A DNA stretch of 49,225 nucleotides from Methanobacteriota archaeon (lineage in GTDB: Archaea > Thermoplasmatota > Thermoplasmata > RBG-16-68-12): positions 1 to 49,225 of the forward strand of contig VBLR01000151.1 in NCBI GenBank assembly GCA_005878665.1. The letters are read 5' to 3'. Shown here one piece after another: positions 1 through 49,225 of the stretch. How positions within the stretch are numbered: the first letter of the stretch is position 1; each line of letters opens with the position of its first letter. The notes under the pieces were generated by a model. The model saw only the letters and a list, made by a program, of their open reading frames with translations, was not told the origin of the DNA and made no database searches. Both the position numbers and the translations under genes were made by a program.

Positions 1-143
1 TTCGCAGCCCCGATCCGCATGATCGTCGTGCCGCACACGGGACACTTGCCCTTCATCGCGGGCTTGCCGTTCTTCAGCTTCACCGCGACCGCGTCCTTGA
101 TCTCCCGCTTGGCACGGCACTTTACGCAATAACCTTGCACCAT
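1..143 (-). CDS. small zinc-ribbon protein (DUF5679-like), 3' end runs off the window
   Basis: Reverse translation from ATG at 143: MVQGYCVKCRAKREIKDAVAVKLKNGKPAMKGKCPVCGTTIMRIGAA. Two CxxC pairs are spaced as in the short archaeal/bacterial zinc-ribbon family. It is not in the ORF track because no stop lies within the window. Confidence 0.6.
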   Translation of the reverse strand, partial: MVQGYCVKCRAKREIKDAVAVKLKNGKPAMKGKCPVCGTTIMRIGAA

Positions 144-230
144 GGGGGAATCACCGCGGGTGGAAGGGGTGACCCCTGATAAAGTGTGTGGTCTGCGAGC
201 ATGTTTCTTCGCGACCCGTTTCCGCAATAC

Positions 231-238
231 TTTTATAA
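231..238 (+). promoter_or_regulatory. TATA-box-like element (TTTTATAA) upstream of the 281..688 gene
   Basis: Isolated AT-rich octamer in a GC-rich spacer, about 43 nt before ATG 281. GGGAGAGG (SD-like) lies at about 268-275. Confidence 0.4.
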
Positions 239-280
239 TGGTATTTTGATACAACTCGCAGAATCTTGGGAGAGGTTGTC

Positions 281-688
281 ATGAGTGAAAAGCCGACGGC
301 TGCGTTTGTCTTGTCTCTGATTGGAGGGCTCATAATCTTGTTAGTGGCGATTGTCATCATGGCCGTGATGTCCGCAATCGGCGGGTTAATGATTGGCGTG
401 GGTGCGGACCCGAACATCGCCCTCATATATGGTGCGGTGGGCGTCATCTTTGCGCTGATCGTCATCGTCGGTGCCGTGATGCTGTACATGAAGCCCCAGC
501 AGCACGTCGCTTGGGGCGTTATCGTCCTACTCTTCTCCTTGTTCAGCATCATCAGTACGGGCGGTCTCTTCATCGGCCTGATTTTGGGCCTCGTCGGCGG
601 GATCCTGGGGATTGTGTGGAAGCCCCCGGCACCGATGGCCCCCGGCATGGCTCCACCGATGATGCCTCCGTCGATGCCTCCGACCTGA
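281..688 (+). CDS. small integral membrane protein (about 4 TM) with Pro/Met-rich C-terminal tail
   Basis: Hydrophobic helices (LSLIGGLIILLVAIVIMAV, GAVGVIFALIVIVGAVML, WGVIVLLFSLFSII, LFIGLILGLVGGILGIV) and a tail PPAPMAPGMAPPMMPPSMPPT. ATG at 281 is preferred over the TTG at 266 used in the track. Confidence 0.7.
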   Translation: MSEKPTAAFVLSLIGGLIILLVAIVIMAVMSAIGGLMIGVGADPNIALIYGAVGVIFALIVIVGAVMLYMKPQQHVAWGVIVLLFSLFSIISTGGLFIGLILGLVGGILGIVWKPPAPMAPGMAPPMMPPSMPPT

Positions 689-851
689 AAACGCATCCAA
701 CGTCCGACCAGCGACGGAGGGGCGAAAGCCCTCCGTCCTTCACTACCTGCTCGCGCGTTGCAAGCCTGCAGAGCTGCACGTTCTCGTTCGTGAAACTCTC
801 GTCGAAGAGTAGTTATCCCGTAGCCACTTCAGATTTTTCGGAGAGCACCTT

Positions 852-1256
852 TTGGCAGCCTCGCCTCCCGGATACTATCCGCCCGGAACCTACGCACCGC
901 CCCCCGCATCGCGGCCGATCGGCGTCACACTCCTCGCCCTCCTCACGATCCTCTTCGGCATCTTGATCGTCCTGGTCGGGGTCCTCTTCCTCGTCGCCCC
1001 GCTCATCCTCGTCGGCGTCGGCCTTCCGCCCGCTTTCGGCCTGGCCGCGGGCGTGCTCGGTGCGATCATTTTCGTGTTCGGTCTCATTTGGATCGGGGTC
1101 GGCGTCGGACTCCTTCATCTCCGAGGCTGGGCCTGGTGGCTTGCGGTCATCGTGATGGTCCTCTCGATCGTCGGGAGCATCGCGTCGCCGATCACGGCCA
1201 TCATTCCCGGCCTGATCTTGGTGTACCTGATTGTCGTGCGCCGTCATTTCCGATGA
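852..1256 (+). CDS. small integral membrane protein with Pro/Tyr-rich N-terminus
   Basis: 134-aa ORF with TTG start. N-terminus is PPGYYPPGTYAPPPA, followed by 3-4 hydrophobic helices (LLALLTILFGILIVLVGVLFLV, WAWWLAVIVMVLSIVG). No recognisable family. Confidence 0.55.
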   Translation: MAASPPGYYPPGTYAPPPASRPIGVTLLALLTILFGILIVLVGVLFLVAPLILVGVGLPPAFGLAAGVLGAIIFVFGLIWIGVGVGLLHLRGWAWWLAVIVMVLSIVGSIASPITAIIPGLILVYLIVVRRHFR

Positions 1257-1292
1257 ATCGTCGCGGCAGAAACCTTTTTAGCGGCCTGTCCT

Positions 1293-1499
1293 TTGGTCGC
1301 GGCGGAGACCTCCTCGTTGGCGTACACCCGTTTTGAGAAGGCCCGCATCATCGGGGCTCGCGCCTTGCAGATCTCCATGGGAGCGCCGACCATCACCGCT
1401 TTGGACCAAGAGGCGGACCCACTTGACATCGCGTTTCGAGAATTCTCCTCCGGGAGCTCGCCTCTGAACGTCCGGAGGTTCGCGGATGCCCTCGATTGA
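1293..1499 (+). CDS. rpoK: DNA-directed RNA polymerase subunit K (Rpo6/RpoK)
   Basis: Contains TRFEKARIIGARALQISMGAP, the RpoK/Rpb6 core motif. It lies directly upstream of eno-rps2, as in many archaea. The start is non-ATG (TTG at 1293 or 1317), so the 5' end is uncertain. Confidence 0.85.
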   Translation: MVAAETSSLAYTRFEKARIIGARALQISMGAPTITALDQEADPLDIAFREFSSGSSPLNVRRFADALD

Positions 1500-2697
1500 C
1501 CGCGCATCGATCCGAAAAATCCTGGACAGTCGCGGGAACCCGACCGTGGAGGTCGAGATCCGCGCAGGGACTGCGGTCGGCCGGGTGGCGGCCCCGAGCG
1601 GGGCGAGCACCGGGACCCATGAACCCCAGGCGCTCCCGGAAGGCGGCGTCGACGAGGCGATCCGGACGTTCCGGGACTCGGTCGCACCCCGAATTCAAGG
1701 CCACGATGTTACCGACCAGGCCGGCCTCGATCGATTGTTGCGGCAGATCGACGGCACCCGTAATTTCGCTCGCATCGGCTGCAACGTCGCCACGGCGGTT
1801 TCGCTCGCCAACGCAAAAGCCGCGGCCGCGGCATCGGGCAAGCCGTTGTTCCGATACCTGGGCGGACGGGCCCGTTTGTCGTTGCCGATTCCCTTGGGAA
1901 ACGTGATTGGCGGCGGCCGCCACGCGGTCGGTGGAACAACTATCCAAGAGTTTCTGGTGGCGTCTCAGGGACCGACCGTCTCGGCGAACGTGTTCACGAA
2001 TGCTCGGGTTCACGGCCTCGTTCGCGACGCGCTCGCGAAAAAGTTGCCCGAGGCGGCCCTCGGTCGCGGCGATGAGGGGGCGTGGGTCGCGAAGCTTGGC
2101 GATGAAGAGGCGCTCTCCCTGCTCGCGGACGTCTGTCGGGTCGCCTCGAAGGAGGCAGGATTCCCGGTGCAACCGGCGCTCGACCTCGCCGCGTCCGAGT
2201 TCTTCCGCAACGGAACGTACCGATACCGCGATCGGACGGTTTCACCCAAGGAACAAGTCGACTTCGTGGAACGGCTCGCCCGCGACTACGAGCTGTTCAG
2301 TGTCGAAGATCCGTTCGACCAGGAGGATTTCAGCGCATTCGCGGATCTCACACGGCGCATCGGGAACCGATGCAAAGTCATCGGCGACGACATCTTCGTG
2401 ACGAATGTCGAGAGGTTGCAACGCGGAATCGAACTCCGCGCGGGCAACGCTATCCTTATTAAGCCGAACCAAATTGGGACGCTCTCTGAGACGCGGGCCG
2501 CCGTGGACCTGGCCCACAAATCCGGGTTCGCGACCGTGATGTCCCATCGGTCCGGCGAGACGACCGACGAGACGATCGCCCATCTCGCCGTGGCGTTCGG
2601 ATGCCTCGGCATCAAGACGGGCGCGGTCGGCGGCGAGCGAATCGCGAAGCTCAACGAGCTCATCCGGATCGAGGAACAACTCCAGGCAGGCGCATGA
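1486..2697 (+). CDS. eno: enolase (phosphopyruvate hydratase)
   Basis: 403 aa with [16 protein letters not shown] at the N-terminus, and [14 protein letters not shown] and [18 protein letters not shown] motifs. Confidence 0.95.
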
Positions 2698-3317
2698 TGC
2701 AGGAAGAAGAGCAGACGGGCGTCCAGGGATTGCTCGTCCCCGAGGATGTCTACCTGACGTCGGGCGTGCACATCGGCACGCAGCAGAAAAGCGCCGACAT
2801 GAAGCCGTTCATCTACAAGGTCCGGATCGACGGCCTGTACGTCCTGGACATCAAGAAGACGGACACCCGGATCCGCGAGGCGGCGAAGTTCCTCGCCCGG
2901 TTCAAACCGGAGAACATCCTCGTCGTCGCGGCGCGCCAGTACGGCCAGAAGCCCGCGCGACTCTTCGCGAAGCACGTCGGATCGAAGGTGCTCGCCGGCC
3001 GATTCGTCCCCGGCACCCTGACGAATCCGAATCTCCCGGAGTTCATGGAACCGGAGGTCCTCCTGGTGACGGATCCCGCCGCGGACCAACAGGCGCTGCG
3101 GGAGGCACTGAACGTCGGCATCCCCGTCGTCGCGCTGTGCGACGCGAACAACGAGACGCGCGATGTCGACCTCGTCGTGCCGACGAACAACAAAGGCCGT
3201 CGCGCGCTCGCGACCGTCTATTGGCTCATGACCCGCGAGGTCCTGAAGTCGCGCGGCACCGTGAAGTCGGACGGAGAGTTTACGTTCACGATCGACGATT
3301 ACGAAGCGTCCTTGTGA
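2694..3317 (+). CDS. rps2: 30S ribosomal protein S2 (uS2)
   Basis: [59 protein letters not shown] 2694 overlaps the eno stop (ATGA). The track ORF starting at 2601 is an upstream extension inside eno. Confidence 0.95.
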
Positions 3318-3329
3318 CGGGCGCCGTCT

Positions 3330-4163
3330 ATGCGGTATCCGGCGGTGGCGGGGGCTTTCTACGAGCGCTCGCGCGATGCCCTCCTCCGCCAGATCAAGGA
3401 ATGTTACACCCACCCGCTCGGACCCGGTCGGGTCCCGCAGCTCACTGCAGGACCCCGCCGCCTCGTCGGTCTGGTGGTCCCGCATGCGGGCTACGTGTAT
3501 TCCGGGCCGGTTGCGGCCCACAGCTACTCGGCCCTTGCCGCCGACGGATGGCCCGCATCGTTCGTCGTCCTGGGCCCCAACCACCACGGACAAGGGGCGC
3601 CCCTCGCGCTGACGGACCACGACTGGCAGACGCCTCTCGGGGTCGCGGCCATTGACAAGGATCTCCACGACTCCCTCGCGAAGCCACCGCTCGAGGAGGA
3701 CATCGTGGCCCACCGCGACGAGCACAGCATCGAGGTCCAGCTGCCGTTCTTGCAGCAGCTCGCCGACGCCGTGCGGTTCGTCCCGATCTGCATGGCCTTC
3801 CAGGAATACGAACTCGCGGCGGAGGTCGGGGAGCTCGTGGCCGAGACCGTGAAGGGGAAGGACGTCCTCTTGATCGCCTCCTCGGACTTCACCCACGTCG
3901 GCTCGCAGTATTTTCAGCTCGCACCGCAGGGCGTCACGGCGCCGGCATTCGCGAAGGGGCAAGACGCGCGCGAAGGCGATCGAGCCGATCCTCGCCCTCG
4001 ATCCGAAGCGGTTCGCGGCGAAGGTCGCGCAGGACGACATTTCGATGTGCGGATACGGGCCCGTCACCGCCATGTTGACGGCCGCGAAGCGGCCACGTCG
4101 AGCGATGTGAGTCGGGACACGAAAATGGCCGTCGGGTACGGCGCCGTCGCGGTCTACCGCTGA
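3330..4163 (+). CDS. AmmeMemoRadiSam system protein B / MEMO1-family protein, internally frame-disrupted (about 3963-4095 encodes the conserved segment in the +1 frame)
   Basis: N-terminus MRYPAVAGAFYE...VVPHAGYVYSG...GPNHHG...EHSIEVQLPFLQ...SSDFTH is typical of MEMO/AmmeMemoRadiSam B. See the finding for the displaced KAIEPILALDPKRFAAKVAQDDISMCGYGPVTAMLTAAKR segment. Confidence 0.8.
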   Translation: MRYPAVAGAFYERSRDALLRQIKECYTHPLGPGRVPQLTAGPRRLVGLVVPHAGYVYSGPVAAHSYSALAADGWPASFVVLGPNHHGQGAPLALTDHDWQTPLGVAAIDKDLHDSLAKPPLEEDIVAHRDEHSIEVQLPFLQQLADAVRFVPICMAFQEYELAAEVGELVAETVKGKDVLLIASSDFTHVGSQYFQLAPQGVTAPAFAKGQDAREGDRADPRPRSEAVRGEGRAGRHFDVRIRARHRHVDGREAATSSDVSRDTKMAVGYGAVAVYR

Positions 4164-4459
4164 GCGGTCTCCGCGTCGATCCAGGCCAGGTATTCCGGCA
4201 ACGCCGGTCCCATTGGATACGACACAATGCATGGCATTTCCGCCGGGTGGACGGCGCGCACCGCGGCGATCAATTTCCGGACGAGAGCCGCTCGCGTCTT
4301 GAAGACGATGACGAACTCGTTCGTCTCTTCCTGCGTGCCACGCCACCAGTACCTCGATTCGACCGGCCAATAGTTCGCGCACGCCGCGAGCCGTCGCTCG
4401 ACGACGGCCCGAGCGATCGCCTTTGCGGTCTCCCGGTCCGGCGCGGTCACGTAGGCCAT
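4154..4459 (-). CDS. cutA: divalent-cation tolerance protein CutA
   Basis: MAYVTAPDRETAKAIARAVVERRLAACANYWPVESRYWWRGTQEETNEFVIVFKT matches the CutA1 fold signature. ATG at 4459 is preferred; the track start at 4486 is possible. Confidence 0.85.
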   Translation of the reverse strand: MAYVTAPDRETAKAIARAVVERRLAACANYWPVESRYWWRGTQEETNEFVIVFKTRAALVRKLIAAVRAVHPAEMPCIVSYPMGPALPEYLAWIDAETAQR

Positions 4460-4580
4460 CGCGTGCGGAATCCGTTGACGGGCCATCCGATTTCGCCTCC
4501 TCCCTTCGCTATCAGGGTCAGGAACAGGAATGGGTTCGACGGCCTTTTATCTGGTGGTCCTCGTGGGAGAGTCGTTACCA

Positions 4581-4964
4581 ATGCCCGTTGTCACGATGTC
4601 CGAAATGGTCGCCGCCCTTCGGGCGACCGTGGGGAAACGAGGGATGTCGGAGGAAGACCTCCGGGCCCTCGCCGACTACCTCATGTCGTTCTTCGGTTTC
4701 GAGACGGAGGCGATCGACAACAACTTGGACGTCGCGGACCGCGACGTCTTCTACATGCTGGAAGAAGAGGGTCTCCTCACGACCCGCCAAGAAGAGGTCA
4801 TGATCAAGAAAGGCAAGATGTGGCGCATCCATTACTGGATCCTCCGCGTGGAGCGGATCAAAGCGTTCGCGAAGCCGCAACGGCCGAGGGCGGACGTCAA
4901 CGCGTTCGCCGTGTACGACACATTGCCGGACGACATCTGGACGCGTCAGTTGCCGGCGAGATAG
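4581..4964 (+). CDS. conserved-looking hypothetical protein (helical, cytoplasmic)
   Basis: ORF with good GC3 bias. A TATA-like TTTTATC at about 4545-4551 would place the TSS near ATG 4581 (MPVVTMSEMVAALRAT...). I recognise no family. The 4530 start would lie within or upstream of the promoter element. Confidence 0.55.
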   Translation: MPVVTMSEMVAALRATVGKRGMSEEDLRALADYLMSFFGFETEAIDNNLDVADRDVFYMLEEEGLLTTRQEEVMIKKGKMWRIHYWILRVERIKAFAKPQRPRADVNAFAVYDTLPDDIWTRQLPAR

Positions 4965-5000
4965 GTTGAAATAGACCAGAAGGTTCGTTTGGAGCCTCGC

Positions 5001-6341
5001 ATGGTGGACGCCCTCCCCCTCCTGGCGGCTCTCGTCGTCATCGTCCTTTGGTGCCTCGGCCTGTATGCTCTCCAACGACGGGGACTCCTCGAGCCCCGCG
5101 GACTCCAGCCCTCCCCGCCGCCCGCGGGTCCGTTCCTGATGTGGAAGACGATTCGTGGACGCCGGCTAATCGACCGCCTGGCGCGGCCGAAGCGGTTCTG
5201 GCGGGTCTTCGGGGACGTTGCGATTGTCCTGGTCGCCTTGACGATGTTCGGCACGACCTTGCTACTCGCATGGGAGGCGACGCTCGTCCAGAACGCGGCC
5301 ATCCGGAGCAACCCGCCATCTCCCGAAACCCTCCTCGGTCTCCCCGGCATCAACCCGATCATCCCCCTCGGATACGGCATCCTCGGCCTCGCGGTCGCCA
5401 TCATCCTCCATGAGTTCTCTCATGGCATTCTGTCTCGCGTTGCGAACATCAAGATCCGGTCCCTCGGGCTGATTTTCCTGATCTTCCCGATCGGAGCGTT
5501 TGTGGAACCGGACGAGGACGAGCTGCGCGCGCTTCCCCGACGCGAACGCGGTCGCCTATACGCCGTCGGGCCCGCAACGAACGTTCTGCTGGCTGTCCTT
5601 TTCGCCACGTTGTTCTCAACGCTCATCTTGACCGCGGTCGCTCCGGTCCATGATGGCGTCGGAATCGTGGGATTCACGCCGAACTCTCCCGCGGCCCTCG
5701 CGGGGATGCACCCGAACACGGTCATCACGTCGATCAACAACACTCCCGTGCATACCTACAACGAGTTCGTCGCCGCACTGGCTGCTGTGCAGGTGAACAC
5801 GACGATCCCGGTCGTCGCGTACGATCCGTCGACGGGGCAATCCTTGCTGTATCCCGTGACCCCCGTCGAACGAAATCCCTCCACCGGCCGTGCGGTTCTC
5901 GGCATCTATGCGTTCGATGTGAGCACCGACTACTACCATCCGCTGACCAACCCGGACAAGTTTGGCGGCGTGACGAGGGCGATCCTCGCCTACGTCTCGC
6001 TGCCTTTCTCCGGCTATTCGCCGATTGACGATCCCGCGACGCACTTCTATCAGATCCAAGGGCCCGCTGCGGTGATTCCCGCCCCGCTGTTCTGGATCTT
6101 TGCGAACTCGCTCTACTGGCTGTTTTGGCTCAACCTCATGCTCGGCGCGACGAACGCGTTGCCCGCCGTCCCTCTCGACGGCGGCTACCTGTTCAAAGAC
6201 GGAATCGAGGGCCTCGTCTCTCGGCTGAGGAAAGGCATTCCGACCGAGCAACGGGATCGGATCGTCCGGGGCGTGAGCTACACGTTTGCGTTCCTGATCC
6301 TGGGTCTCGTCCTCTGGCAACTGATCGGGCCGAGGATCTGA
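5001..6341 (+). CDS. site-2 protease family (M50) membrane metalloprotease with PDZ domain
   Basis: HEFSHGILSR (HExxH) in a TM helix, a PDZ-like GIVGFTPNSPAALAGMHPNTVITSINNTPV segment, and a second metal-ligand motif NALPAVPLDGGYLF. Confidence 0.9.
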   Translation: MVDALPLLAALVVIVLWCLGLYALQRRGLLEPRGLQPSPPPAGPFLMWKTIRGRRLIDRLARPKRFWRVFGDVAIVLVALTMFGTTLLLAWEATLVQNAAIRSNPPSPETLLGLPGINPIIPLGYGILGLAVAIILHEFSHGILSRVANIKIRSLGLIFLIFPIGAFVEPDEDELRALPRRERGRLYAVGPATNVLLAVLFATLFSTLILTAVAPVHDGVGIVGFTPNSPAALAGMHPNTVITSINNTPVHTYNEFVAALAAVQVNTTIPVVAYDPSTGQSLLYPVTPVERNPSTGRAVLGIYAFDVSTDYYHPLTNPDKFGGVTRAILAYVSLPFSGYSPIDDPATHFYQIQGPAAVIPAPLFWIFANSLYWLFWLNLMLGATNALPAVPLDGGYLFKDGIEGLVSRLRKGIPTEQRDRIVRGVSYTFAFLILGLVLWQLIGPRI

Positions 6342-6344
6342 ACC

Positions 6345-6668
6345 TCACGGATGACCGGCTTCGGTCGCGACGAGTCCGATCACGCCGCTAACGATGGCTA
6401 AGATGCTGCCGGTCGTGCTGATCGCCAGGATGAGCGCGACGATCCCGAGGAGGATGTTGATGATTCCGCCGGAGCTGTACTTGCCCCGGTAGATGAGGAG
6501 GCTTCCCACAAGGATTGCGATCCCAAGGAGGGCGGCGATTCCGACGTTCAACAACTGGTTTAGGTTGAGGGTCGCACGCCCGATGTCAAGGGCGTTGACC
6601 AAAATGAGCAGCCCGGCGATGAGCCCGATCAACATCGCGAGCAACGCGAGGACTCGCTTCTCCGTCAT
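6345..6668 (-). CDS. small integral membrane protein (about 4 TM), paralogue-like of 281..688
   Basis: MTEKRVLALLAMLIGLIAGLLILV...GIAILVGSLLIYRGK...GIVALILAISTTGSILAIVSGVIGLV shares its layout with the 281..688 product (MSEK start, LYxK/R, STGG/STTG). Start taken at internal ATG 6668. Confidence 0.6.
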   Translation of the reverse strand: MTEKRVLALLAMLIGLIAGLLILVNALDIGRATLNLNQLLNVGIAALLGIAILVGSLLIYRGKYSSGGIINILLGIVALILAISTTGSILAIVSGVIGLVATEAGHP

Positions 6669-6694
6669 GCCGCGCCGGAAGTCGTGAATCGCCT

Positions 6695-7549
6695 TCAGCC
6701 TTTCTCCAGGCCTCCGACCGCCCAGAGTCCCGCCGGGTCTCCGGGAAATTCGTTGGCTCCCCACCACATGCGAAGTGCACGAAACACCTCCTTGAACCGG
6801 CTCTCGCTGACGAACTCCAGCAGCGCCCCGTTCTGGGAAGGACCGCTGAGCGCGACCTGCGAAGCACCCGCCGAATCGATGAGGGCCCGGTAGAGGTCCG
6901 TCGCGACGCGACGGGAACCGGGTTCAACGACCCAAGGGCCGATTTCGCACGAGGCGCCGCTAGGATTCCCGACGATGAATCCGCGCAGCCGGCCGCGGTT
7001 CTCAGCCACCAAGAACGTGGAGGGAAATTCCTTCGCGAGCCGAGCGAGGAGCTTCTGTCGATTTGCACCGAAGTACTTTGCATCCATCCGCGCCAGTCCG
7101 GTGAGATCCTCGGCTCGGACCGGCCGAATCCCGCGAACCCGCTCCCCCGCTTTGGCGAGGCCGTGCCATCGGATGACTTCGTACTCTCGATGGAATCCCA
7201 GGCGCTCATAGAATGGGATGGCGTTGAGGTATGCGTTCAACTGGACCGTGCGAACGCCCGTGGCACGGAGGTGCGCCAGCGCGGCCTCCATCATTTCTTT
7301 GCCGACACCTTTCCCACGCAATTCCGGTGCAACGATGACGGCACCGAGGAACGCGAGGTCGTCGTACGTCGTCGTCGTGAGCACGCCGACCACGCGCCCG
7401 TAGCGCTCGGCCGCGAAGCATCCGTCTGGCGAGAGCGCCAGCAGCCGCTGGAAGTCCTCGCGCGTGTACCCCCACGCCTCGAGGTCGGTCAGGGCGATCG
7501 CGGCGTCGATGTCCCGCTCTTCGAGCCTTCGGATCCGCGTGCCTTCCAC
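6695..7549 (-). CDS. GNAT-family N-acetyltransferase (two-domain)
   Basis: N-terminal GNAT core: VVGVLTTTTYDDLAFLGAVIVAPELRGKGVGKEMMEAALAHLRATG...FYERLGF. The C-terminal half is a second GNAT-like/SCP2-like domain. GTG start. Confidence 0.85.
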   Translation of the reverse strand: MEGTRIRRLEERDIDAAIALTDLEAWGYTREDFQRLLALSPDGCFAAERYGRVVGVLTTTTYDDLAFLGAVIVAPELRGKGVGKEMMEAALAHLRATGVRTVQLNAYLNAIPFYERLGFHREYEVIRWHGLAKAGERVRGIRPVRAEDLTGLARMDAKYFGANRQKLLARLAKEFPSTFLVAENRGRLRGFIVGNPSGASCEIGPWVVEPGSRRVATDLYRALIDSAGASQVALSGPSQNGALLEFVSESRFKEVFRALRMWWGANEFPGDPAGLWAVGGLEKG

Positions 7550-7734
7550 AACCTCACCCGTTGCTCAAGCTCTTCCAGCTCGTCGCATTCGTGGTATCCG
7601 TACGTCACGTACCGTTTGTCCTTCCGGAGATGCTTGTACATGCAGGGGCCGTACTCGTCGTCCTCCTGGCCGTACCACTTGTCGCAGTCCTTGCAGAGGA
7701 ATTTCTGCGGCAGTTGCGCCTGGAGTTCGTCTAC
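7489..7734 (-). CDS. possible unannotated Cys4 mini-protein lacking a canonical start codon
   Basis: Frame +2 relative to infB reads VDELQAQLPQKFLCKDCDKWYGQEDDEYGPCMYKHLRKDKRYVTYGYHECDELEELEQRV... with strong GC3 bias. There is no ATG/GTG/TTG upstream in frame. See finding. Confidence 0.3.
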   Translation of the reverse strand, partial: VDELQAQLPQKFLCKDCDKWYGQEDDEYGPCMYKHLRKDKRYVTYGYHECDELEELEQRVRLWKARGSEGSKSGTSTPRSP

Positions 7735-9488
7735 ATGCCCCAGAACGGGTCCTCCTTCCGTTTGATCGCGCAGATCTCGTCCAGCGCCGAGAGCTCGTCG
7801 TGAGTTAGGTCCTTCCGGCCCCGGAGCGCGCGCGCGTCGGCCTCCGGGAGGTCCACGTAGAGGACGTCCCCGCCGTTGATCTGTCGCCCGATCGTGATGC
7901 CGTCCACCGAGATTGCGACTTCCTGTCCCTGGTTCGCCCCTTCGAGGGTCTTCTCCCCGGTCCGGATCGTCTTGATGCGCCCAAGCGGCCGACCGTCCCC
8001 TCGCATGATCGATTCCCCCGGACGGATTCTACCGGCCAGCACGCGGACGCCGAAGATCGCGGGCTTCGAGGTCCGGAACACATGTTCGCCAAGGAAGAGG
8101 AGCTTCGCGGGATACGCGATCTCCTTGCGGCCCGCCTCGGCGAGTTGTCGCTTCCTTTCATCCCGCCACGCCTGGTAATCTTCGATGAGACGGTAGATCA
8201 CGTCGTTCTCGAGCAGCGTGAGGTCGGGGTGTTCTCGGAGCGCCGTCTTCGCGTCCGGAAGGATTTCCAGGTTGAATGCAAGGATCGCGCGGTTCAGGGG
8301 ATTCTTCGCCGTCGCGGCGTCCGTGACGTCTCGCCGCGAGACCGGTCCGAGCCGAGCGAACTTGATCGGGATCGAGGCCTGCTTGCATTCGTACGCGAGG
8401 CCTTCGAGGGAGCCGATCGCGTCGGCCTTCACGAGGATGCCCTCGTCCTGCGTCTCGATGTGGAGCTGGGATTCTTTGGCCACCTCTTCGATGACCGCGG
8501 CCAGATTGCCTTTCGTCACGCGGATCGGTGCCCCGGCAACCGCCTTCCCGAGGCTGCTCCCGACAATCTTGACTCCGGCCGCCGCGGACACGCTCTGCAT
8601 GGAGTCGAACCGCTCCTGCGGGTCCCGAATCTCGTCGAGTGGCTTCGGTTTCAGGACGGCCTTCACCTTCGTCGTCCCCGGCTTGGCCGCGGTCCCAAAC
8701 ACGATCGTGTCGCCTTTCGATAGCGTACCTTCGTAGACGATCGCGTCGAGGGTGACTCCGAGGCCCTTCTCTTCCTTCACCTCGAGGATCGTACCGACGG
8801 CCGGTCCCTCGGCTGTTGCCAGTTGCTCCTCGAGGAACCGCTGGGCGAGGCCGATGAGCGTCAATAACAGGTCCGGAACCCCTTCCCCGAATTTCGCGCT
8901 GACCGGGATCACCGCGAGGTTCGTCGTGAAGTCCGCGATCCGATCGTATCGGTCGGCGGAGAAGCCGTGCTCGAAGAGTCGGCCGACGAGTTCGTACATG
9001 CGACGATCGAGCTCCTCGCGCGTGGATTCCGGCTGATCCTCGTACGACCGGACGAACGGTTGCCCCTCGTGCTTCCTCCATCCGGGCACCATGTCAATCT
9101 TGTTCGCGGCGACGACGAACGGCGTCTTGTACCGCCGAAGGATGTTCAGGCTCTCGATCGTCTGCGGACGGAATCCCTCGTTGACGTCGATGACGAGGAC
9201 GGCGAGGTCGGCGAGCGCACCGCCGCGGGCGCGCAAGGTCGAGAAGGCCACGTGGCCCGGGGTATCGATGAACAGGAGCCCAGGGATGCGGAACGATCGG
9301 CCTTTGACGAGGTCCCCGCACATCTCGAGGATTGCCGCGAGAGGGACCTCCGTCGCACCGATGTGCTGCGTGATCCCGCCGGCCTCGCGGCCCGCCACGC
9401 CGGTCCCGCGAATCCGGTCGAGGAGGGTCGTCTTGCCATGGTCCACGTGCCCGAGGACGGACACGATGGGCTGGCGGATCGAAGCCAT
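7731..9488 (-). CDS. infB: translation initiation factor aIF5B (IF-2)
   Basis: 585 aa. The G domain has VLGHVDHGKTTLLDRIRG, DTPGH and NKID motifs. No intein insertion. Confidence 0.95.
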   Translation of the reverse strand: MASIRQPIVSVLGHVDHGKTTLLDRIRGTGVAGREAGGITQHIGATEVPLAAILEMCGDLVKGRSFRIPGLLFIDTPGHVAFSTLRARGGALADLAVLVIDVNEGFRPQTIESLNILRRYKTPFVVAANKIDMVPGWRKHEGQPFVRSYEDQPESTREELDRRMYELVGRLFEHGFSADRYDRIADFTTNLAVIPVSAKFGEGVPDLLLTLIGLAQRFLEEQLATAEGPAVGTILEVKEEKGLGVTLDAIVYEGTLSKGDTIVFGTAAKPGTTKVKAVLKPKPLDEIRDPQERFDSMQSVSAAAGVKIVGSSLGKAVAGAPIRVTKGNLAAVIEEVAKESQLHIETQDEGILVKADAIGSLEGLAYECKQASIPIKFARLGPVSRRDVTDAATAKNPLNRAILAFNLEILPDAKTALREHPDLTLLENDVIYRLIEDYQAWRDERKRQLAEAGRKEIAYPAKLLFLGEHVFRTSKPAIFGVRVLAGRIRPGESIMRGDGRPLGRIKTIRTGEKTLEGANQGQEVAISVDGITIGRQINGGDVLYVDLPEADARALRGRKDLTHDELSALDEICAIKRKEDPFWGM

Positions 9489-9549
9489 CGCGGGCGGACC
9501 AAGAATCCGACGATATTAGAAGGTTGGCCCCTCCGAAGGTTGGGCCCGG

Positions 9550-10008
9550 CTACTCCCTCAACCAAGCCTCGTCAATCCGGGTGTACGAAAGAATCTCGTC
9601 GGGCTTGAAGAACAGGGCAATTTCTCGTTTCGCGCTCTCGGCCGAGTCGGAACCGTGGATGATGTTGCGGCCGATCGTCATGGCGAGATCCCCGCGGATG
9701 GTGCCCGGCTCGGCCTCCGCAGAGTTCGTTTTCCCCATCATCTTCCGGACCGCCGCGACCGCGCCGTCCCCGTCGAGCACCATCGCGACGACCGGCCCCG
9801 CGGCGATATAGCCCATCAGCGGCTCAAAGAACGCCTTCCCCTTATGCTCCGCGTAGTACGTCTCCGCGAGCGAACGACCGACGCGGATGAGTTTCAATGC
9901 CGTGACCTTCAGGCCGCGACGCTCGAATCGGGAGACGATTTCCCCGATCAGGCCGCGTTGCACCGCGTCCGGCTTCAGGAGGACGAAGGTGCGCTCGGCC
10001 ACGTTCAC
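9550..10008 (-). CDS. ndk: nucleoside diphosphate kinase
   Basis: [35 protein letters not shown]...NIIHGSDS (catalytic His). The GTG start at 10008 overlaps the rpl24e stop (GTGA). The 350-aa track ORF is an artefactual upstream extension. Confidence 0.95.
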
Positions 10009-10619
10009 TTCCCCTTCTTCGCCTTCTTTGCGGTGGGAGCGGGCGCCTCCTCTTCCTCCGCCGGCTCCCGCTTTCGGCCTTTCACCTCTTGCCATCGCCC
10101 GTCGAGCCAGGACTTGAATGTCCGTCGCCCTTCCGGGGAATCCTTCCACGCGAGGAACTCCGCCTTGTCGATGCGGGTGACCGGTTTGGCGCCATGCTTC
10201 TTCTTCGACCAGCCGACGATCGACGTGTGGAACGAATCGCTCGCGACGAAGTCCGAGTAATGTCGCTCGAGTTCTCCTCGTGGCAGGTCGGGTCCGATCC
10301 GCTTGTCGATCAGGTCCGACAGGTCGGCCGGGATGTCCTTTCCCTTCGGGGTCTCGATCGTGATCTCCACCGCGAGCGCTCCCGCCGCGGGGGTCTCCTC
10401 CGCGACAGCGACGGCTTCTTCGGCGGCGACCCGACCGGCCGCTCGACGGAACGCTTGTGTCCAAGGCGTCCACCGGGGCACGCGCCCGAGTTTCAGCATG
10501 TTCGCTTGACACTTGTGAGAGCAGAAGAGGAAGACGGTCCCGTCCTTGCGGATGAACATCTTGCCGGTGCCGGGCTCGATCTCGTTGCCGCAGAAGGAGC
10601 ACGAGCGTCGGGTCGGCAT
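10005..10619 (-). CDS. rpl24e: 50S ribosomal protein L24e fused to a ~140-aa uncharacterised C-terminal extension
   Basis: The N-terminal ~60 aa, [54 protein letters not shown], is the L24e zinc-ribbon. The ORF then continues in frame for ~140 more residues. Start at ATG 10619. Confidence 0.85.
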
Positions 10620-10623
10620 CGTC

Positions 10624-10836
10624 TCACCGGACCGACAGCTTGCGGGCCTCGCGCGCGGTCTCGCGCAACATGAGCACATCGCCGACTTGGATGCTGCCCT
10701 TCACGTTGCGCGTGATGATGCGGCCCTTGTCGCGTCCATCGAGGACCCGGACCTTGACCTGGACCGCTTCTCCCGTCATCCCCGTCCGGCCGACGACCTC
10801 GACGACCTCCGCGGGAATGCTGTCATCGTCCGCCAT
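10624..10836 (-). CDS. rps28e: 30S ribosomal protein S28e
   Basis: 70 aa: [59 protein letters not shown]. Confidence 0.95.
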
Positions 10837-10865
10837 GTTCTCTCACTCGCGTGTCCGAGGAATCG

Positions 10866-11237
10866 TCACTTCTTCATCGCGCGGATTTTCGCGGAGACGT
10901 CGTCGATGACGGGCTTCGCCTTGCCCGGGTCCAGGATCGCAATCGAAGCGGTCGCCTTGCCCAGGCCCACGGCGACGCCGAGCTCCTGCTTACTCGGGAC
11001 ATAGGCGTACGGCACGCCCTTCTCTTCGCAGAGGAGCGGCATGTGCGCGAGGATCTCCTCCGGCTGGACGTCCTCCGCCATCACGACGAACTGAGCCTCG
11101 CCTCGCTCGACGAGCTTCGTGACCTCGTTCGTCCCCTTGCGGACTTTCCCGCTCTCCTTCGCGAGCTCGATCGATTGATAGGTCTTGTCGACGAGCTCCT
11201 TCGGCATCTCGAAGCGAACGTACATTGGCTTGGGCAT
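10866..11237 (-). CDS. rpl7ae: 50S ribosomal protein L7Ae (K-turn binding protein)
   Basis: 123 aa: KVRKGTNEVTKLVERGEAQFVVMAEDVQPEEILAHMPLLCEEKGVPYAYVPSKQELG. GGAGG lies 8 nt upstream of the ATG. Confidence 0.95.
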   Translation of the reverse strand: MPKPMYVRFEMPKELVDKTYQSIELAKESGKVRKGTNEVTKLVERGEAQFVVMAEDVQPEEILAHMPLLCEEKGVPYAYVPSKQELGVAVGLGKATASIAILDPGKAKPVIDDVSAKIRAMKK

Positions 11238-11245
11238 CGTGGAGA

Positions 11246-11285
11246 CCTCCTTCCGTCCCGCGGCCGCGGGACGTCATCAGTCATC
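11246..11285 (-). promoter_or_regulatory. candidate K-turn / box-C-like element in the rpl7ae 5' leader, overlapping the Shine-Dalgarno sequence
   Basis: Minus-strand RNA reads GAUGACUGAUGA-CGUCCCGC-GGCC-GCGGGACG-GAAGGAGG. A UGAUGA box and a 3' GA flank a perfect 8-bp hairpin and could form tandem sheared G.A pairs. The SD follows immediately. Confidence 0.35.
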
Positions 11286-11327
11286 GGCTCCCCGTCTCGG
11301 AGAAGCGGCCGTCGAAGTGGCGCGGGT

Positions 11328-11335
11328 TATAAAAG
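11328..11335. promoter_or_regulatory. TATA-box-like element (TTATAAAA) in the divergent rpl7ae / Nudix-like spacer
   Basis: The only AT-rich octamer in the 186-nt spacer. It is near-palindromic, so it could serve either direction. Confidence 0.35.
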
Positions 11336-11423
11336 GTTTGCGACCGTCTCCAGACGAGTCCGTTGAAACCGAGAATGGCGGTCCGCAGCAAGGTTGAAAA
11401 GCGCGGCGTGGGGTTCGTTGGGC

Positions 11424-11951
11424 ATGCCCACGGACCGCAAGTTCAGTCGCTTCGCTCCCACGGACCGACCGCTGCAGACCCGAGAGATTCCGGAGGGAGG
11501 GATCTGCCTGTCCGCATTCGTCATCTTGAGCGAGAGCGGCCATCGAGACCGCGTTCTCATGGGTCATCTGGATCCTTCGGCGGGATGGGACCATATCGGG
11601 GCGCTCGATTCGGAGCGAGCCGCTGTGAATAGCAAGGGATGGATGTTGCCTTCCTCACATCTGATCCTCGGCGAGTCGCCACAGGTGGCCGCGGACCGGA
11701 TCCTCAAAGAGCAGCTCGGTCTCCCGAGTCACCCGCTGAACGGCCCGCAAGTTTTCTCCGAGGTGTATGGACCGAAGAATCACTGGGATCTCGAATTCGT
11801 TTTCTTGGGGGAACGGAACCAGATTGCGCAGCACCCGGCGTGGACCGAGCTTGCGTTCGTCGATGTGACCGAAACGCCGCGAGAGGAAATCTCGAGGTAC
11901 CATGACGACATCCTCGCGAACGTCGGTCGATGGAATCCCGCGAGCCGGTAG
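11424..11951 (+). CDS. Nudix-fold protein with degenerate Nudix box
   Basis: GESPQVAADRILKEQLGL resembles a Gx5Ex7REUxEExGU box with substitutions. A beta-rich N-terminus (GGICLSAFVIL) precedes it. ATG 11424 is preferred over TTG 11394. Confidence 0.55.
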   Translation: MPTDRKFSRFAPTDRPLQTREIPEGGICLSAFVILSESGHRDRVLMGHLDPSAGWDHIGALDSERAAVNSKGWMLPSSHLILGESPQVAADRILKEQLGLPSHPLNGPQVFSEVYGPKNHWDLEFVFLGERNQIAQHPAWTELAFVDVTETPREEISRYHDDILANVGRWNPASR

Positions 11952-11989
11952 ATCGCTAGGCCTGTACCGGGCCGTTGAAGGCGAATCGA

Positions 11990-13486
11990 TCAAGCCCTGC
12001 CCCTTTCGGGAGCGCCTCCGTCTCGATTGGCGGAATCAGATCCGGTCCGCCCCAGCTGCTCCCGGACCACCCGGTTCGCAACCTCCAGAAACTTTTCTTC
12101 GGTCCCCGGAGGAATCGTCGCGCCGGCGGCCCCATGGTGACCGCCGCCTTGGCCTCCCACGGCCAGGCTCGCGGCCTGCATGACGGCCGCGAGGTCGAGT
12201 CCGCGGGCCACGAGCTCTCGCGTCGTTCGCGCCGAGACCTTGATGCCGTCTTCGGCTTGGGCGAACGCGATGATCGGCAGGTCCTTGCTCGCGCCTTCGC
12301 GGTGGAGGGCCATGCTCGCGGCGATCCCAACCACGGTGTCGCGAATTCGATCCGCCGCGTGGAAGAACTGGACCGCCTCCATCTGCGTGATGCCGGCTTC
12401 TTCGATCGTCTCCATCGAGTTCATCAGGTACTCCCGGTGGCCCCGGAGGAGACGGAGGGCCTGGGCGAGGTACTCCTCGCGATCGCCTCGGCACACGCGG
12501 TACCCGACTTCGGGCTGGTCGTATCGTCCGCAGGCGTTCATCAGGGTCCCAAACTCTTTCGCATCGCGCGTCGGGCTGCCCGCGGGCTCGCGCACCAGCG
12601 TGTACGTTTCTCCCGCCAACCGCTCGACCTCTTTGATTCCGCACCCCCGCTCCAGCATGTGTGAAACGAGGGCCGATACCACGCGTTGCTTCTCGCCGCG
12701 GTCGAGGTCCGACCAGCTCCGCCAGTGATTCTCGACCTTCAGGTCGACTCCGAGCTCGAGGAGGAACGCGATGCAAGCCTCCTCGTTTCCGCTGAGCCGC
12801 GGGATCCACGGGTCCGTCGCGTATTGGAGCATCTTGTACGCCGGTCGCGTCTCCCGTCCGAAGAGCCGGAGATCGATTCGGGCCTCCAGCACGCCGGCGG
12901 CGATCCCGTCCGCCAAGATCGTGCGATTGTACCCGGAGAGCCGCCGGAACTCCTGATCTTGAACGTCGCCGACCGCGCCCACGATGGCGATCGCCGCGAG
13001 GTCGACATTTTTCGGAGAGAGGGCCCTCGCGACGGCGTAGGCGCATCCCGCCCCACTCGCGACGTCGGAGCCTTCGCCTTCGAGATGCGGATTCAGCATG
13101 AGGACCCGATCTTGCGATTCGGTGAAACGGACGAGATCTCCCCGCAGCGCCCTCGGAACTTCTCGCTCCGTCGGAACGTGGTGGTCCGTGATGACCGCGT
13201 CCAAGCCGTGCAACGCGTGCAGCATCCCCGCGCCGAGGTCGATGAACCAGACGAGCGGAGTCCCCTGCCTCTTTAGGTCCGTGAGGACCGCCTGGTCGAG
13301 CTTCTTGACGAACGCGACCTCGTGCGAGATGCCCGCCCGGTCGAGGGCTTCGGACGCGATGGCGCCGCCGGTGATGCCGTCCGTATCGATGTGCGTCACG
13401 ATGCGGACGAACGGAGCCGGGCGCAGGCGCTCCGCAATCTCTTGAGCGACCGCCTCCATCGCGCCATCAAGCGGGAGTCCACCCAT
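11990..13486 (-). CDS. DHH/DHHA1-family RecJ-like nuclease (archaeal RecJ/Cdc45/GAN homologue)
   Basis: Motifs VTHIDTDGITGGAI (DHH motif I/II), ITDHH, and C-terminal GGGHHGAAGATI (DHHA1 GGGH). 498 aa. The start could be the internal ATG at 13459. Confidence 0.85.
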   Translation of the reverse strand: MGGLPLDGAMEAVAQEIAERLRPAPFVRIVTHIDTDGITGGAIASEALDRAGISHEVAFVKKLDQAVLTDLKRQGTPLVWFIDLGAGMLHALHGLDAVITDHHVPTEREVPRALRGDLVRFTESQDRVLMLNPHLEGEGSDVASGAGCAYAVARALSPKNVDLAAIAIVGAVGDVQDQEFRRLSGYNRTILADGIAAGVLEARIDLRLFGRETRPAYKMLQYATDPWIPRLSGNEEACIAFLLELGVDLKVENHWRSWSDLDRGEKQRVVSALVSHMLERGCGIKEVERLAGETYTLVREPAGSPTRDAKEFGTLMNACGRYDQPEVGYRVCRGDREEYLAQALRLLRGHREYLMNSMETIEEAGITQMEAVQFFHAADRIRDTVVGIAASMALHREGASKDLPIIAFAQAEDGIKVSARTTRELVARGLDLAAVMQAASLAVGGQGGGHHGAAGATIPPGTEEKFLEVANRVVREQLGRTGSDSANRDGGAPERGRA

Positions 13487-13509
13487 GAATCTTTGGGAGG
13501 GGACGGCGG

Positions 13510-13971
13510 ATGGCCGTCATCCCGATCTTCGAAGAAGAACGAATATCGGAGGACGTCCTTGATGCCCGTGTGATTCACGTCACCGCGACGGGGCTGATCG
13601 CTCGCGACGGTCGGGTCCTCCTCGGTAGGCGCACCAGCACGGTTCGGTTCGCGGGCATGTGGGACGCCTTCGGGGGACATTGCGTCCCGTGCGAAGAGCC
13701 GTCGTCCGCCTTGGTCCGCGAGCTCGCGGAGGAGTTGGGGATCACGGCGGTCCGGCCGCGGTTCCTCGGAATCTATGAAGACGTCGATCCGACTTCGAAG
13801 GACCTCTTCCGGCACTACCTGTTCCTCGTCACCCGATGGAATGGGGAGCCGAAGATCGCGAACGAAGAGCATTCGGAGATTCGGTGGTTCGACCCGGAGC
13901 AAGCGGAACGCCTGAATCTCGCGCCGAGCCTCAAGGAAGCGATTCGCCGCGTCCTCCCGAAGAAACCTTAA
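13510..13971 (+). CDS. Nudix hydrolase (MutT-like)
   Basis: Canonical Nudix box GGHCVPCEEPSSALVRELAEELGI. 153 aa. Confidence 0.85.
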   Translation: MAVIPIFEEERISEDVLDARVIHVTATGLIARDGRVLLGRRTSTVRFAGMWDAFGGHCVPCEEPSSALVRELAEELGITAVRPRFLGIYEDVDPTSKDLFRHYLFLVTRWNGEPKIANEEHSEIRWFDPEQAERLNLAPSLKEAIRRVLPKKP

Positions 13972-14001
13972 CTCGGACGCACATGTTCGACCGGGGACGC
14001 C

Positions 14002-14421
14002 ATGGTCGACGAGACACAAATCCGGAAAATCCTGGGCGAGATCAGGACGATCGCGGTCGTCGGTTGCTCGAAAGATCCAGCCAAGGACGCGCACCGGGTC
14101 CCGAAGTACATGCAGATGAACGGCTACCGCATCATCCCCGTGAACCCGACTGCGACGGAGATCCTCGGGGAGAAAGCGTATCCATCGCTCGACGCCGTCC
14201 CGGTTCCCTTCGACGCCGTCGACATCTTCCGTCCGTCGGCGGACGTACCGCCGATCGTGGACCAAGCGATCAAGACGCCCGCGAGAGTCATCTGGATGCA
14301 ACTTGGAATTCGGAACGATGGCGCCGCGAAGAAGGGCCAGGCCGCGGGCAAGATCGTGATTCAAGACCGTTGCATGATGCGCGACCATGCGCGGCTATTC
14401 GGCAAGTCGATCCTCGAATGA
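14002..14421 (+). CDS. CoA-binding domain protein (YccU/YneT-like)
   Basis: IRTIAVVGCSKDPAKDAHRVPKYMQMNGYRIIPVNP...VDIFRPS...VIWMQLG is typical of the single-domain CoA-binding family. Confidence 0.85.
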   Translation: MVDETQIRKILGEIRTIAVVGCSKDPAKDAHRVPKYMQMNGYRIIPVNPTATEILGEKAYPSLDAVPVPFDAVDIFRPSADVPPIVDQAIKTPARVIWMQLGIRNDGAAKKGQAAGKIVIQDRCMMRDHARLFGKSILE

Positions 14422-15021
14422 GGACGCCGCAAAGACGAGGGCGACGCTCGGGCCCCCCGCACGTCGGGCCGCGGCGATGAGCGCCTCGATTTCTCCCAGG
14501 ATGCTCACGGCCGCGGGCGGAGCGTCGAACTTCGCGGTCGTGACGGCTTCGGACCACGCCCGGAGACGGGATTCCGGCACGACCCCGACGCGGAACGGTT
14601 GGGAGACGCCTCGCTCGATCTTGACGGTCGGACTGATCCCGGCGAACGTTTGCACCGGGACTTCGATCCAACTCGATCCTTCCTGGGGGAACAGTTCGGG
14701 CGAGAGGCTTGGCGGGAGGGCTTCCTCCGCGGCGCGGATGGATCGGCTCCCTTGGGCATCGTCCCAAACCCGGCCGAGCCGGGCGCCCGCCGACACGACC
14801 GTGTGGTCGAGCCACGCGAGATCGTGGGTCCGTCGGATCGAGGAGCGCCGCGTCCACAGGACCTTCGCGAGCAGATAGTACCCTTCCCGAAGCGCTCGGG
14901 CCTCGGGCGACTTCGTGCCGCCGGCGTGCTGAGCCTTCTCGAGAGCCGAGGCGACCAAAGGTTGAGACGATAGCAACGACTGAAAGTCGACGACCCGGAG
15001 GAGAGCCTGCCATCCCATGGG
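14395..15021 (-). CDS. hypothetical protein
   Basis: Protein-like composition, co-oriented directly downstream of the ACT-domain gene. No family recognised. ATG 15021 is preferred over TTG 15045. The 3' end overlaps the convergent CoA-binding gene by 27 nt. Confidence 0.45.
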   Translation of the reverse strand, partial: PMGWQALLRVVDFQSLLSSQPLVASALEKAQHAGGTKSPEARALREGYYLLAKVLWTRRSSIRRTHDLAWLDHTVVSAGARLGRVWDDAQGSRSIRAAEEALPPSLSPELFPQEGSSWIEVPVQTFAGISPTVKIERGVSQPFRVGVVPESRLRAWSEAVTTAKFDAPPAAVSILGEIEALIAAARRAGGPSVALVFAASSFEDRLAE

Positions 15022-15110
15022 GACCGCCACGGGTCTCGTCAACAAAAGGGTGTCGGCGCAAGAGGCTTCGTGTCTTCCGTCCCCGAGGACCGGACGAACG
15101 GCGGTCTGCC

Positions 15111-15611
15111 TCAGTGAAGGACGACCGACTTGACGCCATCAACCTGCTTGATCTGCGGGAGCAGCCGCTCGGGCACGGGGGCCTCCGTGACGATGAAGCC
15201 GTGTGGATCATCGACGATCTCGGGGTCGTCCATGATCACCTGCCGAATCGATATGCCGGCTTGGGCGATGATCGCCGCGACCCCGGCCAGGATTCCCGGC
15301 TTCGATGCGTTCGTCGGGACGATCTCGATCGCCCCCCAGTTCATGATCGGGGCGATTTCGCGGAGGTGGCACACGGGACGCAAGGCGTCAAAGAACGCCC
15401 GCAGCTCCGCATTCTTGTCGATCGTGTCGACGGTCGCGGTCACCACCCGCCGGTCGACGCCCGCGGCGCGGGCCATCGCCGTGTCGGAGAGCTTGATGTC
15501 GCCCGCATAGACGCTCCCCTGATGGACGCGCAGGCCGTACATGACCGCGAGCTGGGCGACCTTCTCCTGTGCCGGGAAACCTTTGAAATAGTGACGGAAG
15601 CGCGCCCACAT
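15111..15611 (-). CDS. ACT-domain regulatory protein (archaeal amino-acid-binding regulator family)
   Basis: 166 aa with an N-terminal HTH-like part and a C-terminal ACT-like part, IEIVPTNASKPGILAGVAAIIAQAGISIRQVI. Divergent from the TrpB-like gene. Confidence 0.7.
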   Translation of the reverse strand: MWARFRHYFKGFPAQEKVAQLAVMYGLRVHQGSVYAGDIKLSDTAMARAAGVDRRVVTATVDTIDKNAELRAFFDALRPVCHLREIAPIMNWGAIEIVPTNASKPGILAGVAAIIAQAGISIRQVIMDDPEIVDDPHGFIVTEAPVPERLLPQIKQVDGVKSVVLH

Positions 15612-15699
15612 GCCCTTGGCCGAATGTACGGAAGGGTGCCCTAAGGGTTAATGTTTTCGTCATCGAGTGTAGCTAAGTGAACATCAGAGAACAGAATCG

Positions 15700-15708
15700 T
15701 TATATATT
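15700..15708 (+). promoter_or_regulatory. TATA-box-like element (TTATATATT) upstream of the TrpB2 gene
   Basis: Lies 27 nt upstream of GTG 15735 (36 nt before ATG 15744), implying a leaderless or very short-leader mRNA. Confidence 0.45.
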
Positions 15709-15734
15709 GTCCAAAGAATCCACCGCCCGGATCG

Positions 15735-17087
15735 GTGGACCCGATGCAGGCGATTCGAACGGAACCGGCGGCTGCGAGCGACGTGAAAATCCTCCTGGAC
15801 GTGGACGACCTGCCGCGGGCGTGGTACAACATCCTCCCGGACCTCCCCGCGCCCTTCCCCCCGTACCTCCACCCCGGCACGAAGGAGCCGGTGCCACCCC
15901 AGGCCTTCGAGCCCCTGTTCCCGAAGGAACTCATCCGCCAAGAGATGAGCCCGAATCGGGCCGAGCCGATCCCCGAAGAGCTGCGGGAGGCGTATTTCCG
16001 ACTCGGCCGACCGACCCCCCTGTACCGGGCGAAGCGCCTCGAGACCTACCTGAAGACGCCGGCCCGGATCTACTACAAGCGGGAGGACCTCTCCCCCGTC
16101 GGATCGCACAAACCGAACACCGCATTCGCCCAAGCCTACTTCGCGGCCCAAGAGGGGGTCGAAGCCCTCGCGACCGAGACCGGCGCGGGCCAATGGGGAT
16201 CCGCCCTCGCCCTCGCGACGAACTACTTCGGACTGAAGGCGAAGGTGTTCATGGTGCGCGTGTCGTACGATCAGAAGCCGTATCGGAAGTACGTCATGAA
16301 TCTGTACGGCGCCGACGTCATCCCGAGCCCGAGCGATCAGACGAACGTCGGGAGGAAGTTCCTCGCCCAAGATCCGGACCATCCGGGGTCCCTGGGCATC
16401 GCGATCTCCGAGGCAATCGAGTCCGCGGTGACCGGGAAGAACACGAAGTACTCCCTCGGAAGCGTCTTGAATCATGTCTTGATGCATCAGACCATCATCG
16501 GGCTCGAGGCCCAGAAGCAGTTCGAGCTCGCGGACGTCACCCCGGATTTCATGGTCGGTAGCGTCGGCGGCGGCTCGAACTTCGCGGGCTTCACGTATCC
16601 GATGATCGGCGAGCGCATCCACGGCCACGTCGATACGAGGTTCGTCGCCGTGGAGCCGGAATCCGTCCCCTCGATGACGCAAGGCCGTTACGAGTACGAC
16701 TTCGGGGACACGGGCGAGATGACTCCGCTCGTCAAGATGCACACGCTGGGCCATACGTTCGTCCCACCGCGCATCCACGCGGGCGGCTTGCGGTACCATG
16801 GGACCGCGGCGACGCTGAGCGTCCTGTTGGACTCGGGGCTCGTCGAGCCCCGCGCGGTGGACCAGCTCGGCACATTCCAAGCGGGGGAAATCTTTGCAAA
16901 GACGGAGGGCCTGATTCCCGCGCCGGAGACGTGCCACGCGATCCGCGGAGCGATCGATCTCGCCCTCGAGGCGAAAGACCGCAACGAGGAGACCGTGATT
17001 GCGTTCAACTACAGCGGCCACGGCTTGCTGGACCTCGAAGGCTACCGACAGTTCATGGAGGGCACCCTGAAGAGCAACGGAAAGTGA
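15735..17087 (+). CDS. trpB2: TrpB-like pyridoxal-phosphate-dependent enzyme (tryptophan synthase beta 2, TrpB2)
   Basis: 450 aa. [18 protein letters not shown] contains the PLP lysine, [12 protein letters not shown] is present, and the long N-terminal extension is typical of TrpB2. The start may be ATG 15744. Confidence 0.9.
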
Positions 17088-17128
17088 GAGGCCTCGGGCA
17101 GGCCGCCCCGTGCCTCTTTCTCTTTTTG
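17088..17128 (+). terminator. hairpin plus T-rich tract downstream of trpB2
   Basis: GAGGC-N19-GCCTC is followed directly by TTTCTCTTTTT, immediately after the trpB2 stop. Oligo-T tracts act as archaeal terminators. Confidence 0.5.
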
Positions 17129-17216
17129 TCGCCTTGTTGGACTTCAGGGAAAGGCACCGGGCTCACGACCGCTGCGGCGCGGTCAAAGACATGAGGCATC
17201 ACCGCCATCCGCCGCC

Positions 17217-19144
17217 GTGGACGTCGGGGTGGACGTCGGCGGGACCTTCACCGACTTCGTCGGATTTCGCGGCAGCGAGGTCGTGTCGCTAAAGCTGCCG
17301 AGCACGCGAGATCCATCCGCGGCGGTCCTCGAGGGGATGCGGGCCCTTGTCGCGGCGGGGATGGCGCACGGAACCACCGTGGCGACGAACGCGATCTTGG
17401 AGCGGAAGGGCGCCCGCACCGCGTTCGTGACGACGGAGGGCTTCGAGCACCTGTTGCTCATCGGTCGTCAGAATCGGCCATCCCTCTACGACCTCCGGAT
17501 CACGCGACCGCCTCCGCCGGTTCCGAGAGAACGGTGCTTCGGCCTGCGGGAGCGCGTGGACGCGCGAGGCCGGGTCCTTCGCTCCCCGACGAAACGCGAC
17601 CTCGAGGCGGTCGCCCGGCGCGTTCGATCGAGCGGGGCCGAGTCCGTCGCGATCTCGCTCCTCTTCTCGTTCCTCGATCCGGCGCATGAGCGGCGACTCG
17701 CGAAGGCGCTGCGTGGCATGTCGGTCTCCACGAGCCACGAAGTGCTCGCCGAGTTCCGCGAGTTCGAGCGATCCTCGACGACGGCGCTCGACGCATACGT
17801 GAAGCCGCTCGTCGTTCGATATCTGCGAGGCCTGGAGCGGGCCGTCCATGGGGACTTCTACGTGATGAAGTCGTCCGGAGGCGTCGTCCCGCACAAGGCC
17901 GTTTTGCACCGGCCCGTCGACATGGTCCTGAGTGGACCCGCGGGCGGGATTGCCGCGGCGGTCGCCATCGCACGGGCGACGGGCCATGGAAACCTATTGA
18001 CGTTCGACATGGGCGGCACCAGTGCGGACTTCTCGACCATCGTTCGTGGCGCGGCCTCTTGGACAACGGAGGCGATGATCGACACGTTCCCGCTCGCCCT
18101 TCCGGTCGTCGACATCGAGTCGGTCGGAGCCGGCGGTGGCAGCATCGCTTGGATTGACGCTGGTCGATCGCTTCGCGTCGGACCGGGCAGCGCGGGCGCC
18201 GATCCGGGCCCCATCGCGTACGGCAAGGGCGGCGAATCGGTGACAGTCACCGACGCAGACTTGTTAGGAGGCGTCCTGGGGCCGACCTTGCTGGGAGGTC
18301 GCCTGCCTCTGCACGGGGACCTGGCCGCGAAAGGGATTGCTCGCCTCGCCGACTCGGTGCACCTCTCCTCCGAGGAAACGGTCCTTGGGGTGCAACGGGT
18401 CGTGCGCGCGACGATGGCGAAGGCGATGCGGATCATCCTGGCGCGGCGCGGGCTGGACCCGCGGGACTTCGCTCTCTTGGCATTCGGCGGGGCCGGCCGC
18501 ACGCGTGGTCGCTCGCGAGAGAACTCCGGATTCCCCGCGTCTTGGTCCCGTTTCTTCCCGGAGCCTTTTCCGCATACGGCATCTTGATCTCGCCGATACA
18601 GCTGGAATATAGCCGGACGATGGTTCGGCCCTTGGATCGGGCAGAGTCCGCGATCGGACATGCGGTCCAATCCTTCAGATCTCGAGCGCGGAGAGCGCTC
18701 CACGAGGAACACCACGCCGCCCGCGGGGCCGTGTTCCTGGAGAGCGTCGACCTCCGATACCGCGGACAGAGCTACGAAATCAACATCCCGCTTTCCGGCA
18801 ATCTTGCGGGCGCCTTCCGGAGGGAGCACCGCCGGCGCTACGGATACGCCTCGCGGGAGGAGCCCATCGAGCTCGTCACCGTCCGACTCATGGTCCGTGT
18901 GCCGCGCCGTGTCACCTTTCCACCGCCCCCTGCGGTCGTCTCACCGTCGATTGGACGCCGTCGGGTGCTCTTCGATGACGGATGGTCCGACGTTCCCGTG
19001 TTCGACCGGGGCTCGCTCCCCGTCGGATTCGAGGAAGAGGGGCCGGCCATCGTCGCGGAAGACCACGCCACCACGGTCGTACCCCCCGGGGCCAACTTCC
19101 GGATTCAGCCTCGCGGGCTGATCGAGATCGAGGTGGCTCCGTGA
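17217..19144 (+). pseudogene. hyuA: hydantoinase/oxoprolinase A subunit (HyuA family) split by a 1-nt frameshift (fragments 17217..18587 and 18542..19144)
   Basis: The N-terminus VDVGVDVGGTFTDFV and the family-typical FGGAG motif occur at about 18485-18496. The frame is then lost, and the downstream frame continues PHAWSLARELRIPRVLVPFLPGAFSAYGIL, which is the expected continuation. Confidence 0.75.
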
Positions 19145-20715
19145 ACCCGGCCGATCTTGAGATTTTCCAGACGGCCTTGTCGTTCGTCCCGGAAGAAATG
19201 GGAGTCGCCCTTCGCCGCACGGCCTACTCGCCGAACATCAAGGAACGGCTGGACGCGAGCTGTGCCCTGTTCGACGTGGAGGGCCGCATCATCTGTCAGG
19301 CGGAGCACATCCCGGTCCACCTCGGTTCCATGCCGGTCGCCGTCGAGGCGGCCATGCGAGACTTCCCGGGCACCCTCCGCGATGGCGATCAAATCATCCT
19401 GAACGACCCGTACCGGGGCGGCACGCACCTCCCGGACGTCACGATGATCCGGCCGGTGTTCGTGCGCCAGACGGTCATCGGATTCGCGGTGAATCGAGCC
19501 CACCACGCGGACATCGGTGGAACGGTGGTCGGTTCGATGCCTGCCACCGCAATGCGTCTCGAGGACGAAGGCCTCGTCTTGGAGCCGCAGAAGATGATGG
19601 ACCGCGGACACGAGCGGCGGGCCGTCCTGGAGAGATTTCGTCAGGAGACATGGAACCCAGCCGAGCGGCTCGGAGACCTCCGAGCCCAGGTCGCCGCGAA
19701 CGAGCTCGGCGCTCGGCGTCTCGTCGAAGTCGTCCTACGAATCGGGGTCACGGGTTTCCGAGGCTGGGTCGACGAGCTCCTCGATTACGGAGAGCGGAGG
19801 GTGCGCGCCGCGATCGGCGAGCTCCCTCGCGGGACGTGGGCTGCGGAAGATTTCCTGGAAGGGGCGGCGCCCGAGGAACCCGCGCGAATCCGGATCCGCG
19901 CGGAGGTCACAATTGGCGGTTCCGGGATCGCCGTGGACTTCGCGGGAACCGATCGTCAGGTCCCGGGGAATCTGAACGCACCACTCGCCGTGACGCTGAG
20001 TGCGTCCTCCTATGTGGTGCGGTGCCTGACCGACCCCGACGCACCGCGAAACGCCGGCGCGCTCCGACCCCTCCGCGTGCTGGCGAGGGAGGGGAGCCTC
20101 GTCTCGCCACGCCCTCCGGCCGCGGTCGCCGCCGGGAATGTCGAGACCTCGCAGCGAATCGTCGATGTCCTGTTCCTCGCGCTCTCGGAGCCCCTCGCCG
20201 ACGCGGTCCCCGCCCAAAGCCAAGGCACGATGAACAATCTGACGATCGGCGGATCCGATCCTCGGCCGTTCTCGTACTACGAGACCATCGCAGGTGGCGA
20301 GGGCGCGCTCCCGTACCGGCCCGGAATGTCGGGAGTCCACACCCACATGACGAACACCCGCAACACGCCGGTCGAAGCCCTCGAGTTCGCGTACCCGCTC
20401 CGGATCGAGGCGTACCGACTCATCCCCGGCACCGGCGGGCGAGGCCGGCATTCGGGAGGCGATGGCATTCGCCGCTCCGTTCGATTCCTCGCCCGCGCCG
20501 GTACCGCGTCGATCCTGTCGGAGCGCCGTGCCCTTCGGCCGAAGGGACTCGAGGGCGGCGAGGATGGCCGCCCGGGACGGAACCTCCTCATCCGAAACGG
20601 ACGTCGTCGCGGACTCGCCGCCAAAGTGACGGTCGAACTCCGCCGCGATGACCTCCTCGTGGTCGAGACACCGGGAGGCGGAGGGTGGGGGCCGCCGGAG
20701 CACCGACGCCGTTGA
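19141..20715 (+). CDS. hyuB: hydantoinase B/oxoprolinase family protein (HyuB)
   Basis: [45 protein letters not shown]...[11 protein letters not shown] 19141 overlaps the hyuA stop (GTGA). The track start at 18982 lies inside hyuA. Confidence 0.9.
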
Positions 20716-20769
20716 GTGTAGCCTACGTGCACCGGAGAGGTTGACTCGAACGCGGAAGACTCCTCCGTC

Positions 20770-22101
20770 GTGACACCGCTCGGTCTCGTATTGGGTTTCT
20801 TCATCGTGACGATGCTCGGTCTCCTCGCGGGCGCTCTGACGGGCTTGTCACCCGGACTTCACGTGAACAATGTGGCGGCCCTCGTGCTCGCGACCCAGGC
20901 TGCGTGGACGGGGTTCCTTGCCGCGCTGGTCCCGGACGTTTCCTCCGAGCCGGAGACGATCGGCCTCTTGCTCTCGTGTTTCCTCCTCGCGACGGCCGGG
21001 AGCCACGCGGTCTTCGACTTCATTCCGGCCGTCTTCTTGGGCGCGCCGACGGAAGACACGGCGCTCGCCACGCTCCCCGGGCACCGTCTCCTCCTGGTGG
21101 GCCAGGGCGCGAAAGCGGTGGCCTTCGCCGCTCGCGGGGCACTGTTGGGAACCGCCTTCGCGGTGGCCGCGCTGGTCCCGCTCCGCTTGCTCCTCGCCGA
21201 CCCGATCGGTCTCGCGGACCACTTCCGACCGTGGACGCCGATCTTCCTGGTGTGCGTTCTGGGCGCGGTCCTCGCGTCCGAATGGCGCGGACGAGGACGC
21301 GTCCGCCGAGTGCTGCGCGCGGTCTGGGTCCAGGCCTTGGCGGCCGGTCTCGGGATCGCGGTCCTCCGCGGGCCATCGCTCGTCGATCCGGATGCGGTCC
21401 TGTTCCCGCTATTCTCGGGTCTCTTCGGGATTCCGAGCCTGATCGTCGGACTGCGTGCCCGACCCGGCTCGATTCCGTACCAACGGCTCGAGCCCCTTCG
21501 GGGTCTTTCGAGGGAGGACGCGCGAAGTGCGCTCCGCGGCACGATCGCGGGGGCCAGCGTATCGTGGCTTCCTGGGCTCAGTGGCGGAGCGGCGGCGACG
21601 CTGGCCTCGGTCGGTACGCGCAGGACCGTCGGTCCGAGTCAGTTCATGGTCGTCTTGGGCGCGGTCTCCACGTCCACGGCGCTCCTCAGCGTCGCCGTCC
21701 TGTTCATCATCCACCGCGCTCGGAGCGGGGCGGCGGCCGCCGTCCGCGGGCTCGCCGGAGATCTCGCTCCGTGGCCCCATGCATGGGCGGCGCCGGCGGT
21801 GCTCTTTCTCCTGGTGATGTCCGCGGTCCTCGCCACCGCGATCGCCGCTCCCCTGGCGGCACGTATCGGCCGCGGTGTGGCGAAGCGCTGGTCGAGGTCG
21901 AACCCGCGCCGGATCGCGGCCCTGTCCCTGCTCGCGGTCTTCGTCCTGTTGGCGGCGGCCACGGGCCCGGTCGGGATCGCCTTGGCGGCGCTCTCCACGA
22001 TCGTCGGCCTCGTGCCGGTCGCGCTCCGGGTGCGCCGGGTGCACCTGATGGCGTCGCTCCTCATCCCGGTCCTGCTGTCGTACATCGGTCCGGGGGCTTG
22101 A
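20770..22101 (+). CDS. polytopic membrane protein, TctA-like (DUF112) transporter family (tentative)
   Basis: 443 aa and at least 10 predicted TM helices. The N-terminal LTGLSPGLHVNN motif resembles archaeal DUF112/TctA-type proteins. Confidence 0.55.
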   Translation: MTPLGLVLGFFIVTMLGLLAGALTGLSPGLHVNNVAALVLATQAAWTGFLAALVPDVSSEPETIGLLLSCFLLATAGSHAVFDFIPAVFLGAPTEDTALATLPGHRLLLVGQGAKAVAFAARGALLGTAFAVAALVPLRLLLADPIGLADHFRPWTPIFLVCVLGAVLASEWRGRGRVRRVLRAVWVQALAAGLGIAVLRGPSLVDPDAVLFPLFSGLFGIPSLIVGLRARPGSIPYQRLEPLRGLSREDARSALRGTIAGASVSWLPGLSGGAAATLASVGTRRTVGPSQFMVVLGAVSTSTALLSVAVLFIIHRARSGAAAAVRGLAGDLAPWPHAWAAPAVLFLLVMSAVLATAIAAPLAARIGRGVAKRWSRSNPRRIAALSLLAVFVLLAAATGPVGIALAALSTIVGLVPVALRVRRVHLMASLLIPVLLSYIGPGA

Positions 22102-22129
22102 GGAAAGGTAAAGACCTCGATGCCGCATC

Positions 22130-22978
22130 GTGCATCCTGGCGCAGGCTCCTCGAGGCACACATTGCACGCGGGATCCCCGAACGTGCTCGACAAACTCTC
22201 CTTCGTCCTCGCGAGCCGGCAGAGGGAGAAAGTTCTCGCGGCCGTCATCCCGGGCCCGCAGACGCCGGTTCAAATCGCGAAGCGGACGGGCCTTCGCCTC
22301 CCCCACGTGAGCCGGACGCTCGGGCAGCTCGTGCGAGCCGAGCTGGCGCAGCGCGTCGGCGGGGAACGCCGCGGGAAACTGTACGCGGCTTCGAGGGTCG
22401 GGCTGGCGGTGTTCGGGGAGCTCTCCGAGGCCCGCGGTGACCGACTGGTCGCACCCATGATTCGTGGCAGCCACTTTCGGAACTACCATCATTGGATTGC
22501 CGTCCATCACGGTCGGGCCGCAGCCGACAAGACTCTCATCGAGGCCGGCGTGGATCCCGCGCTCATCCATGCGGACCGCTGGTATCCGCTGCGGTCCGCG
22601 CTGGACGTCCTTGAACATGTGGAAACGCGGTTCGGGGACGGAACGTATGAAACGGTCCGCCGGATGATGAGGGACGAGGCGATCAACTTCACTTCGCTCC
22701 GACGCTTCGTCAAGCGCGTGATTCCCTTCCCGATCCTGCTGGAACTCTCGCCGAACTCGTACGCGCGCGAGTTCAATCACGGCCGTCTCGAAGTCGATGT
22801 CGAAGACCATCGGGCGGTCTTTCGAAACTACGATTGGATGAGCAGTCCCGCCCGATGCGCGGCGTGGCTCGGGACCTACGAAGGTTCCCTCGCCATGCTC
22901 GGGATTGCCGGAACCGTCACGAAGATCGCGTGCATCCTCCGCGGCGACCCCTACTGCGGCTACCGGATCGACTGGTGA
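22130..22978 (+). CDS. winged-HTH transcriptional regulator with C-terminal V4R-like ligand-binding domain
   Basis: The N-terminal ArsR/MarR-like wHTH is REKVLAAVIPGPQTPVQIAKRTGLRLPHVSRTLGQLVRAELAQR. The C-terminus CAAWLGTYEGSLAMLG...ACILRGDPYCGYRIDW fits the V4R Cys pattern. The exact start is uncertain. Confidence 0.6.
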   Translation: MHPGAGSSRHTLHAGSPNVLDKLSFVLASRQREKVLAAVIPGPQTPVQIAKRTGLRLPHVSRTLGQLVRAELAQRVGGERRGKLYAASRVGLAVFGELSEARGDRLVAPMIRGSHFRNYHHWIAVHHGRAAADKTLIEAGVDPALIHADRWYPLRSALDVLEHVETRFGDGTYETVRRMMRDEAINFTSLRRFVKRVIPFPILLELSPNSYAREFNHGRLEVDVEDHRAVFRNYDWMSSPARCAAWLGTYEGSLAMLGIAGTVTKIACILRGDPYCGYRIDW

Positions 22979-23166
22979 GCGGGACCGCCGGCAATGAGGA
23001 GCTCTTGGAAAAAAAGAACATCGTCTGGTAACTAACTGGTAATTATGCATTATCTGCTCCACCGCGCTTGCGCATGGAGGCAGGAGTCCAGGGGGAACGA
23101 AATCCTCGTTTGGAGGGATGTCTGCCTGTGCCCGTCCCCGCGGGGAGTCGTGGACGGGTCCCTTTC

Positions 23167-23715
23167 TTACAAGTCCTCGTGGTTCTCGCGGGTCCCGTAC
23201 GGCGTCGAGTACTTGTGCGTCTCCCGGATCCGTTCGACACCGTCGATCTCTTTGATGTACTCCGCGACTACCGCAGGCACCAGGGATTCCCAGTCGCCGC
23301 CTTTGAGCATCCGTTGGCGGACGACGGTCCCGGAGAGCCGCTCGCGGTCCACGAGCGGAGGAGACGTAACCTTGAGACCGTGCTCCCGGAACAGCCTTAC
23401 GACGAGATCCGAGTTCGTATACACGATATCAAACCGAGGCACGAGGGACGTCACGTGGCTGACCCACACGCTGTGCACGTGGGTGTCCGGAATCGGGACG
23501 ATGTGGTAGTTGTGGATCCCCTCCGCGTCGAGGGCCCGCTTAATCATCTCGTATCGTTCGCCCGCGGTGAACGGATTCTCCCCGGTGTGACTGTATTGCG
23601 CGGAGCCGATGCCGACGATGATCTCCTCGTTCGATTCGAGGATCCGCTTGACCGTCGCGAGGTGACCGCGATGGAACGGCTGGAAACGGCCGATGAAGAA
23701 CGCGCGGCCGCTCAT
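23167..23715 (-). CDS. nadM: nicotinamide-nucleotide adenylyltransferase (archaeal NMNAT)
   Basis: MSGRAFFIGRFQPFHRGHLATVKRIL carries the (H/T)xGH nucleotidyltransferase motif, and the ~180-aa length is typical of archaeal NMNAT. ATG 23715 overlaps the stop of the upstream mini-ORF (ATGA). Confidence 0.9.
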   Translation of the reverse strand: MSGRAFFIGRFQPFHRGHLATVKRILESNEEIIVGIGSAQYSHTGENPFTAGERYEMIKRALDAEGIHNYHIVPIPDTHVHSVWVSHVTSLVPRFDIVYTNSDLVVRLFREHGLKVTSPPLVDRERLSGTVVRQRMLKGGDWESLVPAVVAEYIKEIDGVERIRETHKYSTPYGTRENHEDL

Positions 23716-23867
23716 TCGTCGTCCTCTGCCAGGAAGTGATCGATGTAGGGGCATTCGAGCGTCAGGAACTTCCGGCAATGGACGCACAGGCCGTCGTCGT
23801 CAGCGGGCGAGAGGGCCGGCCCGGACTCATAGCACGGCATCGGTTCGGAGAACTCGGAGGGATCCAT
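23712..23867 (-). CDS. unannotated 51-aa acidic Cys4 mini-protein, translationally coupled to NMNAT
   Basis: MDPSEFSEPMPCYESGPALSPADDDGLCVHCRKFLTLECPYIDHFLAEDDE. ATG start, good GC3, stop overlapping the NMNAT start. It is below the 60-aa cutoff of the ORF track. Confidence 0.45.
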   Translation of the reverse strand: MDPSEFSEPMPCYESGPALSPADDDGLCVHCRKFLTLECPYIDHFLAEDDE

Positions 23868-23893
23868 CCGACTCCCCCGTCTCTCCGGAAAAC

Positions 23894-25879
23894 TCAGTGG
23901 GGCACGGCGGCCGGGCCGGGCTTGTCCGGCGTGATCTTCGGGACCAAGGCCACGAGTTTGCTAATGAGCCCGGATTTCTTGGGACCCACGAGCGCCTGCT
24001 CGAGGACCTCGCTCAGCGTGTCCACCGGAACGATCTCGATCTTCCCCTGGTAGCGGTCCTCCAGCAGGACGTCCTTCAGGTTCGAGCGGGGAATCACGAC
24101 CTTCAGAAGGCCGAGTTCCGCCGCGGCTTCGATCTTCGCGGTCACGCCGCCGACCGGGAGGACCTGTCCGCGCACGCTCAGCGAGCCCGTCATCGCGACG
24201 GTCTGGTTGACGGGAACCTCTTCGAGGGCGCTGATCACGGCGGTGGCGACGGAGATGGACGCGCTGTCGCCCTCCGTGCCTTCCCGGGATCCGACGAACT
24301 GAACGTGGATGTCGTGGTTCGAGATGTCTTCGCCCGTGTACTTCTTGATCAGGGCCGAGACGTTCTCTACCGCCTCTTTCGCGATCTCCCCGAGGCGACC
24401 GGTCGCGATGATTCGGCCTCCCTGTTTCGCCTGCGCGGGGGTCACCTCGGCGGCGATGGGCAAGACAATGCCGCTGAACTCCGCGATGGAGTTGTCGCCG
24501 ACGAGGACGGCAAGCCCGTTCACCATGCCAACGATGGCGCCTTCCGTGATGAACGTCTGGTACTCCTTGCCGCGCTCGATCATTCGGTCCGCGACCTGCT
24601 GTTCGAGGGACCGCGCGATTCGTTTCGCGTTCAGGACATGCTTCGCGGTGACGAGGGGCGTGGACTCTTCTTGGGCGATATCACCCGCGACCCGGATCAG
24701 GCCACCGAGCTCGCGCAACCGCAAGGTCAGTTGGCCGCGGCGGCCGGCCCTCCGCTGCGCCTCCCGCAGAATCTCGAGGACCGCGGTGCGGTCGAAGTGC
24801 GGGATCTTCCGGTCCTTCGCGACTTCCTGGGCGACAAACCGCACGAGCTTGAGCCGGTTCTCGTCCGAGTCGGGCATCGTGCTCTTCATGTAAATCTCAT
24901 AACCGTATCCCCGAATCCGGGAGCGGAGGGCGGGATGCATCCCCTGAATCGCGTCGAGGTTTCCGGCGGCGACCAGGATGAAGTCGCATGGAACGGCCTC
25001 GGTCTTGACCATTGCCCCGGAGGACCGCTCGCTCTGGCCCACGATCGAGAATTTCTTCTCCTGCATCGCGGTCAGGAGGCTCTGCTGGCTCTCCATGCGG
25101 AGGACGTTGATCTCGTCGACGAACAGTACGCCTTTGTGGGCCTTGTGAATCGCACCGGATTCGACGCGCTCATGGGCCGGCGTCTCGAGCCCGCCACTCT
25201 GGAACGGGTCGTGCTTGACGTCCCCAAGAAGCGCGCCCGCATGGCTCCCCGTCGCATCGACGAACGGGGGCATCTCGTCGGGCGTGTGACTCACGAGGAG
25301 CTTCGGCACCATCAGGTTCTCGTGCCCTCGGCCCGTGTATCGAGTCGCGATGTAGATGATCGCCGCCACGAGGATGCCGAACAGGATGATGTTCGGCGCG
25401 TCGGGACGGAACTCGGGTGTCGGCGAGCCCCATTGATACGAGAGGATCACGCTCAGACCGATGATGAAGAAGACGATCGTCATGACCATGGAAGCTTTCT
25501 GTTCCCGGCGTTGCATCGCCTCCGCCTTCTGCGCGTTGACGATTTCGCGGCCTTTCCCGGCGGGCACGACGCGAATCTTCGGCTCGTTTGGATCTTCCGG
25601 GTTGTGGTAGACAATGATGTCTTGCAGGTCGTCTCGGGGCAGGAGTTCCGTCATCGAACGGGCTAACATCGACTTGCCCGTGCCGGGGTCGCCGATGAGC
25701 ATCACGTGGCGCTTCTGTTCCGAGGCTTTCCGGATGACCTCGACGGCCCGCTCCTGGCCGATGACCTGATCGACGAGCCTCTCGGGGATCTTGACTTCCG
25801 CTGTGGACCGGAAGTCGACCTTGTTAATCCACGTATCCACAGGGGGGAGCTCTTCGGGCTCTCCCACGGTCTCCACCAT
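23894..25879 (-). CDS. lonB: archaeal membrane-bound ATP-dependent Lon protease (LonB)
   Basis: 661 aa. Walker A is GDPGTGKSMLA. Two TM helices are inserted in the AAA+ module (MVMTIVFFIIGLSVILSY, IILFGILVAAIIYIATRY). The C-terminal Lon protease domain contains MTGSLSVRGQVLPVGGVTAKIEAA. Confidence 0.95.
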   Translation of the reverse strand: MVETVGEPEELPPVDTWINKVDFRSTAEVKIPERLVDQVIGQERAVEVIRKASEQKRHVMLIGDPGTGKSMLARSMTELLPRDDLQDIIVYHNPEDPNEPKIRVVPAGKGREIVNAQKAEAMQRREQKASMVMTIVFFIIGLSVILSYQWGSPTPEFRPDAPNIILFGILVAAIIYIATRYTGRGHENLMVPKLLVSHTPDEMPPFVDATGSHAGALLGDVKHDPFQSGGLETPAHERVESGAIHKAHKGVLFVDEINVLRMESQQSLLTAMQEKKFSIVGQSERSSGAMVKTEAVPCDFILVAAGNLDAIQGMHPALRSRIRGYGYEIYMKSTMPDSDENRLKLVRFVAQEVAKDRKIPHFDRTAVLEILREAQRRAGRRGQLTLRLRELGGLIRVAGDIAQEESTPLVTAKHVLNAKRIARSLEQQVADRMIERGKEYQTFITEGAIVGMVNGLAVLVGDNSIAEFSGIVLPIAAEVTPAQAKQGGRIIATGRLGEIAKEAVENVSALIKKYTGEDISNHDIHVQFVGSREGTEGDSASISVATAVISALEEVPVNQTVAMTGSLSVRGQVLPVGGVTAKIEAAAELGLLKVVIPRSNLKDVLLEDRYQGKIEIVPVDTLSEVLEQALVGPKKSGLISKLVALVPKITPDKPGPAAVPH

Positions 25880-26072
25880 CTTCTGACCAGGCCCTCGCGT
25901 GGGTCGCGTTCGAATACACGAGCCTTCTACTTAAACACTTTGACCTTGAAAACCCGAATGAGATTCCGAAAGTCTCGACCTTTCTCCATACGCGGGCGCT
26001 CCTCGGCGCACGATTTGTGGATGTGTCGCTGCCGTCGTGCGTCGCGTTTCGACCAGATCGATAATGCGGTCC

Positions 26073-26609
26073 TTACGCCACGGCCCGCTGCGTGATCATC
26101 TGGGCGAGCTTCGCAAACGCAATCTCGACATTCTCGCCCGTCTTCGCCGATGTGAACAAGAACGGTGCATCGTGCGCTTCCGCCGCGCTCTGGATGTCGG
26201 CCTTCGTGACGGTCATCTGACCCTTTAGGTCCGCTTTGTTCGCGAGGAATTCGATCGGGACGTTCCCCGTGACCTTCACGACCGCCGCGACCCAATCCTC
26301 CAAGTCGTCCAGCGTCTCCTTTCGGGTGACATCGCAGACGGCGAGGACGCCCTGGGCTCCATGGAAGTAGGCTTCCTTCAGGAGCTCGCGGAATCCTTTC
26401 TCGCCCATGATGTCCCAGATCGTCATGTCGACATCCATGCCGCCGCTCGGGCCGTCGACTTTGATCTCCTTCTTCGAGACTTTCGCCCCGAGGGTCGAGA
26501 TGTATCGGTCGTCGAACTGGTCCTGGATGAACCTCCGGATCAGGCACGTCTTGCCGACCGCGCCCTCGCCGACGAGGCAGACCTTGACCTTCATCTTTTG
26601 GCGGTCCAT
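26073..26609 (-). CDS. Ras-superfamily (Rab-like) small GTPase, paralogue 1
   Basis: G1 is GEGAVGKT, switch I YISTLGAKV, G3 WDIMGEKGF, G4 NKAD, G5 TSAK. 178 aa, no C-terminal Cys box. Confidence 0.9.
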   Translation of the reverse strand: MDRQKMKVKVCLVGEGAVGKTCLIRRFIQDQFDDRYISTLGAKVSKKEIKVDGPSGGMDVDMTIWDIMGEKGFRELLKEAYFHGAQGVLAVCDVTRKETLDDLEDWVAAVVKVTGNVPIEFLANKADLKGQMTVTKADIQSAAEAHDAPFLFTSAKTGENVEIAFAKLAQMITQRAVA

Positions 26610-26650
26610 TGGAATCCCTGAAATGGGTGCATCGCTCGCACACGCCTCAG

Positions 26651-26660
26651 GTTATAAAGG
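26651..26660 (-). promoter_or_regulatory. TATA-box-like element (CCTTTATAAC on minus strand) for GTPase paralogue 1
   Basis: Lies 42-51 nt upstream of ATG 26609, the same spacing as the element upstream of paralogue 3. Confidence 0.4.
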
Positions 26661-26725
26661 CGTTGCCCATCGGTTATCTACCGAGATAATGGCCGGGCCC
26701 TCGGAGCCGCCGAGTCGACGCTCGA

Positions 26726-27283
26726 TTACTCATTTCCGCGGTGCCCGATCGCCTCGGCGAGGGCACGGAACGCCTCGTTCACGCCGGCCCCGGTCTTGGC
26801 GGATGCGAGAAACTGCGGGGCGGTGTGGATCGACCCCATCCGGGCGAGCTCTTCCTGGCTGACGACGAGTCGCTCGGTCAAGTCCATCTTGTTCCCGAGG
26901 AAGACCATCGGGACGTTGCCCACCTGCTTCCGGATCATCTGGACCCAGTTGTTCAGATCGTAGAACGTGTCTTTGCGCGTGAGGTCGCAGACCGCGATCA
27001 CGCCCTGGGATCCCTCGAAATACGCATCGCGGAGCAGCGCCCGGAATCCTTTCTCGCCCATGATGTCCCAGACCATCATGTCGAGCGTCGCGGGAGCGCC
27101 CTTCCAGACCATGTCGACCGATTTCTTGGTGACTTTCGTGCCGACGGTCGCGATGTACCGATCGTCGAACTGATCCTGCACGAACCGCTTGATGAGCGAG
27201 GTCTTGCCGACCGCGACATCCCCGACGAGGCAGACCTTGGCCTTGAGGTGCTTCTGGCCGGCCATCGTGGAGGTCGCCATCAT
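26726..27283 (-). CDS. Ras-superfamily (Rab-like) small GTPase, paralogue 2
   Basis: G1 is GDVAVGKT, switch I YIATVGTKV, G3 WDIMGEKGF, G4 NKMD, G5 ASAK. The start may be the internal ATG at 27265 (MAGQKHLKAKVCLVGD), which aligns with the other two N-termini. Confidence 0.9.
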   Translation of the reverse strand: MMATSTMAGQKHLKAKVCLVGDVAVGKTSLIKRFVQDQFDDRYIATVGTKVTKKSVDMVWKGAPATLDMMVWDIMGEKGFRALLRDAYFEGSQGVIAVCDLTRKDTFYDLNNWVQMIRKQVGNVPMVFLGNKMDLTERLVVSQEELARMGSIHTAPQFLASAKTGAGVNEAFRALAEAIGHRGNE

Positions 27284-27303
27284 GCGTCACCCATTGGGCG
27301 CGG

Positions 27304-27311
27304 TCTTATGT
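27304..27311 (-). promoter_or_regulatory. TATA-box-like element (ACATAAGA on minus strand) for GTPase paralogue 2
   Basis: Lies 39-46 nt upstream of ATG 27265. This supports the shorter start and independent transcription. Confidence 0.3.
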
Positions 27312-27345
27312 ACCGTGAGCACGCGAGTATCGCCCCTGATAATTC

Positions 27346-27909
27346 TTACTCTTCAGGGAGCACTTTCCGTGCGTAACGCTCCTTCGCGACGCGCTCCGCC
27401 AGGGACTGGAACGCGTTCTCGACGTTGACGCCGGCCTTCGCCGACGTGAAGTGGAACGGACTATCGTATGCGCGCGCGGCCTGGACCATGTCGTCCTCGC
27501 TGATCTGGACCTGGTCTTTCAGGTCGACCTTGTTCCCGAGGAACTCGATCGGGATTTTGCCGGTCACGCTGTAGACGCCTTCGATCCAATCGTCGAGGTC
27601 GTCGAGCGTCTTCTTCCGGGTCACGTCGCACACCGCGAGGATCCCGCGGGCTCCGTAGAAGTACGCTTCCTTGAGCAGTTCTCGGAAGCCTTTCTGGCCC
27701 ATGATGTCCCAGATGGTCATGTCGATTTTCAGTTCCCCCGACCCGTCCGGCGAGGTCGAGGTCAGCTCCTTCTTGGAGACCTTCGTCCCCAGCGTCTGGA
27801 TGTACTTGTCATCGAAGTTCTCGAGCACGAATCGGCGGATGAGGGAGGTCTTGCCAACCGCGGCCTCGCCAACAAGGCAAACTTTCACTTTCATCCGCTT
27901 GACTTCCAT
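27346..27909 (-). CDS. Ras-superfamily (Rab-like) small GTPase, paralogue 3
   Basis: G1 is GEAAVGKT, switch I YIQTLGTKV, G3 WDIMGQKGF, G4 NKVD, G5 TSAK. 187 aa. Confidence 0.9.
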   Translation of the reverse strand: MEVKRMKVKVCLVGEAAVGKTSLIRRFVLENFDDKYIQTLGTKVSKKELTSTSPDGSGELKIDMTIWDIMGQKGFRELLKEAYFYGARGILAVCDVTRKKTLDDLDDWIEGVYSVTGKIPIEFLGNKVDLKDQVQISEDDMVQAARAYDSPFHFTSAKAGVNVENAFQSLAERVAKERYARKVLPEE

Positions 27910-27950
27910 GAAGAACCGCCCGGCGACGTGGCATAGCCCGCGAAGCCCGC

Positions 27951-27960
27951 TTAAAAGTTA
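27951..27960 (-). promoter_or_regulatory. TATA-box-like element (TAACTTTTAA on minus strand) for GTPase paralogue 3
   Basis: Lies 42-51 nt upstream of ATG 27909 in an otherwise GC-rich spacer. Confidence 0.4.
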
Positions 27961-28062
27961 TGGGAGCGTTATCACCGACGATACATGCAGACCTCCGGTT
28001 CGCTCATTCGTTGCGGTGTCACACGCGCGGGCTGAAAAGGCGAAGCGTTTTGTATTTTCGCC

Positions 28063-28254
28063 GTGATGCCGTGGATCGAAGGCGCGGCGATGTGTGACGA
28101 ATATTACGACGCGCGCATGAAGGCGTTCTGGCGGGCGCTCGCGGAAGCGGACGAACGAGAAGTGGACGAGAAAGAAGACGAGCCAATCGTGCAACCGCTC
28201 GTCCTCGAGATCGCCGAACCGCAAAAGGCCAAGCCGAAAACGCTCCTCCGCTGA
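28063..28254 (+). CDS. hypothetical 63-aa acidic protein, divergent from the GTPase array
   Basis: MMPWIEGAAMCDEYYDARMKAFWRALAEADEREVDEKEDEPIVQPLVLEIAEPQKAKPKTLLR. GC3-biased codons. The competing minus-strand ORFs here are Arg-rich junk. No family recognised. Confidence 0.4.
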   Translation: MMPWIEGAAMCDEYYDARMKAFWRALAEADEREVDEKEDEPIVQPLVLEIAEPQKAKPKTLLR

Positions 28255-28315
28255 AGCGAAAGAGCGAGACGCCGGCGCACGGCTTTCCCAGGAGGCGGAG
28301 CCTCGCTCTCCAAAG

Positions 28316-28325
28316 AATTATATAC
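28316..28325 (+). promoter_or_regulatory. TATA-box-like element (AATTATATAC), candidate promoter of the rpl3-secY operon
   Basis: The strongest AT-rich element between the GTPase array and rpl3. It lies about 180 nt upstream of ATG 28504, implying a ~150-nt leader. Confidence 0.4.
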
Positions 28326-28503
28326 GGCCCCTCCATAGGGACGGCCCAACGCGTCGACCAGACGCCCCCGGGCAATCCCTCCGTGGATCCCGGAAATGCG
28401 GGCCCGATTCTTCTGGCCTGGCAGGCGGCGTCACGGTGTCGCGACCGAACGCCCGCGGCTCATCGTACGCGAGGAGAGACCACTCTGTGCGGAGGAGTGG
28501 CGA

Positions 28504-29508
28504 ATGCCGAAGGAACACCGACCGAGACACGGATCGATGGGCTTTTCGCCCCGCAAGCGGAGCGAGAGCCCGATTCCGCATTTCTCAAGTTGGCCCGACG
28601 TTGACGGCGGCACGCCGAGACTGCAGGGCTTCGCCGGCTACAAGGCGGGCATGACCCACGCGATCGTGGTCGACTACCGGCCCACCTCGACGACCTCGGG
28701 GCAGGAGGTCCAAGTCCCCGTGACCGTGGTCGAGGTGCCGCCGATGCGGGTCGCCGCGGTCCGATTGTACCGCCGCGTGCCAGAGGGCCTCAAGACGGCC
28801 GCGGAAGTATGGGCGGCGCAACTGGAGAAAGAGCTTCGACGCGTCTTCCCGATTCCGAAAGAGTACGATGCGGAAGAGGCCTGGTCGAAGGTCGACCCGG
28901 CCCACGTCGACGAGGTTCGGGTGATCACATACACGCAGCCGTCGCTCGTCACCGGCGTCCCGAAGAAGAAGCCGGACCTCATGGAAAATCGCGTCGGTGG
29001 CGGATCGATTGAAGACCGCATCAAGTACGCGCGTGGCCTCCTTGGGAAGGAAATTCCCGTCACCGAATTCTGTCGCGAAGGATCCATGGTGGACGTCGCC
29101 GCGATCACGAAAGGGAAGGGATGGCAAGGCCACCACACGCGCTGGGGCACGCGGCTCCTGAGTCACAAGAACTCAAAACATCGGCGAAACATCGGCACGC
29201 TCGGGAACTTCCAGCCCGGGTATGTGCGCCCGACCGTGCCGCAAGGCGGCCAATTCGGCTATCATCAGCGGACCGAGTACAACAAGCGAATCCTGAAGAT
29301 CGGCGACAAAGCGGAAGAGGTCACGCCGGACGGCGGCTTCCTCCACTACGGGAATCTCCGGAATCCGTACGTGCTGCTGCACGGGTCGATACCGGGCCCG
29401 ACGAAACGCCTCATCCGATTCCGCGATGCGGCTCGAGGCGGATTCGTGAAACTCGAGAAGTCTCCCGACCTCACGTTCATCTCCCGTGAATCGAAGCAGG
29501 GGGTGTGA
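28504..29508 (+). CDS. rpl3: 50S ribosomal protein L3 (uL3)
   Basis: MPKEHRPRHGSMGFSPRKRS...GYKAGMTH is typical of archaeal L3. The track start at 28396 adds an implausible Arg-rich extension. Confidence 0.95.
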   Translation: MPKEHRPRHGSMGFSPRKRSESPIPHFSSWPDVDGGTPRLQGFAGYKAGMTHAIVVDYRPTSTTSGQEVQVPVTVVEVPPMRVAAVRLYRRVPEGLKTAAEVWAAQLEKELRRVFPIPKEYDAEEAWSKVDPAHVDEVRVITYTQPSLVTGVPKKKPDLMENRVGGGSIEDRIKYARGLLGKEIPVTEFCREGSMVDVAAITKGKGWQGHHTRWGTRLLSHKNSKHRRNIGTLGNFQPGYVRPTVPQGGQFGYHQRTEYNKRILKIGDKAEEVTPDGGFLHYGNLRNPYVLLHGSIPGPTKRLIRFRDAARGGFVKLEKSPDLTFISRESKQGV

Positions 29509-29513
29509 CGTCG

Positions 29514-30449
29514 ATGGCGGATCCCGAGGAAAAGAAGGACGCCGCGGGATCCGCGGAGGCCGAACCCGCACCGAAGCGCCGTCGGAGGGCTTCGAAACCC
29601 GCGAAGGCCGCGAAGGCTGCGAAGGCCACGAAGGGGAAGGAAGAAAAACGGGAAACGCCCGCGGTGAAAGCCGGTCAGGTCCACGTGTATTCGCTCGATG
29701 GCGATGTCGTGAAGACGATCGACCTCCCGACCGTATTCCGGTCCGACATCCGCCTCGACCTGATTCGACGCGCGGTGACCGCGTTCCAGGCGAATCGACG
29801 ACAGCCGTACGGTCCGGGCATCGGGGCGGGGATGCGCCACTCCGTCCGCTGGTCGGGCAAGGGACACGGCGTCTCGCGGGTTCCGCGCCTTCGGGGCACG
29901 ATGACCGGCGCGCAGGCGCCGGGAACCGTCGGCGGTCGCCGGGCTCATCCGCCCCGTCCGGACACCGTATGGGCGAAGAAAATCAACGAACACGAACGGC
30001 GTCTCGCCCGCAACGCGGCGCTCGCGGCCCTGAAGGATCCGCAGATGGTCGCATCGCGCGGACACCGGTTCCCGGACGACGTCACGCTCCCCGTTGTGAT
30101 CGAGGACGGCATCGAGACGCTCACCCCCGAATCGGGCGCGACGCGCGAGGGGCTGAAGATTCTCAATCACCTCGGCCTTATGCACGATGTCGAACGGGCG
30201 AAAGACGGACGGCACATCCGAGCCGGACGCGGGAAGATGCGCGGTCGGCGGTATCGGCAACCGCGGAGCGTCCTCGTCGTCGTGAAGGAGGCCCGCACGG
30301 TCCGTCGCCTCCTGGGAAACCTCCCGGGCGTCGAGGTCGTCAGTCCGGCGGCGTTGAACGCCGAGGTCCTCGCCCCCGGGGGCGATCCGGGGCGGCTCAC
30401 CGTCTTCAGTGAAGGGGCGCTCGAGGTGCTCAGGAGTTGGCCACCGTGA
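29514..30449 (+). CDS. rpl4: 50S ribosomal protein L4 (uL4) with Lys/Ala-rich N-terminal extension
   Basis: The core runs from VHVYSLDGDVVKTIDLPTVF ... RAHPPRP ... RAGRGKMRGRRY. It is preceded by ~55 aa of AEPAPKRRRRASKPAKAAKAAKATKGKEEK. Confidence 0.93.
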   Translation: MADPEEKKDAAGSAEAEPAPKRRRRASKPAKAAKAAKATKGKEEKRETPAVKAGQVHVYSLDGDVVKTIDLPTVFRSDIRLDLIRRAVTAFQANRRQPYGPGIGAGMRHSVRWSGKGHGVSRVPRLRGTMTGAQAPGTVGGRRAHPPRPDTVWAKKINEHERRLARNAALAALKDPQMVASRGHRFPDDVTLPVVIEDGIETLTPESGATREGLKILNHLGLMHDVERAKDGRHIRAGRGKMRGRRYRQPRSVLVVVKEARTVRRLLGNLPGVEVVSPAALNAEVLAPGGDPGRLTVFSEGALEVLRSWPP

Positions 30450-30727
30450 AGCCCCACGAGATCCTCCTCCATCCGTACGTCACAGAGAAGACGATGAACA
30501 TGCTCCAGGGGACGCCGGCGCAGGATCTGAAAGACGGCAATCGCCTCGAGTTCCTCGTCCGCCGACAAGCGACGCGGGACCAGGTCAAGAAAGCGTTCGA
30601 GGACCTCTTCCAGGTGAAAGTCGAGAAGGTCAACACGTTCGTGCGTAAGGATGGCAAACACGCGATCATCAAATTGAAGCCGGGCTTTTCCGCGGAGGAG
30701 ATCGGGATGCGGATCGGGGTGTTCTGA
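30446..30727 (+). CDS. rpl23: 50S ribosomal protein L23 (uL23)
   Basis: VKPHEILLHPYVTEKTMNML...HAIIKLKPG. GTG 30446 overlaps the rpl4 stop (GTGA); TTG 30437 is the alternative. Confidence 0.93.
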   Translation: MKPHEILLHPYVTEKTMNMLQGTPAQDLKDGNRLEFLVRRQATRDQVKKAFEDLFQVKVEKVNTFVRKDGKHAIIKLKPGFSAEEIGMRIGVF

Positions 30728-31440
30728 TGGGGAAGAATCTGCGACCCCAGAGGCGCGGCCGCGGCACCTCGCCGACGTACCGGTCGCCGAGCCACCGCCA
30801 TCCCGGTCCCGTCGTCCATCCGCACCTTCGCGGGACCGGCGTCGTCACGGACATCTTCCAGGCGCCCGGTCACACCGCGCCGCTCGCGCGCGTCCGCTTC
30901 GACGGCCAGGAAGTCCTCATGATCGCGTGTGACGGTCTCTCGATCGGCCAGGCGGTCACACACGGCATGCCGAACGTGGACCGAGGGAACACGTTGCCCC
31001 TCCGCGACATCCCGGAAGGAACGCTCGTCTACAACGTGGAAGCGATGCCCGGGGACGGAGGGAAGTTCGTCCGCGCCGCGGGGACGCAAGCCGTCGTCGT
31101 CAGCCAAGCCGAGCGAACGGTCGTCCAGCTACCGTCCGGACAGTTCCACACGTTCCATCCGGACTGCCGGGCCACGATCGGCGCGGTCGCGGGAGCGGGC
31201 CGTGGAGACAAGCCCTTCACGAAGGCTGGCAAGAAGTGGTTCTCGTATCAATCGCTCAGCAAGGCGGCCTTTCACGTCCGCGGGGTCGCGATGAATCCAG
31301 TCGACCACCCACACGGTGGCGGGTCACACCAGCACGTCGGGAAACCGTCGACCGTGGGCTATGACGCTCCTCCCGGCCGGAAGGTCGGCCGGATGTCCCC
31401 GAAGCCGAAGCGGCTGAAGGAAAAACGACGGAGGTCCTGA
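30727..31440 (+). CDS. rpl2: 50S ribosomal protein L2 (uL2)
   Basis: 237 aa: GKNLRPQRRGRG...MNPVDHPHGGG. Confidence 0.96.
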   Translation: MGKNLRPQRRGRGTSPTYRSPSHRHPGPVVHPHLRGTGVVTDIFQAPGHTAPLARVRFDGQEVLMIACDGLSIGQAVTHGMPNVDRGNTLPLRDIPEGTLVYNVEAMPGDGGKFVRAAGTQAVVVSQAERTVVQLPSGQFHTFHPDCRATIGAVAGAGRGDKPFTKAGKKWFSYQSLSKAAFHVRGVAMNPVDHPHGGGSHQHVGKPSTVGYDAPPGRKVGRMSPKPKRLKEKRRRS

Positions 31441-31442
31441 AC

Positions 31443-31910
31443 GTGGCGAAGAAGCAGATGGGTGGGCTCGCGAAAGCCGCGAGACGGAAGCTGCGGAAGC
31501 GCGCGGGCTTAGTCGAGACGCGGCGCAAGAAGGAGTTCACGTACCGCGGGTACACGCTCGACGAGATGAAGGCGATGACCCTCGAAGAGATCATCGAGCT
31601 CCTGCCCGCCCGACCTCGACGCTCGTTCATGCGCGGCATCGATGAGGAGCGCTTCACGTTCGTCGAGAAGGTCCGCGCGAACGGCACCGATGAGGCGGTG
31701 CGCACGCATTGCCGCGACGTCCCGATCCTGCCGGATTTCGTCGGCAAGAAGGTCGCGGTGCACAACGGGAAAGAATTCGTGACCGTCGAGATCAAGGCGG
31801 AGATGATCGGGCACTACATCGGCGAGTTCGCAATGACGCGCAAGCCGGTCACCCACAGCGGACCGGGCGTCGGGGCGACGCGATCGTCGAAGTTCATGCC
31901 GCTGAAGTGA
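31443..31910 (+). CDS. rps19: 30S ribosomal protein S19 (uS19)
   Basis: FTYRGYTLDEMKAM...VAVHNGKEFVTVEIKAEMIGHYIGEFAMTRK. GTG start. Confidence 0.95.
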   Translation: MAKKQMGGLAKAARRKLRKRAGLVETRRKKEFTYRGYTLDEMKAMTLEEIIELLPARPRRSFMRGIDEERFTFVEKVRANGTDEAVRTHCRDVPILPDFVGKKVAVHNGKEFVTVEIKAEMIGHYIGEFAMTRKPVTHSGPGVGATRSSKFMPLK

Positions 31911-31917
31911 GGTTCGA

Positions 31918-32373
31918 ATGACGAAGTTCGGGTACACGGTCGAATACAAGATCGAGACGATGGCCCGAGCCTACGGCCGGGAGCTGCCGCTCGCCTGGAA
32001 GAAGTCCGTCGAGCTCGCCCGACAGCTCCGCGGGAAGACGGTCGACCAGGCGCGCGAATACCTCGAAAAGGTGATCGCGCTCAAGCAGCCCGTGCCGATG
32101 AAGAAGTATAAACGGTGGGTCGCGCACAAGTCCGGAGTCGGGCCGGCCCGCTACCCGGTCAAAGCGGCGAAGGCGTTCCTCAAGATCCTCGAGAGCGCGG
32201 TCGCGAACGCGGAATTCACGGGGAAGGAGGATCCCGACGCGATGGTCATCCGTGTGATCAACGCCCACAAGGGGGCGACGACGAAAGCGTTCCGCCCTCG
32301 AGCATACGGGCGAAGCGGTCCATGGAACCAGGACACCGTGAACCTCGAGATCGTCCTGGAAGAGGTGGCGTGA
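31918..32373 (+). CDS. rpl22: 50S ribosomal protein L22 (uL22)
   Basis: 151 aa: ARAYGRELPLAWKKSVELARQLRGKTVDQA...INAHKGATTKAFRPRAYGR. Confidence 0.95.
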   Translation: MTKFGYTVEYKIETMARAYGRELPLAWKKSVELARQLRGKTVDQAREYLEKVIALKQPVPMKKYKRWVAHKSGVGPARYPVKAAKAFLKILESAVANAEFTGKEDPDAMVIRVINAHKGATTKAFRPRAYGRSGPWNQDTVNLEIVLEEVA

Positions 32374-32374
32374 G

Positions 32375-33265
32375 ATGCCGGCGGAAGCGAAGGTCAACCG
32401 AAAGGACAAGCGGATCATCGTCGAGAACGTCCGCCGCGTCCTCCTCAAGGAATACCTGATGAACGAGACGCGACGGGCCGGCTTCGGCGGGCTGGACATC
32501 CAACGCACGCCGATGGGGACCCGGGTCACCCTCCTGGCCGAACGTCCGGGGCTCGTCATCGGCCGGAAGGGCGGCGCGATCAAGAGCCTCACGGAAGCGG
32601 TCGAGCAAAAGTTCCGGTTCGACAACCCGCAGATCGAAGTCCAGGAGGTCGCGAGCCCTGCGCTGAACGCCCAGATCATGGCGGAGAAGCTCGCGAACGC
32701 CCTCGAGCGGGGCTGGCATTTCCGACGGGCCGGCCACTCGACCGTGCGGCGGATCATGGAAGCCGGCGCGAAGGGTTGCCTCGTCGTGATCGCGGGCAAG
32801 CTCACGGGGCAGCGGCATCGCACGGAGAAGTTCAAGGCGGGTCACATCAAGTACTGCGGCGAGCCGCGGAACCTCTGGATGGACCTCGGGTTCGCATCGG
32901 CCAAACTGAAGCCCGGCGTCATCGGAGTGACCGTCGAGATCATGGATCCGCGGGCGAAGCTGCCCGACGAAATCGAGATCAAGAAGCCGACCGCCGAGTA
33001 CCTCGCCGCCGCGGCGGCTGCTGCGGAGGCAGAACGGATTGCCCCGCCGGAGCCGATCGTCGAGGTCGCGGCCGTGGTCGGACCCGGAATCGATGGAGAG
33101 TCGGTCGAAGAGCCGGAGCCCCTGATCGTCCCCGAAGAGGCCGATCCGGCGAAGAAGGTCAAGAAGAGCAAGGTCGCGGCGAAGCGGCTCAAGAAAGTCG
33201 CGAAGCAGGTGAGTGAACTCGGGGTCGACGTCGACGTGGACACCGGAGGAGGCGACGAAACGTAA
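32375..33265 (+). CDS. rps3: 30S ribosomal protein S3 (uS3) with long acidic/Lys-rich C-terminal tail
   Basis: KH-domain core ([36 protein letters not shown]) plus a ~80-aa tail. Confidence 0.95.
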
Positions 33266-33531
33266 TGCCGCTGCTCCGGACGAAGGAGATCCGCGCGATG
33301 GACGCGGAGACGATCGCGAAGAAGCTCACGGAGCTTCGGGACGAACTCATGCATGAGCGGGGCGTGGCCGCGATGGGTGGCGCGCCGCCGAACCCCGGGA
33401 AGATCCGGGCGCTCCGGAAGAACATCGCTCGTATCCTGACAATCATGCGAGAGGAAGAGTTGGCGGGAAGCGCCCCGGCCCCGGCGAAAGCCGCTCCCGG
33501 GAAGGCCGCTCCGTCCGGAGAGGAGACGTGA
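33265..33531 (+). CDS. rpl29: 50S ribosomal protein L29 (uL29)
   Basis: [30 protein letters not shown]... plus an Ala/Pro/Lys tail. The ATG overlaps the rps3 TAA by 1 nt. Confidence 0.93.
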
Positions 33532-33785
33532 TGGTGAACCTGCGGAAGCACGAGCTGATCGGGCTCCGGGTGGAGGTCGTCGATGCATCCGACCCGAGCC
33601 AGGAGCATGTCCGCGGACGCGTCGTCGACGAGACTCGGAACATGCTGGTGGTCGACGTGCAGGGAGAGGAGAAGCGAATCCCGAAACACGGCAGCCGCTT
33701 CCGGTTCGACGTCCCCGGCGGCTTCGAGGTCGACGGCGATGAGATTCGATTTCGACCCGAGGATCGCGTGAAGAAGGCCCGGTGA
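33528..33785 (+). CDS. rnp1: RNase P protein component 1 (Rpp29/Pop4 homologue)
   Basis: [34 protein letters not shown]....IPK...F.F is the Sm-like Rpp29 fold signature, at its conserved position between rpl29 and rps17. Confidence 0.88.
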
Positions 33786-33791
33786 ATTGAG

Positions 33792-34190
33792 ATGGCGGGG
33801 AAGAAGGCGCAGAAGAAACCGGCCACGCCGGCCTCCGCGCCGAAACCGGTCGGCTCGACCGTGCGGGACGTCGGGATTGACGTTCCGATACCGGAGAAGC
33901 CGTGCACGGACCCGAAATGCCCGTTCCACGGTCGACTGTCCGTCCGCGGCCAGACCCTGGAAGGCGTCGTCGTGTCGACTCGGATGCAGAACACGGTCGT
34001 CATCGAGCGCCAGTACCTGCGGTTCATCCGGAAGTATCAGCGCTACGAGAAGCGGACGCACCGCATGAATGTCCACGCGCCGCCGTGCCTCGGGCTCCAG
34101 ATCGGGCATCGTGTCCTCGCGATGGAATGCCGGCCCCTCGGGAAGACCGTCCACTTCGTCGCGATTCACAACCAGGGGGTCGCCGGATGA
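33792..34190 (+). CDS. rps17: 30S ribosomal protein S17 (uS17)
   Basis: [51 protein letters not shown], preceded by a Lys/Pro-rich N-terminus. Confidence 0.95.
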
Positions 34191-34585
34191 AGGGACTCCC
34201 GGGCCGACAGACGCGCGGATTGCCGAAGGGCGCGCGCCTCGAGTGCATCGACAACACCGGCGCGAAGATCGTCGAGATCATCGAGGTCATGAAGTACCGC
34301 GGCGTCCGCAACCGAATCTCGAGCGCGGGCATCGCGGACCTCCTGGTCGTCACGGTCAAGAAAGGCACGCCGGAGACGCGCAAGCAAGTGATGAACGCCG
34401 TCATCGTGCGCCAACGCCGACCGTTCCGCCGGCCGGAGGGCATGATGGTCCAGTTCGAGGACAACGCGTGCGTGATCGTGACCCCGGAAGGCGAAGTGAA
34501 AGGCTCGGACATCAAGGGCCCCGTGGCCCGCGAGGCCGCGGAGCGCTGGCCGCGGGTCGCCGCGACGGCGAGCATGATCGTGTGA
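34187..34585 (+). CDS. rpl14: 50S ribosomal protein L14 (uL14)
   Basis: [32 protein letters not shown]... ATG 34187 overlaps the rps17 stop (ATGA). Confidence 0.96.
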
Positions 34586-34594
34586 GGACTCCGG

Positions 34595-34954
34595 ATGACG
34601 AGCAGGAAACCCCGGACCCAACGGAAGCGGGCGGCGAACGCGCCGCTGCATACGAAACGGATCATGGCATCGTCTCATCTCGCGCCGGAAATCCACGACA
34701 AGTCGAAGGCTCACCTACCGCGGGCCCTTCCGGTCCGAAAAGGCGACACGGTCCGCATCATGCGAGGCGGCTTCCGCGGGAAGGAAGGAAAGGTCGTCTC
34801 CGTGGATCGCGTCCATGGGACCGTCGTCATCGAAGGGATCACGATCGAGAAGGTGGATGAGAAGAAAGTGGCCCGGCCGCTGCACGCCTCGAATCTCCTC
34901 ATCGTCCGCATGGACGACACGGATCCATGGCGCCGGCGCAAATTCGAGGAGTGA
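34595..34954 (+). CDS. rpl24: 50S ribosomal protein L24 (uL24)
   Basis: KOW motif: VRKGDTVRIMRGGFRGKEGKVVSVD. Confidence 0.95.
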   Translation: MTSRKPRTQRKRAANAPLHTKRIMASSHLAPEIHDKSKAHLPRALPVRKGDTVRIMRGGFRGKEGKVVSVDRVHGTVVIEGITIEKVDEKKVARPLHASNLLIVRMDDTDPWRRRKFEE

Positions 34955-34961
34955 GTCGACC

Positions 34962-35672
34962 GTGAAGAAGCATCTGAAGCGGTTGCCGGCGCCCCGCAGC
35001 TGGACGATTCCGAGGAAGACGGATTTCTGGGTCGTGAAGCCCTCGGCGGGTCCGCATCCGATCGATGCGAGCGTCCCCCTCGGACTGATCCTTCGAGACA
35101 TGCTGAAGGTCTGCGCCAGCGCGCGGGAGGCCCGGCACATCCTGAACGACCGCGGCGTCCTCGTCGACGGCCGTGCCGTCACGGATCCGAAATTCCCGGT
35201 CGGCCTGATGGATGTCCTCTCGTTCGCGACGACGAAGGCCCACTACCGGATGCTCGTCGATACGCGCGGGAAGATGGCCCTCGTCCCCATCGGCGAGGCC
35301 GATTCGAATTGGAAGCTGTGCCGCGTTGAGGACAAGACGACGGTCCGGCGCGGCAAGACGCAGGTGAATCTCCATGACGGGCGGAACGTCCTGCTGGAGA
35401 AAGACGCGTACAAGACCGGCGCCACGCTGAAGGTCCACGTCCCGGACCAGAAAGTCGTCGAGCACTACGAGCTCGGAAAGGGGGCGCCGGTCCTCGTGAC
35501 GGGAGGCCAACACGTCGGCGAGATCGCGCACGTCCTCGACATCCAGAGGACGCGGAATCCGCGGGCCAACATCGTGACATTCACGGAAGGCTTCTCGACG
35601 GACATCGGCAAGGTGTTCGTCGTCGGCAAGGAGGCCCCATCGATCAAGACGCCGGAGGTGTCGGCGCTCTAG
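34962..35672 (+). CDS. rps4e: 30S ribosomal protein S4e
   Basis: [33 protein letters not shown]...[26 protein letters not shown] start. The track ORF starting at 34815 lies inside rpl24. Confidence 0.95.
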
Positions 35673-35680
35673 GTGGGACC

Positions 35681-36190
35681 ATGGCGGGCATGCGCGACAT
35701 CCGGATCGAGAAGGTCGTGGTCAACGTCGGCGTCGGCGAGGCGGGCGAGAAGCTCGTGAAGGCGCAGAAGGTCCTCGAGCTCGTGACGAAACAGAAGTCC
35801 GTGCAAACCCTGAGCCATCAGGCGGTCCGGGATTGGGGCGTCCGTCGGAACATGCCGATCGGAACGCGCGTCACGTTGCGGGGCGATCCCGCCGAGGCGT
35901 TCCTGGCGGCCGCGCTCTCGATTCGGAACAACCGCCTCCCGGCATACAGTTTCGACTCGAGCGGGAACTTCTCGTTCGGGATTCAAGACTACACGGATTT
36001 CCAGGGGATGAAGTACGATCCGGAAATCGGCGTGTTCGGGATGGACGTCAGCGTGAGCCTGCAGCGGCCCGGCTGGCGCGTCGCCCGACGTTCGAACAAA
36101 TCCCGCCGGATCCCGCGGCGGCATCGCGTCACACGCGACGAAGGGATGCAGTTCATGAAGGACCGTTTCAAGGTCGAGGTGGTCGTGTGA
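35681..36190 (+). CDS. rpl5: 50S ribosomal protein L5 (uL5)
   Basis: 169 aa: [19 protein letters not shown]...GMDVSVSL. Confidence 0.96.
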
Positions 36191-36333
36191 AGCGGACGAA
36201 AGATTTCGGCCGGAAGCGAGGTTGCCTGCGGTGCGGCCGCAAGCGGGGCATCGTTCGCCGGTACGGGCTCCACCTCTGCCGGCAATGTTTCCGCGAGATC
36301 GCCTACGAGCTCGGCTTCCGGAAGTACAGCTGA
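36187..36333 (+). CDS. rps14: 30S ribosomal protein S14 (uS14, zinc-binding type Z)
   Basis: [48 protein letters not shown] (CxxC...CxxC). The GTG overlaps the rpl5 stop. Confidence 0.93.
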
Positions 36334-36342
36334 GGGGACGCC

Positions 36343-36732
36343 ATGTTACAAGATGCTCTCAACGACGCCATGGTAACAATGCGGAACGCCGAGGCGGCGG
36401 GCAAGACGGACTGCGTGATCCGGCCTGCGTCGAAGCTGATCGGCCGTGTCCTCAAGGTGATGCAGGAGAACGAGTACATCCGGTCGTTCGAGCTGATCGA
36501 GGACGGCCGCGGGAACCTCTACCGCGTGGCGTTGGTCGGCAGCATCAACAATTGCGGCGTGATCAAGCCGAGGTTCGCCGTCAAGCGGACGGAACTGGAA
36601 AAGTGGGAGGCCCGATACCTTCCCGCGCAGGACTTCGGCGTACTCATCCTGACGACCACGGAAGGCGTGATCTCTCAAACGAAGGCGAAGCAGATCGGCG
36701 TGGGCGGCAAGCTCATCGCATACGTGTACTAG
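36343..36732 (+). CDS. rps8: 30S ribosomal protein S8 (uS8)
   Basis: MLQDALNDAMVTMRNAEAAGK...GVISQTKAKQIGVGGKLIAYVY. Confidence 0.96.
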   Translation: MLQDALNDAMVTMRNAEAAGKTDCVIRPASKLIGRVLKVMQENEYIRSFELIEDGRGNLYRVALVGSINNCGVIKPRFAVKRTELEKWEARYLPAQDFGVLILTTTEGVISQTKAKQIGVGGKLIAYVY

Positions 36733-36740
36733 GTGACAAC

Positions 36741-37286
36741 ATGCCGGTAGCGGGGTTGCTGGAAGAGGCCGTCGAGATTCCCTCCGGGGTCCAGCTCAAG
36801 GTCGACGGCGACTTCGTCGTCGTGACGGGCGGCGGCCACACCCTCCGACGCCGGCTCTCTCACCCCCGGTTGCGCATCGATGTGAAAGGGCAACAGGCCA
36901 CCATACGGTGCGAGTTCCCGCGGCGGAAAGAGGCGGCTCTCGTGGGCACGTTCGCGGCCCACCTGCGAAACATGGTCGTCGGGGTCAAGGAGGGCTTCAC
37001 GTACGAGATGAAGATCGTCTACAGCCACTTCCCGCTGAAGGCCACCGTGAAGGGCTCCGAATTCATCATCGAAAACTTCCTCGGCGAGAAGTTCCCGCGC
37101 AAGACGAGGATCCTCGGGGACACAAAGGTCGAGGTGAAGGGCGACCAAGTCCTCCTCAGCGGCCCGGACGTCGAGGCGGTCGGTCAGACGGCCGCGAACA
37201 TCGAGCAGGCCACCCGAATTCGCGGATTCGACCCGCGGATTTTCCAGGACGGGATTTATATCACGAAGAAGGCCGGGGAGGCGTGA
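36741..37286 (+). CDS. rpl6: 50S ribosomal protein L6 (uL6)
   Basis: MPVAGLLEEAVEIPSGVQLKVDGDFVVVTG...HLRNMVVGVKEGFTYEMKIVYSHFP. The ATG at 36741 lies within the longer track ORF. Confidence 0.95.
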   Translation: MPVAGLLEEAVEIPSGVQLKVDGDFVVVTGGGHTLRRRLSHPRLRIDVKGQQATIRCEFPRRKEAALVGTFAAHLRNMVVGVKEGFTYEMKIVYSHFPLKATVKGSEFIIENFLGEKFPRKTRILGDTKVEVKGDQVLLSGPDVEAVGQTAANIEQATRIRGFDPRIFQDGIYITKKAGEA

Positions 37287-37287
37287 C

Positions 37288-38076
37288 ATGGCCGAGGAGA
37301 AGGAGCCGAAGGCGGACGCCAAGCCGGCGAAGAAGGCGAAGAAGACCGCCGTCCCGGAGGTCCCCGAGCCCGAGCAACCGCTCCCCACGGCCGCCGAGAT
37401 CCGCGCCGCCAAGAAGGCCGAACTCGTCGAATGGTCCGAGCGATACGGCCTCAGTCAAGAGGGGAAGGTCGACGACCTCCGGAGGCGTCTCCGCGCGTTT
37501 GTCGAGAAGAAGGCGGCGAAAGAGGCTCCTCCGAAAGAGGAAAAGCCCGCGCCTCCGAAAGAGGAGAAGAAGCCCAAGGAGAAGCCGAAGGAGAAACCGA
37601 AGCCTCCGAAAGAGAAGAAGGGAAAGAAGGAAGCGGAAGAAGAGGAGCCGGAAGAAGCGGTCCACGAACCGCGGGCGAAGCCGAAGCTCGAGCCTCATCT
37701 GAAGCGACTCCTCGCGTTCCGATCTGCGAAGAATGCGGCGCGGCCCAAGTTCCGCCGCCAAGAGTGGTTCCGGTATCGGAGGTTCGCCGACGCGTGGCGA
37801 AAGCCGCAGGGCGGCCAGTCGAAGCTCCGCCGCCACTTCGGCTACCGATGGAACCTCCCGTCGATCGGCTATCGGGGCCCGCGGGCGGTTCGCGGGCTCC
37901 ACCCGAGCGGCTTCGAGGAAGTCCTGGTGCATAACGAACGACAACTCGAAGGGCTGGACTCGGCGAAGCAGGCGGTCCGGATCGCCCATGCGGTCGGAAG
38001 CCGCAAGCGCGAGCTCATCGAGAAAGCGTGCGACGAGAAAGGCCTCCGCGTGCTGAACCGGATGGTGACCAAATGA
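37288..38076 (+). CDS. rpl32e: 50S ribosomal protein L32e with ~130-aa N-terminal extension (SAP-like motif plus PPKEEK repeats)
   Basis: The C-terminal core is RPKFRRQEWFRYRRFADAWRKPQGGQSKLRRH...GLHPSGFEEVLVHN. The N-terminus contains AELVEWSERYGLSQEGKVDDLRRRLRAFV (SAP-like helix-extended-helix) and a Lys/Glu/Pro low-complexity region. Confidence 0.92.
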   Translation: MAEEKEPKADAKPAKKAKKTAVPEVPEPEQPLPTAAEIRAAKKAELVEWSERYGLSQEGKVDDLRRRLRAFVEKKAAKEAPPKEEKPAPPKEEKKPKEKPKEKPKPPKEKKGKKEAEEEEPEEAVHEPRAKPKLEPHLKRLLAFRSAKNAARPKFRRQEWFRYRRFADAWRKPQGGQSKLRRHFGYRWNLPSIGYRGPRAVRGLHPSGFEEVLVHNERQLEGLDSAKQAVRIAHAVGSRKRELIEKACDEKGLRVLNRMVTK

Positions 38077-38537
38077 GGTTCGACTACCAGCGGCGCCTCG
38101 CGGCGTCGATCATGGGCATCGGCGTCAACCGCGTGTGGATCACGACCGACCCGAAGGTCCAGGACGACATCCTCGACGCGATCACCCGGGATGGAATTCG
38201 CAACCTGATCCGCAAGAACATCATCCAGAAGCGGCCGGTACGAGGCGTTTCCCGCGGGCGTGCCCGTCACCGGGCCGCGCAGCGGGCAAAGGGTCGGCGC
38301 CGCGGCCACGGCAGCCGCAAAGGCGCCCTGAATGCGCGGACGCCGCAGAAAACCCGCTGGATCCAGATCATCCGGGGCATGCGTCGTTACCTGCGCGAGC
38401 TCCGCGACCAGGGGCGGATCGATGCGTCCACGTACCGACGGTTCTACGGCCAGTCCAAGGGCGGCATGTTCAAATCGAAGTCCCACTTGGACCAGCAGTT
38501 GCGCGCCGCCGGCGTTATCAAGGAGGCACCGAAGTGA
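38073..38537 (+). CDS. rpl19e: 50S ribosomal protein L19e
   Basis: MRFDYQRRLAASIMGIGVNRVWITTDP...RGHGSRKG. The ATG overlaps the rpl32e stop (ATGA). Confidence 0.95.
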   Translation: MRFDYQRRLAASIMGIGVNRVWITTDPKVQDDILDAITRDGIRNLIRKNIIQKRPVRGVSRGRARHRAAQRAKGRRRGHGSRKGALNARTPQKTRWIQIIRGMRRYLRELRDQGRIDASTYRRFYGQSKGGMFKSKSHLDQQLRAAGVIKEAPK

Positions 38538-39034
38538 AGCAAGGACCCCACTACCGAGTTCCTTTCCGGCGGCGCCGCGAAGGCCGCACGGACTATCGTG
38601 CGCGGTCGAAGCTCCTCCGGAGCGGGAAGCCCCGGGTCGTCGTCCGGAAGACGCTCAACCAGACGATCGTGCAGTTCATCGTGGCGGACCCCACGGGAGA
38701 CCGGGTCGTCGCGACCGCGCAGTCCCTCGAGTTGAAGGACCGCGGGTGGGCCGCGGGCACGGGCAACCTCCCGGCCGCGTACTTGACCGGGTATCTCGCG
38801 GGCAAACGGGCCTCCGCCAAAGGGGTGACCGAGGCCATCCTCGATTTGGGATTACAACGGCCGTCGAAGGGCGGCCGCCTGTTCGCCGCCCTCCAAGGCC
38901 TCCTCGACTCCGGCGTTTCGGTGCCGCACAGCCCGGAGGTCTTGCCGTCGAAAGAGCGGATTCGCGGCGCGCACATCGGGGAGTCGATTCCCACGCAGTT
39001 CGATGCGGTGAAGTCGAAGCTGGAGGCGCCCTGA
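38534..39034 (+). CDS. rpl18: 50S ribosomal protein L18 (uL18)
   Basis: VKQGPHYRVPFRRRREGRTDYRARSKLLRSGKPRVVVRKTLNQTIVQ. The GTG overlaps the rpl19e stop. Confidence 0.95.
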   Translation: MKQGPHYRVPFRRRREGRTDYRARSKLLRSGKPRVVVRKTLNQTIVQFIVADPTGDRVVATAQSLELKDRGWAAGTGNLPAAYLTGYLAGKRASAKGVTEAILDLGLQRPSKGGRLFAALQGLLDSGVSVPHSPEVLPSKERIRGAHIGESIPTQFDAVKSKLEAP

Positions 39035-39885
39035 TGCCGCAGCGGCGCGGGGGGCGCGGCCGCAAGCGGGAGGCCCGAGCCGCGAGGCCGGAGCGGAACC
39101 TCAGCGAGTGGGCGCCGAAGACGAAACTCGGCCGGCTCGTCCTCGCGGGCGAGCTGACGACGCTCGGGGACGCGATCCGGACGGGCCTGCCGATCCGCGA
39201 ACCGGAGATTGTGGACATCCTGCTCCCGGAGACCGAGGACGAGGTCCTGGACGTCAATATGGTGCAACGGATGACGGACTCCGGTCGCCGAGTGAACTTC
39301 GTGATCACGTGCATCGTCGGAAACAAGGATGGCTTCGCGGGCCTCGGCCGTGCGCGCGGCCGTGAGGTCGGTCCGTCGATCCGGCGCGCGATCGATAACG
39401 CGAAACTCAACATGATTGAGATCAAGCGGGGCTGCGGCTCGTGGGAATGCGGCTGCGGCCGATCCCACACGCTTCCGTTCAAGGTGACGGGGAGCAGCGG
39501 ATCCGTCGAAGTGGTCCTCAAGCCGGCGCCTCAGGGGGTCGGCCTCGCGGTGGGCGACATCGCGAAGAGCGTGCTGCGGCTCGCCGGCATCACGGACGCG
39601 TGGGGTTTCACGAAGGGCCACACGAAGACGACTGTCAATTATGCGCTCGCAACGTTCGCCGCGCTCCGGCAGACCGGCCAAGTCAAAGTCCGATCCGAGC
39701 AGACGGAGCGGCTGAAGATCAAGGCCGGCGCGGAACAGGTCTTCACCCGAAAGGTTGAGGCACCGCCGGTCGTGGCCGGAGGACCGCCTCCGGGCGAACT
39801 GCCGGAGGAAATCGAAGTCGAGGGAGCGTCGCTGACGGAAGGGCCGGCGGAGGAAACGAAGGACGAGGAGGCCCCGGAGGAATGA
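39034..39885 (+). CDS. rps5: 30S ribosomal protein S5 (uS5) with acidic C-terminal tail
   Basis: WAPKTKLGRLVLAGELTTL...VQRMTDSGRRVNFVITCIVGNKDGFAGLGRARG, plus a ~60-aa Pro/Glu-rich tail. The ATG overlaps the rpl18 stop. Confidence 0.95.
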   Translation: MPQRRGGRGRKREARAARPERNLSEWAPKTKLGRLVLAGELTTLGDAIRTGLPIREPEIVDILLPETEDEVLDVNMVQRMTDSGRRVNFVITCIVGNKDGFAGLGRARGREVGPSIRRAIDNAKLNMIEIKRGCGSWECGCGRSHTLPFKVTGSSGSVEVVLKPAPQGVGLAVGDIAKSVLRLAGITDAWGFTKGHTKTTVNYALATFAALRQTGQVKVRSEQTERLKIKAGAEQVFTRKVEAPPVVAGGPPPGELPEEIEVEGASLTEGPAEETKDEEAPEE

Positions 39886-40370
39886 GCTTCGCCGTCCTGA
39901 GGATCCGAGGGAAAGGCGACCTCCGTCGCGATGTGAAAGACACCCTCCGGATGCTGCACCTGACCCGCCAGAACCATTGCTCGATCGTCCCGGAAGACCC
40001 CACGTTCCGAGGCATGCTCCAACTCGTGAAGGACCACGTCACCTGGGGCGAAATCGATCCGGAAGTCCTCGCCAAACTCCTCCTAAAGCGCGGCCGCCAG
40101 ATCGGCGACAAGCCGATCGACGACTCGTTCGTGAAGGGCCACAGCAAGTTCAAGTCAATCTGGGATCTGAGCCAGGCGATCACGAAAGGCGAGGCGACCC
40201 TCGCCGACGTGCGCGAGCTCCGCCCCGTCCTCCGGCTCCCGCCGCCGCGGAAAGGCTATCGCGGAATCAAGCGGGGATTCCACGACGGCGGCGACCTCGG
40301 GTACCGCGGAGGAGCGATCAATTCGCTCCTCGTGCGCATGCTCGTCGAGGAGGGGAACGATGGTCTCTAG
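39882..40370 (+). CDS. rpl30: 50S ribosomal protein L30 (uL30)
   Basis: MSFAVLRIRGKGDLRRDVKDTLRMLHLTRQNHCSIV. Confidence 0.95.
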   Translation: MSFAVLRIRGKGDLRRDVKDTLRMLHLTRQNHCSIVPEDPTFRGMLQLVKDHVTWGEIDPEVLAKLLLKRGRQIGDKPIDDSFVKGHSKFKSIWDLSQAITKGEATLADVRELRPVLRLPPPRKGYRGIKRGFHDGGDLGYRGGAINSLLVRMLVEEGNDGL

Positions 40371-40797
40371 GACGCGGAAGTTGCGCGGCAGCCGAACCCA
40401 CGGTCGAGGGAAGAAGCACGGGAGAGGCGCCGGCGGCCGAGGCGGCACCGGCATGGCGGGCCTTCACAAGCACAAATTCAAGTGGATGATCAAGTACGAC
40501 CCGGATCACTTCGGGCGGCACGGCTTCACCCGACACGCGCAGCCTCGCGAGACGAATTCGATCGACCTCGAGGACCTCGTACACCGGATCGCCGAATTCG
40601 AATCCGCTGGCCACGCGCGGAAGGACAACGCTCGAATCGACGTAGACCTCACCGCCGCCGGAATCCACAAGCTATTAGGTTCTGGTCGCGTAACGATGGC
40701 AATGCGGATCACCGTCGCGAAGGCCTCTCCGACGGCCGTCGCGAAGGTCTCCGGCGCTGGCGGCGAGGTCGTCCTCCCAGGGGACGCCGGGAAGTAG
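40360..40797 (+). CDS. rpl15: 50S ribosomal protein L15 (uL15)
   Basis: SRTRKLRGSRTHGRGKKHGRGAGGRGGTGMAGLHKH. Confidence 0.95.
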   Translation: MVSRTRKLRGSRTHGRGKKHGRGAGGRGGTGMAGLHKHKFKWMIKYDPDHFGRHGFTRHAQPRETNSIDLEDLVHRIAEFESAGHARKDNARIDVDLTAAGIHKLLGSGRVTMAMRITVAKASPTAVAKVSGAGGEVVLPGDAGK

Positions 40798-40801
40798 GCC
40801 G

Positions 40802-42406
40802 ATGCCCCTCGAAGAGAAGAAAAAGAGCCGTCTGTACGCCCTGAAACCGCTCACCGACCGGCTCCCGGCGGTCACGCGGCCCGAAGGCCACGTCCACTTC
40901 CGGACGAAGATGTTCTGGGTCCTCGCGATCCTGATCCTCTATTTCGCGATGACGAACATCTTCATCTACGGCCTCGATCGGGCCAATGTCATCGACTTCT
41001 TCTCGAGCCTCCGCGCGATCCTCGCGGGAGCGCAGGGCTCGCTCATGCATCTGGGGATCGGGCCGATCGTCACGGCGTCGATCATCATGCAGCTCTTCGC
41101 GGGTGCGAAGATCATCAACTTGGACCTCCAGGACGACGAGGACAAGAGCGTGTACCAGGGGACCCAGAAGTTCCTCGTCATCGTGATGATCTTCGTCGAG
41201 GCCATTCCCCAAGTCTTCGGCTTCCTCACCCCGGCCGCGGGCTTCGTCAGTGAACTGAACGGCTCGTTTCTGTTCGGCGTTATCTCGGCCGGTCACGGGA
41301 CGAGCCTGGCTGAGATTTTGATTGTCATCCAGCTCTTCGCCGGATCATATCTCGTGTTCCTGATGGACGAGGTCGTCTCGAAGTGGGGAATCGGATCTGG
41401 GATCTCCCTGTTCATCGCGGGCGGCGTCGCCCAGCAAATCTTCACGGGGACGTTCAACTGGGAGCCCTCTCAGGCCGGCGGCGCGATTCCCGCCGGCACG
41501 ATTCCGAAGACCGTGTACTACCTGCAGCACTATTCCGGGAGCCAGCTTGCGAGCGGCGGAATCGAGCAGATCATGGTCGCCCCCCCGAATCCGCTCATCG
41601 CGCTCATCGGTACGGTCGCCATATTCCTGATCGTCGCCTATGTCGAGTCGACGCGGATCGAGCTCCCCTTGGCCCATGGCATGGCCCGGGGGGCTCGCGG
41701 CCGCTACCCGATCCGGCTGATGTACGCGTCGAATATCCCCGTGATCCTGGTCGCCGCCGTCCTCGCGAATGTCAGCATGTTCTCCCTCCTGTTCTGGCAG
41801 CACCCTGAATGGCCCATCGTTGGCCACGCCTCTTGGATCGGCGCGTACCCGGACGCACTGGACATTCGCGTGACGTCCGGGCAGCTCCAACGGACCACGC
41901 CGATCGGCGGACTCGCATACTACTTCTCGAACGTAAACGGGGTCCAAGACTGGCTCCTTCCGCTCTTCAATCCCGTCTCGTACCACGCCTACCTCCGCGG
42001 GCTTGAGTACTGGCAGGTCTTCCTCCACATCCTCGTCTTCCTGGGAGTCTTCATCGGCGGCTCCGTCATGTTCGCGAAGTTCTGGATCATGACCACGAAC
42101 ATGGGGCCCGAGGACGTCGCTCGCCAGATCGAGTCGAGCGGGATGCAGATTCCCGGATTCCGGAGGGATCCTCGGATCTTACGGCGGGTGCTCGACCGGT
42201 ACATCCCCGTGGTGGCGGTGATTTCCGGAGCCTCGGTGGGCGCCCTCGCGGCGGGCGCCGACATGATCGGGACGGTCGGGAATGCCTCTGGCACGGGCGT
42301 CTTGCTCTCCGTCGGCATCATGATCCAAATGTATGAGGCGATCGGGCGAGAGCAGATGATGGAAATGCATCCCGTCTTACGCCAGTTCTTCGGCGCGACG
42401 GGATAA
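40802..42406 (+). CDS. secY: preprotein translocase subunit SecY
   Basis: 534 aa, 10 TM helices, at the conserved position after rpl15. Motifs: LAGAQGSLMHLGIGPIVTASIIMQL, RYIPVVAVISGA. Confidence 0.95.
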   Translation: MPLEEKKKSRLYALKPLTDRLPAVTRPEGHVHFRTKMFWVLAILILYFAMTNIFIYGLDRANVIDFFSSLRAILAGAQGSLMHLGIGPIVTASIIMQLFAGAKIINLDLQDDEDKSVYQGTQKFLVIVMIFVEAIPQVFGFLTPAAGFVSELNGSFLFGVISAGHGTSLAEILIVIQLFAGSYLVFLMDEVVSKWGIGSGISLFIAGGVAQQIFTGTFNWEPSQAGGAIPAGTIPKTVYYLQHYSGSQLASGGIEQIMVAPPNPLIALIGTVAIFLIVAYVESTRIELPLAHGMARGARGRYPIRLMYASNIPVILVAAVLANVSMFSLLFWQHPEWPIVGHASWIGAYPDALDIRVTSGQLQRTTPIGGLAYYFSNVNGVQDWLLPLFNPVSYHAYLRGLEYWQVFLHILVFLGVFIGGSVMFAKFWIMTTNMGPEDVARQIESSGMQIPGFRRDPRILRRVLDRYIPVVAVISGASVGALAAGADMIGTVGNASGTGVLLSVGIMIQMYEAIGREQMMEMHPVLRQFFGATG

Positions 42407-42644
42407 CGATCGAGCGTCTCGGCCGGCGTGGCGCCGCGTCGACCAAAGCGTCGATCGCCGGTGCGATTGACGGAAGTCGTGCATTGGCCGTTCCTCACGT
42501 GTAAACATACCTTTATTCGGCCGTTCGGGGCTTGATGTATGTCGCCTAGGGGTGACCCCGGCTGGCGGGGCGGACAGCTGGCCTGTGCCCTCCGCAGCCC
42601 GCGGCGCACCCAAACGGTAGACGTGGGAACCAGGAGGGGAAGAC

Positions 42645-43241
42645 ATGGGGGAGTGGGACGAGTTCGAGGCCGATACGGCGTTTAGCGAACTCTTGCGAGA
42701 GCTAGATGGCATCCAGGGTGAGAGCCGAGGCCGACGCCCGATTGTGAGGGAGCCGCTCAAACGCGGAATTAAGATCGCGGTGGCTGTGGTCGCCGTCGCG
42801 GTTTCGATGGGTGTGGTCGCGGCCGTAGTCCTGTTCTCACATACATTCAACTACACGGCGCCGACGGCCAAACTGTCGACGACGTGTCCCACGCTGACCA
42901 CGACAGTAGCCGGATCGACGCTCGTCTTCGCCTGTTCGGCCAATCCCGCGCTGAGCGTCGCCTCGACAGCGACCGGCACAGTGACGTATTCGGCGTTTAG
43001 TCCGGCTCCTCCCGTGAGCATCTTGGACATCTACCTGATTGACACCGTCGCCACCCTTGGTGCGACGTGCGGCACGACGTCGAGCAACGGGAACGAGCCC
43101 GTCGCGTTAGCGGTCGGAGGGGGATCGATTACGGTTTCCCAATCAGCGGGCAACCCCCGGCCGGGTCACAACTATGACTACTGCATGGATTTCGCGGTGC
43201 TCCCGCCGAGCTTCAGCACAGGCGTCTCCTGGTCGCAGTAG
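42645..43241 (+). CDS. hypothetical single-pass membrane protein with extracytoplasmic Thr/Ser/Ala-rich, Cys-containing domain
   Basis: AGGAGG lies 7 nt upstream of ATG 42645. A ~40-aa acidic cytoplasmic N-terminus is followed by a TM helix (IKIAVAVVAVAVSMGVVAAVVLF) and a beta-rich domain with 4 Cys. A/T-ending codons are noticeably more frequent than in neighbouring genes. Confidence 0.6.
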   Translation: MGEWDEFEADTAFSELLRELDGIQGESRGRRPIVREPLKRGIKIAVAVVAVAVSMGVVAAVVLFSHTFNYTAPTAKLSTTCPTLTTTVAGSTLVFACSANPALSVASTATGTVTYSAFSPAPPVSILDIYLIDTVATLGATCGTTSSNGNEPVALAVGGGSITVSQSAGNPRPGHNYDYCMDFAVLPPSFSTGVSWSQ

Positions 43242-43271
43242 AATCGGTTCCGGGGATCGACGTTCCGTCGA

Positions 43272-43796
43272 TCACGTCGGCGCCACGCGCACCGTGAGCT
43301 GCTCCGACTCGCTGTCGTACCGCACGAGCTCCGCGTAGCGACCCCAGTACACGAGGGCGTTGAACACATCCGCGGCTTGGTGGCTCCCCACTCGATCCGC
43401 GATTGCCCGAATCACTTCCTCCCGCCCGAGTGCGGCCCCTGCGCTTCGCGCCATGTCCACCACGAGACGGAACGCCGGCAAGTCGTCGATGATTTCGCGG
43501 ATGATCTTCTTGCGTTCCCGCACGCTCGAGCTCAGGAGTTTTCGGCTCAGATCGGTGATCCGGATGTCACCGTCTTCTACCGTCACCAGGCCGAGGAATT
43601 CGGCTGCGTTCAGGATCGGACCCAGCCGGTCGATGTCCATGTCGACTTCCCGAGCGATCGTGGCGACGTCCGCGACACCGCCGACCTCATCGACTGCTTC
43701 CACGAGTCCGAGGATCTGACCCACCGAAACTTTCGACATCGAGCGGAAGTCGGCCACGGGGGTCTTCCGTCCAACATCGTCCCCGATATTTGACAC
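43272..43796 (-). CDS. stand-alone AAA-associated C-terminal domain protein (ABC-ATPase accessory domain, NitT/TauT-type)
   Basis: VSVGQILGLVEAVDEVGGVADVATIAREVDMDIDRLGPILNAAEFLGLVTVEDGDIRITDLSRKLL resembles the domain usually fused to the C-terminus of NitT/TauT-family ABC ATPases. It lies 13 nt downstream of the ATPase gene. Confidence 0.55.
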   Translation of the reverse strand: MSNIGDDVGRKTPVADFRSMSKVSVGQILGLVEAVDEVGGVADVATIAREVDMDIDRLGPILNAAEFLGLVTVEDGDIRITDLSRKLLSSSVRERKKIIREIIDDLPAFRLVVDMARSAGAALGREEVIRAIADRVGSHQAADVFNALVYWGRYAELVRYDSESEQLTVRVAPT

Positions 43797-43809
43797 TTCA
43801 CCTGCCTCC

Positions 43810-44565
43810 TCACACGATCAGCGAGTAGATTTCGTCGATCCAACCGTAGAACTCCGGCTCCTTCCGGTTGCGAGGCCTCGGTAAGTCGATCTCGAGCTCC
43901 GCCACCATGTGCCCAGGCCGGCTCGAGAGCACGATCACGCGATCCGCGAGGTACACCGCCTCTTCGATGGAATGCGTCACCATCAGGACGGCCTTCGGTG
44001 GGAGATCCGGATTTGCCCACAACTGGAGGATCTCGTCCCGCAGGTTCTGCGCGGTGAGGGGGTCTAAGGAGGAGAACGGTTCGTCCATGCAGAGGAGCAG
44101 CGGCTCGATTGCGAGGGCGCGCGCGAGACCCACGCGTTGCTTCATGCCGCCGCTCAGCTCGCGGGGGAACGCGTTCTCGAAACCGGTGAGACCGACGGCG
44201 TCGATGAACTTCCGCGCGCGGCCGTGCCGGTCCTCCGGAGAGATGCCTTGGGCCTCGAGCCCCAGCTCGACGTTCTGGGTGACCGTGAGCCACGGGAAGA
44301 GCGCGAACGATTGAAAGACCATCGCGACTTGCGGGTTGTCCGCCCGAATCGGAGATCCCTCGAACAACACTTGGCCGGATGTGGGCGGTTCCAGGCCGAC
44401 GATGATCCGCAACAGGGTCGACTTTCCGCATCCGGACGGCCCGACGACGCAGACGAAGTCCCGCTCGGCCAGCTCGAATCGGATCAGGTCGAGGACTTTG
44501 AACTCCTTTCCGTTCTCGAAGTACGACTTCGTGACGTCCTTGACCTCGAGGAGCGGGGCCTCCAT
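43810..44565 (-). CDS. ABC transporter ATP-binding protein (NitT/TauT family-like)
   Basis: Walker A GPSGCGKST, signature LSGGMKQRV, Walker B LLLCMDEPFSSLD, H-loop VTHS. The true start is ATG 44565; the 461-aa track ORF is an upstream artefact. Confidence 0.9.
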   Translation of the reverse strand: MEAPLLEVKDVTKSYFENGKEFKVLDLIRFELAERDFVCVVGPSGCGKSTLLRIIVGLEPPTSGQVLFEGSPIRADNPQVAMVFQSFALFPWLTVTQNVELGLEAQGISPEDRHGRARKFIDAVGLTGFENAFPRELSGGMKQRVGLARALAIEPLLLCMDEPFSSLDPLTAQNLRDEILQLWANPDLPPKAVLMVTHSIEEAVYLADRVIVLSSRPGHMVAELEIDLPRPRNRKEPEFYGWIDEIYSLIV

Positions 44566-44567
44566 CC

Positions 44568-46267
44568 TCACACCTCGACGCGATACTTCACCGCGGCTCG
44601 CTTGTACAGGGGCCGCCAGAGGAGTTTGTTCATCGCCAGGACGATCACGATCATCGTCAGGATCGTGAGGAGGATCATCTCGTTGTCCGGCAGCGGCTTG
44701 CGGAACGTCGCGATGTCGAGGAGGTAGCCGAGGCCGCTCACGTGAGGCGGCGGGCTGAGGAACGGGATGTACTCGGAAACGATCAGCGCGTTCCATCCCG
44801 CGCCCCAGGCCGTGATGCTCCCCGTCAGGAGCGACGGAACCATCGCCGGCAGGAGGACGCGTCGCCAGTACGCCCTCCCGCGGAGGCCGAACGACCGGGC
44901 GGCCTCCTCGAGGTCTTCCGGGATGCCTCGGACGCCTGCGATCAGGTTGAACAAGAGGTACCATTGCATGCTGAACAGGGCGATCAGGATCGCCGAGAGC
45001 TCCGCCGCCGGCCCCAGACTCGCGGTGACGATGAGCGCAAAGCCGACGATGATCGGCAGGAGGGCCGTGGCCGGCCCGGCAGGGACGCGGCGACCTCGAG
45101 CACCGGGGTGATGTATCGCGATCCGCGCGGGCTTCGTCCGATCCACGCGGCCATTGGAATCGTCCAGGCGAGGGCGATGCCGTAGGCCAGCCCAAGTCGA
45201 ATGAAGGATGAAGCGGCCGCCCGAGGGAGTTCCGCTGCCGCCTCCGGTAGACGACTCAGGAATAACCGGGCCAGCCCGAGGACTCCGACGACCACGACCA
45301 GCGCCAAGATCGCAACGAACATCGCGAGATCCACGTAACGAATGTCCCGGAGGACCTGAGGATGGGCCGAGTACGTGCGGTCCAGGCGGACGGATGCCCG
45401 ATGGTACTTGGTGACGACCGGCTGAATGGCGGTCCGGAAGGTCCTTCGCAACCGCGGGAACCGCGGGAGCCAACGGAATCGTTCGTACGGCGACGGCGCT
45501 CGCGGGACCTCGTGTCCCGTCGTCTCCATCCGAAAGCGCTCGGACCAGACGCCGAGCGGACGCCAGACGAAGGTGTCGAGGGCCAACACGACCGCGGCCA
45601 GGACACCGATGCCGAGCGCGATGCCCGTCGCGTCGCCCGCGATCCCCGCATTCGTGATGAACGAGCCGAGTCCCGGTCGGGTGTACGTGCCGCCGAACGC
45701 CGTGAACGTCTCGCTCGCGACGAGGAAGAACCAGCCGTTACTCCACGAGAGGATCGAGTTGTAGACCAACTTGGGGATCGCCGCAGGCAACGCCAAGAGT
45801 CGGAACCGGAGCATGCCCCGAAGGCCGAAACTCGCCGCCGCGGCCTCGAGGTCGACGGGAATCGTCGTCAGGGACTCGTAGACCCCGAATGCCATGTTCC
45901 AGGCCATGCTCGTGAAGATCAGGAAAATGACCGCGAGTTCGATTCCGACGGGGCTCCCTTGAAACGTGACGACAAAGAACACCAGCGCGGCGGGGAAGAA
46001 GCCGAGGATCGGGACGGACTGGAGGACGTCGAGGAGGGGGAGCATGATGACGGCGGCCCTCTTGTTCGTGGCCGCGGTGGCCCCGAACGTGATCGCGAAG
46101 ACGAGGGACAACAGGTAGGCGAGGACCATCCGGGTCGTCGAGAAGAGTGCAAAGAGGGGAAGTTGGACCGCGTTGAACGCGGCCTGCGGGTCGAGGATCG
46201 CGACGATGACCGCGGCGAGGATCACGATGCCCGCGAGGATCCGAAGGCGCCCGCGGAGGCCGCGCAT
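44568..46267 (-). pseudogene. fused double-domain ABC transporter permease (NitT/TauT-like), split by a frameshift near 45065-45085 (fragments 44984..46267 and 44568..45473)
   Basis: There are two BPD-type permease modules (AAASFGLRGMLRFRLLALPAAIP and EAARSFGLRGRAYWRRVLLPAMVP EAA-loops). The reading frame switches between ...YITPVLEVAASLP and ATALLPIIVGFALIV. Confidence 0.7.
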
Positions 46268-46313
46268 CTCGCCCGCAAAGGACGGGGGCTATATACGGGT
46301 TGTCGAGCGGCGT

Positions 46314-47258
46314 TCAGACCCCGGCGAGGAGGCGCGAGAGGATCGCCTTCTGCGCGTGCAGACGGTTCTCCGCCTGATCGAAGACGATTGAGAGCGGACC
46401 GTCGATCACCTCGTCCGTGATCTCGAGACCGCGGTGAGCGGGCAGGCAATGCATCACCACCGCGTCCTTCTTCGCATGCTCGAGGAGCTTCGAGTTGACT
46501 TGGTACCGCCGGAACACTTTCTCGCGTTGCTCTGTCTCTTTTTCCTGGCCCATCGAGACCCAGACGTCTGTGTACACGACATCGGCGCGTTGCACGGCGC
46601 CGACCGGATCATCCACGATGTGAATCTTCAATCCGCTGTCCTTCGCGAGGCGCCGCGCGGTTGCCAGGATTTCGGCGTCGGGTTCGTAGCCGTTCGGGCA
46701 GGCCGCCGTCATGTCCATGCCGACGATCGCGGCGCCGAGGAGGAGCGAGTTGCACACGTTATTGCCGTCCCCGACATAGGCGAGTTTCAGCTCCTTGAAC
46801 GAGCCCTTATGCTCCAAGATAGTGAAGAGATCCGCGATGACTTGGCAAGGGTGTTCCTTGTCATCGAGGCCGTTGATCACAGGCACGCTTGCGTTGCGGG
46901 CGAGTTCCATGACGGTCTCTCTCTTGAACGCCCGATACATGATGCCGTCCACGTAGCGGCTGAGGACCCTCGCGGTGTCGACGATCGTCTCACCGCGTCC
47001 GATTTGCAGGTCGTTCGGGCTCAGGAAGAGGGCGTGGCCCCCCAGTTGCGTCATGCCGACCGCGAAGGAGACGCGCGTCCGAGTCGACGCCTTCTCGAAA
47101 ATCATGGCGAGGCTCTTCCCACGGAGCGGTTCGTACGGCTCCCCGGCCTTCGTGCGATTCTTGATGTTCCCCGCAAGTTCGAGGAGGCCGACGAGATCGT
47201 CCTTCACGTCGAGCATCGAGACGAGATCGCGCTTCGCGCCCATGGACCTCCGGCCCAT
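46314..47258 (-). CDS. argF: ornithine carbamoyltransferase
   Basis: Motifs [21 protein letters not shown] and HCLPAHRG. The start is ATG 47258, or 47243. Confidence 0.92.
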
Positions 47259-47337
47259 TCAAGGGTCCGTACAAAACCCTTGTGCATCGAACGACCGAGG
47301 ACGGAGGCATCAAATAAGGTCTCTCGAATCCGGGAGC

Positions 47338-47595
47338 GTGGAGCCTCGTCCTTCGAGGGCCGCCGAGCGACGGCGTTTGCGCGAGGAAGTGGCGATCCGA
47401 AAGAGAAAGACCAGCCTCCTCGCCGGTACCCTGGGGCTGGCCCTGGTCTTTGCGGGAGGCATCGGGGTCATCGTCTCTCCGCAGAGTGCCCTGGCCCTGA
47501 TCGTCGCGATGGGCGCTGGAATCGTCCTCCTGCTCGTCGCGTTCCTCCTCCTGCGAGGGCCGATGACTGCCCTCTCCCGGAAAGCCCCGAAATGA
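47338..47595 (+). CDS. possible 85-aa two-TM membrane protein
   Basis: GTG start. VEPRPSRAAERRRLREEVAIRKRKTSLLAGTLGLALVFAGGIGVIV...LALIVAMGAGIVLLLVAFLLL. GC3-biased. It is embedded in a longer artefactual track ORF (46975..47595). Confidence 0.4.
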   Translation: MEPRPSRAAERRRLREEVAIRKRKTSLLAGTLGLALVFAGGIGVIVSPQSALALIVAMGAGIVLLLVAFLLLRGPMTALSRKAPK

Positions 47596-47617
47596 CCGAG
47601 GCCCGGGTCGATCCGCT

Positions 47618-47986
47618 TCACGAGGGTCGCACGGGGGCGGGACGAAGGGCGACTTTTCCTGTTTTCGGCGTCCGGCTCGGTCGCCCACGGAATAGCTCCG
47701 AGTGGAGCTCCTGTCCTATTCCGTCGAGTCGATATGAGGTGACTTGCCTTCCCTCCCGCGCATAGGCCACCTCGACCACGCCGGCCGCTTTCAACACGCC
47801 GAGGTGGTACGCGAGCAGCCCGCTCTCGATCCGAATGTGCTTTGCGATCTCATTGAATGGCACACCGGGAGAGTCGTGAATCAGCCGAAACGCCCGCAGG
47901 CGAATAGGGTTGTCGAGGGCGGTGTACGCCTTCAAACGTTCGATGACCTCGGAGTCGGGTCCTTCCGGCGCCGCCGGTGTCTTCAT
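47618..47986 (-). CDS. ArsR-family winged-HTH transcriptional regulator
   Basis: LKAYTALDNPIRLRAFRLIHDSPGVPFNEIAKHIRIESGLLAYHLGVLKAAGVVE is a canonical ArsR/SmtB HTH. Confidence 0.85.
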   Translation of the reverse strand: MKTPAAPEGPDSEVIERLKAYTALDNPIRLRAFRLIHDSPGVPFNEIAKHIRIESGLLAYHLGVLKAAGVVEVAYAREGRQVTSYRLDGIGQELHSELFRGRPSRTPKTGKVALRPAPVRPS

Positions 47987-48019
47987 ACGTCAACGATATT
48001 CTACGTGGTATAAATATAT

Positions 48020-48565
48020 TTACTTGCTAATGCGGGACGGCCGGAAGGCCTTGATTTCGCGATGGCGTTCGGCGAGCATCGGGATGAGCGCCTTCGCGGA
48101 AGGCACGGGCGCTTGCCGGCCTCCATCGACGGGATACACGTGCCCGTACCGGACGAGATGCGTCAGGTACAGGTCGGTCAGGTAGCTGTTCGAAGGGCTG
48201 TGAACCGGGTGATACTCCGGCCGGACGAGGACTCGGAGCTTCGGGGCGATGCGGGGGTTCGACGCGAACTGGCCGAACTCCGTGGCCGCGCCCCAGGACT
48301 CGATGCTCAGGAACACGAGGTCCACGTCGCTCCGTTCGAGGACGTCATCCTCGATTACGGACGGACCGATCTCCTTCGGGAAATCGTCCTCCGGCACGAG
48401 CGCGACGATCCCCCGACCCCTCAATACCTCGGCGACCTGTCGTCGTTCCTCGAGTCCCCTCTCAGATGAGCCCAAGAGAATGAGGATGAGTCCGGACCGC
48501 TTGAGGCGCTCCTCCGCCTCCTCGCGGATGATGCGAACGCGTCGGGCGGTGTTGCCCTTAGACAA
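48020..48565 (-). CDS. hypothetical Rossmann-like protein with nucleoside 2-deoxyribosyltransferase-like/SLOG-like pattern (tentative)
   Basis: 181 aa. A beta-strand ILILLGSS is followed by IVALVPED, then DLVFLSIESWGAATEFGQFA...KLRVLV. This resembles the (D/E)xGTxxExG core of NDT-like folds at pattern level only. It lies 33 nt upstream of the ArsR gene on the same strand. Confidence 0.5.
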   Translation of the reverse strand: MSKGNTARRVRIIREEAEERLKRSGLILILLGSSERGLEERRQVAEVLRGRGIVALVPEDDFPKEIGPSVIEDDVLERSDVDLVFLSIESWGAATEFGQFASNPRIAPKLRVLVRPEYHPVHSPSNSYLTDLYLTHLVRYGHVYPVDGGRQAPVPSAKALIPMLAERHREIKAFRPSRISK

Positions 48566-48670
48566 GGCTCCCCCTCGGTTTCGTCATGTGTTCGCGCTAG
48601 TTGAGGGCCGCCATCAGAGGTGTGTGAAACAACTCCGGTCCGTCGCGGCTCGATCGCCTCCCGGCGAGCA

Positions 48671-48682
48671 AAATACTATATT
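48671..48682 (+). promoter_or_regulatory. TATA-box-like element (AAATACTATATT) upstream of tRNA-His
   Basis: Centred about 30 nt upstream of the first tRNA nucleotide, the standard archaeal TATA-TSS spacing. Confidence 0.5.
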
Positions 48683-48706
48683 CCCCTCCCCGGTTGGGCC
48701 GCGTGC

Positions 48707-48781
48707 GGCCGGGATGGGCTAGCCTGGTTATGCTAGGGGGCTGTGGATCCCTTGACGCGAGTTCAAATCTCGCTCCCGGCC
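48707..48781 (+). tRNA. tRNA-His (anticodon GUG) with genome-encoded G-1 and C73 discriminator; no encoded CCA
   Basis: Manual fold: G-1, acceptor GCCGGGA/TCCCGGC, D-loop with A14, G18G19 and A21, anticodon stem GGGGG/TCCCT, loop CTGTGGA (GTG), T-arm GCGAG-TTCAAAT-CTCGC, discriminator C pairing with G-1. Confidence 0.85.
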
Positions 48782-48878
48782 CTCGCGTGAGGTTGGCTAT
48801 CTCCGCCGAACGCTCGCTTCCGAGGACCGCACGACGTTCTTGAGGAGCGACGTGTGCATAGGGGCGGAGGCAGAGCCC

Positions 48879-49225
48879 GTGAACATCGTCGTCTTTGGCG
48901 CCACCGGTGGGACCGGCCGCTTCCTCGTCGAGCGGGCCACGCAGGCCGGCCACGAGGTCACGCCGTTCGCTCGCGAATCCTCTCGGATGGCGTCGGTCCC
49001 CGGGCGGTTACGCGTCGTTCGCGGGGACGTCCTGGATGCCGCTTCGGTCAACGCGGCGATCAGAGGGCAGGACGCCGTCCTCAGCGCGCTCGGCAGCACG
49101 GCCCGGAATCCCGCGCCGGTGCTTTCGGTCGGCGTCCGACACATCCTCGACGCAATGGAGCGGCACGGCGTCCGGCGGATCGTGGCCCTCTCAGTCGCGG
49201 GCGCGTTGCGCGAGTCGGCGGGGTT
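48879..49225 (+). CDS. NAD(P)-binding NmrA/SDR-like (atypical short-chain reductase) protein, 3' end outside the window
   Basis: VNIVVFGATGGTGRFLVERATQAGHEVTPFAR... has a Rossmann GxxGxxG at the N-terminus. It is absent from the ORF track because no stop lies within the window. An alternative in-frame GTG is at 48852. Confidence 0.7.
   Translation, partial: MNIVVFGATGGTGRFLVERATQAGHEVTPFARESSRMASVPGRLRVVRGDVLDAASVNAAIRGQDAVLSALGSTARNPAPVLSVGVRHILDAMERHGVRRIVALSVAGALRESAG

What the first reader, a model, noticed from the sequence alone, without database searches (positions are those of the whole stretch)
26073..27960. Tandem array of three Ras/Rab-like small GTPase paralogues with divergent catalytic residues
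**Motifs.** Three consecutive minus-strand genes (178, 185 and 187 aa) are clear paralogues. Each carries every Ras-superfamily motif:
- P-loop: GEGAVGKT / GDVAVGKT / GEAAVGKT
- Rab-like switch I: Y(I)xT(L/V)G(A/T)KV
- Switch II: WDIMG(E/Q)KGF
- NK(A/M/V)D, and (T/A)SAK

The switch II sequence DIMGxKGF differs from the canonical DTAGQE.

**Catalytic positions.** The position equivalent to Ras Q61 is Glu in two copies and Gln only in 27346..27909. The Ras G12 position is Gly, Val and Ala respectively. The middle copy combines Val and Glu, so it is predicted to be hydrolysis-impaired. This pattern suggests sub-functionalisation, for example a regulator/effector pair or a heteromer.

**Context.**
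- None of the three has a C-terminal Cys lipidation box.
- Each has its own TATA-like element about 40-50 nt upstream, so they look like separate transcription units.
- No Roadblock/LC7, longin, GAP or GEF-like partner is nearby.
- The neighbours are lonB (own TATA-like element at about 25928-25937) and a divergent 63-aa acidic ORF.

Eukaryote-like small GTPases are numerous in Asgard archaea, but in euryarchaeal-type genomes they are sporadic and functionally uncharacterised.
Basis: partly seen in the sequence, partly recalled or inferred. Interest (0 to 1): 0.7.

Follow-up and report, generated by a model that had tools for sequence, protein, structure and literature searches.

The report
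Conserved archaeal small-GTPase gene triplet
Three neighbouring genes in an uncultured soil archaeon (Thermoplasmata) encode related Ras/Rab-like GTP switches that have stayed together in the same order across a whole archaeal clade, each with its own catalytic-site variant and all preceded by the same DNA control motif, but what they control is still unknown.

Summary
Three minus-strand genes (26073-26609, 26726-27283, 27346-27909) encode 178-187-aa Ras-superfamily GTPases with complete G1-G5 motifs (Pfam Ras, E 1e-35 to 1e-38).

In 75 related Thermoplasmata genome loci the array is conserved as an ordered triplet, or a quartet in deeper lineages, directly upstream of lonB-NMNAT.

The catalytic-site pattern is fixed per orthologue:
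- First gene: always Gln at the Ras-Q61 position (68/68).
- lonB-proximal gene: Gly12 plus Glu61 (59/60).
- Middle gene: fast-evolving, with a bulky or polar non-Gly residue at position 12 (V/F/I/T, rarely S) plus Glu in 48 of 49.

All three are under purifying selection (dN/dS 0.12-0.19).

New here: each gene has its own TATA-like box preceded by a palindrome, TATC-N6-GATA. It occurs three times in 49 kb (0.12 expected), and 136 of 153 sites across 1.07 Mb of related loci precede array genes.

No GAP or GEF lies in the window. In one sub-clade, however, a membrane-ORF plus Roadblock/longin-like (MglB-like) unit sits immediately before the array, and family members occur fused to DUF835 (iKaiC) and TPR domains.

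Glu at position 61 is not evidence of a dead enzyme, because Ras Q61E hydrolyses faster.

Verdict: an uncharacterised, co-regulated, sub-functionalised variant of prokaryotic Ras-like ("Rup"-type) GTPases.

The parts
27346..27909 (-). G3 (array position 1), 187 aa. Ras-like GTPase: P-loop GEAAVGKT, switch II WDIMGQKGF, basic/acidic tail KERYARKVLPEE. This is the 'Gln-type' orthologue.
   Evidence: ORF. Pfam Ras 121 bits. The orthogroup has Gln at the Ras-Q61 position in 68/68 members. NJ bootstrap 83%. dN/dS 0.12.
26726..27283 (-). G2 (array position 2), 185 aa. Ras-like GTPase: P-loop GDVAVGKT (Val at the Ras-G12 position), switch II WDIMGEKGF. It is the fastest-evolving member.
   Evidence: In 49 complete triplet loci the middle member has V, F, I, T or S (1) at position 12, never Gly, and Glu at position 61 in 48 of 49. 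Mean pairwise identity is 0.63, against 0.73 and 0.78 for the others. dN/dS 0.19. AlphaFold model pLDDT 81.5; best Foldseek matches are Rab5, Rab43, Rab21 and Rab1, target-normalised TM about 0.8-0.87.
26073..26609 (-). G1 (array position 3, lonB-proximal), 178 aa. Ras-like GTPase: P-loop GEGAVGKT (Rho/Rac-like by recollection, Gly12 kept), switch II WDIMGEKGF.
   Evidence: In the orthogroup GEGAVGKT occurs in 59/60 and WDIMGEKGF in 59/60. dN/dS 0.19.
27970..27983 (.). Operator palindrome TATC-N6-GATA (TATCACCGACGATA), 9 nt upstream of the G3 TATA-like box. It lies in the divergent intergenic region shared with the small acidic ORF.
   Evidence: One of only 3 sites in the 49-kb window (0.12 expected; 0 of 100 shuffles reached 3). 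Conserved at array promoters in related loci.
27328..27341 (.). Operator palindrome (TATCGCCCCTGATA) upstream of the G2 TATA-like box. It starts 5 nt after the G3 stop codon.
26675..26688 (.). Operator palindrome (TATCTACCGAGATA; full TTATC-N6-GATAA) upstream of the G1 TATA-like box.
   Evidence: An exact site is present at position 3 in 44 of 49 triplet loci.
27950..27960 (-). TATA-like box of G3 (TAACTTTTAAG), centre about 46 nt before the ATG. This predicts a 5' UTR of about 20 nt.
   Evidence: Sequence. Conserved as AAC[G/T]TTTA[A/T][A/G] in 45 loci.
27303..27313 (-). TATA-like box of G2 (GGTACATAAGA), centre about 25 nt before the ATG. This predicts a leaderless mRNA.
   Evidence: A conserved A/T box (ACATAAG, AGATAAA, CTTTAAG or TTTATCT) sits at the same place in related loci.
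26651..26660 (-). TATA-like box of G1 (CCTTTATAAC), centre about 46 nt before the ATG.
   Evidence: It is the best conserved of the three (TTTATAA in nearly all 45 loci; median distance 46).
28090..28254 (+). Context: a divergently transcribed, conserved 54-aa acidic protein (MCDEYYDARMKAFWRAL...KPKTLLR). Belonging to the system is not shown.
   Evidence: The conserved N- and C-terminal motifs are present in 25 related loci, and the start is at the internal Met. Gene callers call it. It has no Pfam, NCBIfam or PADLOC match.
23894..25879 (-). Context: lonB (membrane AAA+ Lon protease), the invariant downstream neighbour. It has its own TATA-like box (25926-25937) and no operator.
   Evidence: Pfam Lon_C and LonB_AAA-LID. 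LonB was found in 63 of the 75 loci, downstream of the array wherever the locus reaches far enough; exceptions are L050/L051. The promoter alignment shows no palindrome.

Best explanation
The locus is a conserved, co-regulated cassette of three separately transcribed paralogous Ras-superfamily GTP switches. They are Rab-like in fold and 'Rup'-type in the prokaryotic classification. They belong to a large GTPase family so far traced only to Thermoplasmatota and related uncultured euryarchaeal MAGs, with the switch II signature WD-[I/V]-x-G-[Q/E].

**Shown**
- All three keep every residue needed to bind Mg-GTP and to switch: P-loop K/T, switch-I Thr, DxxG, NKxD and SAK.
- The three types are stable across the sampled clade, with fixed gene order.
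- Residues that distinguish the orthologues and are conserved within each lie only at the catalytic and partner-binding face: next to the P-loop (position 22), in and around switch I and in switch II, plus the Ras-G12 position.
- Each gene has its own promoter, preceded by the same palindrome.

**Inferred**
- One dimeric transcription factor binds TATC-N6-GATA just upstream of BRE/TATA. By analogy with TrmBL1 sites upstream of promoters, it activates all three genes together.
- The three proteins differ in GTPase kinetics and in regulator and effector specificity.
  - G3 (Gln61) is the canonical GAP-responsive switch.
  - G1 (Gly12 + Glu61) may hydrolyse through the Glu as a general base.
  - G2 (bulky residue 12 + Glu61) is expected to exclude an arginine finger and to stay GTP-bound longer.
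- Their regulator is most likely a membrane-tethered MglB-like protein with Roadblock and longin-like domains. It is encoded elsewhere in this lineage and directly before the array in a sister sub-clade.
- The output is signal transduction, possibly through KaiC/iKaiC (DUF835) modules, rather than vesicle budding.
For: **Identity and fold**
- Pfam Ras 120-132 bits.
- A PDB profile search gives Rab1, Rab8, Sec4 and Thorarchaeota Rab at E 1e-31 to 1e-33.
- The model is Rab-like.

**Conservation and order**
- 75 loci.
- Catalytic pattern fixed per orthologue.
- Specificity positions 22, 35, 38, 45, 70 and 83.
- dN/dS 0.12-0.19.

**Separate promoters**
-.
- A 2.1-kb insertion between G3 and G2 is tolerated in L005.

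**Operator**
- 3 sites in the window against 0.12 expected.
- 136 of 153 exact sites in 1.07 Mb lie within 130 nt upstream of an array GTPase gene.
- Present in quartet lineages.
- Archaeal sites upstream of BRE/TATA activate transcription (PMC4706686).

**Glu not inactivating**
- Ras Q61E shows raised intrinsic GTPase activity.

**Partner**
- A ~275-aa family with an N-terminal Roadblock domain (Pfam 36.5 bits) and a C-terminal domain of longin-type topology.
- Best Foldseek matches are MglB, Asgard Roadblock and Ragulator p14/MP1.
- It is always paired with a hydrophobic 126-143-aa ORF with three predicted TM segments (read by eye).
- The unit lies directly upstream of, and co-oriented with, the triplet in L032 and L084. 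In L084 and L085 it sits behind the degenerate position-1 operator; the short contig L085 shows the same upstream flank and breaks off 28 codons into the following gene.
- The same C-terminal domain sits between DUF835 and a G3-type GTPase in fusion protein P0131.
- It also forms the cytoplasmic tail of two membrane proteins beside an unlinked GTPase pair.

**KaiC link**
- GTPase-DUF835 fusions occur in both orders.
- A KaiC-like ATPase and a 7TM-DUF835x2 protein are conserved divergent neighbours of the quartet in six genomes.
- DUF835 is the iKaiC signalling domain (PMC5847659).
Against: - There is no biochemical or expression data.
- In the window's own lineage the Roadblock unit is unlinked, has a different conserved promoter and lacks the operator.
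- Adjacency to the array is seen in only 3 of about 100 Roadblock-family clusters.
- DUF835 fusions are 2 of 57 long family representatives, and TPR fusions 4 of 57.
- No DUF835 or KaiC gene is in the window.
- The transcription factor is unidentified. The nearby wHTH gene (22130-22978) is conserved in only 21 loci.
- Deep branching of the paralogues is unresolved (bootstrap below 30%).
- Kinetic predictions from Ras residue equivalence may not transfer. Rab has Ser and Arf has Asp at the 'G12' position (own knowledge).
Confidence: 0.5

Rival explanations
1. **Obligate heteromer.** The three proteins assemble into one complex. The middle copy acts as a pseudo-GTPase-like, constitutively GTP-bound regulatory subunit. 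This is comparable in logic to Rag heterodimers or GTPase/pseudo-GTPase pairs, rather than three independent switches.
For: - The stoichiometric-looking set with fixed order is conserved across the clade.
- A shared operator implies joint expression.
- The middle copy evolves fastest yet is under purifying selection.
- No member of the window triplet combines Gly12 with Gln61.
Against: - There is no dimerisation domain, such as the C-terminal roadblock domain of Rag; all three are bare G domains.
- Apparent two-domain database proteins are assembly chimeras, not natural fusions.
- Copy number varies: 2 in L033, 4 in deeper lineages.
Confidence: 0.15
2. **lonB-coupled module.** The GTPases regulate the membrane LonB protease, or are regulated by it through degradation. 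This would explain the invariant adjacency.
For: - lonB-NMNAT follows the array wherever the locus reaches far enough (LonB found in 63 of 75 loci).
- This includes quartet lineages where the other flank has changed from the uL3 end to the SecY end of the r-protein cluster.
Against: - lonB has its own conserved promoter without the operator, and a gap of 67-1020 nt.
- The whole region is broadly syntenic in this clade, including TctA and hydantoinase, so adjacency may be inherited gene order.
- L050/L051 have the array without lonB.
- No known precedent was found in the library.
Confidence: 0.12
3. **Membrane remodelling or vesicle formation.** The proteins would act like eukaryotic Rab/Arf or the haloarchaeal ArvA GTPase.
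For: - The closest solved structures are Rabs.
- ArvA shows that euryarchaeal small GTPases can drive vesiculation (PMC10927574).
- Thermoplasmata are often wall-less (own knowledge).
- The candidate partner is membrane-tethered.
Against: - There is no lipidation Cys.
- N-termini are only 7-14 residues before beta1, so there is no Arf-like amphipathic helix.
- Arf scores are far below Ras scores.
- No DUF2073 or DUF2072 (ArvB/ArvC) match among the scanned window genes.
Confidence: 0.1
4. **Redundant recent duplicates.** These would be three ordinary, equivalent GTPases whose sequence differences are neutral.
For: - Tandem paralogues with 52% and 64% identity to the lonB-proximal copy and identical core motifs.
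Against: - Orthologue-specific residues and gene order are fixed across loci in which orthologue identity drops to about 50-60%.
- The Gln-type group is monophyletic (83% bootstrap).
- dN/dS is 0.12-0.19 for each.
Confidence: 0.05

Closest known systems
Rup family (Ras-superfamily GTPases of unknown function in prokaryotes; Wuichet & Sogaard-Andersen 2015, PMC4316618)
   Same: - Single-domain proteins under 240 aa with Ras-like G1-G5 motifs, including the G3 Asp.
- Not encoded next to mglB in most genomes.
- Uncharacterised.
- Multi-copy in some archaea: Group 2 has up to six copies per genome.
   Different: - The described archaeal Group 2 is crenarchaeal and has no conserved neighbourhood.
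- Here the family is found in Thermoplasmatota, with an ordered and syntenic array, a fixed catalytic pattern per orthologue, a shared operator, and occasional Roadblock adjacency.
- Phylogenetic placement within Rup was not tested.
Eukaryotic and Asgard Rab GTPases (Rab1, Rab8, Sec4; Thorarchaeota Rab, PDB 7ezb)
   Same: - Best sequence-profile matches (E about 1e-31 to 1e-33) and best fold matches (target-normalised TM about 0.8-0.87).
- By eye, several Rab-family segments look similar: the W of WDxxG, YF-x-GA and the AVCDVT stretch.
   Different: - No C-terminal Cys for prenylation.
- Switch II is WDIMG[Q/E]KGF, not WDTAGQERF.
- The P-loop is Rho/Rac-like (GxGAVGKT) (own knowledge).
- Two of the three carry Glu instead of the catalytic Gln.
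- No GDI/REP, TBC or DENN partners were seen.
MglA/MglB polarity switch (Myxococcus, Thermus)
   Same: - A small Ras-like GTPase working with a Roadblock/LC7 regulator.
- The candidate partner's best structural matches are MglB chains.
   Different: - The G3 Asp is present, whereas MglA lacks it.
- The Roadblock gene is unlinked in most genomes.
- The partner is a two-domain Roadblock plus longin-like protein, coupled to a small membrane protein.
- There are three GTPase paralogues instead of one.
ArvA archaeal vesiculating GTPase (Haloferax volcanii, PMC10927574)
   Same: It is the only experimentally characterised euryarchaeal small GTPase found here's searches, and it is widely distributed in archaea.
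   Different: - ArvA is Arf-like (PF00025/PF01926) and has an N-terminal amphipathic helix.
- It is followed by arvB (DUF2073) and arvC (DUF2072).
- None of these applies here.
Rnd/RhoE-type GTPase-deficient Rho proteins (own knowledge, not tested here)
   Same: A non-Gly residue at the Ras-G12 position, as in G2 (GDVAVGKT). In Rnd proteins this is associated with constitutive GTP binding.
   Different: - These are eukaryotic, lipidated proteins.
- G2 additionally has Glu at position 61.
- The resemblance is recalled from memory; it is a lead, not a test.
Ragulator-Rag and Mon1-Ccz1-Rab7 (roadblock/longin platforms for small GTPases)
   Same: - The candidate partner combines a Roadblock domain with a domain of longin-type topology and is paired with a membrane anchor.
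- Foldseek hits include p14/MP1 and Mon1-Ccz1.
   Different: - No interaction has been demonstrated.
- The GTPases lack Rag-type C-terminal roadblock domains.
- The Mon1-Ccz1 alignments are loose (rmsd about 20 A).

Membership tests
Ras superfamily of small GTPases (Pfam PF00071 / TIGR00231) | G domain of about 170 aa scoring above the curated cut-offs | tested here: met
   PF00071 scores 120-132 bits against a cut-off of 21.6. TIGR00231 scores 55-73 bits against 42.5.
Ras superfamily of small GTPases (Pfam PF00071 / TIGR00231) | G1 GxxxxGK[ST], G2 Thr, G3 DxxG, G4 NKxD and G5 SAK all present | tested here: met
   Present in all three window proteins, and conserved in nearly all of the 217 array members.
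Rab family sensu stricto | C-terminal Cys prenylation motif | tested here: not met
   No Cys in the last 6 residues of any window protein, and only 2 of 147 orthologues have one.
Rab family sensu stricto | Closest relatives by sequence and fold are Rabs | tested here: met
   Best PDB profile hits are Rab1, Rab8 and Sec4. Foldseek gives Rab5, Rab43, Rab21 and Rab1.
Rab family sensu stricto | RabF/RabSF motif set (Rabifier-type classification) and placement inside the Rab clade | not tested
   Only inspected by eye, where similarity looked partial. No Rabifier run and no phylogeny with eukaryotic sequences were done.
Rup family (PMC4316618) | Small (150-240 aa) single-domain Ras-like GTPase that keeps the G3 Asp | tested here: met
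   178-187 aa with WD66IMG. Definition.
Rup family (PMC4316618) | Not coupled to an mglB/Roadblock gene | tested here: inconclusive
   No Roadblock gene in the window or in most loci. However, a Roadblock/longin-like gene lies directly upstream of the array in L032 and L084.
Rup family (PMC4316618) | Branches within the Rup clade in a joint MglA/Rup/eukaryote tree | not tested
MglA family | G3 motif lacking the conserved Asp; gene adjacent to mglB | tested here: not met
   The Asp is present in all members. No adjacent mglB in the window. Criterion.
ArvA family (PMC10927574) | Arf-like GTPase followed by arvB (DUF2073) and arvC (DUF2072); N-terminal amphipathic helix | tested here: not met
   Ras scores far exceed Arf scores (132 vs 49 bits). 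The downstream genes are another GTPase or lonB. Only 7-14 residues precede beta1.
Roco (Roc-COR) proteins | Roc domain followed by a COR domain within a multidomain protein | tested here: not met
   The Roc model matches (92-97 bits), but the proteins end right after the G domain.
Rag/Gtr GTPases | C-terminal roadblock dimerisation domain | tested here: not met
   The Gtr1_RagA match covers only the G-domain part, profile positions 1-127 of 232.
Anti-phage defence systems (PADLOC) | Match to a defence-system protein model | tested here: not met
   No hit for any of the three GTPases or the small ORF.

The most novel reading that the evidence does not exclude
The array together with the membrane-tethered Roadblock/longin-like protein could form a multi-GTPase signalling platform in a non-Asgard archaeon, working like Ragulator-Rag or Mon1-Ccz1-Rab. 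The three (or four) paralogues would act in sequence or as a heteromer, using different hydrolysis chemistries: Gln, Glu, and finger-resistant. The module would be switched on by one dedicated transcription factor. This would mean the 'eukaryote-like' logic of small GTPase plus roadblock/longin regulator, including paralogue cascades, is not confined to Asgard archaea and eukaryotes.
Probability: 0.15. Interest if true: 0.8.

Novelty: new variant of a known kind. Interest (0 to 1): 0.55.

Why it matters
Small Ras-like GTPases outside eukaryotes and Asgard archaea are almost entirely uncharacterised. This locus offers a well-defined and evolutionarily stable system.

- **Natural variation.** It has three or four paralogues that differ exactly at the two classic Ras oncogenic positions (12 and 61). 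That amounts to a natural experiment on how GTPase chemistry is tuned.
- **Regulation.** A specific cis-element gives a handle on how the genes are controlled.
- **Candidate partner.** An MglB-like Roadblock/longin-like protein gives a concrete biochemical hypothesis to test.
- **Family size.** 695 clusters at 50% identity score E <= 1e-30 with the profile, though that set also includes eukaryote-type Rab-like multidomain proteins. The named members are all Thermoplasmatota or related uncultured euryarchaeal MAGs, so the family is a substantial and overlooked part of their regulatory repertoire.
- **Broader question.** It bears on how widespread GTPase/roadblock/longin signalling is in archaea.

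Tried and rejected
1. **ArvA-type vesiculation system.** Rejected. There are no DUF2073 or DUF2072 neighbours, Ras scores far exceed Arf scores, and there is no N-terminal helix.
2. **MglA.** Rejected because the G3 Asp is present.
3. **Defence system.** No PADLOC match.
4. **'Rosetta stone' fusions of two paralogues** (P0070, P0098, P0124, P0028). These are assembly chimeras that join partial domains at conserved motifs.
5. **Extra operator sites in quartet loci as further regulon members.** They lie inside conserved uL18 coding sequence.
6. **The wHTH gene at 22130-22978 as the universal regulator.** It is conserved in only 21 of 75 loci, while the operator reaches deeper lineages.
7. **Operator at unlinked paralogue pairs (L073, L074) or at the unlinked Roadblock unit (L079-L083, L086).** Absent.
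8. **The palindrome as the Thermococcales TGM.** The half-sites are similar, but the spacing differs: TATC-N6-GATA here, against TATCAC-N5-GTGATA, which is TATC-N9-GATA.
9. **A V4R plus Roadblock pair** seen 3 kb from the L065 GTPase cluster. It was not found in the window or in any other locus.
10. **tRNA and Rfam scans** of the window found only tRNA-His at 48708.
11. **Bacterial promoter/terminator scan.** Uninformative for an archaeon.
12. **Makarova et al. 2017 KaiC-hub paper.** Not held in the library.

Full report
**1. Observation**

The three minus-strand ORFs are present exactly as described: 26073-26609 (178 aa, G1), 26726-27283 (185 aa, G2) and 27346-27909 (187 aa, G3).
- All three score far above the curated threshold of Pfam Ras (120-132 bits against 21.6). 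They also match Roc (92-97 bits) and, more weakly, Arf (37-52 bits).
- In NCBIfam only the generic small_GTP domain model passes its cut-off; the other matches, to ribosome-biogenesis GTPases, are far below theirs.
- GC3 of 0.85-0.89 marks them as real genes in this 64% GC genome.
- Independent gene callers on public contigs call the same genes.

**2. Organism and conservation**

The closest relatives are uncultured soil, sediment and marine Thermoplasmata, labelled Methanobacteriota, Thermoplasmata or Methanomassiliicoccales MAGs.

In 75 genome loci the array is conserved.
- 49 loci show a complete triplet. Eleven, from deeper lineages, show a quartet, and one shows two genes.
- On the downstream side the array is followed by lonB and an NMNAT-type cytidylyltransferase gene wherever the locus extends far enough. 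LonB was found in 63 of the 75 loci. L050 and L051 are exceptions.
- On the upstream side the neighbour is the uL3 end of the ribosomal-protein supercluster in the triplet lineages.
- In the quartet loci inspected, the upstream neighbourhood is the SecY end of that supercluster. An ornithine carbamoyltransferase gene (L055), or KaiC-like and DUF835 genes (L063), lie in between. This is consistent with an inversion of the cluster.
- Synteny in this clade is broad, since TctA and hydantoinase are also conserved. Adjacency to lonB is therefore only moderate evidence of a functional tie.

**3. Orthologues and catalytic positions**

I extracted 220 array ORFs, aligned the 217 of normal length, and grouped them by similarity and by array position.

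| Orthologue | Position in array | Ras-G12 position | Ras-Q61 position |
|---|---|---|---|
| G3-type | first | Ala (56) or Gly (12) | Gln in 68/68 |
| G1-type | lonB-proximal | Gly; GEGAVGKT in 59/60 | Glu; WDIMGEKGF in 59/60 |
| G2-type | middle | V (35), F (9), I (2), T (2), S (1) in 49 triplets; never Gly | Glu in 48 of 49 |

- The middle type splits into several fast-evolving clusters.
- The Gln-type group is monophyletic in a neighbour-joining tree (83% bootstrap). Deeper branching is unresolved.
- In 49 complete triplets, only six positions are at least 85% conserved within each orthologue yet differ between them:
  - 22, next to the P-loop;
  - 35, 38 and 45, in and around switch I (38 directly precedes the Mg-binding Thr);
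  - 70 and 83, in switch II.
- These positions form the catalytic and partner-binding face of a small GTPase.
- Each orthologue is under purifying selection (median dN/dS 0.12, 0.19 and 0.19).
Both of its computational refutation criteria (a known prokaryotic family; a single copy without context) fail.

**4. Caveat on 'hydrolysis-impaired'**

- Ras Q61E has increased, not decreased, intrinsic GTPase activity (PMC2987813, PMC10515638). The Glu here is strictly conserved, so it may be catalytic.
- In the wider family Gln is the prevailing state: DIMGQ occurs 34 times and DIMGE 17 times among the top 150 representatives.
- The non-Gly residue at position 12 of G2 is the better argument for a long-lived GTP state or resistance to an arginine finger. 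That inference rests on Ras/Rho precedent (own knowledge) and may not transfer.
- No member of the window triplet combines Gly12 with Gln61. The first gene of the quartet lineages does.

**5. Transcription signals**

- Each gene is preceded by a conserved A/T-rich box in otherwise GC-rich spacers.
  - G3: TAACTTTTAAG at 27950-27960, about 46 nt before the ATG.
  - G1: CCTTTATAAC at 26651-26660, about 46 nt before the ATG.
  - G2: GGTACATAAGA at 27303-27313, about 25 nt before the ATG, which implies a leaderless mRNA.
- These three are the only such sites in the 49-kb window. The expectation is 0.12, and none of 100 shuffles reached three.
- In 1.07 Mb of related loci, 136 of 153 exact sites lie within 130 nt upstream of an array GTPase gene. 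The rest are mostly at contig-edge array promoters or inside conserved uL18 coding sequence.
- The site is present at position 1 of every quartet (11/11).
- It is absent from lonB promoters, from unlinked paralogue pairs and from the unlinked Roadblock unit.
- Archaeal regulator sites upstream of BRE/TATA are typically activating, as for TrmBL1. The TrmBL1 motif TATCAC-N5-GTGATA has similar half-sites but different spacing (PMC4706686).
- I infer one dimeric factor that co-regulates three separate transcription units. A 2.1-kb insertion between G3 and G2 in L005 is tolerated, which fits independent units.

**6. Fold and family**

- The G2 model (pLDDT 81.5) is a plain G domain. Its best matches are Rab5, Rab43, Rab21 and Rab1 (target-normalised TM about 0.8-0.87).
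- A sequence profile of the three proteins finds Rab1, Rab8, Sec4 and a Thorarchaeota Rab best (E 1e-31 to 1e-33).
- There is no lipidation Cys and no Arf-like N-terminal helix.
- An exhaustive profile search finds 695 representatives (50% identity clusters) at E <= 1e-30. Most of the best 150 carry the WD-[I/V]-[M/L]-G-Q/E signature. About ten are eukaryote-type WDTAGQ multi-GTPase proteins, so the 695 are not all members of this family.
- All named members are Thermoplasmatota or related uncultured euryarchaeal MAGs (labelled Methanobacteriota or Euryarchaeota).
- Many carry C-terminal extensions. Among 57 long representatives, 4 have TPR repeats and 2 have DUF835; most extensions match nothing.
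- The library holds no paper describing this family.
- Surkont & Pereira-Leal (2016) noted single divergent Rab-like proteins in a Thermoplasmatales archaeon and in Aciduliprofundum.
- In the scheme of Wuichet & Sogaard-Andersen these are 'Rup'-type, and they are not MglA because the G3 Asp is present.
- They are not ArvA either.

**7. Partners**

- The window has no Roadblock, longin, GAP or GEF gene among about 35 Pfam-scanned predicted genes (tblastn). The ribosomal-protein operon and a few small ORFs were not scanned.
- Related loci, however, point to a candidate partner. In L032 and L084 a two-gene unit lies directly upstream of, and co-oriented with, G3-G2-G1-lonB.
- In L084 and L085 the unit sits behind a degenerate copy of the position-1 operator. 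L085 is a 2-kb contig with the same upstream flank, and it breaks off 28 codons into the following gene.
- The unit consists of:
  - a hydrophobic 126-143-aa ORF with three predicted TM segments (read by eye);
  - a ~275-aa protein with an N-terminal Roadblock/LC7 domain (Pfam 36.5 bits);
  - in that same protein, a second and very conserved domain without a Pfam match (ELF..G.L.RHYSD.LRTD.DRD.L.GML).
- The model (pLDDT 79.9) shows Roadblock topology followed by beta-beta-alpha-beta-beta-beta-alpha-alpha, which is longin-type topology.
- Its best structural matches are MglB, Asgard Roadblock proteins and Ragulator p14/MP1. Mon1-Ccz1 matches loosely.
- The family has 104 clusters at 90% identity, annotated 'predicted regulator of Ras-like GTPase activity'. 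It exists in the window's own MAG lineage, but there it is encoded elsewhere, in varying contexts, always with the small membrane ORF.
- The same second domain also lies:
  - between DUF835 and a G3-type GTPase in fusion protein P0131;
  - at the cytoplasmic C-termini of two large single-pass membrane proteins beside an unlinked GTPase pair in L073.
- Separately, a KaiC-like ATPase and a 7TM-DUF835x2 protein are conserved divergent neighbours of the quartet in six genomes.
- DUF835 is the inactivated-KaiC (iKaiC) signalling domain (PMC5847659).
- These associations are few in number but independent. They point to signal transduction with a Roadblock-type regulator.

**8. Verdict**

- It is not a new kind of protein. 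It is an uncharacterised variant of prokaryotic Ras-like GTPases, organised as an ordered, co-regulated, sub-functionalised multi-paralogue cassette.
- The mechanism beyond 'GTP switch' is inferred and not shown.

Noticed in passing
window 28090-28254 (+): The '63-aa acidic ORF' is a conserved small protein. Its real start is the internal Met: MCDEYYDARMKAFWRAL..., then a variable acidic middle, then a basic KPKTLxR end. It is present in 25 related loci of the triplet clade and has no family match. It is transcribed divergently from G3 and shares the intergenic region that holds the operator.
   Followed up: partly
window 23712-23867 (-): A 51-aa Cys-containing ORF (…CYES…CVHC…C…) lies between lonB and the NMNAT gene. 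It is conserved by tblastn in 32 loci, including quartet lineages, and gene callers call it. It has no Pfam match and may be a small zinc-binding protein.
   Followed up: partly
window 22130-22978 (+): A winged-helix regulator (weak HVO_A0261_N, MarR and TrmB matches) lies convergent to the NMNAT gene. It is conserved in 21 of the closer loci only. It is a possible but unproven binder of the TATC-N6-GATA palindrome.
   Followed up: partly
window 28396-42406 versus L055 2898-8291 and L063 1058-5984: The ribosomal-protein supercluster (uL3...SecY) is inverted relative to the GTPase array between lineages. The uL3 end faces the array in the triplet clade and the SecY end faces it in the quartet loci inspected. 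An ornithine carbamoyltransferase gene travels with the SecY end (window 46314-47258; L055 8294-9211).
   Followed up: partly
L063 7317-9730 (also L066, L068, L070, L071, L075): A KaiC-like ATPase and a HisKA_7TM-DUF835-DUF835 membrane protein are conserved as divergent neighbours immediately upstream of the four-GTPase array in six genomes.
   Followed up: partly
L073 8320-10956 and 11272-13761: Two large (878 and 829 aa) single-pass membrane proteins have big extracellular parts. Their cytoplasmic tails carry the same conserved longin-like domain as the Roadblock protein. They lie 1.7-7 kb downstream of an unlinked pair of family GTPases in the same MAG as L010.
   Followed up: partly
L079-L083 and L086, about 60-100 nt upstream of the small membrane ORF: The unlinked membrane-ORF plus Roadblock unit has its own conserved upstream element (AAAA[T/C]CGAACA[A/T]T[C/T]TGA..GACA[A/G][G/C]TATAT) in genomes with otherwise unrelated flanks.
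   Followed up: no
L005 7190-9327: A 2.1-kb insertion between the first and second GTPase genes carries two ORFs (187 and 195 aa), which were not searched against any database. The array otherwise remains intact.
   Followed up: no
proteins P0028, P0070, P0098, P0124 (public protein collection): Apparent two-domain GTPases in the database are chimeras that join partial paralogue domains at conserved motifs. They are assembly or gene-call artefacts that could mislead domain-fusion analyses.
   Followed up: yes
L065 4231-4979: A V4R-domain gene and a Roadblock/LC7 gene form an overlapping pair about 3 kb upstream of a separate cluster of three family GTPases. Two opposite-strand genes lie in between.
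   Followed up: partly
window 2286-4382 (-), 14395-15045 (-), 42645-43241 (+), 44137-44727 (+), 48020-48565 (-): Five predicted genes, including one of 698 aa, have coding-type GC3 but no Pfam match.
   Followed up: no
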